This document shows positions 1-64,000 of a DNA stretch of 64,000 nucleotides, in pieces. Position 1 is the first letter of the stretch. Each line of letters begins with the position of its first letter. Location of the stretch: the NCBI GenBank assembly GCA_963714015.1, contig OY970223.1, positions 2,880,001-2,944,000 of the forward strand. Reading direction: 5' to 3'. Source of the stretch: Vulcanimicrobiota bacterium (lineage in GTDB: Bacteria; Vulcanimicrobiota; Vulcanimicrobiia; Vulcanimicrobiales; Vulcanimicrobiaceae). The position numbers and the translations under genes are program-made. The notes under the pieces were generated by a model. That model was given only the letters and a program-made list of their open reading frames with translations, had not been told where the DNA came from and ran no database searches.

Positions 1-851
1 GCGTTCTATCGATCGCAACGAATGATACGGTTGCGTTGTCGGCGTACGCGCCTTTCGGGCACGACAATACTTTCTCGGGGAGAGTAAAATCCGCTGGTTG
101 AATCGCGCTTAATACGGGCTGCCAGGCAATGATCGCCTTTATGGATTGATTTATAGCGTTGCTTGTGTCGTCTGAATCCGATTGGAATCCCGAAACCTCT
201 TTGCTTAGGTCGCTTAAGACGCTTTTTTGCTCGGCCGTAACGCCTGCGCTGCCTTGAGCGAGTCGAACAGCTGCTACAGCAGCGTTTATCTCTTTACTCG
301 GCCAAACAAAACTGGTTTGCGTACGCTTTATGGTCGCGGCTTCGTCATGGGCTTGTTTAACGATGGACGAGATGTCGGCATTCTCGTCGTCGGCTTCCAC
401 CACGATCTGTTGAACGGCCGTAGCACGCGGATTCAGGGAATTGCGCAAGGTATCGATTGCGTTCTCTGCCGCCTGCACGGCCTTGACCGCTTCATCGAAG
501 TTACTACCGGCACTTTTGCCGTGCGTCTGTTCGCTGCCGCCGACCACTCCGCTTGTGGCGGACTGGCCGAGATCGCCGAACGGGTTGATATCCGTCGGCA
601 GAGAGCAGTCTGTGTATAACGCTTACTTGAGCCGACGCATATCGAAGCGCATTGTAGCGAACGGTAAGCGATGCCGGACATATTACCTGTTCGTTTTGAT
701 CCGGCGTCGCGGCATTTACAAAAATCGTTTCCGGATCAGCCGCGGAGGCTGGCTCAACGAAACACGGCAGGAACGCTAGAATGGCCGCGCCGGCTAACAA
801 AGTGCGTTGCAAGTGCACGGAGGGAGCCCGGGCCAAATAAAATTGAAGCAT
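1..851 (-). CDS. Secreted protein, frameshifted near 615, runs off the window
   Basis: Signal peptide LQRTLLAGAAILAFLPCFVEPASA-ADPET in ORF 504..896; after a frame change near 615 a stop-free helical frame (TDCSLPTDINPFG...FDEAVKAVQAAENAIDTLRN...VSFVAIDRT) continues to base 1. Confidence 0.6.
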
Positions 852-1016
852 CCTTACACCCCTAAAAAGCGCTTGACACGTTGTAACCTTATACATACGC
901 CGCTCGGGGACTGCGCAAGAGGGCCAAATGGCTCATTGTGATGCGAGAGCGCCATTGCCGCGGCTTGTAAAAGAAGCAAACCGTATGCATCTTGCGGCCG
1001 AACGGTTGCTTGTATG

Positions 1017-1436
1017 CTAACTTTTCGCGCCGTGACGGTCATGCGTTTCAACTTTTTGATGCGAAGTAGTAAATGAGCGGTAATGTGCCGACTCCATCCG
1101 CATACGCAGCGTCTGCGAAGATGCGCGGCACTTGTCGATGGATGCGCAAAACCGGCGGTGCTCTCTCGTGACCACGACATCGGTGAGCACATCACCATCC
1201 ATCGTGGGCGTGAAAATGTCCCCAGCGAAATGCATCCTCCAGGCGACAAAAACGCCCTCGCACTGCCGGCACAACAGCGTTTCTTTCGGAGCGTCCTGAA
1301 GACGCCGATCTGGCTGCGTCCAGTTCCGAAGGAACGGGTTTGGCGAATCCGCCTTCTGCCGCTTCGCGACAAATTGCGGGATGATGTGGCTGACTTCGAG
1401 TTCGCGGTCGTTCCGGCAAAGTCTGCAAACTGGCAT
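1017..1436 (-). pseudogene. HNH-like zinc-binding protein, apparently C-terminally truncated
   Basis: CRLC...SHIIP...LLCRQCE motif; family-like sequence stops after RRFCASI (~1137). Confidence 0.55.
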
Positions 1437-1886
1437 CTATGACAACTCCTTCCCTTCGCCAACCAGCTCTAGCGCCTCAAGTGCTCTTCGCTCGCTTTCA
1501 ACGACCGACGCGCTGCATGCGACGGTTGGCCGGAAACCGAAATCCAGTGTGTTATTCGCCTTTCTGGTCCAAGAATTTTGGCCGGTGAAGATCCGGCGTT
1601 TCCGGTCAAGCCGGTAGAATGGAGACGAGGGCCGCCGCCAGTTGCTGGCGTGTACCTTGGCTGCGCTCGTAGTCCGTCGTCGGAAGCGCGCAACGCGCCG
1701 ATCAGCAGGTTGACCAAACCCGCAACGCCGTGCACCATCCGCTGATCGCAAATGGTGCCCTGGCGGCCAGTGAGGCGGACGCGTTCTTAACCCTTATTTC
1801 GGTCGTCTGGAATCTTCAGCCCTCGTGCATTTGGGAGCCTTGGCGAGGCGTCGCGCAGAATAGCGCTTTGCCCAGAGTATCCGCTG

Positions 1887-2534
1887 TTGGCGTTGAAATT
1901 TTATCAGACCGCTGGTCCAGCGTGGATTCGGATGGCCGCTCGAGTTGGAATTGAGGGCATTCCGGAACTTGATCGCGCTGAACGTGACATGCGAACGCTG
2001 GAAAATACGCAAGAGTTCAAAGATGCGAAGAGCGATGTCGTGCAACGCTTTAGCCTGATGAGCGAGGATGAGTGGACCGCCTGGAGCAAACGGAGCCATG
2101 GCGACGTCCTGGCGCTTGTGCAAGTATCGCAAAATCTCCGTGCGCGTGGTTCCGATGTGCGAGTTGCTGACCACTTAGAGTTACCTCAAGGCGTTGCGGT
2201 AAACGGCTACTTAATGCGCGCTATTGGCTTTGCGCTATTCGCCCTGGTACAACTTTGTGCGGAATTCGAGGTCGATATGCGCGGCCGATTGGCTGACCTG
2301 GCGAGCGCCTACGAGCACATGCATGAGCGTGACGCTGCCACGGTGAATTGCGCGCTGTGCATCATGGCTGTGCTCTTCGCCGCAAGCACCATCGCAACGT
2401 ACATCGCCTTGTGCGTCTTGTCTCGCGATGCCATGCGACGACTAAGCTTCGGCCCCGTCGAGCGCTACGGCGAGGTCTTGAGCGGCGTGATAATCGCGAT
2501 CGTGGGCGTAGTCTTCATAATTCGTCCGGTGTAG
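1887..2534 (+). CDS. Chimeric ORF: DUF5677-like helical part fused to the last ~55 aa of a membrane transporter-like protein
   Basis: WTAWSKRSHGD motif in the soluble part; abrupt switch near 2350 to hydrophobic MAVLFAASTIATYIALC...ERYGEVLSGVIIAIVGVVF. Confidence 0.4.
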   Translation: MALKFYQTAGPAWIRMAARVGIEGIPELDRAERDMRTLENTQEFKDAKSDVVQRFSLMSEDEWTAWSKRSHGDVLALVQVSQNLRARGSDVRVADHLELPQGVAVNGYLMRAIGFALFALVQLCAEFEVDMRGRLADLASAYEHMHERDAATVNCALCIMAVLFAASTIATYIALCVLSRDAMRRLSFGPVERYGEVLSGVIIAIVGVVFIIRPV

Positions 2535-2540
2535 CGGCGC

Positions 2541-3102
2541 GTGAACGAAGATCTCCGCATTTTGGCCGTCGCGCTGGCAATCGGTCTCGACGTGTTCGCG
2601 TTGTCCATAGCGGTTGGCATGAAGTCTCCGCCATGGCGGGACCGACTGCGCCTTGGCGCTGCCTTTTCAATCGCCGAAATTTCGATGCAAGTTTTGGGGC
2701 CTCGTTTTGGGTACCGCTTTCGGCCACGTTGCGGGCGAGGTGGCGTCGTGGACCGGCCTGCTGTTGCTGGGCGGAATCGGCCTATGGATGTTGAGAGAAG
2801 GCTTCGCGAACGACGACAGCCACGAGTTCGACATACGCTCCGCGGGAGGGCTCCTCGTTGCATCGCTTTCGATAAGCCTCGATTCGCTCGGCGTCGGCTT
2901 TGCTTTGCCCGTCATGCGCCTTCCCGTGCTTCCGTTGCTGGCGACGGTAGCGGTGTCTACGGTGTGTTTTACGTTGGGCGGACTCGGCTTCGGAGCGAGA
3001 CTTGGTCATATCTTCGAGAAAAACGCCGAACGCGGAGCCGGCGTCGTGCTCATCCTGCTGGCTGCCGCGTTCGCGGTTCAAAAGTTTGGCGGAGTAACGT
3101 AG
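2541..3102 (+). CDS. mntP: Manganese efflux pump MntP family (frameshift ~2700)
   Basis: LAIGLDVFALSIAVG and LSISLDSLGVG repeats, AERGAGVVLI; split over ORFs 2541.. and 2653..3102. Confidence 0.85.
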
Positions 3103-3162
3103 CGGGACGGACCGGCAGCGATGTCCGTCGGATCCTATCGGTGGTGAGGGTACACCGCTGGC

Positions 3163-3606
3163 ATGAGAAGACAGACTACCATTGGTTTGGCAATCATGGC
3201 CGGAGCCGTCGCCGCCGACGCGCTGATCAGAAGAGACGAGTCGGTGGTGGGGCGGCTCGTCAGATCGCGGCGGGAGCAAACAACGCCAGAGCCGATGATG
3301 CAAGACGCCGACGGCGTCGCTTCGCTTCGCGATGCGAAAGAAGCCGAATCCGAACTGCACGAGGGATGCCGCCAGGAAGTGCTCGCGGCGGCGCGGACGC
3401 TGCACGAGGAAGGGCGCGTGGACTTCTCGCCCGTCGAGGTGATCGAATCCATGCAGGCGCGTGGGACCAGGTACGCCGAGAGCACGATACGCACGCACGT
3501 CGTCTCGCGGATGTGCGCGGACGCGCCCGACAACCATGGAACGACCTACGACGATTTCGAGCGCGTCGAACGCGGGCACTACCGGTTGCGGGGCCACTCG
3601 CAGTAG
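3163..3606 (+). CDS. N-terminal membrane anchor plus small winged-helix-like domain
   Basis: Hydrophobic N-terminus; C-terminal CRQEVLAAA...RYAESTIRTHVVSRMCADAPDNHGTTYDDFERVERGHYRL typical of a conserved small wHTH family. Confidence 0.7.
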   Translation: MRRQTTIGLAIMAGAVAADALIRRDESVVGRLVRSRREQTTPEPMMQDADGVASLRDAKEAESELHEGCRQEVLAAARTLHEEGRVDFSPVEVIESMQARGTRYAESTIRTHVVSRMCADAPDNHGTTYDDFERVERGHYRLRGHSQ

Positions 3607-3622
3607 CGCAAAGACTCGCGCG

Positions 3623-3805
3623 ATGAAGAATCCGATGGAGCGCCCCGCTCAATGGCGCGAAAAGGCCGGGCCGTGTCCGAAGTGCGGATGGGCGGAAACC
3701 GTAGCGCGCAAGTCCAGGACCACCGGAGAGTTGTATTTCGGTTGCGCGCGCCCGAAGAACGGGCCGCGCGGCGGCTGCAATTTCAAGGGCTGTCGCAGTC
3801 ATTGA
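3623..3805 (+). CDS. Stand-alone topoisomerase-type C4 zinc-ribbon protein
   Basis: CPKCG...RKSRTTGELYFGC...C pattern; ATG at 3623 within ORF 3461..3805. Confidence 0.65.
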   Translation: MKNPMERPAQWREKAGPCPKCGWAETVARKSRTTGELYFGCARPKNGPRGGCNFKGCRSH

Positions 3806-3873
3806 AGTCATCCTGACGCGCGGCGCTGAGGTTTCCGCGCGTGATCGTGTTGGATGGCGGGGCCTCTACGTAG

Positions 3874-4113
3874 TACGGAGGCGGCGGAGGAGGCGGCGGC
3901 GGTTGCGATATTATAGGAAAAATAGCATGTCCCACGAGGTTCAGCTGCGTATGGGCCATCCTAGAAGGCGTTCTCGCCGGGACACTATTGGCTGCCGCCG
4001 TCATGGCCGCTATTACAAATCCCATTTTTGGATGGATCGAGGTAACAGCCTTAGTTGGTGGCCACGTCGCTTTGCTCGATTCGATCTCGAACGCCTTTCA
4101 GGAATGCGCGTAG
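3874..4113 (+). pseudogene. Start-less Gly-linker plus hydrophobic Cys-bracketed (bacteriocin/toxin-tip-like) fragment
   Basis: Frame after TAG 3871-3873 reads YGGGGGGGGGCDIIGKIACPTRFSCVWAILEGVLAGTLLAAAVMAAITNPIFGWIEVTALVGGHVALLDSISNAFQECA*. Confidence 0.5.
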
Positions 4114-4128
4114 GATAAGCGGCCCACC

Positions 4129-4350
4129 ATGCTTCCAAAGGTTCTCCCTACTCCTCATTACTGGGCCATCGCAGTGTATTTCATACCTTCTGCAATCATG
4201 GCTCTCGGCGTCTATCTTCGCTGGAAGCGCATTCCGACATTCCCTGTAAATCTACAAGAGCAGGCGAAGAGAGGTACGTTCCGGTTCGCATGGCTCGTCG
4301 GGTTCCTCACGCTGGTCGTGATGGATATGATTAAACTCCCTGCGCGGTAG
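4129..4350 (+). CDS. Small two-TM membrane protein (immunity-like)
   Basis: 73 aa, two hydrophobic helices; starts 15 nt after the toxin-like fragment, followed by a terminator. Confidence 0.6.
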   Translation: MLPKVLPTPHYWAIAVYFIPSAIMALGVYLRWKRIPTFPVNLQEQAKRGTFRFAWLVGFLTLVVMDMIKLPAR

Positions 4351-4371
4351 AACCCCCGAACACTGCACAAC

Positions 4372-4407
4372 AAAGAAGGTCCCGTGCAACCGCGGGACCT
4401 TCTTTTT
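4372..4407 (+). terminator. Intrinsic terminator, probably bidirectional
   Basis: AAAGAAGGTCCCG-TGCAACCG-CGGGACCTTCTTT-TT. Confidence 0.8.
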
Positions 4408-4941
4408 ACGTCCTTTTTGCTCGCCGGTCGATACGTTCTCCGTACAGTCGGCGTCTAACGATTTCTTGAAGCGACAACCACCACTCGTTGTCAAAGGGGA
4501 ATGAGCGGTCCAAGTCGGCGTACTCGACGCCCGTACGCCTTTTCATCCCAAAGCGACGACGTGTCGGCCATAGCAACTAGTATTTTAGCCGACGTTCATC
4601 GCCCCCGATGGTCACGACGCGGACGTTCATGCCGGGGTTTCGTGGACGGTCGCCCTCAAGCACGCCCTCGTCCTCCACGCGTTTCATGACCTTCTTGAGG
4701 ATCTCGCGATGGTGTCCGTCGCACAATGGTGCACAGCCAGCGCATCCCGGAATTGAGGTCAGTATGATCGTGACAGATCGGGCTCCTTGCGCGGTGCGCC
4801 GTCCGGCCGATCCGAGTTCCCATCAGCGCCGCGACGGACAGCGACATGAACTCCACGTGACGCGCGCCTTCGCGCGTGGGGCCGCGTCGACCGAACGCCG
4901 CGTGGGTAACTGCATGCCAGCCTTGCTAGGGAGTGCAAAGA

Positions 4942-5403
4942 ATGAAGACGGTCCATCTCCTCATGGCCACGGCCCTGGTCATCGGCACATGTTGCGGATG
5001 CAGCGGTTCGAACCGAAGTTCGAGCGACACGACGACGAGCGACACGAGCGCCGCCTCCCCATCGCCGGCTGCCGACAGTCCCGACGTGGTTCAAGGCGAG
5101 CTGAAGGAAATGAATTCTTCGGTCGATCTGCTCAACCAAAGCAGCGACGCCGCCGGCGCATTCCAGGACGCTCGCATCGAAAGCGGCCTCCATTCAAACG
5201 ACACCTTCACTCTCGACGTGGACACGGACAAGATCTCCACCGGCCAGGACCAACGCCGTCTAACCTCCGTTATGCTCGAAGCGTGGGTGAAGGCGTACAG
5301 GGACCACCACGGCGGAAGCGCCGCGGTTCCGCTTGCAGTATCCATCGATGATCTGTCCGGTCAGGAAGTGCAGCATGACTCCTATGACCCTAGATCGCAG
5401 TAG
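4942..5403 (+). CDS. Lipoprotein with Ser/Thr-rich linker
   Basis: MKTVHLLMATALVIGTCCG-C lipobox-like signal, S/T/D-rich stalk, compact C-terminal domain. Confidence 0.7.
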   Translation: MKTVHLLMATALVIGTCCGCSGSNRSSSDTTTSDTSAASPSPAADSPDVVQGELKEMNSSVDLLNQSSDAAGAFQDARIESGLHSNDTFTLDVDTDKISTGQDQRRLTSVMLEAWVKAYRDHHGGSAAVPLAVSIDDLSGQEVQHDSYDPRSQ

Positions 5404-6062
5404 TGCTTCGCATGAAGGCGCTTCTCTTAAACTTCTCCGTCGAGCTCAGTTTCATTGCCTGCTCATCATTACAGCCTTGCGGCACGCGCAACGTTGTACA
5501 GACTACGATCGATCACAGCGTGCAGGCGAACAACATGCGCGCCAAATTGAGTGCTACGCACTTCCCCGGCGGCCGGGAGGACATAGAACTCGACGATGGG
5601 CACGTTTACGCGGCCAATTTCTTTACGCGGAAGCCGCTGGAGGCGGCGGACAGATTGGCAGTATGCCCCTGTCACCGGCGATCAAGTCGAGCTGTGCGCG
5701 CTGACTGCGGCGGACGGTTCGAAGTATTGTTTTGCCCGATGCGTTGCGCAAGCCTCACGGCCTTGAGACGTGGACTCGTGCACCAACGGCACGGCGGAAA
5801 TTCTTGCCACCTGTTTGCACCTGGTTCAGCAACCGGAATCGGAGCCGTAGCCAACAGCATCACTCCGTCGAGGTAGACGGCGCGCCAAACGGTGTTCCGA
5901 AGATCTTCGTTGAGAGTCCGGGTGCAGGACTCTTCGGAGCAGTACACCTTTAGCTGCGCGGCTACCGCTTACCGTCCATGCGCGATTGCTTTGGACGAGG
6001 TCATGCTCAACCTGGACCTTCGCGAACAGCATGTGGCCATCCGGGCAACTGGAAGTGTTTCT

Positions 6063-6803
6063 TCATGTTGCAGCGCCTTCGTCGCCACAGACGCCTTCGT
6101 GTCCATCAATCTCCATAGTGGACTGTTCATCGCTGATGAATTTCTTGATAGCGAGGCGGCCAACCATCCGCATCATTAGGACGTCGGCCGTTCCGCCTAT
6201 CACCGCGCCGGCGAAGGGGGCGACCCTACCCAGATTCACGATTCCCCGAGTGCCGGCTTTCGTCACGATTCGCGAACCGCCGATGCGGTTGATGGTCGTC
6301 AAGAGCGCGCGCGGGATCTTCTTAACGCCTTTAACTGCGAGCGACTTCGCAACCCCGACGGCGGCACGCTTCCCGGGTCCGGCAAGGGAGTCGCCCGCGA
6401 CGAGCGCAAGAACGAACGCCTTCACGTCCGGACTCAGCGGATCTTCGCCCGCAAGCACCGCGATGGCCGCCACAGTCGTCGCCTGAAGCACCAGCGCGGC
6501 CGGAACCGATACTGCGATGCTTGCAAGGCCGCCGAGTCCGGTCAAGAAGCCGGCGCTGCCGGCGTAAGTGCATTGCGTTCTAAGCAGTCGGCGCGCACGC
6601 TCATCGAGCGTTCCAGGTTTTGCGCGGTGAAATTCGCCGATCTCGCGTGCACCCGGAAAGCCCGGGAAACCGTCCACAATCAACCCGTACAGGGCGTTTA
6701 CTGGTTCGCCTGCGCGTGAATTCAAGAATTGGAGCAGCAACGGAGCGTTGATCTGAGGATTGTTCGAACCGTCCCGGTATCGCTGCTTTTCTTCTTCCGC
6801 CAT
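6063..6803 (-). CDS. EcsC family protein
   Basis: AGSAGFLTGLGGL, KINR-like TTINRIGGSRIVTKAG, GRVAPFAGAVIGGTAD; start MAEEEK at 6803 inside ORF 6063..7361. Confidence 0.8.
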   Translation of the reverse strand: MAEEEKQRYRDGSNNPQINAPLLLQFLNSRAGEPVNALYGLIVDGFPGFPGAREIGEFHRAKPGTLDERARRLLRTQCTYAGSAGFLTGLGGLASIAVSVPAALVLQATTVAAIAVLAGEDPLSPDVKAFVLALVAGDSLAGPGKRAAVGVAKSLAVKGVKKIPRALLTTINRIGGSRIVTKAGTRGIVNLGRVAPFAGAVIGGTADVLMMRMVGRLAIKKFISDEQSTMEIDGHEGVCGDEGAAT

Positions 6804-6990
6804 GCCGTCTCGGTTTGCCCGTCGGAGTACGATCCTACGCTGCCGGATCTGCCCGCCCGCCGTGCACCGATGGGGTTTCCGGCATGCGGTTACAAGCTCG
6901 TTTGTTTTTCCCGCGGGCTCAGCGCGGGAAAGATGCTCGAAGCGACGCTGCGGCAGAGCAGGCATGGCGCGTTGGAAAGGATGGGGTTGG

Positions 6991-7274
6991 ATGCTTAAGG
7001 TGGGACAGGTGGAGTACGGATTTCTAAAGTTGAAGATTTTTTGGTGAGGATTCGTCATCTCGACGGCGCGGATGTCAGATCCGACCGGACCGGCATGCCG
7101 ACCTGGCCGTACGAGCGCGCGGCGAAGGACGCCTGGAACGTGGCGGACTGGAAGCGCGAGCGCTTCAAGCCCACGTATCCGGGATTCGAGGTTGAAGTCC
7201 TGGACGGGGATGGCAATCCGGTCCAAGGCAACATGAAACTCGAGACCGTCCGTGACTCGTACGCGGAGGATTAG
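6991..7274 (+). CDS. Conserved small hypothetical protein (frameshift ~7020)
   Basis: MLKVGQVEY|ISKVEDFLVRIRHLDGADVRSD...WPYERAAK...FKPTYPGFEVEVLDGDGNPVQGNMKLETVRDSY. Confidence 0.65.
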
Positions 7275-7302
7275 ATCTAGGATCCGCGTTCGAACGGCGT
7301 TG

Positions 7303-7766
7303 ATGTTGTTCGCCGCAGCGATTTGCGTGCCAGTCTGTGTTTCGGCGCAACAAGACGCCACTAGTTATTCGTCGCCAGAGCTGGCGTGTGGGGCCGAGCG
7401 TTTGCACGCGCAGACCGCGCCGTCGACGCGCATGATCTCTACGGCAAAAGCGGAGGCCGTAAAACGCATGCCGTTGCGGAGGTTGATTCGGCGGTGCATG
7501 CGCTACGCCTGGCCGTGGCTCAATGCCTCAATCCTCCCTCCATGGCCCACGTGACCTTCCGCAACTGATTCCTCATAACGTACAACACGGTGTACAAACA
7601 CTTCACGAACCACGCGGACGCGGGAACGACTGGATTCGTGCTGGCGGATCAGATGCTTGCGAAGTGCATCCAGGACTTGCTCGGCACGCCGGAAGGAGCG
7701 GCGTGCCAGATACGCTTGCGCGCCAACGCGCGGATCGCCAAGTTCGTCGATTCGGACGGTACCTGA
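7303..7766 (+). pseudogene. Degenerate secreted protein
   Basis: Signal peptide MLFAAAICVPVCVSA; needs a frameshift (~7385) and read-through of TGA 7566-7568 to reach the stop at 7766. Confidence 0.3.
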
Positions 7767-7769
7767 CGA

Positions 7770-8114
7770 ATGGCGGACCAGGCTCGCGAGGTGGCGTTCA
7801 CGCGCTCGTTCTTTCGCAACCTTGAGCAGATCGAAAAACACATCCGCAGGCGCAGCATCATCCGGCAGATGATCGAGCGCTACGGCAACAACGTCGCGGA
7901 AGCGTGGCGGCATCTCAAACCTAACGAGCCGACGTCTGGATTCATGCAACTGTATGAGAACGGCTTGCTGCATCTCAGCATTGAGGCGTTGATGCTCGAA
8001 AGGCAATGGCAAGACGTGTTCACGCGCGACAATCGGAAAGAGGCGCTAGACGCGCTCGCGTCGTTGGACGCGGAATGGCGCGAGCGCGTTGACGGCGACT
8101 ATTTCTTGAAGTGA
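7770..8114 (+). CDS. Hypothetical protein; helical domain often associated with nuclease/defence genes
   Basis: QMIERYG...PTSGFMQLYENGLLHLSIEALML...WQDVFT motif. Confidence 0.65.
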   Translation: MADQAREVAFTRSFFRNLEQIEKHIRRRSIIRQMIERYGNNVAEAWRHLKPNEPTSGFMQLYENGLLHLSIEALMLERQWQDVFTRDNRKEALDALASLDAEWRERVDGDYFLK

Positions 8115-8336
8115 CGGTCAAAGGCGAAGTGATTGCCGCGGCCCGCCTGCGCGCGAAGACTGGAAGCGTTGCCGTAATAGGATGCCGCGAAGGCGCGGCG
8201 CGGCTGGTCGTCGAGCGGATCGAGGCCGTCTCCAACCGGCTGTCGCCGGCATCGCACAAAAAAGCCGTCGCGGCCGCTAGAATGTGCCAGGCGTATGTCA
8301 TCTCCGTGGGTAACGCTCAAGCCGGAGGTGGCTCAA

Positions 8337-8459
8337 ATGCAACGAGTGCATCCTATCGCGGCCCTCGTGACCGCCGCGTCGATCTTCTTGACCGCGGAGT
8401 GGTTCATCCGCCGCGAGGAATCGCTCCTCGCCAAATTCTTCGGTTCTCTCGGCTACTGA
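8337..8459 (+). CDS. 40-aa single-TM peptide (absent from ORF track)
   Basis: RBS GGAGGTG; MQRVHPIAALVTAASIFLTAEWFIRREESLLAKFFGSLGY*. Confidence 0.55.
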   Translation: MQRVHPIAALVTAASIFLTAEWFIRREESLLAKFFGSLGY

Positions 8460-8469
8460 GGCGGCTCGA

Positions 8470-8628
8470 ATGCAGTCGTTTAAGGTAGCGCACGTGCGCG
8501 AGCAGGGCGTCGATCTCATCATCGTGTTCGTTGACGAACGCGTGAGCAATATGACAGACGCCGACCGCCGCGAGATAGCGGGACGGCTCACGCTCTGCGC
8601 GCGCCATCCGCATAACAGATGTTATTAG
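8470..8628 (+). pseudogene. Truncated conserved hypothetical protein
   Basis: MQSFKVAHVREQGVDLIIVFVD... recognisable N-terminus; breaks after LTLCAR at the dif-like site. Confidence 0.5.
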
Positions 8629-8632
8629 GCGA
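8605..8632. other. dif/Xer-like recombination site candidate
   Basis: CATCCGCATAA-CAGATG-TTATTAGGCGA; 11-6-11 layout, left arm 8/11 to the E. coli XerC arm, right arm only TTAT. Confidence 0.35.
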
Positions 8633-8980
8633 TTGAAGGCGATGGACAAAGAGATCGACATCTTGCTGTAACGTTACGTTTGCTTATATCACATCGCACA
8701 TTTCACGCACGATCTTGAAACGTGGCGCAACGTGGGAAGTTCCATGCCGCAAGGCTACACTATTTCTGCTGCGAAAGCTACGAAGGCACAAAAAGCGATC
8801 TACGACGTACTCGATGCACTTGCCAAGCGCCGCGGCTTCGTGACGGTCGAACGCGTGAGGCATTCGCACACTCCTCGCAGGACGCGGGGCATGAAGTGAA
8901 CGACAAATCTGCAAGGCAAACATCGCGTACGAAAAGCCGCAGATCGCAGGCGGATCCGCAGGCGCGCGCAGCGCTTTCTC

Positions 8981-9724
8981 TTGACGCATCTCGAGAGCGG
9001 CAACGCGTTCACGAAGGAAGAGTTTCGTACCGCTAGCGGATGGCCAGCCCAGACCTTCAAGACATACTGGTCGAAGCGGTTCGCTCAGATCATTCGACGG
9101 GGAGGCGTCGGGAAATACAGAGTGGACGGCACGTTCGAGCGATTTCGTGGCTTAGGCGCGTTCCGTCGCTACATGAGTCAGGCGACGGGAGATCGAGGGG
9201 TCTATGCTTTGACGAAGTTTCCCACGGTCGTTACATACGAATTCTATTTGCCACTGGCGCATGAAACTACGCTAAGACGTACTCTGGATGCTTTGTTCTA
9301 CGAGGACAGCGTTATGCCGCGATTAAAGCGCATGGATATCAGAGAACTCGAAGAGCACTTGCCTTCCGAGATGCTGCTGGGAGAAGCGCCAGTACTTGAA
9401 CGCGCAAGGGAATTTGTTAATCGCAACTTCAGCGGATACTCGATTTACCACGTCAGCGGGCGGTTTCGTGCCGACGACATCAACTCTCAAGCGGCGGCCA
9501 CCTCGTCATCCGCGAACGGTGAGCCGTATCTAATTGATGAAACTACAGCCGTGGTGCAATTCATCTTTCCTTGCTTGAGCCAAGCCGAAGCCGCTAGGAC
9601 GCGATTGCTGTTTCACAGCCTCTTCGTTCAACCGATCATAGACTTGATAAGTGGCGAGGATCAGATCTGGATGATTGAAACTGGGACGGGCAGCAGTGCT
9701 CACGTGTGGAAGAACCAGGGGTAG
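8981..9724 (+). CDS. Hypothetical protein with wHTH-like N-terminus (true start probably GTG 8896 plus frameshift)
   Basis: 247-aa ORF; FTKEEFRTASGW...TFKTYWSK N-terminus, GYSIYHVSGRF and YLIDET motifs. Confidence 0.7.
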   Translation: MTHLESGNAFTKEEFRTASGWPAQTFKTYWSKRFAQIIRRGGVGKYRVDGTFERFRGLGAFRRYMSQATGDRGVYALTKFPTVVTYEFYLPLAHETTLRRTLDALFYEDSVMPRLKRMDIRELEEHLPSEMLLGEAPVLERAREFVNRNFSGYSIYHVSGRFRADDINSQAAATSSSANGEPYLIDETTAVVQFIFPCLSQAEAARTRLLFHSLFVQPIIDLISGEDQIWMIETGTGSSAHVWKNQG

Positions 9725-9729
9725 CAACT

Positions 9730-9738
9730 TGGTATAAT
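9730..9738 (+). promoter_or_regulatory. Extended -10 promoter
   Basis: TG-G-TATAAT just after the 9724 stop. Confidence 0.45.
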
Positions 9739-10132
9739 TGCTTGCATAAGCATGAGATCCGACTAAGCCGCCAAGGCGGCCGACATGATCAAGAACTTGC
9801 GCGTTTCCAATCCCATGTAGGCGACTCGAAAATAAGCCAGATCAATTTTGTGGACCCTTGCTCGCAAATGGTTCTTCAATCCAGATCGATTTTCGCGAAT
9901 GCGGATTGACACTCCCGGGCGAGCATTTGTTTCCACGTCTGAGAGCCAGACGCGTGTCAATCGACCAAAGAATCGCAGGAGTAAAAAGGCACAAAGCGAG
10001 CGGTTGGCGGCTATATATCAAGCGAGTAGGCGTTGGATGTCTTGCTTGCAACGGGATCACCAATATTGGGGATGTCCGGGTCGTAGTTCCCGCGATAGGT
10101 TCGCAGAGCAGCGCCCGTTTCAAAGGGAGGGA

Positions 10133-10303
10133 ATGCTGATGGACGCCTATCTGCAGTCGAGGTCGTGGACGCTGGGCGATACGCGTCCTGCCACGGATCC
10201 TAGACAATGGGCTCGCTATTCTTCGCTTCGTCGCGCACAGCGCCGTCGAACACCCCGTGTGCTCAACGCCAAAAAGGACGGTGAGGCGGTGCATACCGAG
10301 TGA
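10133..10303 (+). CDS. Small basic hypothetical protein
   Basis: RBS GGAGG, MLMDAYLQSRSW...; stop overlaps the next GTG (10300). Confidence 0.4.
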   Translation: MLMDAYLQSRSWTLGDTRPATDPRQWARYSSLRRAQRRRTPRVLNAKKDGEAVHTE

Positions 10304-10489
10304 AAAAAGACGAACCCCGAAGGCGCAGCCTACGGGATTCGAAAACGCCCGACGGGGAGCAGGTCCTGCAAGATGAGCTCCGCCGTTCAGCACGGTCATT
10401 AAAGCACATCCGGATGCGCCGTTCAAGTGGCGCTGCGGCGTCTGCTTCCCGTCGGGCTTTCTCCACTTCAGCTTCGGAGGAAAGCCCGC

Positions 10490-10681
10490 ATGAAAAGCAC
10501 CCTACCGATTTCGAAACGCCGTTCGCGCGGCCAGCGCGATTCCCGTCGCAAAGATGCCGCCGAATGCGAGATCGTTCTGCGGCGCGAGAACGCCCCGGCG
10601 TTGACGGACGGCCACGATCTTGAGCCGTTACTACTGTTGCGCTTGTTGCAAGAGGCCGACGAGGGAAACGGCGATGCCTAA
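10490..10681 (+). CDS. Small Arg-rich hypothetical protein
   Basis: RBS GGAGG, MKSTLPISKRRSRGQRDSRRKD...; stop overlaps the start of the next gene. Confidence 0.45.
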   Translation: MKSTLPISKRRSRGQRDSRRKDAAECEIVLRRENAPALTDGHDLEPLLLLRLLQEADEGNGDA

Positions 10682-11123
10682 ACGACCCAGCTTCCTGACG
10701 GCGCGCCGAGTGGCGATTGCCCAGATAGCCGTGCCCACGGCAAAAGGCCTGATGTTCTCAGAGACCGCGGTCGAGATTTGTCCCAAGAACCCGCTTACCG
10801 ATTATCGCCGTTCTCTCGGCTTCGAGATCACCGATGCCGCAAAAGTCACCGGGCTGCCGGCGAATCTTTTCCTAGCCATTGAAGCCGCAACGGTCGACAT
10901 GTCGGCCCGCGAAGTGCTTGTGCTTCGCGGGCTGTACGAGCAAATCGCCGAGCACGCGAACTCGCCCTCTCAGAAACAACGCGAATGCGACGACCGCAAC
11001 GTGAAAAGTTGGGATGACGACCTCTCGCGTGAGATCGATGGTGTCGTCGAGAGCGGAACGCCGATAGCTCTTGCATACATCGACCTATTGGGGAGATCGT
11101 TGCCTGACGGTGACAAGTGTTGA
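10674..11123 (+). CDS. XRE-type HTH domain protein
   Basis: NPLTDYRRSLGFEITDAAKVTGLPANLFLAIEA helix-turn-helix pattern. Confidence 0.6.
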   Translation: MPKRPSFLTARRVAIAQIAVPTAKGLMFSETAVEICPKNPLTDYRRSLGFEITDAAKVTGLPANLFLAIEAATVDMSAREVLVLRGLYEQIAEHANSPSQKQRECDDRNVKSWDDDLSREIDGVVESGTPIALAYIDLLGRSLPDGDKC

Positions 11124-11260
11124 GCACTCGAAAATTTACGACGCGCCGGTCGTACTGGCCGTATACGACTCGCTTTGCACTTTTAAGAAACGAAGATTCG
11201 CACGACCCCTTGCACGAGAGATACGTCTGAAACAGACAGCACTTCTGATTTTTCGCAAGA

Positions 11261-11404
11261 GATCTTTGAAAACTGAATAACGATTTTAACTTGCGGCTCT
11301 CCGCCAAGCGGAGACGTGACGGAGAGCCGATGTGCGGTGCGCGTTCTTTTATCTTCAAAAGCCGTGATGGCTCTCCATCCTTCGACGACATGGGCGGAGA
11401 GCCG
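11261..11404 (+). ncRNA. Candidate structured RNA unit 1 (boxA-like plus twin GGCTCTCC/GGAGAGCC hairpins)
   Basis: GATCTTTGAAAACTGAATA 11261-11279; stems 11294-11303/11320-11329 and 11369-11376/11396-11403; lies between convergent genes. Confidence 0.45.
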
Positions 11405-11437
11405 GATATCGAAATCTGTCACCGGTTAGCGCCAGAA

Positions 11438-12082
11438 TTACCATGCGATCCGCCCGGGCCACGGCTTGCCGCTGAGCCGTTCGATTGCGTTACGTGTGCC
11501 TCGATATCGATCACCGTCATAGGCGGCTTTCCGAACCGTCTCGACAATGGACAGCACGACGGCGTTCTCGCGCGCAGTTCGCGCCGGCATGGCGATGTAT
11601 TCGTAGCCGGCGACGACGTCCGGAGGCACGTCGGCGAGCAGGATGAGGTCGCGAATGATCCGCTCGAAGCGAAAGCCGGCATGATTCTTTAGAACGATCG
11701 AAACGTGCCCGGCGGTCGAGTGCACGATTCGAACTTGGGTTTCGAAGTTTTCGAGGTTGCCCAACGTGCGCAGACACATGGCCAGCGTCCGCACCGTGAA
11801 GCGGCCGACGCGAGCGTCGCCGATTTTGCGGTCCATCGTTCGGCAAACTTCGGAGATCGCGGTCGAGGCGGCTTTCTCTGCGGCTTCGAAATTAAATTGG
11901 TGCGGGCGAAGATCGAGGTCTCCGGCTGGCGCTTCGAACCTCAGATGCATGGTTTGTCGCACTTCGTCGAGCGGGAATCGTCGACAGTGTACTTGGATTT
12001 TGCCTCCTGCGATGGTGCAGACCATCTCCTTGTCGAGAAATTGCGCTCGTCCTGCTTCCGGAAAGTACGTTGACTTCATCAT
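11438..12082 (-). CDS. Hypothetical protein
   Basis: RBS AGGAG then ATGATG (MMKSTYFPE...), 214 aa, within ORF 11438..12370. Confidence 0.65.
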   Translation of the reverse strand: MMKSTYFPEAGRAQFLDKEMVCTIAGGKIQVHCRRFPLDEVRQTMHLRFEAPAGDLDLRPHQFNFEAAEKAASTAISEVCRTMDRKIGDARVGRFTVRTLAMCLRTLGNLENFETQVRIVHSTAGHVSIVLKNHAGFRFERIIRDLILLADVPPDVVAGYEYIAMPARTARENAVVLSIVETVRKAAYDGDRYRGTRNAIERLSGKPWPGRIAW

Positions 12083-12126
12083 TTTTCTCCTGCGGTTGAC
12101 GCAGTCCAAGACCGCGGAGAAAAACG

Positions 12127-13032
12127 TCATCGAAAGTCGGAGTACCGCCAGTCCTTTATGAAGCGCACCTCGTCGGAAAGCATTCTTTCGGGGTTTTCGA
12201 CAACATAGCTGCGCATCCACAAATCGGCTAGACACAAGAGCGACGTCTCGAGCACTTCGATTTGAGTGTCTTGACAGCCGGCGACCGCCATGGCGGCGAT
12301 CGCGAGTCGCCCGGGCACGTTGTCCGCAAGGAGTTTCAAGCGCGTCACCGTCAGTGTCGGCTCGACCCACCTCCTGAAAGCCTTTTCGAAAACCCTGCGA
12401 TGTCGGTGGAGGTACATCAGATCGATTTTCGCGGTTTCCCGTCTCAAGACGGACTGGATACCGTCGAGAAACGCGTCGCGCCGGCTTCTGGCGACCTCGT
12501 GGACCTCAAAGACGTAGCGCGCAAGCGACTGCGAACTGTCGAAGTCGCTGCCGCGATTCATGGCAAAGCCGATGGCGACGTTGTCGTTGTGGTCCAAAAC
12601 CGTGCTTCCACTAAGCGCGCTCGCCGCGCTTAATCCAAGCCAGAGATCGTAAACGTCGTCGCGCAACTGCTTGGACCGTGGTACGGCCAACGCGGTCGCC
12701 AGCGTGCCGACGACGTCGATATAATGACCGCAGGTCCAGAGCATCCATAGACCGCTGCACCAGGCGATTCCCGATGATTTCAAAGCTTCGCCCAGAGCCC
12801 AAGAGCGTCGCGCGTCCGGAGCATGCACGCCTCGTCTCCAATCGTCGAAACTTTTGCCTGCGGTAGTAGAGGATTTCGGATCCCATTTTTCGATGGCGCG
12901 CTCCAGCGCCCTTACTACGCGACCGCGATAGGGACGCACGTCAAGACGGTTTTTCCGACCTTCGGCCTTGACCAACATTTTCAGTATGCGCGAAAGGCGC
13001 TGTTCTACGGCATTCTTCAGAGTGCGCGGCAT
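12127..13032 (-). CDS. Hypothetical protein with XRE-like HTH segment (putative regulator)
   Basis: 301-aa ORF; KSFDDWRRGVHAPDARRSWALGEAL resembles the W.xG..xP end of XRE HTHs; divergent from the transposase. Confidence 0.6.
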   Translation of the reverse strand: MPRTLKNAVEQRLSRILKMLVKAEGRKNRLDVRPYRGRVVRALERAIEKWDPKSSTTAGKSFDDWRRGVHAPDARRSWALGEALKSSGIAWCSGLWMLWTCGHYIDVVGTLATALAVPRSKQLRDDVYDLWLGLSAASALSGSTVLDHNDNVAIGFAMNRGSDFDSSQSLARYVFEVHEVARSRRDAFLDGIQSVLRRETAKIDLMYLHRHRRVFEKAFRRWVEPTLTVTRLKLLADNVPGRLAIAAMAVAGCQDTQIEVLETSLLCLADLWMRSYVVENPERMLSDEVRFIKDWRYSDFR

Positions 13033-13161
13033 GTCCAGATCATCGTTCCAGATCAGCCGGCACGACCTTTTTTAAAATCGCCGGGCTGCGTTCGGGCAAC
13101 GCAGGGAAGTACAATTGCGCCACGTTGGGCCGCTCGATACTGAGTGCCCCGCGAAAAACCG

Positions 13162-13535
13162 GCTCCTTGAAAACCGAAAATTTGAAATGTCGGCCGCAGG
13201 CTGGCGCATGCACGATCTCGTTGTTTACGTCGAGGACGCGCATGTCGCTCCGTTATGCGGCGTCAATGAGCGGCGTCCGAGTCGGCATAGCCGGAATTTC
13301 AACGTCGCAGTCACTCGAGCCCGGAAGGCGGGCGAATCGCGAACGGTGAGGGCCTCACCGTTCGCGAGAACGATGAGGCCCCTACACAAGTCCCCGGTGG
13401 CATCTCCAGTTTTCGACGCTGAGAGCCGTCGGGCACCCGACCAGTATGCGCTTTCCGCTACCGCCCTCGCAAGGGGGCACGCGGGCGCGGTCGGACCCGA
13501 CCGGGGACGCACCGCAACAGGAGATTGTTGTGCGT
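13162..13535 (+). ncRNA. Candidate structured leader/ncRNA unit 2 upstream of the transposase
   Basis: boxA-like GCTCCTTGAAAACCGAA, 31-nt palindrome 13337-13367, GCGA- and GCAA-capped stems, closing stem GTCCCCGG/CCGGGGAC 13390-13508. Confidence 0.55.
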
Positions 13536-13649
13536 AAAACTCCAGAAAACGGGCGCTTCTATCGAGCGCCAATTCGGCATGCGTCGATTTGGACGCGCGT
13601 TATGCGCGAGAACGGCTGCGTCCGCCCGGGAGGCAGGATCCCATGCTGA
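13530..13649 (+). CDS. Putative 39-aa leader peptide coupled to the transposase
   Basis: AGGAG 13519-13523, GTG 13530, stop overlaps the transposase ATG (ATGCTGA). Confidence 0.4.
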   Translation: MRKTPENGRFYRAPIRHASIWTRVMRENGCVRPGGRIPC

Positions 13650-15410
13650 GCCCGGGGCACGGCACACCTGCGAAGCCTAGCGAGGTCTTCCCGTACAAGC
13701 CGCCGCGCTTCATCCGCGAGGATTCCAAGCGCGCCCGGCTAGAGGCGGACGCCCTGGCCGCCATGGCGGATGCGGGCATGGGCCGCAAAGATGTCCGCTA
13801 CGTGCACGCCCTGGAGGACGAGCCCGTCGATCAGGCCCAGCTCGATGACGAGGTCAAGGGATCGCCCGACGGTACGATTTTCTGGGTGCGGTCCAGCTCG
13901 TGCCGGCAGTGCAGCGGCAAGAAGCCGCGCCGCCGCCGGGACAAGAAAACCGGGAAGCTCATCGAGCCCAAGAGCAAGCCGCACGCTCCGGGCAAATGCC
14001 GCAAGCGGGAGCGAGAGCGCGTCACCCGCATGGGCGAAGACGTCTTCACGTGCTCGCACAAAGGCTGGAAGAACGCCCAGCAGTGCGTGCACATCCGCAA
14101 GGCCAAGAAGAAACTGGGCATCCTCTCCGGTCCGTACTCGACGGCGCGCCGCCGCAAGCCGACGATCTGGATCTTCTCCTCCGGCTTTAAGGAGGCGACG
14201 CGCCGAAGCAACGCCTACAAAGAGATGCCCAGACGCGTTCCGCAACTCGCCTACGAATTCTGCCGGCGCTTCGTCACGCCGCCGCGGAGTGCCGGGCGTA
14301 CCGGAATTCCGTTGGCCGCAGTGTGCTTCGCGCTGCTGATGAAGGTGTTCATAAACCGCGATTATGACGGCATGGTGCACACGCTCGCGCACGACGAGAC
14401 CGTCAGCAAGTTCTGGCGATTGCTCGCGCCAAATTTCGCGGACGAGTTGCCGGAAACAGGCACGTTTTCGAAGCGCTTCGGCAACGAAAATCTGACGCCG
14501 TACATGTACGACATCATCCCTGCGCAGGGCAAAATGGGCCGCAAGATCGATTACATGAACCTGATCGATTCGGACCAGCATCCCAAGATACCGACCATGA
14601 ATTCGTGCACGCTCAAGTTCGGCGGTCCGCCGCCGGCGTGGCGGAAGGTGGCGGAGATGGTGAAGCGCCACTTCGGGATCGGCAACGTGAGCAACCTGAT
14701 CGTCGCGCTGGACGTGACGCTCGACACCGGCATCGGCTCGAGCGACGGCTGCCATCTGCCCAGCATGGCGCGCCAAATGTTGGAAGCGCAGGGACGGCCG
14801 TTTCCCTCGGCCGCGGATCAGGCGTACTCGGGCAAACGCAACTTCCGCGAGTTGCAAAAGATGGGATTCGAAGCGCTCTACATTCCCGAGAAGGCGAACG
14901 AGCAGCGCCTGACGGCGCGCAACGAGTGGTGCGAACTGGCGAAGAAAATGGCGGCGTTCGAAAAGGACCGCGAGCACGAGTACAAGTCAAACCAACGCAA
15001 TCGCAGCAAGGCCGAGAACTACCCGTCAAGATCGAAGCACTACTATCCGATGGGACGGCTGCGCGCGCGAAAGGGCGATCCGAAGCCGGATTACCCGAAG
15101 GATCTGAAACTCACGGACGACGGGAAACTGGACGAGCAGTCTGTCTCTGCTCCCAGAGGACGTCATCGAACGCATCATCAAGGCCGCGGAAGTCGCAGTC
15201 GGCGTCGCCCCTTTGAACGAAACGCTCGCGGTCGCCATCGTTGACAACCTGCGCTCGCTGGTGATGCTGGAGCACCTCTTCGACGTGCGCGTGGACTTCG
15301 ACGATCCGGAGTGGGCGTTCGAGGGGATCACGACGGTTTTCGAAGAGGAGATCCGCATCCAGGTGTCAGGACCGAGGCCGCGGCCGTCGGACGGAATGGA
15401 CCCGGCGTAG
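13643..15410 (+). mobile_element. SWIM-zinc-finger DDE transposase (IS4/IS5-like DDE_Tnp_1 fold), frameshift ~15145
   Basis: SWIM-like FTCSHKGWKNAQQCVHI; catalytic LIDSD, AADQAYS, RNRSKAENYPSRSK; C-terminal NETLAVAIVDNLRSL in ORF 15213..15410. Confidence 0.8.
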
Positions 15411-15715
15411 CCGGCGCTGGCGCGTCGCGCCGTGCCACTCGGCCGGACAGGTGCGCGTGCCAAAGCGTTCGCCGATCACGGCCTGCAACGGCACCATGAG
15501 ATCCATGGATGACGGACCGGAGTTCCGCGATGAACTCCGGCCCGCGCGTCCCCGCAGAAAGTCGGATTCATCGATCTCGATGAAGCACTCCCGCTCGTTC
15601 TCGCGGATTCGGCACCCCAATCGTTGCGCGGTCCGCGGCCCGTCACCGAATACCAGCGCGGGCGGTTTTCGGCGGGAAAGCGCAAACGCCGTGCGGTTCA
15701 CGAGACCTTCGCTCG

Positions 15716-15958
15716 TCAGCGGTTCCACTCGCCGTCGGTCTCTTCGAACCGGTCGCGTTCCGGAGCCATCCGGCCGTTGGGGTAGCCGCAAGCGATGCTG
15801 CCGAAGTAGAGGTATCCGTTGCGCCAAACCTTCGGAAGGTCGTCAAGCCGGTCCGCGACCGGCGTCTCGTCGTCGCCCGGCTTTTCCGAAAGCAGCGCTT
15901 CGAGCGCCGCGTCCAGGCCAGCAATGTGCTTCTCGGTGTTGCAGTCGATGATGTGCAT
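15716..15958 (-). CDS. Small acidic hypothetical protein
   Basis: RBS GGGAG, MHIIDCNTEKH..., 80 aa. Confidence 0.5.
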   Translation of the reverse strand: MHIIDCNTEKHIAGLDAALEALLSEKPGDDETPVADRLDDLPKVWRNGYLYFGSIACGYPNGRMAPERDRFEETDGEWNR

Positions 15959-16022
15959 TTGCGTCTCCCGTGATCGACGGAATAGTAGCATCGATCTTCG
16001 TCTGATGAAAGTCGCGCCGAAG

Positions 16023-16056
16023 GAAAAGAGCCCGACCTCATCGCCGGACTCTTTTC
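16023..16056 (-). terminator. Intrinsic terminator-like hairpin
   Basis: Minus strand GAAAAGAGTCCG-N10-CGGGCTCTTTTC; pairs better (G-U) on the minus strand. Confidence 0.5.
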
Positions 16057-16071
16057 GTGTTCCTCGCGCGC

Positions 16072-16197
16072 GCGAATGCTGGAAATCCGTTATTCGTTAT
16101 GCGAATTCTGGAAATGGGCGCGAATTCCGCAAATCCGATTTTGCGTAGGGGCCAATTCTGGAAACGCCTTGCAAAATTGGATTTACGGTGTACGACA
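16072..16197. repeat. Repeat-rich putative element end
   Basis: Four imperfect copies of GCGAATTCTGGAAAT (16072, 16101, 16120, 16151); inverted pair 16131-16144/16171-16184; ends ...TACGACA. Confidence 0.55.
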
Positions 16198-16199
16198 CG

Positions 16200-16550
16200 C
16201 TACATCTGCATTTGGGAGATTTCGTTGTACGCGCTGAGCAGCTTGTTGCGGATAGCCAAGGTGAACTGCATTGCAAGGTTCGCCTCTTCGACCGACGTCA
16301 CGACCTTGCTCACGTCGTTCGTCTTGCCCGTGGCTAGATCTTGGGAAAGCTGATTGGACTGCGTGACCTTGTCATTGACGTCGCCCAAAAACGACTGCAC
16401 CGTATCTTTGAAAGACGGCGTTCCGGAGACGCCGGCCGCGCCCGCCGAAGAATTGCCGCTCGAATCGCTGCTGCCCACGCCGACGTCCGGAACGAACGTT
16501 CCGGGAATGGCCTTGCTCATGGCGGCGTTGTAGCCTGCGTTGATTTCCAT
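16200..16550 (-). CDS. fliE: Flagellar hook-basal body protein FliE
   Basis: SFKDTVQSFLGDVN...ANLAMQFTLAIRNKLLSAYNEISQMQM. Confidence 0.95.
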   Translation of the reverse strand: MEINAGYNAAMSKAIPGTFVPDVGVGSSDSSGNSSAGAAGVSGTPSFKDTVQSFLGDVNDKVTQSNQLSQDLATGKTNDVSKVVTSVEEANLAMQFTLAIRNKLLSAYNEISQMQM

Positions 16551-16552
16551 TT

Positions 16553-16996
16553 TTATCCTGCACTGCGCAGCAGATTCAAAGTTGCGCTCGACATGAGGCG
16601 AGCTTCTTGCATTGCGGAGACGTTTGCCTGATAGGCGCGCGAAGCGGCCATCAGATCGACCATCTCTTTGATTACCGAGACGTTCGGATAGTGAACGTAG
16701 CCGCGCGCGTCGGCGTCGGGGTTGCTCGGATCGAACTCGAGCCGATCGGGACTGTTGTCCTGCGTGATGCCGAGCACTTGAACGCCGTCCTGTGACGAGG
16801 AACTGCTCTCGGGATCGCCCGGATCGGACGAGCCGCCGGTTTTCTGCGCGAAGACGACCAGCTGCCGTTTGAACGGGCCGCCCTGCGGCGTATGCGTCGT
16901 GTTGGCGTTGGCGATGTTGTTGGCGATGACGTCCATCGCCAGCCGTTCGGCCGAAAGGCCGGAAGCGCTGATCTCGACCGAATCGTATAAACTCAT
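16553..16996 (-). CDS. flgC: Flagellar basal-body rod protein FlgC
   Basis: ISASGLSAERLAMDVIANNIANANTT...YPNVSVIKEMVDLMAASRAYQAN. Confidence 0.97.
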   Translation of the reverse strand: MSLYDSVEISASGLSAERLAMDVIANNIANANTTHTPQGGPFKRQLVVFAQKTGGSSDPGDPESSSSSQDGVQVLGITQDNSPDRLEFDPSNPDADARGYVHYPNVSVIKEMVDLMAASRAYQANVSAMQEARLMSSATLNLLRSAG

Positions 16997-17424
16997 TGCG
17001 GCTGCTCCGTTACGGCCTCACGAAGGCGCATGAACTGCACTTGAAGCAGCTGCGACATCGTCTGCGAGTAGCTGGAGTTTTGCGCCAGCGAGGCGGATTC
17101 TTGATCCAGGTCGATGTTGCTGCCGTCAACGCGCATTTGATCGCTGTCGTCCACTTGTATCTGCGGGTCGAACGGAACGGGGCCGTTCGTACCGCCCAGT
17201 TGCCGGCCGTCGTCGACCGCCATCGGCAATTCGTCGCTAGAGGCGGGATCGCCCGAGGCCGCCGCCAGCTCGTCTTTGAAATTGACGGTTTGACGCCGGT
17301 AATTCGGCGTGTTCATGTTCGCAATGTTGGAGGCTATCGCGCTGTTCTCCAGACCTGCTCCGGAAATCGCGTTGCTCAACGTGTCGACCGTCGAACCGAA
17401 GCCCACGGCGCTGATGTCACTCAT
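16993..17424 (-). CDS. flgB: Flagellar basal-body rod protein FlgB
   Basis: IASNIANMNTPNYRRQTVNF...DGSNIDLDQESASLAQN. Confidence 0.95.
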   Translation of the reverse strand: MSDISAVGFGSTVDTLSNAISGAGLENSAIASNIANMNTPNYRRQTVNFKDELAAASGDPASSDELPMAVDDGRQLGGTNGPVPFDPQIQVDDSDQMRVDGSNIDLDQESASLAQNSSYSQTMSQLLQVQFMRLREAVTEQPQ

Positions 17425-17432
17425 TACCTACC

Positions 17433-17459
17433 GTATCGGCCGCAGGCAGGCGCCTTTTA
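17433..17459 (-). promoter_or_regulatory. Sigma-28 (FliA/SigD) promoter of flgB
   Basis: TAAA-N15-GCCGATAC on the minus strand, 8 nt before the flgB ATG. Confidence 0.75.
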
Positions 17460-19193
17460 AGCGAACTGGGTGGCGTGAAGGCGGGCATAGGCGCCGCCTT
17501 TGGAGAGCAGCGCTTCGTGGGTGCCCATTTCGAGAACTTGTCCCGCTTCAATGTAAAGAATCGTGTTGGCTCGGCGGATGGTCGATAGGCGATGCGCGAT
17601 GATCAGGGTCGTGCGCCCGGGGAGAAGGCGGTCCAAGGCCTGTTCGATCAGGGCCTCGGAGTGGCTGTCCAAAGCGCTCGTCGCCTCGTCCAAAATCAAG
17701 ATTCGAGGATCGCGCAGAATGGCGCGCGCGATCGCGATGCGCTGGCGCTGGCCGCCGGACAGACGGGTTCCTCGCTCTCCCACCTCGGTATCGTAGCCGT
17801 CGGGAAACGCGCTGACGAACTCCTCGGCGTTTGCCTCACGGGCAGCCTGGCGGACCTGGTCGTCCGACGCTTCCAGGCGACCGTAACGGATGTTGTCTAC
17901 GATGCTGCCGCGGAAGAGCTGCGCCTCCTGCGGCACGATGCCGATGGCGGCGCGCAAATCGCTCAGACGAACCTCGGCCAGATCGACTCCGTCGAGCGTT
18001 ATGCGTCCGCGCTGCGGCTCGTAAAAGCGCGGCACGAGATTGACTATCGTGGATTTTCCGGCTCCGGAAGGCCCGACCAGCGCGACGATCTCGCCCGCTT
18101 CGATGTGCACGTCGAAGTCGCGCAGAACCGGTCCCTCGCCGCTCTCATAGGTGAAGTCCACATGTTCGAAAACGATTTGCCCCCTGACGTGCCGGAGGGG
18201 CCGTGCTCCGTGTTTGTCCGGCCGCTCGACCGGCAGGTCGAGCACCTCGTATACACGCCCCGCGCCGACGACTGCGCGCGAGAGATCTCCGACGAACGCC
18301 GCAAAACGGTTCATCGGATTGATCAGATTCGCCAGTAAACCCCAGTACATGAAGAGTTGACCAACATTGATCCGGTGAACGACGACCTCGCGCGTGGAGA
18401 GCCAGATGATCGCGACGATCGCGCTCGACATCAGGACGGAGAGCACGAGCGGCTGCGTCTGGATGAATTGCGTGAGCTTCATGTAGACGTTGAAATACTG
18501 CTCGTTGCGCTCGCGAAAACGCCGCGATTCGTAGTCTTCGCGGCCGAACGCCTTGATGATCCGCTGGCCGGTGAGCGCCTCCGTCAAAGAAGCGGAAAGA
18601 TCCGAGATGCTCTCCTGCGAGCGGACGCTGCTTGCCGCAATCAGGCGCTGAAAACGCGACACGGCGAGCGAGACGATAGGCGCAACGACCACGAGGGAAC
18701 ACGTGAGCAGCCAGTCCAGCTTGATCATCACGATGAGCGACGAGACGAACGTGACGGTGTTATTGACGAGTTGCGGAAGAGAGACCGTGACCGCGTCCGT
18801 CATAATCTGCAGATCGCTGTTGAAACGCGCTATAAGGTCGCCGGGACGCCATTTTGCGAATTCGCCTAATGGGAGGCGCAGAATTCTTTCAAAGAGGCGG
18901 TCGCGCATCCGCGCGACCAAGTGCTGACCGCTCCAGGCCATCAGGTAACTCTGACCATAGGTGGCGAGCGCGCCCGCGATCAGCGCAGCGAAGATAAGAC
19001 CGAGGGTCACGTACAGTGCTTGCAAATCGGGCTGCTTGGCGGCAATGACCCGATTGATGATCTCCCCGAAGCCCCACGGTCCGACCAAGTTGGTAAGGCC
19101 GCCTACCGTTCCCAAGAAAATCGCCAGGGCCAGCGTGGGATAGTATGGCCGAGCGTCTCGCGCTATGCGCTTGACGATTTCCGGCTGAGTCAT
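17457..19193 (-). CDS. MsbA-like ABC exporter (permease plus ATPase)
   Basis: 6-TM domain, GPSGAGKS, LSGGQRQR, ILILDEATSALD; start MTQPEI. Confidence 0.93.
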   Translation of the reverse strand: MTQPEIVKRIARDARPYYPTLALAIFLGTVGGLTNLVGPWGFGEIINRVIAAKQPDLQALYVTLGLIFAALIAGALATYGQSYLMAWSGQHLVARMRDRLFERILRLPLGEFAKWRPGDLIARFNSDLQIMTDAVTVSLPQLVNNTVTFVSSLIVMIKLDWLLTCSLVVVAPIVSLAVSRFQRLIAASSVRSQESISDLSASLTEALTGQRIIKAFGREDYESRRFRERNEQYFNVYMKLTQFIQTQPLVLSVLMSSAIVAIIWLSTREVVVHRINVGQLFMYWGLLANLINPMNRFAAFVGDLSRAVVGAGRVYEVLDLPVERPDKHGARPLRHVRGQIVFEHVDFTYESGEGPVLRDFDVHIEAGEIVALVGPSGAGKSTIVNLVPRFYEPQRGRITLDGVDLAEVRLSDLRAAIGIVPQEAQLFRGSIVDNIRYGRLEASDDQVRQAAREANAEEFVSAFPDGYDTEVGERGTRLSGGQRQRIAIARAILRDPRILILDEATSALDSHSEALIEQALDRLLPGRTTLIIAHRLSTIRRANTILYIEAGQVLEMGTHEALLSKGGAYARLHATQFA

Positions 19194-19281
19194 CGCGCTC
19201 TCGCTTGCGGCCTCCGAGCCCTGAAACCTCTCTGCCCTGCGGCGGTACATGAGGAACAAAGGCATTCCGGAGAAGCGAATC

Positions 19282-19899
19282 GTGGACTGTTACTTCCATT
19301 CAAATGTTCCGTCCGTAGCAAAGTGCGTCGACTGCGGCAAATCCATCTGCGCGACTTGCCGAGACGAGGCCGGCACCTGTCCCAGCTGCCGCCTGGCGGC
19401 CAAGATCGATTCGGCGTCAGGGACTAAGAAGGCGGTGGCAGGCGAAGTTCCGCCGCGATCGCAGCAATGGTGGAATCAAGACGGACAACAGCAATATCAG
19501 CAGTACCAGCAGCCTGCTCCGCAGGCTCGCGCAACGGTAGCCGAAGCCGGCGACTCGCCCGAGTCCCGCGCCCTCGTTGCGCTAGGCTATCCGGTGTGGC
19601 CGCTGGCTTTGCTCTCGCTCTTCGATCGCAAGCAGTCACGCAGTCTGCGCAAGCACGCGTATCAAGCGCTGGGATTCAACTTCGGAATGTACGGGTTCTA
19701 TGCGCTCCTCTCGTTCATCTCGCACCTTCCGTTCATCGGCTGGACTCCGCTCGGCTGGAGCTCCGACATCGTCCTCGCGTTCATGCTGCCGATCTTCATC
19801 GTGCTGAGCGTCTTCTACGGGATCCGCGCTTGGCACGGCGACGAAGTGCGCGTTCCCATCATCAGCGATTGGCTCGACGACCGCATGCCGGCCGCTTAG
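19282..19899 (+). CDS. B-box zinc finger plus DUF4870-like membrane protein
   Basis: CYFH...CVDCGKSICATC...CPSC, Q-rich linker, ALGYP...HAYQAL...VPIISD. Confidence 0.8.
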   Translation: MDCYFHSNVPSVAKCVDCGKSICATCRDEAGTCPSCRLAAKIDSASGTKKAVAGEVPPRSQQWWNQDGQQQYQQYQQPAPQARATVAEAGDSPESRALVALGYPVWPLALLSLFDRKQSRSLRKHAYQALGFNFGMYGFYALLSFISHLPFIGWTPLGWSSDIVLAFMLPIFIVLSVFYGIRAWHGDEVRVPIISDWLDDRMPAA

Positions 19900-19902
19900 G
19901 CG

Positions 19903-21323
19903 CTATCCGTTAAACGACTGATAGCGAGCAAGAAAAGCGCGCGCCGCCGCGCCGTGATCGACAACCGGCGAGGGATAGGAGTCCGCGCAGAAGAGCGGCA
20001 ACTCGATCTGCGCGGTTGCCCCGGAGATGCCCGACGCAATCGCCGCTCCGGGAACGTGCGCGAGTTCCGGAATCCAACGCTTGACGTATGCGCCGCTCGG
20101 ATCGAAGCGGCGCAGTTGTTTCTTGGGATTGTAGATCCGGGGATAAGCCGCTAAGTCCGCGCCGACGCCGGCAATCCATTGCCAGTTGCCGATCGCCAGC
20201 GCGGCGTCGTCCTCGATCAAATAGCGGTCCCACTCCGCGACGCCGGTGCGCCAATCGACTCCCAAATCGAAGCATAGGAATGAAGCGGCAATCGCGCGCA
20301 CTCGAGGGTGCATCCAACCCGTCGCGTGCAACTGACGAATTCCGGCATCGACCAACGGATATCCGGTGCGGCCCGCGCGCCATGCGTCGAGTGCCGGGTG
20401 CGATGCGGCGAAACGAAACTCGCGCATCTTCTCCTGCAGCGCAAGCGTTTCGGTCTCGGGATGATACCACGAGAGCTGCAGAAAGAAATCTCGCAAAGCG
20501 AGCGAGCGTAGAAAAGCTTGAGGGAACCGCGCTCCTCGGCAAGCAGAAACGGGTCGTCGATGCGTTTGCGCGTTTCGCGCACGATCGTTCGAGCGCTAAT
20601 CGTTCCGAACGTGAGGTCGGGCCCCAGGTGAGCTGTGCGATCGTCCGCCGGCAGATTGAGCGCGAAAGCATACTGGAGTCCGTCGCCGGATAAGAACGTT
20701 TCCAGTTTGCGAAGGGATTGCCGTTCGCCGGCGTCTGCGTATCCCGCCGTCGATCCGAAATCGGCGGGCTGCGGAAGCTTCTCGCTCTCGAGTTCGTTCC
20801 CCGCAAAGCGCAGCAACAGCGGAAGCTCGTACGAGGCGGGCTCCAGCGTGCGCCAAAGGTCGTGATACGGCACGAACGATCGATAACCGTCGCCCGCAGA
20901 AGGCCGCGCGGCCGTTGTTTCTTCCGGTGGTATCGCAGGAGTATCGTGCACGACGATCGCGCGCAGCCCCGCTTCCTCCACCGCGGATTGCAGCCTTTGA
21001 TCCGCTTCCATTCCCGCGCGATCGAACGCGGCGCTCCATCCTACCGCTTGCGCGCCGGACGCTCGCGCAAGTTGCTTTATCACCGTGGAAGCGATTCCGC
21101 GGCGAACGATTAAGCGGCTTCCGCGTTCGCGAAGGGAATGGTCGAGCGCCGCAACGGCGGTGCAGTACGCTTGGGCACGACGCGGCGAAGCGGTCATTCG
21201 GTGCTCGAGCGCGCGATCCAAGATCAGGACCGGAAGCACTTCTCCGTGCGCGGCCGCGGCTGCCAAACCTGCGTGATCGCTCAGCCGCAGATCGCGAGTG
21301 AACCGGTGGATCGCAAGCGTCAT
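19903..21323 (-). CDS. phrB: DNA photolyase/cryptochrome family (frameshift ~20505)
   Basis: FTRDLRLSDH N-terminus; AWRAGRTGYPLVDAGIRQLHATGWMH, NWQW, RIYNP. Confidence 0.85.
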
Positions 21324-21658
21324 TACAGCGAATCCACGTATGCCGAAACGTTTCGAACGTCGCTTTTGGTCAGGTGCCCCGGATAGAGCTTCGGCATGGG
21401 AGGGTCGGGATCGGCGACCACCGATTTGATAAAACCAAAGGTCCGGCGACCGCCTTCGTTTTTTAGGGATGGACCGATCGGGCCGCCCACGCCGGCGCTG
21501 CCGTGACAAGCCGCGCATTCGCGCGCAAAGATTTGCCGGCCGCGCGTGAGATTCGCTCCGGAGACGCGCGGCGATGCGACAGCGCGTCCGTCGCCGTGCG
21601 CGCATCCGGCGATCGTCAAGAACGTAAGGAGAACGGCGAGCCGGCGCGGCAGCGACAT
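21323..21658 (-). CDS. Lipoprotein cytochrome c
   Basis: Lipobox IAG-C, CAACH, PPMP Met ligand. Confidence 0.9.
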   Translation of the reverse strand: MSLPRRLAVLLTFLTIAGCAHGDGRAVASPRVSGANLTRGRQIFARECAACHGSAGVGGPIGPSLKNEGGRRTFGFIKSVVADPDPPMPKLYPGHLTKSDVRNVSAYVDSL

Positions 21659-21715
21659 TCGTCGCGGTTTTGCCAAAAGGGGGCGTTTCTCCCCACTTGG
21701 CGTATCCTGGTGTTC

Positions 21716-22210
21716 GTGCCCGCGCGGAAAGTCTTTATTCGTTTCGCACAGCAGCGCGATGTCGCTCGCGTCATTGCCGAAGGGCTCGTCGGAGGGACTC
21801 CGCCCAAGCGCGAGACCTGGAGCCAGCGCGTCTCACGTTGGCTCGCGGAGCAGCAAGCCGGCCGGCGCGTGGTGCTCCTGGCTGAAGACGAAACCGGAAT
21901 ATTGGGCATGGTACAGCTCGTCTTCGCGTTTCCGCCCGGTTACAACGATCCCGAAGCCGCCAACGGCATGGACGTCGCAATGATGGAGACCCTGCGCACT
22001 CGGGGGGATGCACCCGCCGAAGTCGGGACGCAGCTCGTTACCGAAGTTCAAAAAATCGCCGCCAAACGCAATGTGCGCACACTCACGTTTCTTCTGCCGA
22101 TGAACGCCAACCGCGCGCTTCGTCAAGCCAAGGATTGGGGCTTCGAGGAGTTCCGCATTATGCCCGAGCCGACGAAGATGCTGGCCTTTTTCCGTAAATC
22201 GCTCGACTAA
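21716..22210 (+). CDS. GNAT-fold protein
   Basis: IRFAQQRD...ILGMVQL...VGTQLVTEV...WGFEE. Confidence 0.7.
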   Translation: MPARKVFIRFAQQRDVARVIAEGLVGGTPPKRETWSQRVSRWLAEQQAGRRVVLLAEDETGILGMVQLVFAFPPGYNDPEAANGMDVAMMETLRTRGDAPAEVGTQLVTEVQKIAAKRNVRTLTFLLPMNANRALRQAKDWGFEEFRIMPEPTKMLAFFRKSLD

Positions 22211-22246
22211 ATTCCGGACGCCCCGCGATGAACGCGGAGCGTAAAT

Positions 22247-23302
22247 TTACTGAGTCGGACTAACGCCCCCATCCTCCGTCATGCGGAAGGTGAACGCGTC
22301 GTGATACGTGCCGTCGACCGGACGGCCGTCGACAGTCTTCGGTGTGTATTTCGCGCGCATAGCGGCCTGGCAGACGCTGTTGTCCAGGACGGCATAGCCG
22401 GAGGACTGGGTGATGATGCATTTGCTGGGATTGCCCTGTTCGTCGATCATCACTTCGAAGACTGTGGTGCCTTCGGCGCCTTCGTCGTAGGCGATCATCG
22501 CCGGCTGCGGATTGATCGCAGTCTCACCGCCGAGCGGCGTCGCTTCGCGAACGACTTGCTCCGTCTGCGGATGCATCAGGCGAATCGACTCAGCACTTTG
22601 CTGGAACGTCTGCTGCGAGACCTCGCTGACCGAAGTCGTCGTGGTTTTGGCGACGGTGCGCCACGACGGATCGTTGCGGCGCCAGATAGGAATATCAGAC
22701 TTGCGAACGTCGTGCGGCTGCGCCGTGTCCGGGTGTACCGTAATCTCGGCGATTTGGGAGGGCCCTGCATGCGTCTTCGGCGCAGCGGCTAACGCCGGCG
22801 GCGCAGCGAACGGCGCTCGGGCTATTTGCACGACGTTGTGCACCACCATCAACCGGCGAGGCTGCGGCTCTTGGGCGGCAGGCTTGAACTGCACCGATGA
22901 AGGACGGGTTTCCAACGCGAGGTGCGTAACGGCCGCGGTCGCCGCCGTTGAATGCGCCGCGGGCACGACGTGGTGCATCGCGCCGTCGAGGATCGCGATC
23001 CGCAGGCCGAACGCCACTATCGCACAGGCGCTCACTACGCTGAACGCATAACGCCAGTACCGGGCGCGCGCGCTCAAACGCGAGCGAACGATGTCGCCGA
23101 GCGCAGGCTGCCACACTTCGCTGTCGCGAGCCGACGCGACGCGCGCTGCCACGCGTTCGATTTCGTGCTCGCCGCCGAGCGACTCCAGGCACGACCGGCA
23201 GCCGGTAAGGTGCTCGCGATACTCGCGCCGCTCCTCATCGGTAGCCTCCCCTAGGGCTATTGCACCCGCAATCGCTTCGACGCGATCGTGATTACCTTTC
23301 AC
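22247..23302 (-). CDS. zf-HC2 anti-sigma factor with C-terminal TonB_C domain
   Basis: HLTGCRSC, one TM, Pro/Ala linker, GAEGTTVFEVMIDEQG...SSGYAVLD...YTPKTVDGRPV. Confidence 0.85.
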   Translation of the reverse strand: MKGNHDRVEAIAGAIALGEATDEERREYREHLTGCRSCLESLGGEHEIERVAARVASARDSEVWQPALGDIVRSRLSARARYWRYAFSVVSACAIVAFGLRIAILDGAMHHVVPAAHSTAATAAVTHLALETRPSSVQFKPAAQEPQPRRLMVVHNVVQIARAPFAAPPALAAAPKTHAGPSQIAEITVHPDTAQPHDVRKSDIPIWRRNDPSWRTVAKTTTTSVSEVSQQTFQQSAESIRLMHPQTEQVVREATPLGGETAINPQPAMIAYDEGAEGTTVFEVMIDEQGNPSKCIITQSSGYAVLDNSVCQAAMRAKYTPKTVDGRPVDGTYHDAFTFRMTEDGGVSPTQ

Positions 23303-23820
23303 TTACTCTCCGACATGACCGCGCGCAGTGTGCGCATGGCGCGACATACGCGCTGGCGCACCGCATCCGCGGTCGTTCCGAGGATCGCCGCCGCTTCTTG
23401 CGACGAATACCCCGCATAGGTGGTCAACATAATGGCAGCGGACTGATCCGGCGGCAGGTTGCGCATGGCCACGTGAAGATCGATCGACGACGCGCTGCGC
23501 TCGTCGATGCGCAGCGCCCGCAGATCTTGATCGCGCTCCAAGGGCAAAAACCGTAGAATCTTCTTCCTCCGCAGGTATGAAATCGCCGTGTTGGTCGCCG
23601 TCTTGTAGAGCCAACCCGGCGTCAGCGGCCGGGCCGGATCCGCTTGCAGCGTCCGGTACGCAGCGAAAAAGACGTCTTGCGATATGTCCAGCGCGACGTC
23701 GGCGTCACCGACCATGCGGCGCACGTAGCGGGCCAGCTTCGTTTGATGTTCGCGAACGAGCATCTCGACTCTGGCATGCGCGCCCTGCGCGTCCGTGGCG
23801 GCGAGGTAGACCTGCTCCAC
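23299..23820 (-). CDS. ECF RNA polymerase sigma factor
   Basis: DISQDVF, WLYKTATN, GYSSQEAAAILG..VRQRVCRA. Confidence 0.92.
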   Translation of the reverse strand: MEQVYLAATDAQGAHARVEMLVREHQTKLARYVRRMVGDADVALDISQDVFFAAYRTLQADPARPLTPGWLYKTATNTAISYLRRKKILRFLPLERDQDLRALRIDERSASSIDLHVAMRNLPPDQSAAIMLTTYAGYSSQEAAAILGTTADAVRQRVCRAMRTLRAVMSESK

Positions 23821-23876
23821 TCGTGGCCCCCCTTTGCCATGTAACGCAATTCTTCGGCCCCGTGTGACCCGGCCCC

Positions 23877-24257
23877 CTATTTATGCTTGGCCGGCGCCTT
23901 TTTCTTCATCTTGGCCGCCGCCTCACGCTGTTCGATTTGGAGCAACTGCAGCTGCTGCCACATGAGCAGCTGCTGGAGTTCGGCGGCCCCCGAGGCCATC
24001 TGCGCGTTGAGTTGCGTCGATTGCAGAATGGCCTGAGTCTGAAGGCTGTTCGACTGGGTTTGCAGTTGACTGTTCAAGGTGTTCTGCAGGGTGCTCCGGA
24101 CGATCGCCTGATTGGCGCGGACAGCCGCCGCCGACTCCTGCCGGGCGATTGCGCAACCGGTACAGGGGACAGTCTGGGCGACGGCCGGCTGCCCCGCCGA
24201 CAGGGCGCCCGCCAGGAGAGCGGTTGCCGCGGCAAGGGCGGCTAAGCGGTACATCAT
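23877..24257 (-). CDS. Secreted Gln-rich protein
   Basis: Signal peptide, CTGC, Q-rich helix, basic tail. Confidence 0.7.
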   Translation of the reverse strand: MMYRLAALAAATALLAGALSAGQPAVAQTVPCTGCAIARQESAAAVRANQAIVRSTLQNTLNSQLQTQSNSLQTQAILQSTQLNAQMASGAAELQQLLMWQQLQLLQIEQREAAAKMKKKAPAKHK

Positions 24258-24298
24258 CTTTTAGTATAACACCGCGGCGCTCGCGCGCGTTCCGGCCG

Positions 24299-25315
24299 TC
24301 AGCCGCCGATTTCGCTGAACGCTCGCATCCGCGAAGCGGCTTCGCCCAAGCGCAGATGGTGGCGCTCCGGCTTGATGAGCATCGCGGCGCGGAGCAGCTG
24401 GGCGATCCCCTCCGTCGTCGCCCCCTCACGCAGCGGCGTGCGAAGATCGATCTCGTGGTCGCCGAACAGGCAGAGCCGCAGCCTGCCGTCAGCGGTCAAG
24501 CGAACGCGGTTGCAGCGTTCGCAATAGTCGTGCGATAGCGGGCTGATGACGCCGACGGCTCCCGCTGCGCCCTCGAATGCAAAGTATCGCGCGGGGCCGT
24601 TGCCGCCGGGGCCGTCGCAAGGCCGCAGAACGCCGTTTCTCGCGAGGCGTTCGAGGATTTCATCGGCGCTCACGTACGCTTGACGCTGGACGTCCAAATT
24701 CTCATGTACGGGCATCATCTCGATGAAACGAACGAACACGGGCCGTCGAAGGCTGAAGGCGGCGAAATCCTCGATTTCGTCGTCGTTGCTTTCCCGCATG
24801 ACGACGCAGTTGATCTTCACGGGCGCAAGTCCGCGGTCGATGGCGGCGTCGATGCCGGCAAGGACTCGCTCGAGTCCGGGGCGGCGGGCGATCGATTCAA
24901 ACCGATCCGGGCGCAGCGTATCCAGCGAAACGTTCACTCGCCGCAGCCCCGCGGAAACCAGTTCGTCGATCTGCTCTTCGAGCAGCAGTCCATTCGTCGA
25001 AAGCGAGACGTCCTCGATGCCGGGGGTCGACGCGATGGACTCCACGAGCCGGGCAAGGTTCTTGCGAACGAGCGGCTCGCCGCCGGAGAGCCGAATACTC
25101 CGGACGCCGGCCGACGCGGCCGCTCGAACGATCCGCGCTATTTCCTCGTACGAAAGGATCTGCGACTTCTGGAGCCACGGCAAGCCATTCTCGGGCATGC
25201 AATAGACGCAGCGCAAGTTGCACTTATCCGTCACGGATATGCGCAGGTAGGTAATAGGGCGATTGAACTGGTCCGCAAGCAGCGCAGTGGTCAGATCGAC
25301 GGTCGCTTGGGCCAT
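24299..25315 (-). CDS. moaA: GTP 3',8-cyclase MoaA
   Basis: YLRISVTDKCNLRCVYCMP, CERCNRVRLTADG, C-terminal IGG; own RBS before MAQAT. Confidence 0.96.
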   Translation of the reverse strand: MAQATVDLTTALLADQFNRPITYLRISVTDKCNLRCVYCMPENGLPWLQKSQILSYEEIARIVRAAASAGVRSIRLSGGEPLVRKNLARLVESIASTPGIEDVSLSTNGLLLEEQIDELVSAGLRRVNVSLDTLRPDRFESIARRPGLERVLAGIDAAIDRGLAPVKINCVVMRESNDDEIEDFAAFSLRRPVFVRFIEMMPVHENLDVQRQAYVSADEILERLARNGVLRPCDGPGGNGPARYFAFEGAAGAVGVISPLSHDYCERCNRVRLTADGRLRLCLFGDHEIDLRTPLREGATTEGIAQLLRAAMLIKPERHHLRLGEAASRMRAFSEIGG

Positions 25316-25373
25316 GCTCCCTTCTTTCCCCGCTCCGGGCCCGCGAGACTCCTCGTCTCGCCCAGCCCTGCAG

Positions 25374-26020
25374 CTATCGGCCTGGAAAACGGAGTCCGGG
25401 ATCGGCGTGTTGATTTTGAAGTTGCTGAACGTCGATTTGAGATCGGCGGTGTAATGCGGCACCTCGACGTGGCCGATCTGCTGCGTAACGAGCAGATGTC
25501 CGGCTACGGTACCGTACGTCTGATCCAATGTGGCGTATCCGCCGTCGTTGTAGTTCCAGCGCAGCGAAGTGACTTCCGCCGTCTTGTCGTCCACCTTCGC
25601 GTCGATGTGATCGACACGGCCGTGTTTGCGCGGCACGAGCTTAAAGGTCGTCATTCCGTCCGCATCGCCTTGCGCAGTGACGACGTAAACGTCGTTCCAA
25701 CGGGACGGGCTCTCGACCTCGGGATAAATTTTGCTGAATTGCTTGGCGATGAACGGCAGAGCGCTGGTAAAAACGATCTTGTTCTTGCTCGGTTCCTTGT
25801 GATAATACATCCCGTCGAGCGAGGGACTCAGATACGGAAACGTGCGCATCGCAATATCGGCGTGTATTGCAGCCGTGTAACTCTGCACGCTTTCACTCTG
25901 CGCGACCATGCGCGCCAGCAGCGGCTGAGGTGAAGACGAGGGACTCTGCGCCTGCGCAGTTGCGCCGAGCAGTCCGGCGGCCGCAAGCAAAAGGACGAAG
26001 GATCGAACGCTCCCGGTCAT
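25374..26020 (-). CDS. LolA-like periplasmic protein (reads in frame into moaA as given)
   Basis: Signal peptide, beta-rich body ending FSNFKINTPIPDSVF; TAG at 25374-25376 in the adjacent frame. Confidence 0.7.
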
Positions 26021-27183
26021 ATCGCGTGTAACGCCCTAACCTCTTCGAACGGTTCCAGCGCTGTCCGAACTTCGTCAAGAACGTCCAAATCGCTCTCCAA
26101 TTCTAACGATTTTCTCAGGAAATCGATTGCCTGAGGCGATCCGATGCGGCCCAATGCCCATGCCGCATGACCTCGCACCATCGCATGCGGATCGGCTGTC
26201 GCGGCACGGATCAATGCGGGCACCGCGGCGCGATCCAGCGCGTTCCCGAGCGCGACCGCCGCGTTCCGGCGCAATACCGCCGCGCCGCGCCAGCCCATCG
26301 ACGTGCGCGCGTACGTTCTTTTGAATTCTCCACTGCGCAACGTCAGCAGCCTCTGCAAATCCGGTGCCGACGTCTGCGATCCCAGCGGTACATCAGCGAC
26401 GCTGCCGGACGTGGAGACGCGGCCGTTCGGCGGGCATGCAAGTTGACAGAGGTCGCAGCCCCAAACCCACAACCCGACGAGCGGCCGAAGCGATCGCGGA
26501 ATGCCGCCCGTGCGCTGCGTCAAATCGGAAATGCAGAGCCCCGCATCGATCGTATAGTCACCACGCAGCGCGCCGGTGGGACATGCGGGAATGCAGCGCG
26601 TGCAGCTTCCGCATGTTTTCCGCAGCGGACGATCGGCCGGAAGCGCCAGCGTCGTCACGATCTCTCCGAGAAATACGAACGATCCCGCTTGCGGAGTGAT
26701 GAGGTTGGTGTGCTTGCCGACCCATCCCAAACCGGCGCGAGCGGCGAAGGCACGTTCGGCCAGCGGTTTGGTGTCGCATGCGATGGCCGTAACACTGGCC
26801 CCGGCCGCGTCGTCGATGCGCTCGGCAACCGAGCGCAGCAGCGCTTTCACGCGGTAATGGTAGTCCAGTGACCAAGCATAGTTGGAAACCCGGCCGTTGC
26901 GCAGATCCTCCGTGCCGGCGCTGGTCCGGTACGGTACCGCGACGGCGATGACCGATCTCGCGCCGGGCAGCAAACTCGACGGCGCGGAAGCTCTCTCGGC
27001 ATATTCGGCGTCGTACGGCCAGGCGGTGAAGTCACCGCGCGAAAACGCTTGCTGCATCGCACCGCGCGCCTCGAAATGCTCGCAGGCGTCCGTTACGCGC
27101 ACTGCGGCGGCGCCGAGATCCATCGCGGTACGGCATGCGAGCGTCTTTATCGCTGCGGGATCACAAGGTCGGCAAAGGTCCAT
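26017..27183 (-). CDS. queG: Epoxyqueuosine reductase QueG
   Basis: SNYAWSLDYH, AGLGWVGKH, CGSCTRCIPACPT, WGCDLCQLACP, HEAT tail; start uncertain. Confidence 0.93.
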   Translation of the reverse strand: MDLCRPCDPAAIKTLACRTAMDLGAAAVRVTDACEHFEARGAMQQAFSRGDFTAWPYDAEYAERASAPSSLLPGARSVIAVAVPYRTSAGTEDLRNGRVSNYAWSLDYHYRVKALLRSVAERIDDAAGASVTAIACDTKPLAERAFAARAGLGWVGKHTNLITPQAGSFVFLGEIVTTLALPADRPLRKTCGSCTRCIPACPTGALRGDYTIDAGLCISDLTQRTGGIPRSLRPLVGLWVWGCDLCQLACPPNGRVSTSGSVADVPLGSQTSAPDLQRLLTLRSGEFKRTYARTSMGWRGAAVLRRNAAVALGNALDRAAVPALIRAATADPHAMVRGHAAWALGRIGSPQAIDFLRKSLELESDLDVLDEVRTALEPFEEVRALHAI

Positions 27184-28003
27184 CGCGCACCGGAAAAGCG
27201 GCGTCAATTGCGGCCGCGTCATCGTCGCCGAGATCCCAACCGCAGGCTCCGGCGTTCTCTTCGACGTGCTCGACGCTCGAAGCTTTCGGAATCGCGAACA
27301 CGTTCGGGCTGCGCGTCAGAAAGTTCAAAATCACTTGGCGCACGGTCTTTTCGTGCTTATGCGCGAGAGCGCCAAGCACTCCCTCCGGCTCCGATTCGTT
27401 TCGCGGAAAGCGGCTGCGGCCGAACGGCGTGTATCCCACGACGGCAATCCCTTCCCGCGCGCAGTAAGGGATCACGCGCGCGTCCGCCGTGCGCTCCTTC
27501 AGATGATAGAGCACTTGATTGCAAGCGAGTTTCTCGGTCCGTAGATGCGACTGTGCCGCCCGAACCTCTTCGACGTCGAAGTTGCTGACCCCGATGAAGC
27601 GCGTCTTTCCATTCGCAACGAGCGTCTCCAGCGCGCGCATCGTTTCCTCGAGCGGATGAGAACTCGGCCAGTGCAGCAGGTACAGGTCCACGTAATCCAA
27701 GCCCATGCGACGGAGCGAACGATCGCAAGCTGACAGCGTCCCGCGATACGATGCGTTGCTCGGCAGCACTTTGGTCGTGACGAAGACGGAATCGCGATCG
27801 ACTCCGCGCAGCGCCTCGCCGACGATCTCCTCCACGCGACCCGAGCCGTACATCTCCGCCGTATCGATGTGCGTCAACCCCAATTCGATACCGCGACGCA
27901 GGGCCCGGATTGCTCGCTGTCTGGCGCCTCCGCTCTCGGGAAGATCCCAAGTTCCTTGTCCGATTTTCGGAAGAGCGACGCCGGTGGGACCGAACGTCTT
28001 CAC
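27161..28003 (-). CDS. Aldo/keto reductase
   Basis: IGQGTW, IDTAEMYG, DLYLLHWP, IGVSNF, AIPKA. Confidence 0.93.
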   Translation of the reverse strand: MKTFGPTGVALPKIGQGTWDLPESGGARQRAIRALRRGIELGLTHIDTAEMYGSGRVEEIVGEALRGVDRDSVFVTTKVLPSNASYRGTLSACDRSLRRMGLDYVDLYLLHWPSSHPLEETMRALETLVANGKTRFIGVSNFDVEEVRAAQSHLRTEKLACNQVLYHLKERTADARVIPYCAREGIAVVGYTPFGRSRFPRNESEPEGVLGALAHKHEKTVRQVILNFLTRSPNVFAIPKASSVEHVEENAGACGWDLGDDDAAAIDAAFPVRDGPLPTL

Positions 28004-28512
28004 AGCGCGGCGTCTTTTGCCGATAGAACCGGCGCGGCGCCCTCGAGCGGCCAATCGATGCCGATCCCCGGGTCGCGCCAACTAATTGCGCGCTCTTGCG
28101 AAGGATCGTAGAGTGCGGTCTGCTTGTAGAGCACGATCGCGCGATCGCTCGAGACGTAGAATCCATGCGCGAATCCGGGCGGCACGAAGATCTGAAAGTG
28201 ATTTTCTCCGCTTAGTTCCAGACTTATCCACTGCTTGTACGTCGGCGAACCTTCGCGCATGTCGACGATCGCATCGAAGATCCGGCCGTCCAAGCATTGG
28301 ACGAGTTTCGCCATACGCAAATCGTAGTGCATTCCGCGCAAGACCCCTTTGCGCGAAACCGAGACGTTATCCTGAACGAATCGGCCGCTTACCCCTAACT
28401 GCGCGTACTTCAGTTCGGAAAACGTTTCCTTGAAGTAGCCGCGGTCGTCGTGAAACACTTCCGGGACCAGGATGACGACGCCCGGAAACTTCGTTTGCCG
28501 CGTCTCCAACAT
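28000..28512 (-). CDS. rfbC: dTDP-4-dehydrorhamnose 3,5-epimerase
   Basis: DDRGYF, FVQDNVSVSRKGVLRGMH, PPGFAHGF. Confidence 0.93.
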   Translation of the reverse strand: MLETRQTKFPGVVILVPEVFHDDRGYFKETFSELKYAQLGVSGRFVQDNVSVSRKGVLRGMHYDLRMAKLVQCLDGRIFDAIVDMREGSPTYKQWISLELSGENHFQIFVPPGFAHGFYVSSDRAIVLYKQTALYDPSQERAISWRDPGIGIDWPLEGAAPVLSAKDAAL

Positions 28513-28528
28513 CGAGGGCACCTGTTCG

Positions 28529-29656
28529 CTAAAAGAACTCGAAACCCGCGTCGAGCGCGGCATAGGCGAGTAAACCACCCCGTAAGTGCGTAATGCGCCG
28601 GAAACCGGCATCGCGCAGCAACTGTGCCGCCCACAGCGACTTAGCGCCGACCCGGCATGCAACCACGTAGGTTTTTGCCGTATCCAATTCGTGTACTCGC
28701 GCCGGAAGCTGCGAGGCGGGGATATGAACTGCGTCCGGGATGACGCCCAGCACCGCTTCGTGCGGTTCGCGCACGTCCAGCAGTGTCGCGGAGTCAAGTA
28801 GTTCTTTGAGGCCGCCGGCATCTACCTCGTCCACGCCGTCCAAAAGAACCGGCTCCGAATCCGGTTCCAGCGCTGCTTCGGTAATTACGGCGTTCGTTCC
28901 GCAGAGCGCGCACGAGCTGTCGCTTTCAATGGCTATTTCACGAACGCGCGCGCCCAGCGCGTCGATCAGCATCACACGTCCGACGAGCGGATCGCCGATT
29001 CCGAGAATCAGCTTGAGCGCTTCGCTCGCTTGCCACGTTCCGACAATGCCCGCTAGAACGCCCAACACTCCGCCCTCGGCGCACGTCGGCACGCTGCCCG
29101 CCGGCGGTGCTTGCGGGAAGAGGCAGCGATAGCACGGGCCTTTCCCGCGCCAAAAAACGCTCACTTGTCCGTCGAAGCGGAAGATCGAACCATAGACGTC
29201 CGGCTTGCCTTCCAGTGCGCACGCGTCGTTGATCAAGTACCGCGTCTCAAACCTATCGGTGCAGTCGATCGTCACGTCGTAGAGCCGGATAAGGTCGCGA
29301 GCGTTCGAGGGATCGAAGCGGACGGCGATCGGATCCGCATTTACGAGCGGATTGATTTCCGTGACTCGGCGCGCCGACACTGCCGCCTTGGATTGGCCGA
29401 CGTCGGAAGTCGCGTAGATTGTCTGCCGCTGCAGATTGCTTTCGTCGACTTCGTCGTCGTCGACGATGCCGATGCGTCCGACGCCGGCAGCAGCGAGATA
29501 CTGCAGTACGGGCGATCCCAGGCCGCCGGCGCCGATGCACAAAACGCGCGCGTCCGCGAGCCGCTCTTGCCCCTGCACGCCAACCTCCGGAATCAGCAGA
29601 TGGCGGCTGTACCGTCGAAGTCCGCGAATCAGCGGGGATGCCGTGCGTTCAGCCAT
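28529..29656 (-). CDS. moeB: Molybdopterin-synthase adenylyltransferase with rhodanese domain
   Basis: RYSRHLLIPE, GAGGLGSP, SNLQRQ, CYRCLF, C-terminal rhodanese. Confidence 0.93.
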   Translation of the reverse strand: MAERTASPLIRGLRRYSRHLLIPEVGVQGQERLADARVLCIGAGGLGSPVLQYLAAAGVGRIGIVDDDEVDESNLQRQTIYATSDVGQSKAAVSARRVTEINPLVNADPIAVRFDPSNARDLIRLYDVTIDCTDRFETRYLINDACALEGKPDVYGSIFRFDGQVSVFWRGKGPCYRCLFPQAPPAGSVPTCAEGGVLGVLAGIVGTWQASEALKLILGIGDPLVGRVMLIDALGARVREIAIESDSSCALCGTNAVITEAALEPDSEPVLLDGVDEVDAGGLKELLDSATLLDVREPHEAVLGVIPDAVHIPASQLPARVHELDTAKTYVVACRVGAKSLWAAQLLRDAGFRRITHLRGGLLAYAALDAGFEFF

Positions 29657-30345
29657 TGGAGCACCTCGGCGCGAGCGTTTTCGCCTGCATTGGTGTGATC
29701 GCTCTCGATGGTGACGAAGCTCTTGGGGTCGGGCGCACGATGATAGAGATCTTCGACGCTGCGCGCGCTGACCATCGCATCGCGCGAGGCAGCAACGTAG
29801 AGCTGCGGCCGCCCGGCCAAGCGGGGGAGCGCAGCATCGAAACGCGCGTCCGCGTGACGAATCAAATCCGGTAAGGCTTGCCCTTGGACGTAGGACGATC
29901 GAAAATCGGTGACGCCCTTTCCTTGCAAGGCGTCAATCGCCGTCGGCCTCCCAAAGCCGGTAGCAATCGCGATGACTCCCTCGACGCGCCGATCCTCCGC
30001 GGCGGTGAAGATTGCCGTCATTGCGCCCATACTATGTCCTAATACGTAGATAGGCTCGCTTGCGCGCGAAGTGGCGAAATCGACTGCGCACGTCATTGCG
30101 TCGACGAGATCGTCGATGCCGCGCAGCGTGCCGCCGCTCGCGCCGAGCTTGTGACCCGGAAAATCCAGACTGAACACGGCATAGCCGTGACTCGCCAAGA
30201 AATGACAGAGAAAATCGAGATTATGCTTGGAACTGGAGTATCCGTGTCCGGCGACGATGCTCACTCCGCGCGCGCGGCGCGGAGCATACGAAAGAAGCGC
30301 AACCGGATTGTTCTCAGCTCGAAGATGATGCAGATCGACAGTCAT
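29629..30345 (-). CDS. Alpha/beta hydrolase
   Basis: GHGY, GHSMG, SDH. Confidence 0.88.
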   Translation of the reverse strand: MTVDLHHLRAENNPVALLSYAPRRARGVSIVAGHGYSSSKHNLDFLCHFLASHGYAVFSLDFPGHKLGASGGTLRGIDDLVDAMTCAVDFATSRASEPIYVLGHSMGAMTAIFTAAEDRRVEGVIAIATGFGRPTAIDALQGKGVTDFRSSYVQGQALPDLIRHADARFDAALPRLAGRPQLYVAASRDAMVSARSVEDLYHRAPDPKSFVTIESDHTNAGENARAEVLQWLNARHPR

Positions 30346-30754
30346 TCTCGCGCCATTCGCTCGTTCCGTCTCCGTAGCGCTCGCGCTTCCAGATCGGCGC
30401 GCGCATTTTCAATTCGTCGATGACGTACTCGCACGCATCGAACGCCTCGGCTCGATGAGGGCTCGAAACGGCAACGGCGACCGCGACTTCACCGACGTCT
30501 AAATCGCCGACCCGGTGTACGACCACAACATTCAGAGCGCCGAACCGGCCGCGCGCTTCCCCTGCGATCCGCTCGAACTCTGCAATCGCCATTTCCTCGT
30601 GCGCTTCGTAGGATAGCCCGACGACCGCGCGCCCGTCGTCCGAACGATCGCGCACGACGCCGGCGAACGTTACGACCGCGCCGCACGCGTCATTACCCGC
30701 TTCGCGCGCCACCTCGGCGGTGTCGATCTCCGAACGAACGACGGCAAACATCAA
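30314..30754 (-). CDS. moaE: Molybdopterin synthase catalytic subunit
   Basis: GAVVTFAGVVR, HRVG, HRAEAF, PIWKRE. Confidence 0.95.
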   Translation of the reverse strand: MMFAVVRSEIDTAEVAREAGNDACGAVVTFAGVVRDRSDDGRAVVGLSYEAHEEMAIAEFERIAGEARGRFGALNVVVVHRVGDLDVGEVAVAVAVSSPHRAEAFDACEYVIDELKMRAPIWKRERYGDGTSEWRENDCRSASSSS

Positions 30755-30996
30755 CCGCCCCCGACCGGCGGCAGCAGCGCCACCTCGTCGCCTTGTGCCA
30801 GAGGAGCGTCAAACGAGACGAGCCTGCCGTTGCGCGCAACGCGAGTAGAGTCGGTCATAGGTTCCAGCTCGGGATAGGAATCTGCGAGCATGCGCCAGAG
30901 ATCCCGAACGCTGCTGCCGGTTTCCAATTCCATCGTTCGCGAACCGGCACCGATGAGTTCGCGCAACCGCGCAAAAGCCACTATCGTGACGCGCAC
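30751..30996 (-). CDS. moaD: Molybdopterin synthase sulfur carrier
   Basis: FARLRE...GDEVALLPPVGGG. Confidence 0.93.
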   Translation of the reverse strand: MRVTIVAFARLRELIGAGSRTMELETGSSVRDLWRMLADSYPELEPMTDSTRVARNGRLVSFDAPLAQGDEVALLPPVGGG

Positions 30997-31001
30997 GCGC
31001 G

Positions 31002-31256
31002 CTAGTAGCCGCCCAAGTCCGTCGTGTAACCGCGCTCCGCCAGCCATTGCCGAGAGGATTCGTGCATGGAAAGCGTGTCGATGCGATTGCAGACGATCTT
31101 GTGGAGCAGTACCTCCCAAAAGTGCTGATCTTTCGCGTAGACGTCGTCAGGGATCTGATTCTGCTCGCGTGCGAATTCACGCAGCCCTTGCCAATCGTGC
31201 GTTTCGAGCATTGCGCGCAGCCGTGCGTCGTATTCCGGCGAAGGCGAGGCCTGCAT
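31002..31256 (-). CDS. Small hypothetical protein
   Basis: 84-aa ORF packed in the operon. Confidence 0.7.
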   Translation of the reverse strand: MQASPSPEYDARLRAMLETHDWQGLREFAREQNQIPDDVYAKDQHFWEVLLHKIVCNRIDTLSMHESSRQWLAERGYTTDLGGY

Positions 31257-32070
31257 CAGGCGGGTTTCTTTTGACCGCGTCCCTGATCGAGGGCGAACCG
31301 TTCGATCGCGAGCGCCACGCCGTCCTCGTCGTTGGTGCGGGTCACGTACCGAACAGATTGCTGGACTTCGGGCAGCGCATTACCCATTGCGACGCCCAAG
31401 CCTGCCCAGCGAAGCATCGGAACGTCGTTGCGCGAATCGCCGACGGCCATCACGCTCTCCGCGGGGATTTGGAAGTCTGCGCAAAGGCGCGCCAGAGCGC
31501 GCTGCTTGGTCGCTTCGCGGCTCGTTACCGCACATTCGACGAAGTTGAGCCAGTTTTCGTATTTGAAATGAAGCGGCCAGTCGCCGAAACGGCGCTGCAT
31601 CGCCTGGACGGACGGTTCGCCCAGAAAGCGGATGAACGTGGGCGCGGTACGCATTACGTCTTGAAACGTTCGTACTTCACGCCAAGCCGGCCCCGTCATG
31701 TCGTCCATATGGAGCTTGCTGCCTTCGAGCCGGTAAAAAGTCTCTTCGGAATAAAGCGCGAGCGAGAGCCCTTCCTGTTCGGCAAACTCGACCATCGGTT
31801 TGGCGAACTGCATCGGAACCGGAATGTGCCCGAGCGTCCGATTGGCGAGAAAGTCTTTCGTCAGCGCCCCGTGACAGCAAATGATCGGCAGATTGAGTCC
31901 GACTCTTTGCTGACGCGAATCGGCGTATCCACGCCGCGCCCTGTCACGAGAACGATACGGATTCCGCGATCCAGCGCCGCCTTAATGGCGCGCCGGCTGC
32001 GGGGCGTAATCTGCTCGCTCGAATCGAGCAGCGTGCCGTCCAAATCCAGTGCAATCAAGTCTAAGGGCAT
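31256..32070 (-). CDS. Cof-type HAD-IIB hydrolase (several frameshifts 31820-31910)
   Basis: [23 protein letters not shown]...AMGNA, NDEDGVA. Confidence 0.85.
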
Positions 32071-32164
32071 CCAATTCATCCTATACCGCGTGTCAATCGT
32101 CATTTCTTACTGTCGGCAGACCGCTTGCGGGAGTCGAACGGGCTGCGCCAAACGTTACACGTAC

Positions 32165-32557
32165 ATGGAAGGCCGCCCACTCCTCGCTGCGGCTCTGGCG
32201 CTCTGCCTGCAAGGCTCCGCCCCCGCGCAACCTGCAAACCGGTGCACCCGCGAAACGCTTTCCGTCCGCGGAACGGCCGTCAGCGCCGCATATTGCGTCA
32301 CTTCAACGGAAGCCGCCTCCGCAGGGCACGAGCTGCCGGTTCGCGTCGCCGAGACCTACTCCACGCCCCGAACCTCGTTCTCTCAGGAGGCGACGTTGCG
32401 GTTCATCGCCGGCGAAGAAGCCTCACGGGTCATCGAGGACCTGAGCCTGGATCGGCTCGGCCTGGAAGGGACGCTCCATCTAACCTTGGTGCTGCGAGGG
32501 GGACTCGTCCATATCGACAGCGCCATGCTTACCCCGGGCGCCGTAACGATCAAGTGA
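32165..32557 (+). CDS. Secreted hypothetical protein
   Basis: MEGRPLLAAALALCLQG signal, beta-rich body (3' end of ORF 30890..32557). Confidence 0.65.
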   Translation: MEGRPLLAAALALCLQGSAPAQPANRCTRETLSVRGTAVSAAYCVTSTEAASAGHELPVRVAETYSTPRTSFSQEATLRFIAGEEASRVIEDLSLDRLGLEGTLHLTLVLRGGLVHIDSAMLTPGAVTIK

Positions 32558-32680
32558 CGGCCGGGTGAAACCCGACGGCCGAATCGGGGTATTTTGACTC
32601 TCTGATGCGGCGACGCTATATCGCTTTCAACATGTCCAAAATCCCCGACGGCTGTCGGGGCTAGGAGTCATTGCTGCCAA

Positions 32681-34118
32681 ATGGCCTGTCAGGCTTATTC
32701 ACCGAATCTCACGGCTCGTGAGCAAGCGCGCTACCTTTACGAAGCGATTCCGCCCGGCCTCTTTAAAGTGGAGACCGAGGAAGAACGAATCCCGTGGCGC
32801 GTAAGTCCCGAGCCGTTTGCATTGTCGGAGCGGACGCTGCAGCAAATCGAGGCGGTCGGCCCCGACTTGGTCGCGTTCTATAAGGCACTCAACTCGCTGT
32901 ATAACCGGAGCGTTCGCGGGACGGCGCCAGCCTTTATTGCGGAGTATCTCGACCGCGGAAAGCCCGAACACATCATTCGTCTGGCGCGGCAAAACCGCTT
33001 CAGGCAAGAGATTCCCGGAGTAATTCGCCCCGACTTGATTTTGACCGACGGCGGTTTCATCGCAAGCGAGGCTCGACAGCGTACCCGGGGGAATGGGTTT
33101 CGTCGGCGCCATGGGCGAGGCGTACTGTCGCCTGGGCATGGAGAGCGTCGGCGGCGCGGGCGGCATTCCCGAAGGATTCTCCGCGATGCTCGAAGCGGCA
33201 ACGGGCAAAGCTCGGCCTTCGGTAGCGGTCGTGGTCTCCGACGAATCAGGCGATTATCGATCCGAGATGCGCTGGCTCGCGCAGGCGATTGAAGATGCCG
33301 GACTGCTGACCGCATATGTGGTCACGCCCAGCGACGTCGTTTTCACCGAGGAAGCGCTGTTCGTGCGTTTGGAAGGCGGACGCGAAGAGAAAATCGACGC
33401 GATCTACCGCAACTTCGAGCTTTTCGATCTGATGAACGTTCCCAAACAGGAGCTGATGCTGTACGCAGCCCGGCACAACCGCGTGAAAATCACCCCGCCG
33501 CCGAAAGCGCAGCTCGAAGAGAAGTCCGCGTTTGCGCTCTTTCATCATCCCGCGCTTGTGAAGCTCTGGCAGGGGGAATTGGGCAAAGAAGTCTTTGGGA
33601 GACTGCAGAAGCTTTTTCCGAAAACCTGGATCGTCGATCCGCGCCCGCTTCCGCCGCAAGGGGTCATCTACGGATTGGAAGCATCGGGAACGCCGGTCAG
33701 CGATTGGATGCAGCTTGCGGAGCTCGGCAAAAGCGAACGCGACTACGTCGTCAAACCGTCGGGTTTCTCCGAGCTCGCGTGGGGTTCGCGCGGAGTGCGC
33801 GTCGCAAACGATCTCACGAAAGAGGAATGGATCGCGACACTGGAAGAAGCGATGCGCGAGTTCGAACGCACGCCGCGCATTCTGCAGCGTTTTCACAAAG
33901 GCAAACGCGTGCGGCAGCAGTACTTCGATCCGAAAACCGAGGAATTGCGTCAATTCGACGGGCGCGTGCGGCTTTGTCCTTACTACTTCGTCACGGGAGC
34001 CGACAGCGTAAAGCTGGGCGGAATCCTCGCGACGGTTGCGCCGGCGGACAAACGCCTGATCCACGGCATGAGCGACGCCGTCATGGCGCCGTGCATCGTC
34101 AAGTCCGACGGCTGGTAA
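32681..34118 (+). CDS. Circularly permuted ATP-grasp / glutathionylspermidine-synthase-like ligase (frameshift ~33070)
   Basis: VIRPDLIL..E(L)DSVPGG, IYRNFELFD, YVVKPSGFS..AWGSRGV, ILQRF, RVRLCPYY. Confidence 0.7.
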
Positions 34119-34130
34119 TGCGCAGTTATC

Positions 34131-35243
34131 GTGAGCAGCGACGTCGTGCCCAAGCACGATGAGCGCTCGATCGCGCTACAGCGCAGATGTAAGAAATTTC
34201 TGGGCCATGCGCCGTCGACTGCGCGGCGGCAACTGCTCAGGGCTGCAGAGGCTGCGGGAGAGGACGAGTACCCCGACCGCTATGGCGCCGGCGAACTGCT
34301 CGAGTCCTTCGAAAACCGGATCGCGCAGCTTCTCGACAAAGAGTCCGCCGTCTTCATGCCGAGTGGGACGATGGCGCAGCAGATCGCGCTACGAATCCAT
34401 GCGGAAGATCGCGCTACTTCTGCGGTCGCGCTGCACCCGCTCAGCCATCTGCTCGTTTCGGAAGCCGGCGCTCTGGAAGCACTCCAGGGGCTGCAGGTAG
34501 TTCCGGTTGGAAGCCCATTCGGCTTAGCGTCCCTCTCGGACTTCACAAGCCTCAAAGATCCGCTTGCCGCGGTGCTGATCGAGTTGCCCGAACGAAACCT
34601 CGGCGGTGCGCTTAGGCCGTGGAGTGAAGTGGAATCCATCTGCGAATGGGCAAGGTCCATCGGCGCGGCCGCGCATCTGGACGGCGCCCGGATCTGGGAA
34701 TGCACGCCGTTTTACGATCGTACTCCAGCCGAGATCGCCGCTCCGTTCGACACAGTTTACGTTTCGTTTTACAAAGCTCTGGGAGCAATTGCGGGAGCGG
34801 CCCTTGCGGGTCCCAAGACGATCGTCGATCGCGCACGCGTTTGGCAATGGCGCCATGGCGGGCGCCTTGTGCAGCAGCATCCCATGATATTATCCGCGCG
34901 AGCCGGCCTGCAACAATACTTGCCGCGTATCCCGCTTTATTGCAACCGCGCACGAGAGATCGCAGAAGTGCTGGGGGCGTTCGAGGATCTTCAAATCGTA
35001 CCGAATCCGCCCCCGGCCAACATGATGCACGTGTACATCCGGGGCGACGCAGTTGCGTTGACCGAGCGCGCACTGGCGGCCGCCGAGCGAACGAGTCTAT
35101 GGGTGTTCGGATCGCTGAACGCGACGCAGATGCCTGACCTGCACATGTTCGAGATCCACTGTGCCGAAGGTTCGCTCGACGTTAGCGATGACGAAATCCG
35201 CGCCTGGTTCGATCTGGTCCTGCTGCTTTACGGCGGCGAGTAA
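34131..35243 (+). CDS. ltaE: Low-specificity L-threonine aldolase family
   Basis: FMPSGTMAQ, HLDGARIW, YVSFYKALG. Confidence 0.85.
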   Translation: MSSDVVPKHDERSIALQRRCKKFLGHAPSTARRQLLRAAEAAGEDEYPDRYGAGELLESFENRIAQLLDKESAVFMPSGTMAQQIALRIHAEDRATSAVALHPLSHLLVSEAGALEALQGLQVVPVGSPFGLASLSDFTSLKDPLAAVLIELPERNLGGALRPWSEVESICEWARSIGAAAHLDGARIWECTPFYDRTPAEIAAPFDTVYVSFYKALGAIAGAALAGPKTIVDRARVWQWRHGGRLVQQHPMILSARAGLQQYLPRIPLYCNRAREIAEVLGAFEDLQIVPNPPPANMMHVYIRGDAVALTERALAAAERTSLWVFGSLNATQMPDLHMFEIHCAEGSLDVSDDEIRAWFDLVLLLYGGE

Positions 35244-35273
35244 CTGCTTAAGATCAGAACGTTTCGATGCGCC

Positions 35274-35933
35274 TCACTGCCGCGTTACCGTGACTCCCTG
35301 AGTCGGAAACTCGAGCAGATCGACCAGCATCGTCTTGGGGTCGTACCAGAGCGTAAACGGCATAGGCTGAGAGACGCTCAGCGACGCGTCGCCGGCCGGA
35401 ACGGTTTTCGGACGCGCAGGCGAAGCGGCTGACGCGTCCGGCGCAATCGTTATTCCGGAACCCATCGCCGGCACGATGGCGGTCGCCGGAGTCTGGTTCC
35501 AGGCGCGCATCTGCGCGGGCAAAGCGAACCAGCCGCTGAACGGACCCATGTCGAGCACGACGAAGTGCTTGGCTTCCTGCGCCAAGTCATACGATCGCTG
35601 AACCACGTCGCCGGTTTGAGTTACGGTGTTTCCGTTGAAGTTCAGCGCCATGTTGACGGGGCGCCCTTGCAAGTCCGCGTTTGCGGTGTAAGCGACCGGC
35701 GAAAGCTGCGCCGGATCGAGCGTCAACGTATCGCTTACCGTTCCTTGTTGACCGTTGTAAGTTCCGCCGCCCTGTTCGCTCAGCACGACGCTTTTCGCGT
35801 CGTGTTTGACGGTAATCACCGTCTTGCCGAGCGCAGTGCCGTTCATCGCCGAAACGTAAGTGTACGTGCCGTCGGCCGGCGTCGCTGGAGCGCCCTGCGT
35901 TGCAGCGGTAAGAGCGAGAATTAGTGCGTGCAT
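35274..35933 (-). CDS. Secreted beta-rich hypothetical protein
   Basis: Short signal, PADGTYTY..., LWYDP. Confidence 0.7.
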   Translation of the reverse strand: MHALILALTAATQGAPATPADGTYTYVSAMNGTALGKTVITVKHDAKSVVLSEQGGGTYNGQQGTVSDTLTLDPAQLSPVAYTANADLQGRPVNMALNFNGNTVTQTGDVVQRSYDLAQEAKHFVVLDMGPFSGWFALPAQMRAWNQTPATAIVPAMGSGITIAPDASAASPARPKTVPAGDASLSVSQPMPFTLWYDPKTMLVDLLEFPTQGVTVTRQ

Positions 35934-37070
35934 GCTTCTTCCTTTTCGTAGCGGCGGACTGCGTCGACGAGGCGATCGATCTCTGCCGGTGTATTGTAGC
36001 CGTGCGGTGCGACGCGTATTCCCGAAGGCCGAAAGGTGGTAACGATCCCGGCATCTTGAAGCGCCCTCCCGAGCGCTACCGGGTCCGTATCGCGCAGGCT
36101 AAACGTTACGATTCCCGACGATTCGCCCGGAGCACGCATCGATGCAACCTGCGCGCCGCACGCCTTTAAACCCTCGACGAGCCGATCGGTCAGCATCAGA
36201 ACGTGCCGGGCGATCCGTTCGGTTCCAGCCGCCTCAAGTACGGCGATGGACTCCGCAAGGGAAAGCGCCCCCGCAAATACCGGCGTGCCGCCTTCAAACC
36301 GGGTCGCATCGGACGAGAACGGCTGGTCGTAATTGAGGAAGTCCCACATATCCGCAGCCGATCGCCAGCCCGGAGCCGCCAGGCGCAGCCGATCGATCAG
36401 CCGGGGCCGCACGTACAGAAAACTGACGCCCTGGAGTGCGAGCATCCACTTTGCGCCCCCGCAGTAAAGCGCGTCGATATCGAGCGCTTGCACGTCCATC
36501 GGAAAGGCGCCGAGAGCTTGGATTGCGTCCACGCAGAAGAGCGCGCCCCCCTCGTGCGCCACCTCGGCGAGCGCCTGGAGATCGTGACGATAGCCGTCCT
36601 CGAACGACACCCACGACACACTGACGGCTTTCGTACGCGACGTCATTCGCGATCGCAGCACGTCCGCCGTAAGACGTTCGCGCTGCGTGGCGACAAAGTC
36701 AACGTCCGCGCCGAAATCGCGCACGCGAAGCCAGGGATACACGTTCGCGGGAAATTCGTTATCCGGCAGCAGCACCGAATCGCCGGACTTCCACTGCAAC
36801 CCGGCGCAGACGACGTTGGCGCCCTCTCCGGTGTTGCGCAGAATTGCGATCGTGCCCGGCTCGGCGCCGATGAAGCGCGCAATCGCCTTGCGGTATTCGG
36901 GCATGCGAAGCTCGTACGGGGCGACGCCTGCCACTCCACCCGTCGCTTGGGCATCGACGAAAGCGTGCAGAGCCTCGCGCGTCGGACGCGGAAGCACCCC
37001 GACTGCAGCATGGTTGAGATACGTGAGTTTTTCGGTAACCGCGAAGAGGCTCGCGTGCGAGGGCGGTCAA
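35921..37070 (-). CDS. Class V PLP aminotransferase (frameshift near start)
   Basis: YLNHAAVG, NTGEG, VDAIQALG, GAKWML, RFEGGT, RVAPHGYN. Confidence 0.88.
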
Positions 37071-37702
37071 GCGGTCCCGATCATCTCCTTGGTGTGCCAC
37101 GCGATGTTGTTTGCGCGGTCTCCCACTCGCTCGAGCGCGGCCAGCACGAAGAGAATCCGCGTCCCGGCCCTCACGAGCTCCGGATCGGCTTGCATCTCCT
37201 CTTGCAGCACTTTTACGCCGCGTTTGTACAGCCGGTCGACTTCGTCGTCCTCTGCTATGACTTGCTCGGCAAGATTCGAATCGCGTTCGGTATAGGCGCG
37301 CATCGCTTCAAGCAAAATACGGTGGGCCACACTCGCAATACGATCGATTTCCACGCGCGCGGGACGGAGCGGAACGTCGGCGAGCTTGATGCCGTGCTTG
37401 GCTATGTCGACCGCGTAATCTCCAACGCGCTCGAGGTCGGTGGCGATTTCGAGCATCGCAGCCACCTCTCGCAGTTCGCCGGCCACCGGCTGTTGGCGCC
37501 AAATCAACTCGATGCACGACGCCTCGACCTTGCGACGTAAGTCGTCGATGACGTCGTCACCGGCTACCACGCGGGCACCCGCGGCCGAGTCTCGCCGCTC
37601 CAGCGCTTCTACGGAGATACGTATGGCGTCGGCCACGAGCGCGCCGAGCCGGACGACGTCCAGGCGAGTGGATTCGAGAGCTTCGTGATAAGCAGTACGC
37701 AC
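37067..37702 (-). CDS. phoU: Phosphate signalling protein PhoU
   Basis: QQPVAGELR, DLERVGDYA, LERVGDRANNIA. Confidence 0.95.
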   Translation of the reverse strand: MRTAYHEALESTRLDVVRLGALVADAIRISVEALERRDSAAGARVVAGDDVIDDLRRKVEASCIELIWRQQPVAGELREVAAMLEIATDLERVGDYAVDIAKHGIKLADVPLRPARVEIDRIASVAHRILLEAMRAYTERDSNLAEQVIAEDDEVDRLYKRGVKVLQEEMQADPELVRAGTRILFVLAALERVGDRANNIAWHTKEMIGTA

Positions 37703-37787
37703 CGCCCTAGTATAGCCGCAAAGGTTCGGGCCACGCAATTAGACAACATTTTGCCCGCTTTCAACCTGGCCGAAGGGAGCTTTTCAC

Positions 37788-38645
37788 TTGCCCGATATTC
37801 GAAAAGTCGGCGTCTGCGGCGCCGGACTCATGGGAAACGGCATCGCGCAAACGTGCGCGAGCGCCGGTTTCGACGTCGTCCTGATGGAGGTGGCGCAAGC
37901 GCCGCTCGAGCGCGGCATGCAGAACGTCACCAAGTCGCTCGACAAGTTCGTCGAGAAGCAGAAGCTTTCGACTCAAGAGCGCGATCGCATATTAAGCCGC
38001 ATCAAACCCACGACCGACGTCAACGACATGAAGGACTGCAACTTGGTCATCGAGGCGATCGTCGAGAACGTTCAAGTCAAGACCCAGCTTTTTCAACAGC
38101 TCGACGACTTGCTCGCTCCCGATGGGATCATCTGCACCAATACGTCCAGCCTCTGCGTCATCGAGTTGGCCGCGAAAACAAAGCGTCCGAATCGCGTCGC
38201 CGGTTTGCATTTCTTCAACCCCGTTCCGATCATGAAATTGGTCGAAGTGGTAAAGACGATCGCCACGACCGATGACGTCGTCGAAACGCTCTTCGAGTTC
38301 GCGCGCAGACTCGGCAAAGAGCCCATTCTGGCCAAAGACACGACCGGATTCGTCGTGAACCGCTTACTCGTGCCGTACCTGCTTTATGCAATACGCGTCT
38401 ATGAAGAAGGCCTCGCGAGTAAGGAGGACATCGACAAGGGCATGAAGCTCGGCTGCGGTCATCCGATGGGACCGCTCGAGCTGCTCGACTTCGTGGGCCT
38501 GGACACGACGTACTACATCGCGCAGATCATGTTCGACGAGTTCAAAGACCCGATGATGGCGCCGCCTCTGCTGCTCAAGCGCATGGTGCTCGCCGGCCGC
38601 TACGGCCGCAAGACCGGAAAGGGCTTCTATGACTACGCCAACTAG
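37788..38645 (+). CDS. hbd: 3-hydroxybutyryl-CoA dehydrogenase
   Basis: GAGLMGNGIA, EAIVEN, NTSS, GLHFFNP, HPMGP. Confidence 0.92.
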   Translation: MPDIRKVGVCGAGLMGNGIAQTCASAGFDVVLMEVAQAPLERGMQNVTKSLDKFVEKQKLSTQERDRILSRIKPTTDVNDMKDCNLVIEAIVENVQVKTQLFQQLDDLLAPDGIICTNTSSLCVIELAAKTKRPNRVAGLHFFNPVPIMKLVEVVKTIATTDDVVETLFEFARRLGKEPILAKDTTGFVVNRLLVPYLLYAIRVYEEGLASKEDIDKGMKLGCGHPMGPLELLDFVGLDTTYYIAQIMFDEFKDPMMAPPLLLKRMVLAGRYGRKTGKGFYDYAN

Positions 38646-39429
38646 CGGAATTCAAACCATTCTCCTGGAGATCGACGGTCCGACCGCGCTGATTACGCTG
38701 AATCGCCCGGACGTTTTGAACGCGCTCAACGCGCGCCTGCTGTCGGAACTTTCTCACACGCTCTCGGATCTCGAACGTAACGACGCCGTTCGCGCGGTCG
38801 TCATTACCGGATCCGGAACCAAAGCTTTCGCCGCGGGAGCGGACATCGGCGAACTGAACGAGCTTGCAAGCGCCGTCGAAGGCGCGGGCAAAGCCCGCGT
38901 GGGGCAAGCGATTACGCTGCAGATCGAACGCCTGCGCAAACCGGTGATCATGGCAATCAATGGATTCGCGCTCGGCGGAGGCTGCGAGCTTGCCATGGCG
39001 GGCGACGTTCGCATCGCTAGTGAGAACGCGCGCTTCGGTCAGCCGGAAGTCAATCTGGGATTGATTCCCGGCTACGGCGGATCGCAGCGGACGACTCGGT
39101 TGACCGGCAGAGGCATGGCGATGTATCTGTGTCTGACCGGCGAAATCATCGACGCCGCCGAAGCGCTGCGTATCGGCCTCGTACAGCGCGTGGTCCCCTT
39201 CGACTCGTTGCTCGGCGAAGCCAAGAAGATCGCTGCAACCATTGCGGCCAAAGCGCCCTTGGCAATCGAGGCGTGCAAACGAGCGATAAACGGCGGGGCG
39301 CATCTTCCGCTCGCCGACGCGCTCGAATTGGAGGCATTGGAGTTCGGTACGCTCGTGAACACGGCCGATTTCAAAGAAGGCACGAGCGCATTCCTCGAAA
39401 AGCGCAAACCGCAGTGGCGCGCGCGCTAA
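38629..39429 (+). CDS. crt: Enoyl-CoA hydratase (crotonase)
   Basis: AFAAGADI, ALGGGCELAM, GQPEVNLG. Confidence 0.88.
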   Translation: MTTPTSGIQTILLEIDGPTALITLNRPDVLNALNARLLSELSHTLSDLERNDAVRAVVITGSGTKAFAAGADIGELNELASAVEGAGKARVGQAITLQIERLRKPVIMAINGFALGGGCELAMAGDVRIASENARFGQPEVNLGLIPGYGGSQRTTRLTGRGMAMYLCLTGEIIDAAEALRIGLVQRVVPFDSLLGEAKKIAATIAAKAPLAIEACKRAINGGAHLPLADALELEALEFGTLVNTADFKEGTSAFLEKRKPQWRAR

Positions 39430-39432
39430 GGC

Positions 39433-41281
39433 TTACGCAGGCAAAACGACCGTTACGACGTTGCGGCCGTTTTCGCGATCGATAGCGACGCGTTCGGCGA
39501 GGCTATGAACCAAGAATAGTCCTCGCCCTTCTTCTGCGAACGGACTTACGTCCCGGTACTCGTATTTGAACGGGCGCCCCTTCGCAGCCATTTGCAAGAC
39601 GACGTGTCCGTCGCGCCGCTCGACTGCGAGCTTCGCCGAGCCGGGACTGTGTTTGGCGACGTTGCCGGCCAGTTCACCAAAAATCAGCTCCGCCACCGCC
39701 AGGTCGCTGTCGGGCGCGTTATCCGCAATGAATCTTACCATCTCGCCGCGCACGCGACGCGCCGCGCCCGGATCCGTTGCGTCGAACGTCCATACCCATC
39801 GTTCGGTGCCGGAAGTCCGGACTCGCGCTGAGCGAACCGTCAGCACCGCCGAGTCGTCGCGCGGAGTAATCTTTTCGAACACCCGAGTCTGAATTTCACG
39901 CGCAGGCTCTTCCGATTCAAGGACTCGCTCATCGGAAACGATTTGGCGCAGTCGCGCCGCGCCTTGCAGCAGATCGCGTTCCGCCTCGATGAGTCCGTCG
40001 GTATACATCACCAAGAGTGCATCTTCGGGCATTTCCATCTCGGCAATTTGGTACTCGGCAGTAGCGTCGACGCCCAAGATTAATCCCTCGGCTTCGAGCG
40101 TGCTGATTCCGCCGTCGTGCACGAGCAGCGGCGGCGGATGCCCGGCGCTCGAGAAACGCAATCGACGCGCCGGCACGTCGAGCGTTGCGAAGAACGCGCT
40201 TACCAGCCATCCTTCCGCGCAGACCATCCGGTTTACGATGCCGAGCACTTCGGACGGACTGAAATGTTCGCGCGCCACGGTACGGATAGCCTGACGTGCC
40301 GCCCCCATAATCGTCGCAGCTCTGCAATCCGCTACCTGAGACGTCCCCGACGCTGAGCGCAAGCACGTCATCGTCGAGCGGAAAGGCGTCGTACCAATCG
40401 CCCCCGATCTCGGTACCTTCGGACGCGGGTGAGTACGCAGTCGATATATCCAGACCCGGGATCCGCGGCGTATCCTGCGGCAGCAGCGCCTGCTGCAGCG
40501 TGGAAGCGACGCGATGTTCTCGACGAACCCGCTTTGCCATGGCGCGATAGACGCTGTCGAGATCGGCGACCTCATCGTCGCCGCCGATCTCTTCCGGATT
40601 TCCCCCTTCGCCCAAGATGCGCGCGTTGTCGGCCAGCTGCTGGAGGCGTTGCGCCAATCGCAAACCGAATCGCGCCGTCGTCAGAAGCGTGGCAAGTATG
40701 CCCGCGGCCGTCAAGCCGGTCATCGCCGCGGTGAACAAGTCTAGCCGTCTACGGAGTCCGTCGAACCGCCGGATTGCGAGCACGCGTTCCTGCGCGTCGA
40801 AATCGTCTTTGGCGTTCGTCAACTCTTGCGTGAGCGCACTCGTGCGCGGATCCGAATCCATCGCCCGCGCCGCCCGCAGGTCGCCGCTTTGCACGAAGCT
40901 CACGTAACGCCGCAAAAGGTTCAGCCCTTGCAGATAGTAAGATGTAAGGAGACGCGCTCGGGCCGCCTGCGGCGGGTTGTCGGCGACCAGGTCTTGCAGC
41001 GTTCGCAATTGCGCCGGAATTACCGCGATCGACTTGCGATAGGTCCGCAGCGCGTCCGGTTGACGGGTGGATTCGTACTGCACCGCGCCGGCGTCGGCTA
41101 GATCCAACGTTCGCGAGAGGGTATTGGACGCGTTCAGAACCATCGCCGAATGCTGCGACCACCAAGCTGCTTCTTGAGCTTTTTGCTGGAGGACGATGGC
41201 GAGCACGAGCAGCAAAAGCAAAAAGCCCAGCGGAATGATGCTGAGCAGAACGGCTCGTGCGCGAATGCGCCGTGCTGGCAC
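39433..41281 (-). CDS. CHASE3-HAMP-PP2C(SpoIIE)-HATPase sensor (frameshift ~40330)
   Basis: Two TMs flanking a CHASE3-like loop, GGDWYD, GDVSG, YTDGLIE, DDSA, ELAGNVAKH, GRGL. Confidence 0.85.
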
Positions 41282-41337
41282 GAGCGATTCTTTGGCGACC
41301 CGGAAGCCGGGAGCCTGGCGCCGAAAACTCGTCCTGG

Positions 41338-42075
41338 ATGAATCGTTACATTGCGCTGCTTACTGCCGCGGCTGCGCTTGCTTTCCCGGCAGCGGCACTC
41401 GCCTCCGACGCCGGAACGGTGGCCGCCGACGCACGAATCGTGCTCGCGAAAACCGTTCGCGCAATGGGCGCGGATCCACGCGGCATCCGCATTTCGGCAG
41501 TAGCGCTGAACGGCGAGCGCGCTTCCTTCACGTGGAGCGACGGCTCGGCAACGCACACCGGAACGATGGAACGTCTGGGGAATCGGTGGCTGCTCGAGCC
41601 CGCAGCCGCGGCACCGCTCGCCGCTGATTCGCTCAGCATCCGCCAGAGCGGCGGGAGCATCGATCCGCCGCCGGCTCAAATGGCCGCGTACGGAATCGCG
41701 ATCCGCTATGCGGCCAACGATGCCGTTTCCGGATCGCGGTTTTCGTTCTTTTACGCCAGAACGCCGACGCCGGCCGAGTTCTTACCGTATCCGACGACCT
41801 ATCCGTTCTCGAGTGATTCGGTGCTCTATTTCGACCTCGGCATCGACGGACAAAAGCCGATCGCATTCACGCCGGGAACCGTCATCGACGTGTGGTTTCC
41901 GTTCGTTTTGGACGACGGACTGGATTACGCGATCTTCATGGACGGCGCGGCAAAGCCGATAGGCCCGCTCGCTTCAACGCCGGTTTTCGACAATACGCTG
42001 CACTTCGTGCTCCCCGCGTTCGTTGCTCGACCCGGCATCATGCTGCGTTTTGAGGTCGACGCGAACCCGCGGTAG
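41338..42075 (+). CDS. Secreted hypothetical protein
   Basis: MNRYIALLTAAAALAFPAAALA signal. Confidence 0.7.
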   Translation: MNRYIALLTAAAALAFPAAALASDAGTVAADARIVLAKTVRAMGADPRGIRISAVALNGERASFTWSDGSATHTGTMERLGNRWLLEPAAAAPLAADSLSIRQSGGSIDPPPAQMAAYGIAIRYAANDAVSGSRFSFFYARTPTPAEFLPYPTTYPFSSDSVLYFDLGIDGQKPIAFTPGTVIDVWFPFVLDDGLDYAIFMDGAAKPIGPLASTPVFDNTLHFVLPAFVARPGIMLRFEVDANPR

Positions 42076-42077
42076 CT

Positions 42078-42602
42078 CTACGAAGAACCTTTGGACAGCG
42101 CGCTTTCGGCGTGTGCCATGTTCATTTGAATCGCGGGATTGAACCCTTGCCAAGAGGCCTGAATGCGGCCCTGCGGATCCACGACGACCATCGTCGGGAA
42201 TCCGTCCAGCTGAAAAAATCCTTGTGAGAGCATTCGTTCGTCGAGCGCGACGTGCAACATGTGATGCGCTCTTGCGTAAGCCTGCACGACGAGCCGCGGC
42301 TCACCGACGTCGACCGGTACGACGTCCACTTCGGGATGCGCGCGCGCGAACGACTCCACCAGCGGAAGCGAGAGTTTGCACGGCTCGCACCAGGACGCCC
42401 AAAAATCGAGGAACACGACCCGTCCGCGATGCTGCGCCAAATTGAACGGCGGTCCTGAAAGGGTCTGATACGTCACATGGGGCGCGGGAACGGCGTGCGA
42501 ATTCATCGCGCGCGGCGCGATGAAGATGCGGTACAGCACGAATGCAATCGCCGCGACGGCCAGGAGATCGAAAAATCTCCCGGCCGTGAGCCAACGCTTC
42601 AT
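42078..42602 (-). CDS. TlpA-family thiol:disulfide oxidoreductase
   Basis: N-terminal TM, FWASWCEPC, GFPT. Confidence 0.92.
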   Translation of the reverse strand: MKRWLTAGRFFDLLAVAAIAFVLYRIFIAPRAMNSHAVPAPHVTYQTLSGPPFNLAQHRGRVVFLDFWASWCEPCKLSLPLVESFARAHPEVDVVPVDVGEPRLVVQAYARAHHMLHVALDERMLSQGFFQLDGFPTMVVVDPQGRIQASWQGFNPAIQMNMAHAESALSKGSS

Positions 42603-43819
42603 TCCGCAGTGAAGACGGCAGCGATGCCTTGTCCGCCGCCGATGCAGGCCGACGCGACGGCAAAGCCGCCGCCGTTCCTGCGCAGATCGTGAAGCGCAGT
42701 AAGTGCGAGCCTTGCGCCGGACGCGCCGAGCGGATGTCCGAGCGAGATTGCTCCGCCATGGGGATTGAGCCTAGCGGGGCCCGAGCTTGTCGAAGAGTTC
42801 GTGCCCATCTCCTTAAGGCATGCGAGCACTTGCGGCGCGAACGCTTCGTTGATCTCCATCACCGCAAGGTCTTTTTCGCCGATGCCGGCCGTGGCGAGCG
42901 CTTTCGGTATAGCGACGGCGGGACCGATGCCCATGATATCCGGATCGACGCCGACGACGCTGCCGCTTAGCAGCCGGCCCATCCACTCGATACCGTCGGC
43001 CCGCGCTTGTTTGACTGTGGTCAACACCACCGCGGCGGCGCCGTCCGTAATTCCGCTGGCGTTACCGGGCGTTACGACGCCGTCCTTACGAAAACGCGGC
43101 GGCAATTTGCCGAGCTTTTCAATAGAAAGCCCGGCGCGCGGGCCCTCGTCCTTGTCGATCGTGGTCACGTTACCTTTGCGATCGTGCATCTCCATCGCCG
43201 CGATCTCTTCGGCGAAGTAGCCGTCGGACTGCGAGGCGAGCGCGCGTTCTTGCGATGCCAGTGCGAATTCGTCGCAAGCTTCACGCGCGATGCCGTAGCG
43301 TTCCGCCAGATTCTCGGCGGTGATAGCCATCGGCATTCCGTTGTACGAATCGGTCAAGGCTTCCCAAAGCGTGTCTTCAAATTTCACCTGCGCGCCCAGC
43401 GGAAACCCGTTTCGCGCGCCGCGAACGACGTGCGGAGCTTGACTCATCGATTCGGTACCGCCGGCGAGCGCGTACGTCGTTTGCCCGAGCTTGAGCGAGT
43501 TGGCCGCGGTGAGTATGGCTTGCAGGCCGCTTCCGCAAAGACGGTTCAGCGTCAGCGCCGGTACGCCCAGCGGAATGCCGGCCCGCAAGCCGACGTGACG
43601 GGCGAGATAGATTGCGTCGGCACTCGTCTGCATGACGTTGCCGAACACGACGTCGTCGATCCGATCCTTGGGCACACCGCTCCGGCTTATTGCGGCCTCG
43701 GCCGCGTGCACCGCCAAGTCGGTTGCAGTAAAGCCGGAAAGCACGCCTCCAAAGTTGCCGAAGGGCGTGCGCGCGCCGGCCACCACCACGATGTCGTTGT
43801 CGGAAATGGGCATGTTCAT
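42599..43819 (-). CDS. Acetyl-CoA C-acyltransferase (thiolase)
   Basis: NRLCGSG, NEAFA, GHPLGASG, CIGGGQG. Confidence 0.95.
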   Translation of the reverse strand: MNMPISDNDIVVVAGARTPFGNFGGVLSGFTATDLAVHAAEAAISRSGVPKDRIDDVVFGNVMQTSADAIYLARHVGLRAGIPLGVPALTLNRLCGSGLQAILTAANSLKLGQTTYALAGGTESMSQAPHVVRGARNGFPLGAQVKFEDTLWEALTDSYNGMPMAITAENLAERYGIAREACDEFALASQERALASQSDGYFAEEIAAMEMHDRKGNVTTIDKDEGPRAGLSIEKLGKLPPRFRKDGVVTPGNASGITDGAAAVVLTTVKQARADGIEWMGRLLSGSVVGVDPDIMGIGPAVAIPKALATAGIGEKDLAVMEINEAFAPQVLACLKEMGTNSSTSSGPARLNPHGGAISLGHPLGASGARLALTALHDLRRNGGGFAVASACIGGGQGIAAVFTAE

Positions 43820-43882
43820 AGGGCTACAGACTCTCTATGCCCGAGGCGGGGTTTCCCGCCGCCGCGCGGAACCCAGGTGCCC

Positions 43883-44830
43883 ATGCCGATGACCCGTCCT
43901 GCGGCCGTCACGCTTGACGCCCGCTCGCTTTCGCCTGCAAACAAAACCGAGCAGATCGTGGAAGCGTTCGACAAGCTTTCTATGGGAGGCATCCTCGAGA
44001 TTCACGAGGAGTCCGATCCGCGCGCGCTTCGCAACGAGCTCACTCAGCTGCGTCCCGGAAAATTCTCCTGGGATGCGCGCAATCTGGGTTCCAACCGCTG
44101 GACCGTCCGTCTGGAGCGAATCGACGAAAACGCCGAAGGAGAAGCCTTCCTTCAACACGTCGCGCCCTTTGCTGCGGCAAGATCCGGCACCGTGCGCGAG
44201 TTGTCCGGCCAAATGAGTGAGCGGCAGTTCAAAGCGGGCGAGACGATCTTCGACGAGGGCGAGATGTGGCCGTACCTCGGTATCGTCAAGCACGGCAAGG
44301 TCATCCTTACGCTGCTCTCACCGGACGGCAAAACGCACACGCTCGGCGAGCGTCTGACGCACGACACGCTGAACGACTCCGGAACGTTCGATCAGGGCGG
44401 CGCCACGACACGTGCCGAGGCATTGACCGACGCCGTGGTCGTCACGCTTCCGAGCGACGCGGTCATGCACGCGTGCCGCAACGATGCCGAACTCGCGCTC
44501 GGATTCTTAGCATCCGCATCGCAAGGCCGGCGCCGTTCGATCGACACGATCGCCGACCTCGCATTTGCGCACGTGCTTCAGCGCGTCGCAAAGTTCTTGC
44601 TTGGATATGCGCGCGCTTCCGTCGGCATGACGCGCGGACTACCCGGCGTCGAAAACCTGTCTCAAGCGCAGATCGCAGCAGCCGCGGGCACCGTTCGCGA
44701 CATGGCCGCGCGCGCGCTGCTGCGCTTGAAAAATGCCGGCGCGGTCGAGCTCGATCGCGGCCGCGTCAAAGCCATCGATCGCGCGAAGCTCGATGCCTTC
44801 GCCCAAAACGTCCAAGCCCCGCCGGTTTAA
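43883..44830 (+). CDS. DUF2249-Crp/Fnr transcriptional regulator
   Basis: LDARSLSP...DPRAL N-domain, cNMP-binding fold, LSQAQIAAAAGTVRDMAARAL HTH. Confidence 0.85.
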   Translation: MPMTRPAAVTLDARSLSPANKTEQIVEAFDKLSMGGILEIHEESDPRALRNELTQLRPGKFSWDARNLGSNRWTVRLERIDENAEGEAFLQHVAPFAAARSGTVRELSGQMSERQFKAGETIFDEGEMWPYLGIVKHGKVILTLLSPDGKTHTLGERLTHDTLNDSGTFDQGGATTRAEALTDAVVVTLPSDAVMHACRNDAELALGFLASASQGRRRSIDTIADLAFAHVLQRVAKFLLGYARASVGMTRGLPGVENLSQAQIAAAAGTVRDMAARALLRLKNAGAVELDRGRVKAIDRAKLDAFAQNVQAPPV

Positions 44831-45071
44831 TCGCCGGACCGCCGCGGCGCGGCGTTATAAATTTGCGGCTTCGAATTGACGCAAGTTATCTTGGGCGCTG
44901 CGGCCCGCGGGTCTCGTGCCTCCGGCGCGCTCCGACTTTTTCGGCCCAGCCAGGATGGCTGCTTCAACGCTTGCGTTGCCGAAAAAGCGGCGCGAACCAG
45001 AAAATTTTCATGGATGGAAATTTTCTAGCGGCGCCAGGAGGCTCGAGACCCGCGGGTCGCAGCGCCAAAGA

Positions 45072-46043
45072 TTAAATTGCGGAAAGCGCTTGCGAGAAGT
45101 TTGAAACTGGGATAACGCGGATGCCGCGAGTGTTGCGGATTTCGGCATAGTTTTCGCGCGGAACGAGGAAGATCGATGCGCCTGCTTCCCGCGCAGCGAC
45201 CACTTTTTGACGCGCGCCTTCGATCGGCCCGACGGAGCCGTCGTAAGCGATCGTACCGGTTCCGGCGACGCGTGCATAGTGCCGGCTGCGCGACGGGTGC
45301 AGCGAGCGGTAAATGTCCAACGCGAACATCAACCCCGCCGAACTGCCGGCGACGCCCGGCAAGTGGAATTGGACGGCGACCGGAATTTCCGGGCGTTGAT
45401 AGATCGTGGTGAGATACGCGCCGAGCGCGGTTCGCGTCCCGTAACGCATCGTCGGCACTTGCAGCCGGAATTCGCGGCCGCGCCGGTAGACGGCCATGAT
45501 TACCGCAGTTCCTGGCCGTACGCCCTGAAGGGCGTGCCGCACATCGACGTTCGACGCGATGGGATGCCCGTTCAACGAAACCAGGACGTCCATGGCGCGC
45601 AGAACGTGCTTGGCCGGCGCGAAGGGCGCAAAGTAGACGGCGAGCACGCGCGTGCGCGGCACCGGTACGCGTAAACCGGCCTGGCGCTCGGCTACGAACG
45701 CCGCAATCGATTGACTCTCGCTCATTGCCTCGCGTTCGAGTCCGTCGTACTCTTCCGCCGTCACGCCTTGCATCAGTATGCCGTCGGTGCGAACGACTTC
45801 GGCTCCGGGGATGAGCGCGCTGAGCAGCTGTAGAGGGGTAACGCGCGCAGCGAAGCGCACGTCGGTAAGGTAGAAATCCGTCGTGGGCTGACGGTGATTG
45901 GCGACTGTCACGACGTCGCGCAGGCGGATGGCATCGCCCGGCAGCATGAGCGAAAACGGCGTATGGGCGTATGAGGCGACGGCCGCCAGTACGGCAGCCG
46001 CCACGTAAACCGCTAACTTAGTACCGGCAAGCCGCAGGCGCAT
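45072..46043 (-). CDS. PDZ plus Lon-like S16 protease (YlbL type)
   Basis: MSESQ, GSSAGLMFAL, AGTGTI, GARQKV. Confidence 0.88.
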   Translation of the reverse strand: MRLRLAGTKLAVYVAAAVLAAVASYAHTPFSLMLPGDAIRLRDVVTVANHRQPTTDFYLTDVRFAARVTPLQLLSALIPGAEVVRTDGILMQGVTAEEYDGLEREAMSESQSIAAFVAERQAGLRVPVPRTRVLAVYFAPFAPAKHVLRAMDVLVSLNGHPIASNVDVRHALQGVRPGTAVIMAVYRRGREFRLQVPTMRYGTRTALGAYLTTIYQRPEIPVAVQFHLPGVAGSSAGLMFALDIYRSLHPSRSRHYARVAGTGTIAYDGSVGPIEGARQKVVAAREAGASIFLVPRENYAEIRNTRGIRVIPVSNFSQALSAI

Positions 46044-46050
46044 CGCATTT

Positions 46051-46611
46051 CTATTGTACCAATTCCACCGGCCGGATAGCGGCAGTTTCCTCTGCAGCCT
46101 GGGCATCAAATGCCGCCCGTTTGCTCTTTGCGGCAGCGTCGGCAAGGGGTTGCGGCTGCTGCGCCGTTTGGGCCCGGGGCGTCAGAGCCTCGCGTCCTTT
46201 ACGCACGGAACCCAGCGCGCCCGAGAGCCGGCCCTCGAGTTCTCCGAGCAGCTGCGCAGCGTATTGATCGGCGCCGTCGCGGACTTTGCGGGCTCGTTCT
46301 TCCGCGTCGTGAAGAAGCACGTCGGCAGTCTTGCGCGCACGCTGCACGATCTCGTGATCGTCGAGCAGCTCTTCGTGCTTGCTCGTCGCCTCGGTGACGA
46401 TAGCCTGGGCCTTCTCCTGTGCGACGCGGATCATGCGCTCTTGATCCTTAGCGATCATTTTTGCGCGGCCGACCTCTTCGGGGAGCGAGGATCGTATCTT
46501 TTCAATGAACTCGATCAGCCGCTCCTCGCTCAGCACGCGGTATCCGGCGGGCAACCACGTACCTTCGTGAACGTACGTTTCGAGCTTTTCAAGAACGCGA
46601 TAAACGGACAC
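46051..46611 (-). CDS. Conserved coiled-coil protein of the coaD operon
   Basis: IRSSLPEEV..A, GADQYA; position after coaD. Confidence 0.8.
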   Translation of the reverse strand: MSVYRVLEKLETYVHEGTWLPAGYRVLSEERLIEFIEKIRSSLPEEVGRAKMIAKDQERMIRVAQEKAQAIVTEATSKHEELLDDHEIVQRARKTADVLLHDAEERARKVRDGADQYAAQLLGELEGRLSGALGSVRKGREALTPRAQTAQQPQPLADAAAKSKRAAFDAQAAEETAAIRPVELVQ

Positions 46612-46622
46612 TGACAGCCTCC

Positions 46623-47144
46623 CTAGTTACTACTGCGAAGCGTAGCCCGCTTCGTGGCCATGACACGCATCACCGGATCCGGCACCAGCGCGGCGACGTC
46701 TCCGCCCAAGAAGAACACTTCTTTGACGATGCTGGAACTAACGAACGAGTACCGCTGATCGGACATGAGGAACATCGTGTCGACGTCCGAGAGCGCCCGG
46801 TTCATGAGCGCCGTCGACATTTCGTTTTCGAAGTCCGACACGACTCGCAGCCCTTTGACGATGACGTCGGCTTCCCGCGCCTTCACGTAATCCGCGAGCA
46901 GTCCCCGAAAGTGCTCGACGCGAACGTTCGGCAGATTTGAAACGCACTCGCGAATCATCTCCTCGCGGTCTTGCAGCGTGAACATCGGTTCGCGCTTTTG
47001 CGGATTGACGACGACGGCGACGATCAACTCGCTGAAGTACTTCGCAGCGCGCTGAATGACGTCCAGGTGACCGTTCGTGGGAGGATCGAACGATCCGGGG
47101 TAGATGGCCCGCGCGGCGCGGAGCGGGCGGCCGTTAGAATTCAC
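46623..47144 (-). CDS. coaD: Phosphopantetheine adenylyltransferase
   Basis: YPGSFDPPTNGH, KGLRVVSDFENE, VSSSIVKE. Confidence 0.97.
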   Translation of the reverse strand: MNSNGRPLRAARAIYPGSFDPPTNGHLDVIQRAAKYFSELIVAVVVNPQKREPMFTLQDREEMIRECVSNLPNVRVEHFRGLLADYVKAREADVIVKGLRVVSDFENEMSTALMNRALSDVDTMFLMSDQRYSFVSSSIVKEVFFLGGDVAALVPDPVMRVMATKRATLRSSN

Positions 47145-47707
47145 GGACGCTGCTCTGTGCCGGTACCGCTCGGCGTGAAAAAGGCCAGCGCGACATCGCC
47201 GTACACTTCTTCGCGCACACCGCGGTACCCCGGTATCTCGGGCAGAATCGTGCGCGCGCTGTGTTCGAACACGACCAGGGCGTCGGCCGCCAGTAAATTG
47301 CGTTCCAGCAGCAGGCGGAACATCTGCACCGGCAGTTCCTCGGCATACGGCGGGTCGGCATAGACGATGTCGAAATGTCCTTCCAATCGATAGAGCGCGC
47401 GATCGACCGGAGCGGCGACGACCGTCACGTGTTTTGCAACGCCGAACGTCTGGGCCGCTTCACGAATGGCCTCGGCAGTCTCGCGGTGTCCTTCGACTGA
47501 AACGACTTCGGCTGCGCCGCGTGAGGCCGCCTCGAAACCGATCGCGCCGGTACCGGCAAAGAGATCGAGAAAGCGCGCGCCCTCGATGCGCGGCGCGATA
47601 ATCGAAAACAGCGACTCTTTGACGCGGCCCGGTGTTGGACGCACGGTCATGCCTTTGGGCGATTTCAACTTGCGGCTGCCCAAACTTCCGCCGGTGATCT
47701 TCGGCAC
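47141..47707 (-). CDS. rsmD: 16S rRNA m2G966 methyltransferase
   Basis: RPTPGRVKESLF, LDLFAGTG, DPPY. Confidence 0.93.
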   Translation of the reverse strand: MPKITGGSLGSRKLKSPKGMTVRPTPGRVKESLFSIIAPRIEGARFLDLFAGTGAIGFEAASRGAAEVVSVEGHRETAEAIREAAQTFGVAKHVTVVAAPVDRALYRLEGHFDIVYADPPYAEELPVQMFRLLLERNLLAADALVVFEHSARTILPEIPGYRGVREEVYGDVALAFFTPSGTGTEQRP

Positions 47708-47718
47708 AGCCGTCAGTT

Positions 47719-48447
47719 CTACACCAGCGTCGAGAGTTCCGTGAGGCTGTGGATAACGGCGCTCGGCGCAGGAAGCTCCTTCGGATACGCGGCGTCTTCG
47801 CTGTCGAACCATATTCCTTGCATGCCGGCGTTGAGCGAACCCGCAACGTCACTTTCGGGCGTATCCCCGACGAATGCGATCTCCGGCGCTCTTGCGCCCA
47901 GAGCTCGCGTCAATGCATCGAACGCTGCGGCCTGCGGCTTCTGTACGCCGATGTCGGCGCTGACGATTACCGGACCGTCGAACCCAACCTGTTCCGCCTT
48001 ACGCTGCTGAAGCGGGGACCATCCGTTGGTCAAAATGGCGTATGGAATGCGGCGCCCGCGCAGTACCCCTAGCATCTCTGCAATTCCCGGCTCCGGAACG
48101 ACGAAGAATTCGACCATTTCCAACGTCATGCGCTTGTAGCGTTCCGGAAAGCTTGCCGGCTCCGGCGCTCCGCGATCGCGCATGAACGTTTCCACGGCTT
48201 CCTCAATCGTGAAAGCTCCGGATCGCTGCCTGGCAAGCAACGTGTCGATACTCTGGATTTCTTCCGCGAGCGAGCCCAAACAGCGGCCGCCGTTCGCGCA
48301 CGCCAGAGTCAGCAGACGCAGGAACGCGACGCGTTCGAGCTTGTTGTCTATTCCCAGCGTATGATCGAAGTCGAAACCGACGGCGGCGATCGCTATGTCG
48401 GGCCTGGGCCTTGCACGACGCGCACGAACGCCGCCGGATCGATCCAT
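47719..48447 (-). CDS. HAD-family hydrolase (start uncertain)
   Basis: FDFDHTL, LTNG, KP, VGDTPESDV. Confidence 0.85.
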   Translation of the reverse strand: MDRSGGVRARRARPRPDIAIAAVGFDFDHTLGIDNKLERVAFLRLLTLACANGGRCLGSLAEEIQSIDTLLARQRSGAFTIEEAVETFMRDRGAPEPASFPERYKRMTLEMVEFFVVPEPGIAEMLGVLRGRRIPYAILTNGWSPLQQRKAEQVGFDGPVIVSADIGVQKPQAAAFDALTRALGARAPEIAFVGDTPESDVAGSLNAGMQGIWFDSEDAAYPKELPAPSAVIHSLTELSTLV

Positions 48448-51066
48448 TTTTGGAGGGCCGCCTCCATCGTCTGCGGCGTAGCCTGCAACTCGCGCTGCGC
48501 GTCGATCGTCGCTTGATCCAAAGGCAAGTCCAACGACGAGAAAAGCAGCAGCTGGCGCGCGACTCCGCCGAAACTCTGATCGCGGAGCGGCACGTCGCTC
48601 ATAAGCATCGACTTTGCGCGCTGCAGGCGGTTAGCCGAAACGTTCCCGCGCTCGAGCGAGCGCAGATCGGTGATTGCCAGGCGCTGCGCGGGCACGATCT
48701 TGCCGGGATCGCACGCGTAAGAGATCGTAAAAGTCGAACGGTTTTTTCCCGACGACAGTGCTGAGGACGCGCCATAGACGTATCCGTGGGCGACTCGCAA
48801 ATCGTCCATCAACAGCGATCCGAATCCGCCGCCGCCCAGAATGTTGTTCGCAACGGTGAGCTGCGCCCAATCAGCATCCCCTCGCTTCAGCGCCAGAACC
48901 TGCGCCAGTTGAACTTCGGATTGAACGCGCCCAACGTCCGGAACGTCCGTCGCAGCGGTACCGTTTTTGGGAACCGGCGGCAAGTCGACGTCGGGCTTGG
49001 GCCCTTGCGCCTTCCACGATCCGAAATACTCTTCGAATACCGCCCGAGCTCGATCGGGCGTAACGTCTCCGATGACGACGATCGACGTCATGTCGGGCCG
49101 GTAGGCGGCGGAATAATACGCCTTTACGTCCTCGAGCGTGACGGTTGAAGCAGTCTGCGGCGTCGCAAATTTTTGCACCGGATCGCCGGCCGGGAAAAGC
49201 GCGTTATTCAACGCAACCTCCGCCAGATGATCGGGAGCGTTCATTTCGCCGGTCAGTGAACCGACCTCCTGAGCTTTGACGATGGGGAAAGCCTGCTCCG
49301 GAAAAGCCGGATGGAGCTCTTCATCGGCGAGCAGCTGCACGCCGCGATCGAAATTGGCGGAAAGAACCTGCAGCGAGAAATCCGTGCCTGCTTCAGCGTC
49401 CGCCGCAATCTTGTCGAGCTCTTGGCGCAGTTGGATGCGGTTATATTGATCGGTGCCGAAAGGGAAAAGCCCGGAGGTAATATCCGCGACGCCAAGTTTC
49501 CCCACGGGCGCTTCTACCGCTTCACTGCTGCGAACGCTGCCTTGCACGACGACGGTGTGACTGACGTGCTCCGGCTGCACGATCAACCTGATGCCGTTCG
49601 AGAGCGTCATACTGACGGGATTGAGTGTTTGGGACGGAACGCTCGGGGCGGCAAACGCGGAGACGGCCCAGGCTGGGAAGCGGCTGCGCTTTCGAGGGCG
49701 TCAGCACGTTGTTCTCCTGAGCGGGCGACGATGCGCCGGCATTGACTTTTCCGGCGTTCTTGGGAACCGCGTACGCGACGATCGATTTTGCCGGATCGAC
49801 GTATTCGCGGAAAACACGGTTGACGTCAGCGTCGGTCACACTCTTAATGGCTGCAATCTCGTCGTCGGGGTTCTCACCCGCCTGCGCTAGGTCTTGACTC
49901 CACTCGAGCGCGAGATCCGTGATCGAGTTTCCGCGGTATTCGGCCTGCGCGATCGCGCGCTGCTTCTCGGTCGCGATGAGATCCGAAGGCAAACCGGTTT
50001 TGCGGTAGGTTTCGAGCACGCCGCGCAAGTCCGCCGCGGCATCATCTGCTTTCGTCGTAACCGGTACCACGGACAAGGCGGCCGTCGCGGTCGCGTACGG
50101 GTGCGACTCGATGTCCTGAACGCCGGCAAAGAGCGCCTTGCCCGCAGCCACTAATCCATAGACGTCGCTGCGCTGGTTGTTAAGTACCGCTTCGGCAATT
50201 TGGCCGGCGGCGTAGTCCTTGTCTTTGAGTCCGGGAAACCGGAAAGCCAGCGCGACGATCGAATACGGTTGGTCGCTGTCGACGTGGTACGTCGCCGGTT
50301 TGACCGGCGCGAGTACGACCTTAGGCTGTGCGGGAACGTTCTTCGCCGGAATCGCCCCGAAATACCGGCGCACCTTGGCAATGGTCGCTGGGCCGTCGAC
50401 GTCGCCCGCGATCACGTACACGGCGTTATTCGGATGATACCACGTGCTGTAGAATCTGCGCAGAACCGGCACCGTGATGAGATGATTGAAACCGTAGAGC
50501 GTACCCAGCGTATCGTGCGCGTACGGCGTGCCTTTGAAGATTGCCGGCAGAATCGTGCGCTGAATCAGTTTTTGAATGGCGATGCTGTCGTCTTGGGTTA
50601 CTTCCTGCTTGATTGCGCCGCTCTCGGCCTTCCATCCCGAAGGCGCCAGATCCAGATGCTGCGCGCGATCGGCTTCGATCCGCAGTGCGGCATCGAGATA
50701 CTGGGCCGGTACCGAAAAATAATACTGCGTGAGCTCGGCTTGCGTGTCGGCGTCGTAATCGGCGCCCATCAGCTGTCCGATCTCGAAGAGTTGCGTCTGG
50801 GATATCGTCGGAGTGCCGCGAAACATCATGTGTTCGAGGGCATGCGCCTCGCCCGGATATTGCTGAACGTCCGAACCGGCTTTGTAATTCAGCACGGCAG
50901 TTACGACCGGCGCCAACGGATCGTGTACCACGACGACCTGCAATCCGTTGCTTAGCGTCGCGCGCGTGACTTGCAAACCCTGTGCAGCTGCGGGCATCGA
51001 ACCGCCTAGCGCTAGCCCGATAATGCAGATCGCCCCCGCAATACCCTGTTTCATCGCCTGTTTCAT
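48393..51066 (-). CDS. Secreted M16 zinc peptidase (frameshift ~49670)
   Basis: Signal peptide, HALEHMMFRG; second half in ORF 48393..49610. Confidence 0.9.
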
Positions 51067-51110
51067 CGAACCGGTGTTGCGCCTCGGCACCGGTACGCCC
51101 CTCTGCCGCC

Positions 51111-53168
51111 TTACGAAGAGAGCAGCATCGCGCGGGCGCTGGGCTCGCCCTCGATCAACCGGCGCAAGCCGGCGTTGGACGGCTGGGATAATCCCGGATC
51201 TTCGGAGAGCAGCGTTTCGGCAGTGCGCTTTGCCTCGCGGTAAACGGCGATGTCGCGCACCAAATCGGCTACTCGAAACTCCGCGAGGCCGGATTGAGCC
51301 GTTCCTGCGATCTCTCCGGGTCCGCGCAGGCGCAAGTCCTCCTCGGCGATGACGAACCCGTCCGTCGAATTGGTCAGGATGTCGAGCCGTTCGATCTCTT
51401 CCGCTTCGTCCGGTGCGACGAGGAGGCAATAGGATTCCGCCGCGCCGCGTCCTACTCGACCGCGCAGCTGATGCAGCTGGGCCAAACCATACCGCTGCGC
51501 GTCGAGAATAACCATGACGGTCGCATTCGAAACGTCGACGCCGACCTCGACGACGGTCGTGGCGATCAGGACCTGCACTTCGTTGCGGACGAACCGCTGC
51601 ATTACATCGTCCTTGTCCCGCGCGGACATGCGGCCGTGCAGCAGGCCGAGCTTCAGATCCGGAAACACGTCGTTCTGCAGCCGTTCCGCCTCGGCGACGA
51701 CGCTCGTGAGATCGCTCTCCGACTCGTCGATTGCGGGAGCGACGATGTACGCTTGCCCTCCGCGCGCGATGTTCTTGCGCACGAAGTCGTAGGCTAACGG
51801 CAGCCGGGCACGCCGCAGCACGAACGTCGCAATCGGCGTACGCCCGGGCGGAAGTTCGTCGATCACCGACGCATCCAAATCGGCATAGACCGATTGCGCG
51901 AGCGTGCGCGGAATCGGCGTCGCCGTCATGTGCAGCGTGTGCGGCGCGACCCCTTTCGCCCGAAGCCGAGCCCGCTGCTGTACGCCGAAGCGATGCTGCT
52001 CGTCGATGACCGCCAAACCGAGCCGCGCGAACTCGACGCTTTCGGTGATCAGGGCGTGCGTGCCCACGGCGACGCCCGCTTCGCCGCTCGCGAGTTTCGC
52101 GACCGCGTTAGCTCGCGACTTGCCCGTTTGACTGCCGAAGACTGCCTCCAGCGTGATGCCGAACGGCACAAGCAACGGCGCGAGCTTTGCGGCATGCTGC
52201 GCCGCAAGAAGCTCGGTCGGCGCCATGAGCGCGGATTGCATGCCGTTTCGGGCTGCGAGCACGATTGCGGCGGCGGCGACGAGGGTCTTCCCGCTGCCGA
52301 CGTCGCCCTGCAGCAGCCGGTTCATCGGGGAAACGCGCGCCATGTCGCCCCAGATCTCGCTGATGCAGCGTCGCTGCGCGCCCGTGAGTGGAAAAGGCAG
52401 CTCGCGCTCAAAGTCCGCGAGCAACGAGGGCGCAACGTCGAGCGCTTGCGCGCTCGAGTCCGCCAGCCGAGCGCGCCGCTTCATCTCCGCAGCAATGGCG
52501 AGCGCAAGGAACTCCGTGAAAACGAACCGCGTGCGCGCGCCCTCCGCTTCTTCGGGCGACCGCGGCGCGTGCAGGGCGCGATAGGAATCGCGCAGCGGCG
52601 GAAATTTTTTTTCCTGCAGCAAGCCGGGCGGAAGCGGATCGTCGCCTGCCAGCAAAAGCAAACGCGAAAGATTGCGCTGAACGACCTGGTGAATTTTTCG
52701 GGAAGTGAGCGTTTTGCCGGCGGGGTAGATCGGCACCAATTCGCCCTGGTACGATTCCTCCTCAGCCAGGACTTTGTGCGTGGAAACGTTGAGGCTCGGC
52801 GTCAAACCGCGCACCGGCCGGCCGCGAACGAATACGCGCATCCCCTCTTTGAGCGTGCCCATCAGATAGCGGCGGCCGAACCATTTTGCGAGGAACGATC
52901 CGGTCTCGTCATGCACGTCGGCTTCGACGATCGCGAGGTTACGCGCCCGCCGCTCCCGTACGCGGCCAATCGTGCCGATTGCGTTGATCTCGGACAGATC
53001 GCCGTTTGCCGCGCGCATCGCGATCTCGCGCGCGGGCGTCGGGAATCGCAGATCGTCGTACCGGAACGGAAAGTCGTTCAGCAGATCCTCTTGCGTACGT
53101 ATGCCGAGCTCGGCGAAACGCTCGGCCGTCTCTTTGCCGACGCCGGCGAGGTCGGCGATGCGGCTCAC
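51111..53168 (-). CDS. recG: ATP-dependent DNA helicase RecG
   Basis: GDVGSGKT, DEQHRFG, TATPIPRT, QLRGRVGRG. Confidence 0.97.
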   Translation of the reverse strand: MSRIADLAGVGKETAERFAELGIRTQEDLLNDFPFRYDDLRFPTPAREIAMRAANGDLSEINAIGTIGRVRERRARNLAIVEADVHDETGSFLAKWFGRRYLMGTLKEGMRVFVRGRPVRGLTPSLNVSTHKVLAEEESYQGELVPIYPAGKTLTSRKIHQVVQRNLSRLLLLAGDDPLPPGLLQEKKFPPLRDSYRALHAPRSPEEAEGARTRFVFTEFLALAIAAEMKRRARLADSSAQALDVAPSLLADFERELPFPLTGAQRRCISEIWGDMARVSPMNRLLQGDVGSGKTLVAAAAIVLAARNGMQSALMAPTELLAAQHAAKLAPLLVPFGITLEAVFGSQTGKSRANAVAKLASGEAGVAVGTHALITESVEFARLGLAVIDEQHRFGVQQRARLRAKGVAPHTLHMTATPIPRTLAQSVYADLDASVIDELPPGRTPIATFVLRRARLPLAYDFVRKNIARGGQAYIVAPAIDESESDLTSVVAEAERLQNDVFPDLKLGLLHGRMSARDKDDVMQRFVRNEVQVLIATTVVEVGVDVSNATVMVILDAQRYGLAQLHQLRGRVGRGAAESYCLLVAPDEAEEIERLDILTNSTDGFVIAEEDLRLRGPGEIAGTAQSGLAEFRVADLVRDIAVYREAKRTAETLLSEDPGLSQPSNAGLRRLIEGEPSARAMLLSS

Positions 53169-53617
53169 AGCGCGAGCTCCATTTCACGGCCCGCCTGAAA
53201 GCCCACACTCTCGTAAAGCGCCCGTCCTTCCTCGCTGGTGCGCAGACGCAAACGCGCACATCCTTGCGCTTTGGCCCACGCAATCGTGCACTGCATCAAC
53301 TCACGCGCGATGCCCCGGCGACGATAATCAGGTCTTACGTACACGGCGTTCACATGCGCGAAACGCATGTTGAAGCAAAAAGCCCGCCATTCATCGGTCA
53401 GCGACACGGCGGCCATGCCGATCGGCGCTCCGTCGTCGAATGCCAGAAACAACCGGCCGTGGTTCATGCCTTGCTTTCCGGCGAAGTAAAGGCAGAAACG
53501 CGTGCGCCAACCCGCGTCGCGTGCGTCGAGATCCGAGCCCATCTCCAGACCCATCTCTTGACGCAACTGCGCGGCGACCGGAAACTCCGAAGCGTCGGCG
53601 GGACGGCACCGGATCAT
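53165..53617 (-). CDS. GNAT acetyltransferase
   Basis: VYVRPDYRRRGIA, LYESVGF. Confidence 0.9.
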   Translation of the reverse strand: MIRCRPADASEFPVAAQLRQEMGLEMGSDLDARDAGWRTRFCLYFAGKQGMNHGRLFLAFDDGAPIGMAAVSLTDEWRAFCFNMRFAHVNAVYVRPDYRRRGIARELMQCTIAWAKAQGCARLRLRTSEEGRALYESVGFQAGREMELAL

Positions 53618-54567
53618 TTTCGAACCGAGACCTCGAGCAGCTTCGTCAACGCGTACACGACGCGCGTATTCGGAACGTCAACGCCGTAGCGATCCGCAAG
53701 CTCGACGACGGCGCCCGCAATGGGTTCGAGTTCCAGCGGTTTTCCGGCTTCGAGGTCCTGCAGCATCGAGGTCTTCACGTCGGCGATGTGCTCGGCCCAG
53801 CGCAGCCGCTCCTCGGCGTCAACTCCGGGATCCACGCCCGTCGCGCGCGCGACGCAGAGCCCTTCCCGGATGACGGCGCGCAACAGCTCGCGCACGCCGG
53901 CGTCCTGCAGCATCGAACGCACCGTCGCTCGCGTCAGCGCACTGACTTGATTGAGCGCCAAATTGTTCACTAATTTGCGCCAAATGTTCCGCCGGATGTT
54001 CGGCTCGATCGGCGCGTTCAGCCCCGCTTGTTCCATGATCCCCGCGAGGCTTTGAACGCGCTCGCTCCGCGAACCGTCGAGCTCACCGATTGGGTAGAGC
54101 CTTCCGCCGCTTTGCTCGACGAGTCCGGGTTCGACGACTCGGCCGGACGCGTGCACGACCCCGCCGACGATCCGATCGTACGGTAATGCGCGCTGAATAC
54201 GCCCGCCGGGATCGACGCTTTCAAGCGGACGATCCTTGGTGTACCAAAACGGCAAACCGTTCTGAAAGGTAACGAAGACTGCGCGATCCGAAACCGCTCG
54301 TTCAAATTGTTCGAGGGCGCCGCCCCATTGGTGCGACTTGAACGTCAGCAGTACGTAGTCGAGTCCGGCGAAGTCGCGCAGATCGTCCGATCCATCCACC
54401 CGCGCCGTAAAGTCGCCAAGCTCGCTGCGCACGCGAATGCCGCCGTTTCGAACGGCGCCGAGTTGTTCGCCGCGCGCCACGACGCAAACGTCATTGCCCG
54501 CGCGCCAAAGCGCCGCCGCAATAAATCCGCCGATTGCTCCAGCGCCGAAGACCGCTATTTTAGGCAT
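53614..54567 (-). CDS. panE: Ketopantoate reductase family
   Basis: GAGAIGG, FQNG, WRKL, TSMLQD...LELE. Confidence 0.8.
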   Translation of the reverse strand: MPKIAVFGAGAIGGFIAAALWRAGNDVCVVARGEQLGAVRNGGIRVRSELGDFTARVDGSDDLRDFAGLDYVLLTFKSHQWGGALEQFERAVSDRAVFVTFQNGLPFWYTKDRPLESVDPGGRIQRALPYDRIVGGVVHASGRVVEPGLVEQSGGRLYPIGELDGSRSERVQSLAGIMEQAGLNAPIEPNIRRNIWRKLVNNLALNQVSALTRATVRSMLQDAGVRELLRAVIREGLCVARATGVDPGVDAEERLRWAEHIADVKTSMLQDLEAGKPLELEPIAGAVVELADRYGVDVPNTRVVYALTKLLEVSVRK

Positions 54568-54641
54568 GTCTACTTATCGTGTCGGCTGCCCGTTCGCCAC
54601 CGGGATGACCTGCCTTGCGCGCCGGTCTTGACGATGACAAA

Positions 54642-54713
54642 AGGCGACGGGCAGATTCGAACTGCCGAATGGAGCTTTTGCAGAGCTCTGCCTTACCACT
54701 TGGCTACGTCGCC
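54642..54713 (-). tRNA. tRNA-Cys(GCA)
   Basis: GGCGACGTAGCCAAGTGGTAAGGCAGAGCTCT-GCA-AAAGCTC...GTTCGAATC...CGTCGCCT cloverleaf. Confidence 0.95.
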
Positions 54714-54753
54714 GTTACCTTTAACACTGCAGCCTTTTGGACTGCAGTCCCTA

Positions 54754-54824
54754 AGCGGGTGGCGGGAATCGAACCCGCGCGTCAACCTTGGGAAGGTCGC
54801 AGGCTACCATTACATCACACCCGC
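54754..54824 (-). tRNA. tRNA-Gly(CCC)
   Basis: GCGGGTGTGATGTAATGGTAGCCTGCGACCTT-CCC-AAGGTTG...GTTCGATTC...ACCCGCT cloverleaf. Confidence 0.95.
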
Positions 54825-54916
54825 CCTCGCTGGGCGTCGGCCCTCGTTCTCGTTCACCGGGGCCGCGTCCTACAATCCCCGGCTGCCCCCTCGGGTTGCG
54901 GGCGGCGCCGTTTACG

Positions 54917-55603
54917 TCAACCGCCCAAAATATTGATCGCGCGGCCGGCGATGATCGCGATCGTGACGAGTGAGGTGAGCGCTTCGGCCATCATCAGCAG
55001 CTTTGCTGCGCCGGTGAGCGGAAACGTGTCCGTCGGGCTGAACGCCGTCGCATTCGTAAAAGAGAGAAACAGGTAGTCCAAGACGCGGGGACGCCACTGC
55101 AGCTCCTTACGGATTTCGGCAGAGAGCGCCATCTGCGGGAACAGGAAGTCCATGCCGGCCGGCCCGGCATCGGCAGGTCGATGAGCGCGCGGGTCCGGGC
55201 CGGCGCCGTCGATTTCCCAAAACCAGAGCGCGTAGACGATGACGTTCGTGAACCAAATCTGCACCGCCGCCAAAATAAGCACTTGACCGTTGATTTGGCG
55301 GTGCGCATGCGTCGAAATCAGGTCGTAGAGCAGCGCGACGATTGTGCCGGCGTTGAAGAGATTCACCAGCGCAACGGTTGCGATGGAAAGCCCGCGATGC
55401 CAAGGCGACTCGGCGTGTCGCGTCGGAGAAAAGATGTTCAGCGGTACCATAATAATGAGCACCAGCACCGGAAAGAGCCACAACGGCCCGATGACGAGCC
55501 GCGGCGGCAGCGTGACGTACAATCCCAGTGCCGCCAGCACGGCCAAAGCCGCGTGCCAGCGCGGCTCTTCCTTTACTACGGCCGTTGCGCCATGTTGCTG
55601 CAT
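54917..55603 (-). CDS. DUF1345-like membrane protein
   Basis: EPRW, DFLFPQ, DYLFLSFTNATAFSPTD. Confidence 0.85.
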   Translation of the reverse strand: MQQHGATAVVKEEPRWHAALAVLAALGLYVTLPPRLVIGPLWLFPVLVLIIMVPLNIFSPTRHAESPWHRGLSIATVALVNLFNAGTIVALLYDLISTHAHRQINGQVLILAAVQIWFTNVIVYALWFWEIDGAGPDPRAHRPADAGPAGMDFLFPQMALSAEIRKELQWRPRVLDYLFLSFTNATAFSPTDTFPLTGAAKLLMMAEALTSLVTIAIIAGRAINILGG

Positions 55604-55676
55604 GCCGCCACGTTCGCGTGCGGCGGTGCGAGCGACCTTCGCGCATCCGCCCGCAGCGCCGCCGGGTCTTGGGCGC

Positions 55677-56033
55677 ATGGCAACAGATTTTCGGGACGGC
55701 AAAACCTTTCCGCGGCGGGGACGCGACACGCTCGGGGGCGCCATGTGGCTGCGCCGCGTGTTCGACAAGGCACGCGCGAACGCAAACGGCACCATTCACG
55801 ACTACATCTATCCATGCCCAATGGACAAAGGCGTTTTGGAGCGTTGGGGCGTCACGCCCGGCGAATTCGACGCGGCGATTAAGACCCAGACGACGGACGA
55901 GCAGATATTGGAGTGGCTCAACGCCCGCGCGACGCCGCAGCAGATCGACGCGGCCAATGCGTGGCTGGTGAACGAAAAAACCGAAAACTTGGACCGCCAG
56001 GATTCGGAAGAAGGCGCCGGCGCTACAATCTAA
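55677..56033 (+). CDS. DUF5069 family protein
   Basis: PRRGRDTLGG..WLRRVFDKARA...DYIYPCPMD. Confidence 0.8.
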   Translation: MATDFRDGKTFPRRGRDTLGGAMWLRRVFDKARANANGTIHDYIYPCPMDKGVLERWGVTPGEFDAAIKTQTTDEQILEWLNARATPQQIDAANAWLVNEKTENLDRQDSEEGAGATI

Positions 56034-56046
56034 CAAACACGCCGCT

Positions 56047-56733
56047 ATGGGCCAGATGATCGAATTCAAAAGAGCCGACGGCAAGCCGGCGCCGGGATAC
56101 TTGGCGTTGCCTCAAAACGCCGATTCCGCTGCGGGCGTCGTCGTAGTCGAAGAGTGGTGGGGCGTAACCCCGGACATTATGGAGATTGCGGACCGGTACG
56201 CGGAGCTCGGCTACCGCGCCCTGGTACCCGATCTTTTTCGCGGACGGACTGCGGCCAAGGGCGATGAAGCGAATCACTTGGTCGAGGGCTTGGATTTCCA
56301 AGACGCGTTCTCCCAAGACATTCGCGGCGCGCTGCAGCATCTAAAACAGAACGGCAAGAAAGCCGGCGTTACGGGATACTGCATCGGAGGCGCTCTGGCG
56401 CTGCTCGCGACGATGCACTTGAAAGAGCCCGACGCGGCCGTCGTTTTTTATGGTCTGCCGCCTGCGGAAGCCGGCGATCCGGCTGCCGTCGAAATCCCGC
56501 TGCTATTGCACTACGCGACGCAAGACGAGTTCTTCACGCCGGAGAAGGTGCGAGGGCTCGAGGAAAAGCTCAAAGCCGGCAAGGTTCCGTACCAGTTGCA
56601 TTGGTACGAAGCCAAGCACGGCTTTTGCAATCCCAATCCTCCCGGCCACGCGGGACTCGGTCATTACAATGCCGAGGCTGCGCAGACGGCGTGGAAGCGT
56701 ACGGTCGACTTTTTCAAGACGACGCTAGCGTAG
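56047..56733 (+). CDS. Dienelactone hydrolase family
   Basis: EWWG, GYCIGG, HGF. Confidence 0.92.
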   Translation: MGQMIEFKRADGKPAPGYLALPQNADSAAGVVVVEEWWGVTPDIMEIADRYAELGYRALVPDLFRGRTAAKGDEANHLVEGLDFQDAFSQDIRGALQHLKQNGKKAGVTGYCIGGALALLATMHLKEPDAAVVFYGLPPAEAGDPAAVEIPLLLHYATQDEFFTPEKVRGLEEKLKAGKVPYQLHWYEAKHGFCNPNPPGHAGLGHYNAEAAQTAWKRTVDFFKTTLA

Positions 56734-56748
56734 CGCTTTAAGAAAGAG

Positions 56749-57564
56749 TTACTCGAATTTCGTGCCGGCGTTGAGCGGTGCCGAACGCATCGCTCCTTGC
56801 TCCAGACCCCATTTCTGCAGCAAACGATCGTACGTGCCGTCGGCAATCAGCGTCTTGAGCGCCGATTGCAGTTTGTCGCGTAACCGGACGTTCTTCTTGG
56901 GAACCGCGATGCCGTAGGGCACGACGCCGAACTGCTCGCCTGCAACGGCGTAAGCTTTGCCGCCGTCGAGTGTGCGCGCAAGGTGCGCAACGACCGGATA
57001 ATCGGAGATGTGCGCCATCGATTCGCCGGCTAAGAAGTGCCTAAGCGCTTCGCCGTCCGTGCCGTAAGCCTTGACCGTAATCGCCTTGAGTCCGATGCCG
57101 GTGCATTTAGCGGACTGCGCTTGCACGGCGCTCGCTTGACTCGTGCCGCGCTCGAGGTCCACCGTCATGCCGCAAAGACTCGCCAGATTAAAAATGTGAT
57201 GCGGATTTCCGGCATGCACCAGCATGCCGCTGCCGGCCAGGAAATAATCGATGAAGTCGACTTGCTTCGACCGCTCGCGGGTATCCGACATCGCCGAGAT
57301 CACAACATCGTACTTGCCCCCGTTGAGCGCGTGCAGCAGATCGTTGAACTCGTGATTTTGGAACTCAACGCTCACACCGAGCTGCGATGAAAGCGCCTGG
57401 GCTAGATCGTAATCGAAACCTTCGGCTTTTTTGGAGTTGGCGGCGTAAAACTCGAGCGGCGCGTAGGAAATGTCGGATCCGACGCGGAGCGGGGAGGCCG
57501 CCGGCGCGCTCAGCGGCGCTAGGGCCAGAACGATTGCAAAGACGCGGGCAATCAAGGACTTCAT
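56749..57564 (-). CDS. Amino-acid ABC substrate-binding protein (family 3), orphan
   Basis: SYAPLEF, GFDYDL, GKYDVVIS, DGTYDRLLQKW; RBS GGAGGA. Confidence 0.9.
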   Translation of the reverse strand: MKSLIARVFAIVLALAPLSAPAASPLRVGSDISYAPLEFYAANSKKAEGFDYDLAQALSSQLGVSVEFQNHEFNDLLHALNGGKYDVVISAMSDTRERSKQVDFIDYFLAGSGMLVHAGNPHHIFNLASLCGMTVDLERGTSQASAVQAQSAKCTGIGLKAITVKAYGTDGEALRHFLAGESMAHISDYPVVAHLARTLDGGKAYAVAGEQFGVVPYGIAVPKKNVRLRDKLQSALKTLIADGTYDRLLQKWGLEQGAMRSAPLNAGTKFE

Positions 57565-57669
57565 TAAATCCTCCGGTTGTTGAAGCTTCATCCAATTTAT
57601 CGGTAGACAGCGTCCCGGAGGTTAGCCCGCAAGGACGCCTCGAGCGGTCGATGAACGGAGGCGCCTAGT

Positions 57670-58719
57670 ATGTCTGCCTCCGGAAAGACCCTTGTGGGCC
57701 ATCCCTTTCTGCGCGCGTGCCGGCGCGAACCGGTCCCCTATACGCCGGTTTGGCTGATGCGGCAAGCCGGACGCTATCTGCCCGAGTACCGATCGATACG
57801 CGACCGGTACTCGTTTTTGGACCTATGCCGGGACTCGGCCGCCTCAGCGCAGGTAACGGTCGATACGGTTCGGCGCTTGGGCGTCGATGCCGCAATCATC
57901 TTCGCCGATATTCTTCTTCCGCTCGTGCCGATGGGGCTTGGCTTGACCTATGAAAAAGGCGACGGGCCGCGCATCGCTCGCACGGTGCGCACGTCCGAGG
58001 ACGTCGATCGCCTTCATCCCGTCAACGTTGAAGAGTCGCTCGGGTTCGTTGCCCGCACCGTCGATCTGGTTAGGCGCGAGCTCCAAGACGAAGTGCCGGT
58101 CATAGGGTTCGCCGGTGCTCCCTTTACCGTCGCATCGTATGCGATCGAAGGGGGCGGTTCGCGCAACTACATCGCCACCAAAACGCTGATGCATTCGGAT
58201 CCGCAGACGTGGGGACGCTTCATGGAACGCATCGCTTCCCTCACTGCAGAGTACCTGAACATGCAAATCGCTGCCGGCGCCAACGCGGTTCAGGTCTTCG
58301 ACAGTTGGGTCGGGGCACTATCACCGGAGGATTACCGCCGATACGTGCTGCCGTATTCCAAACAGCTGATCGAATCGATCGCTCCGGGCATTCCGGTCAT
58401 TCATTTCGGAACGATGACCGCGGGATTGTTGACGCAGATGCGCGACGCCGGCGCAGACGTCATCGGCCTTGATTGGCGCGTGGAACTCGACGAGGCGTGG
58501 AACCGGCTGGGCGATTCCGTCGCCGTGCAAGGGAATCTGGACCCGGTGCTGCTTTTTACGGGCCGGGACAACGTGCGCGAAGGCGTGCGCGACGTCTTGC
58601 GGCGAGCCGGCGGGCGGCCGGGACACATCTTTAATTTGGGACACGGCATACTGCCGGAGACGCCGGTCGACAACGTGCTCGCGCTGGTCGACGCCGTTCA
58701 CGAATTCAGTCGCCGGTGA
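57670..58719 (+). CDS. hemE: Uroporphyrinogen decarboxylase
   Basis: PVWLMRQAGRYLPEY, GFAGAPFT, FNLGHGI. Confidence 0.97.
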   Translation: MSASGKTLVGHPFLRACRREPVPYTPVWLMRQAGRYLPEYRSIRDRYSFLDLCRDSAASAQVTVDTVRRLGVDAAIIFADILLPLVPMGLGLTYEKGDGPRIARTVRTSEDVDRLHPVNVEESLGFVARTVDLVRRELQDEVPVIGFAGAPFTVASYAIEGGGSRNYIATKTLMHSDPQTWGRFMERIASLTAEYLNMQIAAGANAVQVFDSWVGALSPEDYRRYVLPYSKQLIESIAPGIPVIHFGTMTAGLLTQMRDAGADVIGLDWRVELDEAWNRLGDSVAVQGNLDPVLLFTGRDNVREGVRDVLRRAGGRPGHIFNLGHGILPETPVDNVLALVDAVHEFSRR

Positions 58720-59612
58720 TGACGCACGACGCCGTCGTGCTGCTCGGATTCGGCGGCCCGGAGCGTCCGGAAGAGATTCGGCCCTTTTTAGATCGCGTGC
58801 TCGAAGGCAGACCTATTCCGCCGGCGCGCTACGAAGCGGTGGTCGCACATTACGAGCACATCGGGGGACGATCTCCGTTCAACGATTTGGCCCGAAAGCA
58901 GGCCGCGGCACTCGAAGCCGCACTTCGCGAACGAGGTGCCGCCATTCCGGTCGAGCCGGCGTTTCTCAATGCCGCTCCCTTTGTCGAGGAGACTGCCGCG
59001 CGTCTCCAGCAGCGCGGTAAGACGCGTCCGCTGGCCATTATCTTAGCGGCCTTTCAGAGCCCCGCGAGCTGGCAAAAATACCAACGCTTTCCGGGCGCCG
59101 ACTACGCGCCGCCGTACTTCGATCGCGAGCTCTTCGTGCAGGCACACGCGCAACGCATCCGCGACGCGCTCGAACAGCGGCTGAACCGTTCGGATTTCGC
59201 CGATACGGCGCTGATCTTTACCGCGCACAGCATTCCGCAAGCGATGGACGACGCGAGTCCGTATTCGCAGCAGTACGCCCGCTGCGCCGAACTCGTCGCG
59301 CATGCGTCGGGCGCGGCTTCGTGGACGCTTTCGTATCAAAGCCGCAGCGGGGCACCTTCGGACAAATGGCTGGAGCCGGACGTGCGGGACGTCATTTCGG
59401 ATTTGCCGGCCAACGGTGTGCGTAGGGCCCTCGCAGCGCCCATTGGTTTTCTGCACGATCACGTGGAGGTACTGTACGATCTCGACGTCGGCGCGGCACG
59501 CGCAGCGCAATCCGCCGGCGTCGAATTCGCTCGTGCCGGCGCCCTCAACGATCATCCGCTGTTCATTCGGACGCTCGCGGATTTGACGATCGAATGCTCC
59601 GCATCGCGGTAG
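58716..59612 (+). CDS. hemH: Ferrochelatase
   Basis: GGP, FTAHSIP, YQSRSG..WLEP, DHVEVLYDLD. Confidence 0.93.
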   Translation: MMTHDAVVLLGFGGPERPEEIRPFLDRVLEGRPIPPARYEAVVAHYEHIGGRSPFNDLARKQAAALEAALRERGAAIPVEPAFLNAAPFVEETAARLQQRGKTRPLAIILAAFQSPASWQKYQRFPGADYAPPYFDRELFVQAHAQRIRDALEQRLNRSDFADTALIFTAHSIPQAMDDASPYSQQYARCAELVAHASGAASWTLSYQSRSGAPSDKWLEPDVRDVISDLPANGVRRALAAPIGFLHDHVEVLYDLDVGAARAAQSAGVEFARAGALNDHPLFIRTLADLTIECSASR

Positions 59613-60929
59613 TCGGCGCAGGAATCAGCGGTCTTGCCGCGGCGCTCAGGCTCACCGACCTCGCGGCGGATCGCAGCGAGCAGTACGACATTACACTTTA
59701 CGACGCGAGCGAACGCGCGGGCGGTTGCGTCTCGACGGCGCGCGAGGGTGGTCTGACGATCGAATCCGGCGCCGATTCCATTTTGGTGGACAAGCCGCCG
59801 GGAATGCGAATGCTGGAGCGATTGCATCTTACCGATCGCCTCGTGCCGATGCAGCCTCAGTTCAAAGGCGCGCTGATCGTTTGCGACGGCACGCTGCGGC
59901 GATTGCCTCCGGAGTTTCGTTTGTTTTCGCCGATGTCGCTCCCGGCACTCGTTCGCAGCGGAATGTTTTCTTTCCGCGGCCTGGCGCGCGCGGCAATGGA
60001 GCCCTTCATTCCGCGGCGCCGCGACCAGAGCGACGAAAGTCTGGCATCTTTCGTGACGCGCCGCTTCGGAAAAGAAGTCCTGGACCGCTTGGCGCAGCCG
60101 CTCGTCGGGGGCATTTACTCCGCGGATCCTGCCCGGCTCTCGATGGAGGCGGCGCTTCCACAGTTCGTTCAGCTCGAACGCACCTACGGCAGCGTCATTC
60201 GCGGCATTGCGCGCAGCAGGTCTTCTCAAAAGCCGCCGCGGCTGATGAGTCTGGAAGGCGGCCTGGGCACATTGGTCGATGCAATGGAATCGCAACTAGC
60301 AAAGGTCAGCCGCGTGCGCGCACAGGTCGCGAGCTTGCAAACGCTGCGCGAGCGCCACGATCGCGTGATTCTCAGCTGTTCCCGCGCACCAATCAGCTCG
60401 CATCGTCCGCGAGAGCGCGCCGGAGCTTGCCGAGTTGCTCGCGCGAATTCGCTACAATTCCATCGCAACGGTGAATCTTGCCTACGAACGATCGGCGATT
60501 CCCGAGCTGCCCCGCGCCCAGGGATTCATCGTTCCGTTTTGTGAAGGCCGGCGCATCGTCGCTGCAACGTTCGTCTCCCAGAAATATCCCGGCCGCTCGC
60601 CCGAGAACGTGCAGCTGCTTCGCGCATTCATCGGCGGCGCATTGCAGGCGGACCTTTTGCAAGGCAGTGATGACGCGGTGGAACGGATCGCGCGCGAAGA
60701 GTTCGGCGCACTGCTCGGAATCGCAGTCCCGCCGGCTTTCTGCTCCATCAGCCGCATGACCGCACTCTTACCCGAGTACGGGCTCGGTCACATGCAGCTT
60801 GTGGATGCAATCGAAACCCGAGCGCTGGAAGCACGCATCGCCCTGGCCGGCGCGGCTTACCGTGGCGTCGGTATCCCCGACTGCATTCATTCGGGCGAAC
60901 GGGCGGCCGAACAGGCGGTGAGTATCTGA
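59594..60929 (+). CDS. hemY: HemY-type proto/coproporphyrinogen oxidase (frameshift ~60385)
   Basis: GAGISGLAAA, ESGADS, GGIYSAD; C-terminal GVGIPDCI in ORF 60435..60929. Confidence 0.88.
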
Positions 60930-60971
60930 GCGTCCGCGGGGTATCATTCAACCGTTAAGAGGAGGACCCGT

Positions 60972-61532
60972 ATGCGTTTTTTACTCGCCGCTAGCATGAC
61001 CGTCGCGCTGGCATCGCTCTCGGCCGCGCCAAGCATGGCGGCCCTGGTGCCCGCAACCGGCTCGCAATATGCCGGCGTGCTCTCGCAATCCATAACTACC
61101 AAGTCTGCGTATCCCGGAGAGCCGGTGACGCTGACGCACGTGACGTCTGCGAGCGGCAGCATCGCGGGCGCGACAATGTACGGAACTGTGACCAGCGTCG
61201 TAAAGCCGGGACAAGGCCGCTCCGCACAATTGCAGATGACGTTTACCAAACTGGTGATGCCGAGCGGCGCGTCTTACGCCGTTGACGGCGTCGTAACCGG
61301 AATGCAAGCTCAGACCAAGAACAATACGCTTAAAGAAGCTGCCGGAACCGTAGCCGGTATGATCGTCGGGAACATCGTCGGTAAGACGATCTTTCATACC
61401 GGAGCGGGCGGCCTGCTCGGCGCCGCCGGCGGCTATCTCGTCGCGAAGAACAACCGCGCGGACGTGACCGTTCCGTCGGGATCTACGGTGCGCGTCATGC
61501 TGCGATCGGTCCGGCGGCAATCGTCCCACTGA
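60972..61532 (+). CDS. Secreted protein with glycine-zipper segment
   Basis: Signal peptide; GTVAGMIVGNIVG...GGLLGAAGG. Confidence 0.75.
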   Translation: MRFLLAASMTVALASLSAAPSMAALVPATGSQYAGVLSQSITTKSAYPGEPVTLTHVTSASGSIAGATMYGTVTSVVKPGQGRSAQLQMTFTKLVMPSGASYAVDGVVTGMQAQTKNNTLKEAAGTVAGMIVGNIVGKTIFHTGAGGLLGAAGGYLVAKNNRADVTVPSGSTVRVMLRSVRRQSSH

Positions 61533-61617
61533 CGGCTCTGAGCGGGTAGAGCGGCACATCGGGTCTTCAGGGTTGTTTCACACCTTCAGGCCACCATAGG
61601 CTCCTTGGAGGTGGTTC

Positions 61618-62262
61618 ATGAATCTCGCGCGCACCTGGATGACCCTCGCCGCTCTTGCGGGCATTGCCGTTGCCGGCTGCGGTGGAGGCGGCGGCAATAC
61701 TCCGCCGGTTACGACGCCAACGACCGCGCCGGGCGGCGGCGCCTCGTCATCTCCTTCGGCAAGTCCGGTTCCAACGCAATCGCCGACGCAGCCGCCCTCG
61801 TCCCCGCCCAGCCAGTCACCGTCACCGACCCCATCGCCGGCGGCAACACCGCTCGTGGTGCACATCGGATTTCAATTCAACGAGTTCACCGATCCGAAGT
61901 ACGGGCCGGTCTGGTATTACTCGTCAAACCCCAGTGCGTCGCAAGCCCAAGTGATTAACGTCAAATCGGGCTCGCAAGTGGTTTTTGAAAACGACGACAA
62001 GTTCGGTCTGCAGCACACCGGCTCGGGACTGGGCACCGGCCCCTTTCCGCAGCAGTTCGACAACAGCAGCGGCAAGAGCAGAAATGGTTCCGTGATAGAC
62101 GGATCGCTGACGTGGTCCACCGGTACGCTTAATCCCGGTCAGCGCTCGCAAGCGTTCACGATCGGACCGCCCGGAACGTATTATTTCGGCTGCAACTTCC
62201 ATTACACGACGCCGCCCACGCAAAACAACGGTTCGATGGGGGATGTCCTCGTTTCGCAATGA
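61618..62262 (+). CDS. Lipoprotein with Pro/Ser/Thr stalk and cupredoxin domain
   Basis: VAG-C lipobox; QHT and YYFGCNFH...M type-1 copper ligand pattern. Confidence 0.8.
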   Translation: MNLARTWMTLAALAGIAVAGCGGGGGNTPPVTTPTTAPGGGASSSPSASPVPTQSPTQPPSSPPSQSPSPTPSPAATPLVVHIGFQFNEFTDPKYGPVWYYSSNPSASQAQVINVKSGSQVVFENDDKFGLQHTGSGLGTGPFPQQFDNSSGKSRNGSVIDGSLTWSTGTLNPGQRSQAFTIGPPGTYYFGCNFHYTTPPTQNNGSMGDVLVSQ

Positions 62263-62286
62263 GACTGCAAGCGCGAAAAAAAAATA

Positions 62287-62359
62287 TGCCAAGGGCCGGA
62301 ATCGAACCGGCGACACCGCACTTTTCAGGCGCGTGCTCTACCAACTGAGCTACCTTGGC
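62287..62359 (-). tRNA. tRNA-Phe(GAA)
   Basis: GCCAAGGTAGCTCAGTTGGTAGAGCACGCGCCT-GAA-AAGTGCG...GTTCGATTC...CCTTGGCA cloverleaf. Confidence 0.95.
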
Positions 62360-62427
62360 ACAGCCGCAGGCCGCGGCGAACCGCCCTCGTTTCTATGCGC
62401 GGGGGCCGTCCCCTCCCCTCAAATGCA

Positions 62428-62455
62428 GAAGCCGCCGGTTCGTTCCGGCGGCTTC
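62428..62455 (-). terminator. Terminator-like hairpin
   Basis: GAAGCCGCCGG-N6-CCGGCGGCTTC downstream of the 48-aa ORF. Confidence 0.65.
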
Positions 62456-62504
62456 CGATTGTCTGTTACGCTCTAGAGTTTAGCGGGCAGTGTGGTGCAA
62501 TGGC

Positions 62505-62651
62505 CTACTCCTCATACGAAGTTTCTGCGAACGTCATGCGCGGACGATTGCTGTCCCACTCTTCTTCCTGATCGAATTTCGAGCGGACTTCGCGCGGTTC
62601 GTCCAACCACTGCGGCCCCAAACCGAGGTCGCGAGGGTCGTCACCGTACAT
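62505..62651 (-). CDS. 48-aa acidic small protein (absent from ORF track)
   Basis: RBS GAGGT; MYGDDPRDLGLGPQWLDEPREVRSKFDQEEEWDSNRPRMTFAETSYEE*; followed by a hairpin. Confidence 0.65.
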   Translation of the reverse strand: MYGDDPRDLGLGPQWLDEPREVRSKFDQEEEWDSNRPRMTFAETSYEE

Positions 62652-62749
62652 GCTTTTACCTCGTGCAATTATTTTACAGAAATCTTGCGCGGGGCGTGTA
62701 GGACCGGGAAGATATCTTTACAAATCGCCGCCCCTCCGGGGCGCCGCCT

Positions 62750-62971
62750 TCAGTTCGGTTTGAGTACACCCGCTAAGCCGACGCTCACGGCTTTGAGAGC
62801 GCTGAGTGCGGCATGTTCTGCTGCGCTGCTGATACTCAAGCAAAGGTTAGCGGCGGTGAGCGCGTTCGCCGGCGTCGGAAGCATTCGCGCGGTTACGCCG
62901 GCGTCCCGCAACACTTTGGTGGCCAACATGGTGTCGGTGTTGCTCGCGAAGCAGAGGATCGGATCTTCCAT
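62750..62971 (-). CDS. DUF3343-like small protein
   Basis: LCFASNTDTMLATKVLRDAGV..RMLPTP...LCLSI. Confidence 0.7.
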   Translation of the reverse strand: MEDPILCFASNTDTMLATKVLRDAGVTARMLPTPANALTAANLCLSISSAAEHAALSALKAVSVGLAGVLKPN

Positions 62972-62976
62972 CGCCG

Positions 62977-63633
62977 TTATTCCACGTTGGCGATTTGCAG
63001 CTGTACCCGCAGGGCCGCATTGACTTCTTGCTCGCGCAAAAGCGCATTGGCCGTTTCCTTCGACATGAAGTCGACCAGTTCGTCGATGCGCCGAAAGAGC
63101 GAATCGATGGCACCGGTCAGCCAGAACAACACGCCGCACTCGGCAACGACTGCAAGGGCGTGAACCAGAACGCGGTCGAGCCCTTCTTCGGGAAAGACGT
63201 CCGCAGGCACCACGAGATCCAGAATGAGGTGATGGCCGGCCGTAAGGGCCGCGGCGACGGCGATCGGACGCCAATCAACGTAGGCTGCAAGCATTGCGAA
63301 GATGCCGAAAAAGTACATATGGTAGTCGATCTGCCAGTCGCCCTGCCCGGAGATGCCGCTATGATGTCCGCGGCCGGCATAGACAAGCAGAATAGGCCCG
63401 CACGTCATGAATATGGCCATAAGGGAGCGCAGCGTCAAACCGTCCTTGAGCGTGCGAGAAGCGACGGTCGCAAACGCCGCGATGGTCAGCGCGATTGCTG
63501 CCGCAATCTGCCATTCGTTACGCGCTACGAGCGCGACGAGAATGACCAGCGGCACGTGGATCCAAGTAATCAGCGCGAACAGCAGTGTCGCACGTTGGCG
63601 AATGTCGTTGAGGCGCAGCGGGCGGGCGTCCAT
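62977..63633 (-). CDS. Stand-alone multi-TM sensor-like protein
   Basis: DYHMYFF..AMLAAYVDWRP...HHL...VHAL as in N-terminal membrane domains of some chemoreceptors; RBS AAGGAG. Confidence 0.75.
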   Translation of the reverse strand: MDARPLRLNDIRQRATLLFALITWIHVPLVILVALVARNEWQIAAAIALTIAAFATVASRTLKDGLTLRSLMAIFMTCGPILLVYAGRGHHSGISGQGDWQIDYHMYFFGIFAMLAAYVDWRPIAVAAALTAGHHLILDLVVPADVFPEEGLDRVLVHALAVVAECGVLFWLTGAIDSLFRRIDELVDFMSKETANALLREQEVNAALRVQLQIANVE

Positions 63634-63908
63634 GCAAAGCTCCTTTGACAAAAGAAAAAACACACCCATAAAGCCGTCTATCCGAGTATCGGTTTTGCAT
63701 AGGCGGCAACGTGAGGAACGTTTACGCTTACCGCATCGAATTTTTACCGAGCGTCGCCGGCCGCATACCGGATCCTCGACCGGCGAGCCTCGGGGGCGAG
63801 CGCGCGACCTTCACAGAACGTCCGCGGCGACGCCCTCCCGGCCCGCTGCCGCCGCTGCCGACTAGGCCATAGCCCCCGGGTATGAGGGAGGCGTATCTTA
63901 GGAAGGTT

Positions 63909-64000
63909 ATGCCAGAGACGCAAGCGGACATCGTGCTAGCGGGCGGCGGAATCATGAGCGCCACGCTCGCCGCCATGCTCAAAGAGCTGCAGCCCGACCT
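63909..64000 (+). CDS. mqo: Malate:quinone oxidoreductase, 5' fragment
   Basis: MPETQADIVLAGGGIMSATLAAMLKELQPD. Confidence 0.8.
   Translation, partial: MPETQADIVLAGGGIMSATLAAMLKELQPD

What the first reader, a model, noticed from the sequence alone, without database searches (positions are those of the whole stretch)
13033..15410. Best candidate system: divergent SWIM-DDE transposase behind a ~480-nt structured RNA leader
Seen: 610 nt without a credible long ORF lie between the divergent HTH-like gene and the transposase, packed with stems (13204-13249, 13319-13333, 13337-13381, 13390-13508, 13507-13535), two capped by GNRA loops on the + strand and preceded by a boxA-like motif. The protein keeps D-D-E (LIDSD / ADQAY / RSKAE) and a SWIM-like finger, and adds a basic CxxC...H...C insert (CRQCSGKKPRRRRDKK...H...CRKRERER) plus a ~50-aa insert before the NE..L helix. 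Known: ordinary IS4/IS5-type elements have short leaders and terminal IRs close to the gene; none is evident here. Inference: an RNA-regulated, possibly RNA-associated, transposase module in which the Arg-rich zinc insert could bind the RNA.
Basis: partly seen in the sequence, partly recalled or inferred. Interest (0 to 1): 0.8.

Follow-up and report, generated by a model that had tools for sequence, protein, structure and literature searches.

The report
Broken SWIM-DDE transposase, hairpin-rich upstream tract
This is a single, probably disabled copy of a rare jumping-gene enzyme at the edge of a 49-kb strain-specific island in an Eremiobacterota genome, and the unusually hairpin-rich DNA in front of it is real but unique to this copy, so it looks like a local control region rather than an RNA partner of the enzyme.

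Summary
The gene (13643-15410, +) is a divergent Tn5-fold DDE transposase with an N-terminal SWIM-like finger. The D309/D392/E458 triad is invariant in 23 homologues, and the model matches Tn5 transposase at Z 13.8. Its conserved C-terminal domain lies in the +1 frame after about 15140, so this copy is frameshifted. It is single-copy and sits 0.8 kb from the right edge of a 49-kb insertion that two same-genus genomes lack.

The 610-nt upstream tract (13033-13642) has no ORF with a coding signature. Its 200-nt fold z-scores reach -5.5, against a minimum of -3.97 in 160 random genome windows.

The tract is not conserved. No Rfam family matches it, and no alignable counterpart was found in 348 family genomes or beside any homologue. 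Both strands fold about equally well.

Relatives have 0.8-1.4 kb there instead. It holds a small SWIM-only protein gene in 5 of 8 loci and a conserved 125-nt element in 4 of 8. The window has neither. The CxxC of the basic insert is not conserved, and the boxA-like match is at chance level.

Best reading: a lineage-specific control region (palindromic operators and/or 5'-UTR hairpins) between an XRE-like regulator and a decaying transposase. An RNA-associated transposase is not supported.

The parts
12127..13032 (-). Divergent 301-aa ORF, a possible XRE-like regulator
   Evidence: Coding signature GC1/2/3 0.59/0.46/0.69. No Pfam, NCBIfam or PHROGs hit. 30% identical over 193 aa (E about 5e-11) to the ORF divergently upstream of the G146 transposase. 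That ORF has a sub-threshold HTH_3 match (E 0.0028, 18.1 bits against a cut-off of 23). The Atlas gives only unnamed clusters.
13033..13642 (.). 610-nt non-coding, hairpin-rich tract between the divergent genes
   Evidence: No ORF with a coding signature. z -4.56 (+) and -3.66 (-). Local z down to -5.47 against a background minimum of -3.97 in 160 windows. Unique in its own genome. Only 25-51-nt matches in 348 family genomes. No Rfam hit.
13204..13249 (+). Hairpin 1
   Evidence: -20.0 kcal/mol, z -2.59.
13319..13333 (+). Short 5-bp hairpin with a 5-nt loop
   Evidence: -8.9 kcal/mol, z -2.13. The loop is GAAGG, not GNRA.
13337..13381 (.). Three copies of an 11-nt half-site, GAACGGTGAGG, at 13341(+), 13353(-) and 13368(+). 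They form two mutually exclusive hairpins or overlapping palindromes.
   Evidence: Perfect 15-bp inverted repeat at 13337-13367. An alternative 13-bp stem at 13350-13381 has a GCGA loop. z -4.70. The half-site is absent from relatives' upstream regions.
13390..13508 (+). 119-nt branched stem closed by GUCCCCGG/CCGGGGAC, with an inner GCAA-capped hairpin
   Evidence: -66.9 kcal/mol, z -3.97, 1 of 200 shuffles as good.
13507..13535 (+). Hairpin containing an AGGAG. It is followed by a GTG-initiated 39-codon frame (13530-13649) whose stop overlaps the transposase ATG.
   Evidence: z -2.29. The uORF has no coding signature (0.57/0.62/0.62) and no Pfam hit. It is speculative.
13628..13633 (+). Shine-Dalgarno-like GGGAGG, 9 nt before the ATG
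   Evidence: Read from the sequence. The local hairpin around it is not better than shuffles (z -0.03).
13643..15139 (+). SWIM-like finger plus Tn5-fold DDE transposase, frame 1 (residues 1 to about 499)
   Evidence: D309/D392/E458 invariant in 23 homologues. VIA-align to Tn5 1muh_A: Z 13.8, rmsd 4.2, 235 residues aligned. Foldseek top hit Tn5, E 8.6e-3. NCBIfam IS5 NF033579 E 5e-5, 22.9 bits against a cut-off of 140. 9 of 23 relatives hit PF01609 and 4 of 23 hit PF04434.
15139..15141 (+). Approximate site of a +1 frame break, not in a homopolymer
   Evidence: Frame 1 reads ...KLDEQSVSAPRG.... Frame 2 reads ...LSLLPEDVIERIIKAAEVAVG..., which matches the family consensus D.xLS.LPEDVI..A...VG.ARLNE.
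15141..15410 (+). Conserved C-terminal helical domain of the transposase, in the +1 frame
   Evidence: The family profile matches window 15114-15359 at E 8.2e-22. The coding signature is still strong at 0.70/0.37/0.84.
15716..15991 (-). Convergent small ORF (91 aa or more) between the transposase and the island edge
   Evidence: Coding signature 0.65/0.43/0.78. No Pfam hit.
16021..16165 (.). Terminator-like hairpin (16021-16055), then four 15-nt direct repeats GCGAATKCTGGAAAT (16072-16165)
   Evidence: A similar hairpin with two repeats lies 45.6 kb away at genome positions 2850500-2850628, in the same orientation. These are therefore not inverted terminal repeats.
16198..16199 (.). Right junction of the 49-kb strain-specific insertion, directly after the fliE stop
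   Evidence: G210 joins the sequences homologous to G000 2847205 and 2896199 with 35 nt between them. G206 has 624 nt there.

Best explanation
The locus is one decaying copy of a rare mobile-element module of Eremiobacterota. It consists of a divergently transcribed XRE-like regulator gene, a 610-nt control region, and a SWIM-finger, Tn5-fold DDE transposase of the IS4/IS5 (DDE_Tnp_1) superfamily whose C-terminal domain is now out of frame. The module lies 0.8 kb inside the right edge of a 49-kb island that was inserted immediately after the fliE stop codon.

The hairpin-rich tract is most likely the module's own cis-acting control region. It would hold palindromic operator sites for the neighbouring regulator, namely the three GAACGGTGAGG half-sites and the GTCGGnnCCCGAC-type palindromes. 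It would also hold stable stem-loops in the 5' leader that keep transposase expression low or block read-through. This is the usual strategy of insertion sequences.

Shown here: the protein's fold and catalytic triad, the frame break, single-copy status, the island context, non-coding status, the excess of stable stems, and the lack of conservation. Inferred: that the palindromes are operators or leader hairpins, and that they regulate the transposase.
For: Transposase identity. The triad is invariant in 23 of 23 aligned homologues. The model matches Tn5 at Z 13.8, well above the next unrelated row at 8.3. 9 of 23 relatives hit DDE_Tnp_1 and 4 of 23 hit SWIM. 9 of 23 hit NCBIfam IS5. In the Atlas, 16 of 30 top clusters carry DDE_Tnp_1 plus SWIM.

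Decay. There is a +1 frame break before the conserved C-terminal domain. The homologues in G146, G093 and contig L056 are also split.

Mobile context. The gene is single-copy in its own genome and absent from both same-genus genomes. The 49-kb insertion is bounded at 2847206 and 2896198.

Control-region reading. A regulator-type ORF stands divergently upstream in relatives too: MarR at 28.1 bits in G083, and a sub-threshold HTH_3 in G146, whose ORF is the window ORF's homologue. A perfect 31-nt palindrome and a third half-site lie midway between the two start codons. Both strands fold about equally well, as expected of DNA palindromes. The tract is lineage-specific, as operators for a diverged regulator would be.
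Against: No binding or transcription data exist. No sigma-70-like promoter was found in 12800-15900, though promoters of this phylum are unknown. WIN_div itself has no HTH hit. Two GNRA tetraloops on the + strand only hint at RNA-level rather than DNA-level function. The branched 119-nt stem is more elaborate than an operator needs. The frame break could be an assembly error in a single-contig MAG, in which case 'decaying' is wrong. The surviving strong coding signature of the +1 segment shows that the break is either recent or artefactual.
Confidence: 0.5

Rival explanations
1. The tract is a cis-acting structured 5'-UTR RNA, a leader or attenuator. The two mutually exclusive hairpins (13337-13367 against 13350-13381) act as a switch. 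The downstream stems control elongation, stability or translation of the transposase mRNA.
For: The two hairpins share the arm CCUCACCGUUCGCGA. Two GNRA loops occur on the + strand only. The z-scores exceed all 160 background windows. An AGGAG and GTG uORF has its stop overlapping the transposase ATG. Four relatives carry a different conserved 125-nt upstream element in which 91.7% of cells pair, so leader elements may be a trait of the family.
Against: No homologous leader exists to test covariation. No Rfam family matches. The minus strand folds nearly as well. No U-run follows either hairpin, and the RBS hairpin is not better than chance (z -0.03). The uORF has no coding signature. In the relatives' element only 3 of 30 pairs change on both sides, and 48 of 500 shuffles reach that.
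Confidence: 0.22
2. The tract is functionless debris left when the small SWIM-protein gene and the conserved 125-nt element of the ancestral module were deleted or overwritten. The stems are accidents of local duplication and inversion.
For: Relatives have 0.8-1.4 kb here with a small SWIM ORF (5 of 8 loci) and the conserved element (4 of 8). The window has neither, anywhere in its genome. The transposase itself is broken. Other island genes appear split, namely two adjacent SBP_bac_5 ORFs and two adjacent AbiTii ORFs.
Against: A perfect 15-bp inverted repeat with a third matching half-site, and fold z-scores beyond every one of 160 background windows, are not expected of drifting sequence unless it is very young.
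Confidence: 0.2
3. The tract encodes an RNA that associates with the transposase through its Arg-rich zinc insert and guides or regulates it, by analogy with the bridge RNAs of IS110 or the omega RNAs of IS200/IS605.
For: The tract is a long structured non-coding region immediately 5' of the gene. A basic insert lies upstream of the SWIM finger in the closest clade.
Against: The enzyme is a Tn5-fold DDE transposase, a class that recognises DNA ends through protein. From my own knowledge, no RNA partner is known for it. The CxxC of the insert is not conserved. Insert-bearing relatives have unrelated upstream DNA with a protein gene there. No Rfam hit was found. The gene is frameshifted.
Confidence: 0.04

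Closest known systems
IS5-family / IS4-family (Pfam DDE_Tnp_1, Tn5/IS50-fold) transposases
   Same: RNase-H-like catalytic core with a D-D-E triad, and R454-x3-E458-x6-K465, which resembles the YREK signature. The N-terminal helical DNA-binding region and the core superpose on Tn5 transposase (Z 13.8 over model residues 193-472). Relatives hit PF01609 (9 of 23) and NCBIfam IS5 models (9 of 23).
   Different: The window protein itself reaches no Pfam hit and scores only 22.9 bits against the 140-bit cut-off of NF033579. It has an extra N-terminal region with a SWIM-like finger and a conserved roughly 90-aa C-terminal helical domain. No terminal inverted repeats or target duplication were found. 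There are one or two copies per genome, not many. The control region is long and there is a divergent regulator.
SWIM + DDE_Tnp_1 'transposase family proteins' (automatically named clusters in the ESM Atlas), and the cargo-carrying IS903-like SWIM-DDE transposons noted earlier in this scan
   Same: The same two-domain architecture. Association with defence-type cargo: the island holds TIR, AbiTii and HNH genes, and relatives sit beside Dcm- and Vsr-like genes by my reading of ORF sequences.
   Different: Those clusters are 409-451 aa, while this subfamily is 520-600 aa with added termini. The earlier notes report 16-bp TIRs and 9-11-bp duplications. None was found here or in 7 relatives' loci. 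The earlier notes are unchecked AI notes, and one of them partly fell on later checking.
Mu-type early region (divergent repressor, operator region, transposase operon)
   Same: A regulator gene transcribed away from the transposase, with a palindrome-bearing control region between them, near one end of a large inserted element. This resemblance is recalled, not tested.
   Different: The transposase is not MuA/rve-type. Its direction is outward, towards the island end. No phage structural gene was detected by Pfam in the island ORFs tested: 32 and 14 of the 18, the other four being fliE, flgC, flgB and an ABC transporter outside the island.
RNA-guided or RNA-associated transposon systems (IS110 bridge RNA; IS200/IS605 TnpB/IscB omega RNA)
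   Same: Only the superficial layout: a structured non-coding tract adjacent to a transposase gene.
   Different: The enzyme class differs: a DDE Tn5-fold here, against DEDD/RuvC-like recombinases or TnpB. No Rfam match was found. The tract is not conserved among relatives.

Membership tests
DDE_Tnp_1 superfamily (IS4/IS5-type, Tn5 fold) | Conserved D-D-E catalytic triad on an RNase-H-like fold | tested here: met
   D309, D392 and E458 are invariant in 23 of 23 homologues. AF2 model pLDDT is 90-97 over residues 350-440. VIA-align to Tn5 1muh_A: Z 13.8, rmsd 4.2, 235 aligned.
DDE_Tnp_1 superfamily (IS4/IS5-type, Tn5 fold) | Match to Pfam PF01609 at its threshold | tested here: not met
   The window protein has 0 Pfam families at E<=0.1. 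9 of 23 homologues match at E<=0.01, best 8.8e-11. Membership therefore rests on relatives and on fold.
DDE_Tnp_1 superfamily (IS4/IS5-type, Tn5 fold) | Y-x2-R-x3-E-x6-K signature around the catalytic E (signature recalled from the IS4/IS5 literature) | tested here: inconclusive
   R454 and E458 are invariant in 23 of 23. K465 is invariant in the 3- and 4-sequence alignments but not in all 23. The Y position is Q, F or S.
IS5 family as curated by NCBIfam (NF033579 and siblings) | Score above the curated cut-off | tested here: not met
   22.9 bits against a cut-off of 140. Among 23 relatives the best E-value is 4.3e-12.
Insertion sequence or transposon (an intact mobile unit) | Terminal inverted repeats flanked by a target-site duplication | tested here: not met
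   I scanned left ends across the whole island against right ends at 15300-16400. Nothing was better than 12 of 16 TIR matches with a repeat of 6 bp or less, which is chance level. The same scan in 7 relatives' loci gave no pair with a TSD of 8 bp or more.
Insertion sequence or transposon (an intact mobile unit) | Intact transposase reading frame | tested here: not met
   The conserved C-terminal domain is in the +1 frame from about 15141. An assembly error cannot be excluded.
SWIM zinc finger (PF04434) | CxCxnCxH motif and a Pfam match | tested here: inconclusive
   The window has C137-S-H139...C148-V-H150, with the second Cys replaced by His. There is no Pfam hit. 4 of 23 relatives hit PF04434, best 2.8e-4. 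C137 and C148 are conserved in 90% or more of sequences. The model shows strands followed by a helix at residues 124-157.
Any described structured RNA family (Rfam 15) | Covariance-model match in 13033-13642 | tested here: not met
   cmscan of 12000-16500 at E<=1 gave two chance-level hits, both at 16021-16188 and none in the tract.
Conserved upstream element of the nearest relatives (model R1, built here) | Match to the 125-nt element found upstream of the small SWIM gene in G083, G177, G146 and L056 | tested here: not met
   Relatives score 106-130 bits. The best hit in the window tract is 7.5 bits on the minus strand with filters off.
RNA-guided transposon systems (IS110 bridge RNA, IS200/605 omega RNA) | Cognate recombinase or nuclease class, and a conserved adjacent ncRNA | tested here: not met
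   The enzyme is a Tn5-fold DDE. The adjacent tract is not conserved among homologues. RNA binding itself is not testable with these tools.

The most novel reading that the evidence does not exclude
In this lineage the hairpin-rich leader is a functional RNA, either a cis-acting switch or a small RNA. It has replaced the small SWIM-only accessory protein and the conserved 125-nt element that the nearest relatives carry upstream of the transposase. An RNA would then be substituting for a protein cofactor or regulator of a Tn5-fold transposase, within a previously undescribed long-form SWIM-DDE transposon family of Eremiobacterota.
Probability: 0.07. Interest if true: 0.7.

Novelty: new member of a known kind. 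Interest (0 to 1): 0.28.

Why it matters
As it stands the finding matters little. It is one probably dead copy of a distant IS4/IS5-superfamily transposase with a lineage-specific control region.

Two side results are more useful. First, the long-form SWIM-DDE subfamily is rare. It has 59 representative clusters among 1.84 billion. In our sample of the phylum it was found only in one family of Eremiobacterota, usually as a single copy. In relatives it travels with a small SWIM-only protein gene and a conserved 125-nt upstream element, and neither is described in the papers I could search. Second, the locus marks a 49-kb island rich in defence-type genes, inserted exactly after fliE, which is a possible integration hot spot.

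If the leader proved to be a functional RNA, it would be the first such element tied to a Tn5-fold transposase. The evidence here does not favour that.

Tried and rejected
1. Rfam cmscan of 12000-16500 at E<=1 found nothing in the tract.

2. blastn and tblastx of the tract against the upstream regions of 7 homologous loci found no shared sequence with the window. BLAST against 348 family genomes gave only 25-51-nt matches. The recurring ones fall on GC-rich palindromic pieces that are unique in the window's own genome.

3. I tested whether the tract is a frameshifted or hidden protein gene. Three-frame translations, an HMM of the relatives' small SWIM protein and GC-by-codon-position all came back negative.

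4. I tested whether the tract holds the relatives' conserved 125-nt element. The covariance model R1 found no hit.

5. The operator half-site GAACGGTGAGG is absent from relatives' upstream regions.

6. TIR/TSD scans of the island and of 7 relatives' loci gave nothing convincing. A 6-bp CTACAT at both island junctions is noted but unproven.

7. The 15-nt repeats at 16072-16165 were tested as transposon ends. A second cluster at genome positions 2850584-2850628 is in direct, not inverted, orientation, so this was rejected.

8. Flank synteny of homologues was tested for domestication at a fixed locus. No synteny was found. Only G083 and G146 share a uvrC-side boundary about 5 kb from their copies.

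9. The short-form paralogue was examined as a guide to the ends. Only the gene itself is conserved across three genomes, with no conserved flanks.

10. tblastn of the protein against the phage and plasmid collections gave no match. A PDB sequence search with the protein gave only a 0.76 E-value hit, and the profile search gave none.

11. Public sequencing runs holding 12900-15500: none was listed, so no RNA holder was listed and read laying was not used.

12. The first metagenome scan, with alignment A4, found no relative. The second, with P0002, found one contig.

13. Literature searches: 'SWIM' + 'DDE transposase' + 'insertion sequence' + 'prokaryot' gave 4 papers, all eukaryotic or unrelated by title and abstract. 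'SWIM' + 'DDE_Tnp_1' gave 2 unrelated papers. 'Eremiobacterota' + 'transposase' gave 6 papers, none on this family by title and abstract. I saw the search listings only and read no paper.

14. The sigma-70 promoter scan found 0 sites. It found 4 terminator-like sites against 3.5 expected, which is uninformative.
Full report
WHAT IS THERE

The window lies at positions 2880001-2944000 of a single-contig 3.56-Mb genome. Record titles of its relatives place that genome in the Eremiobacterota.

An ORF on the minus strand (12127-13032, 301 aa) is followed by 610 nt without a credible gene. The plus-strand gene then starts at ATG 13643, which is preceded by GGGAGG. ORFs inside the gap have flat GC content over the three codon positions, about 0.65/0.6/0.65. 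Real genes here show a dip at position 2 and a peak at position 3: 0.59/0.45/0.84 for the transposase and 0.65/0.43/0.76 for the ABC transporter.

THE PROTEIN

The 533-aa product has no Pfam hit. It has only a weak NCBIfam IS5 match: NF033579, E 5e-5, 22.9 bits against a cut-off of 140.

The word-indexed search of 5.8 billion clusters found two relatives. The exhaustive search of 1.84 billion representatives found 59 proteins at E<=0.001, self included, and 19 at E<=1e-30.

In an alignment of 23 full-length homologues, D309, D392 and E458 are invariant. R454 is also invariant.

- 9 of the 23 hit Pfam DDE_Tnp_1 (best 8.8e-11), and 4 of 23 hit SWIM (best 2.8e-4).
- 9 of 23 hit NCBIfam IS5 (best 4.3e-12).
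- An AlphaFold model has mean pLDDT 73.4, and above 90 over the catalytic core. Foldseek's top hit is Tn5 transposase at E 8.6e-3. VIA-align gives Z 13.8, rmsd 4.2 and 235 aligned residues, against 8.3 for the next unrelated entry.
- In the ESM Atlas, 16 of the 30 nearest clusters carry DDE_Tnp_1 plus SWIM.

The architecture is already known from automatic annotation, although this long form (520-600 aa) has extra termini.

The CxxC of the basic insert is absent from the next relatives, and the insert is confined to the closest clade. The stretch before the NE..L helix is present in all 23 homologues, so it is a family trait and not an insert.

THE FRAME BREAK

Homologues end with a conserved helical domain (...VGxARLNE...LEHL.D..V.F...). 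In the window this domain is read in the +1 frame from about 15141 to 15410. The family profile matches it there at E 8.2e-22. The break lies near 15139-15141 and is not in a homopolymer.

The +1 segment keeps a strong coding signature of 0.70/0.37/0.84. The break is therefore either recent or an assembly error. The copies in G146, G093 and the metagenome contig L056 are also split.

CONTEXT

The gene is single-copy in its genome. A distant short-form paralogue lies at 824493-825350.

Both same-genus genomes lack the gene. In G210 the sequences homologous to G000 2847205 and 2896199 are 35 nt apart, and in G206 they are 624 nt apart. G000 therefore carries a 48,993-bp insertion, and its right junction is window 16198/16199, directly after the fliE stop. 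The transposase ends 0.8 kb inside that edge.

Pfam on the island's larger ORFs finds two adjacent SBP_bac_5 ORFs, HNH_5, TIR_2, an ISL3 transposase, two adjacent AbiTii ORFs, DUF4236, an astacin-like peptidase, Peptidase_C70 and EcsC. It finds no integrase and no phage structural protein among the island ORFs tested.

No TIR-plus-TSD pair flanks the gene or the island. The best was 12 of 16 TIR matches with a repeat of 6 bp or less.

DISTRIBUTION

Of 401 genomes sampled across the phylum, 55 have a profile match at E<=1e-10. All 55 belong to one family: 54 of 296 other genomes of that family, and 0 of 104 in the 20 other families. Most carry one or two matches (the tally includes the unpublished G237). 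Most of these matches are the short form.

The long form at E<=1e-40 occurs in 6 of 348 family genomes, the window's own included. The best identity is 42%. There is no match in the phage or plasmid collections.

Two carry GNRA loops on the plus strand: GCGA at 13364-13367 and GCAA inside 13390-13508.

The whole tract scores z -4.56 (+) and -3.66 (-). The 200-nt window 13350-13549 scores -5.47 (+) and -4.73 (-). In 160 random 200-nt windows of the same genome the mean was -0.19, the sd 1.32 and the minimum -3.97.

The core is a perfect 15-bp inverted repeat at 13337-13367. Its 3' arm can also pair with 13368-13381. Put another way, there are three copies of GAACGGTGAGG at 13341(+), 13353(-) and 13368(+).

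The boxA-like match at 13162-13173 has 3 mismatches and is at chance level: 28 found against 27.6 expected.

THE UPSTREAM TRACT: THE INTERPRETATION DOES NOT HOLD

Rfam has nothing in the tract. The tract is unique in its own genome. It has no alignable counterpart upstream of any homologue or in 348 family genomes, where only 25-51-nt matches were found (the tally includes the unpublished G420).

A long gap before the transposase is nevertheless a family trait. In 7 of 7 genome loci examined, 974-1399 nt separate a preceding ORF from the transposase, although in L039 the upstream boundary is uncertain. In contig L056 the gap is 825 nt.

In relatives that gap is not empty.

- Five of 8 loci (L035, L036, L037, L041, L056) encode a small SWIM-only protein of about 85-95 aa with CxC...CxH. 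L038 gives only a weak HMM hit, and L039 and L040 give none.
- Three loci share a conserved non-coding element that includes the 16-mer GTCGGCAACCGCGTCT.
- A covariance model of that element (R1) found a fourth copy, not used in training, at L056:3973-4098. It scores 106 bits and again lies just upstream of the small SWIM gene.
- Covariation in the four copies is weak. 91.7% of cells pair, but only 3 of 30 pairs change on both sides, and 48 of 500 shuffles reach that.

The window has none of these. R1's best hit in the tract is 7.5 bits on the minus strand with filters off. The small-SWIM HMM finds nothing in the six-frame translation of the whole genome at E<0.06.

WHAT THE TRACT MOST LIKELY IS

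The divergent ORF is homologous to the ORF in the same position in G146 (30% over 193 aa). That ORF has a sub-threshold HTH_3 match. The corresponding ORF in G083 is MarR-type at 28.1 bits. The window ORF itself has no family hit.

A regulator gene reading away from a transposase, with perfect palindromes midway between them, is the usual layout of a repressor-operator control region. Equal foldability of both strands fits DNA palindromes. Lineage-specific sequence fits operators that co-diverge with their regulator.

Stable leader hairpins that damp transposase expression are also standard for insertion sequences. This last point is established knowledge, not tested here.

My odds are as follows.
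- About 0.5 that this is such a cis-acting control region.
- About 0.22 that it acts chiefly as a structured 5'-UTR RNA. The plus-strand GNRA loops and the two alternative hairpins are the best arguments for this.
- About 0.2 that it is debris left by loss of the small SWIM gene.
- About 0.04 for an RNA partner of the enzyme.

EARLIER NOTES OF THIS SCAN

These notes describe SWIM-DDE 'IS903-like' cargo transposons with 16-bp TIRs and 9-11-bp duplications in other genomes. They prompted my TIR/TSD scans, which were negative here. The notes are unchecked, and one of them partly fell on later checking.

LIMITS

- No transcript data could be had (see Tried and rejected).
- The closest relative is only 42% identical, so covariation in the window's own tract cannot be tested.
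- The frame break may be an assembly artefact.
- The ends of the mobile unit are undefined.
- No paper was read. Three searches gave only unrelated titles.

Noticed in passing
window 1-16198, continuing upstream of the window to genome position 2847206: A 48,993-bp strain-specific insertion lies between a PMT_2 glycosyltransferase gene and the fliE stop codon. Both same-genus genomes lack it. It carries TIR_2, AbiTii, HNH_5, an ISL3 transposase, peptidases and many ORFs without family hits. CTACAT occurs at both junctions and may be a target duplication. In G206 the same site holds a different 624-nt insert, so this may be an integration hot spot.
   Followed up: partly
window 16021-16165, and genome positions 2850500-2850628 (L054:5500-5628): Two similar modules lie 45.6 kb apart in the same orientation. 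Each is a terminator-like hairpin (AAAAGAGCCCG...CGGGCTCTT) followed by direct repeats of a 15-nt motif, GCGAATTCTGGAAAT: 4 copies at the first site and 2 at the second. On the minus strand each module sits between a gene's stop codon and the hairpin. Function unknown. At 2 mismatches or fewer the genome has 20 matches, 7 of them in the island.
   Followed up: partly
L035:9355-9480(-), L036:6765-6888(+), L037:6748-6874(+), L056:3973-4098(+): A conserved 125-nt non-coding element lies immediately upstream of a small SWIM-only protein gene (85-95 aa). That gene precedes the long-form SWIM-DDE transposase in three genomes and one metagenome contig. 91.7% of cells pair in the predicted structure, but covariation is weak. 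It could be a promoter or operator, a transposon end or a leader RNA.
   Followed up: partly
window 43586-43667 (+): The covariance model R1 gave a 25.2-bit hit here (rough E 2.9e-4), far from any transposase homologue. It is probably a chance match in GC-rich coding sequence.
   Followed up: no
genome positions 824493-825350 (L004), and L070, L072, L073: A short-form paralogue (about 406-420 aa in other genomes, a 325-aa ORF here) accounts for most of the profile matches listed across this bacterial family. It occurs mostly as one copy per genome. Across three genomes only the gene itself (about 1.45 kb, 66-69% DNA identity) is conserved, with no conserved flanks. It may be a domesticated or very old element.
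   Followed up: partly
L054:2549-5514 and L055:8133-9618: Two adjacent SBP_bac_5 ORFs and two adjacent AbiTii ORFs look like single genes split by frameshifts. Together with the broken transposase, this suggests either decay of the island or indel errors in the assembly. The genome is one contig but only 89.6% 'complete'.
   Followed up: no
L040 1702-9596 (G244): A candidate 7.9-kb element surrounds a more distant family member. It has 15 of 16 matching inverted termini (CGCCGGATCGGCCG..) and a 4-bp GGAA direct repeat. It is unverified, and both termini lie inside predicted ORFs.
   Followed up: no
L035 and L037 (G083, G146): These two genomes of one genus carry their long-form transposases about 5 kb from the same conserved uvrC-side boundary. 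The DNA between is unrelated in the two genomes. L037 and L041 (different genera) share 3.7 kb of upstream cargo at 70% identity, next to an ORF that looks Vsr-like by eye.
   Followed up: partly
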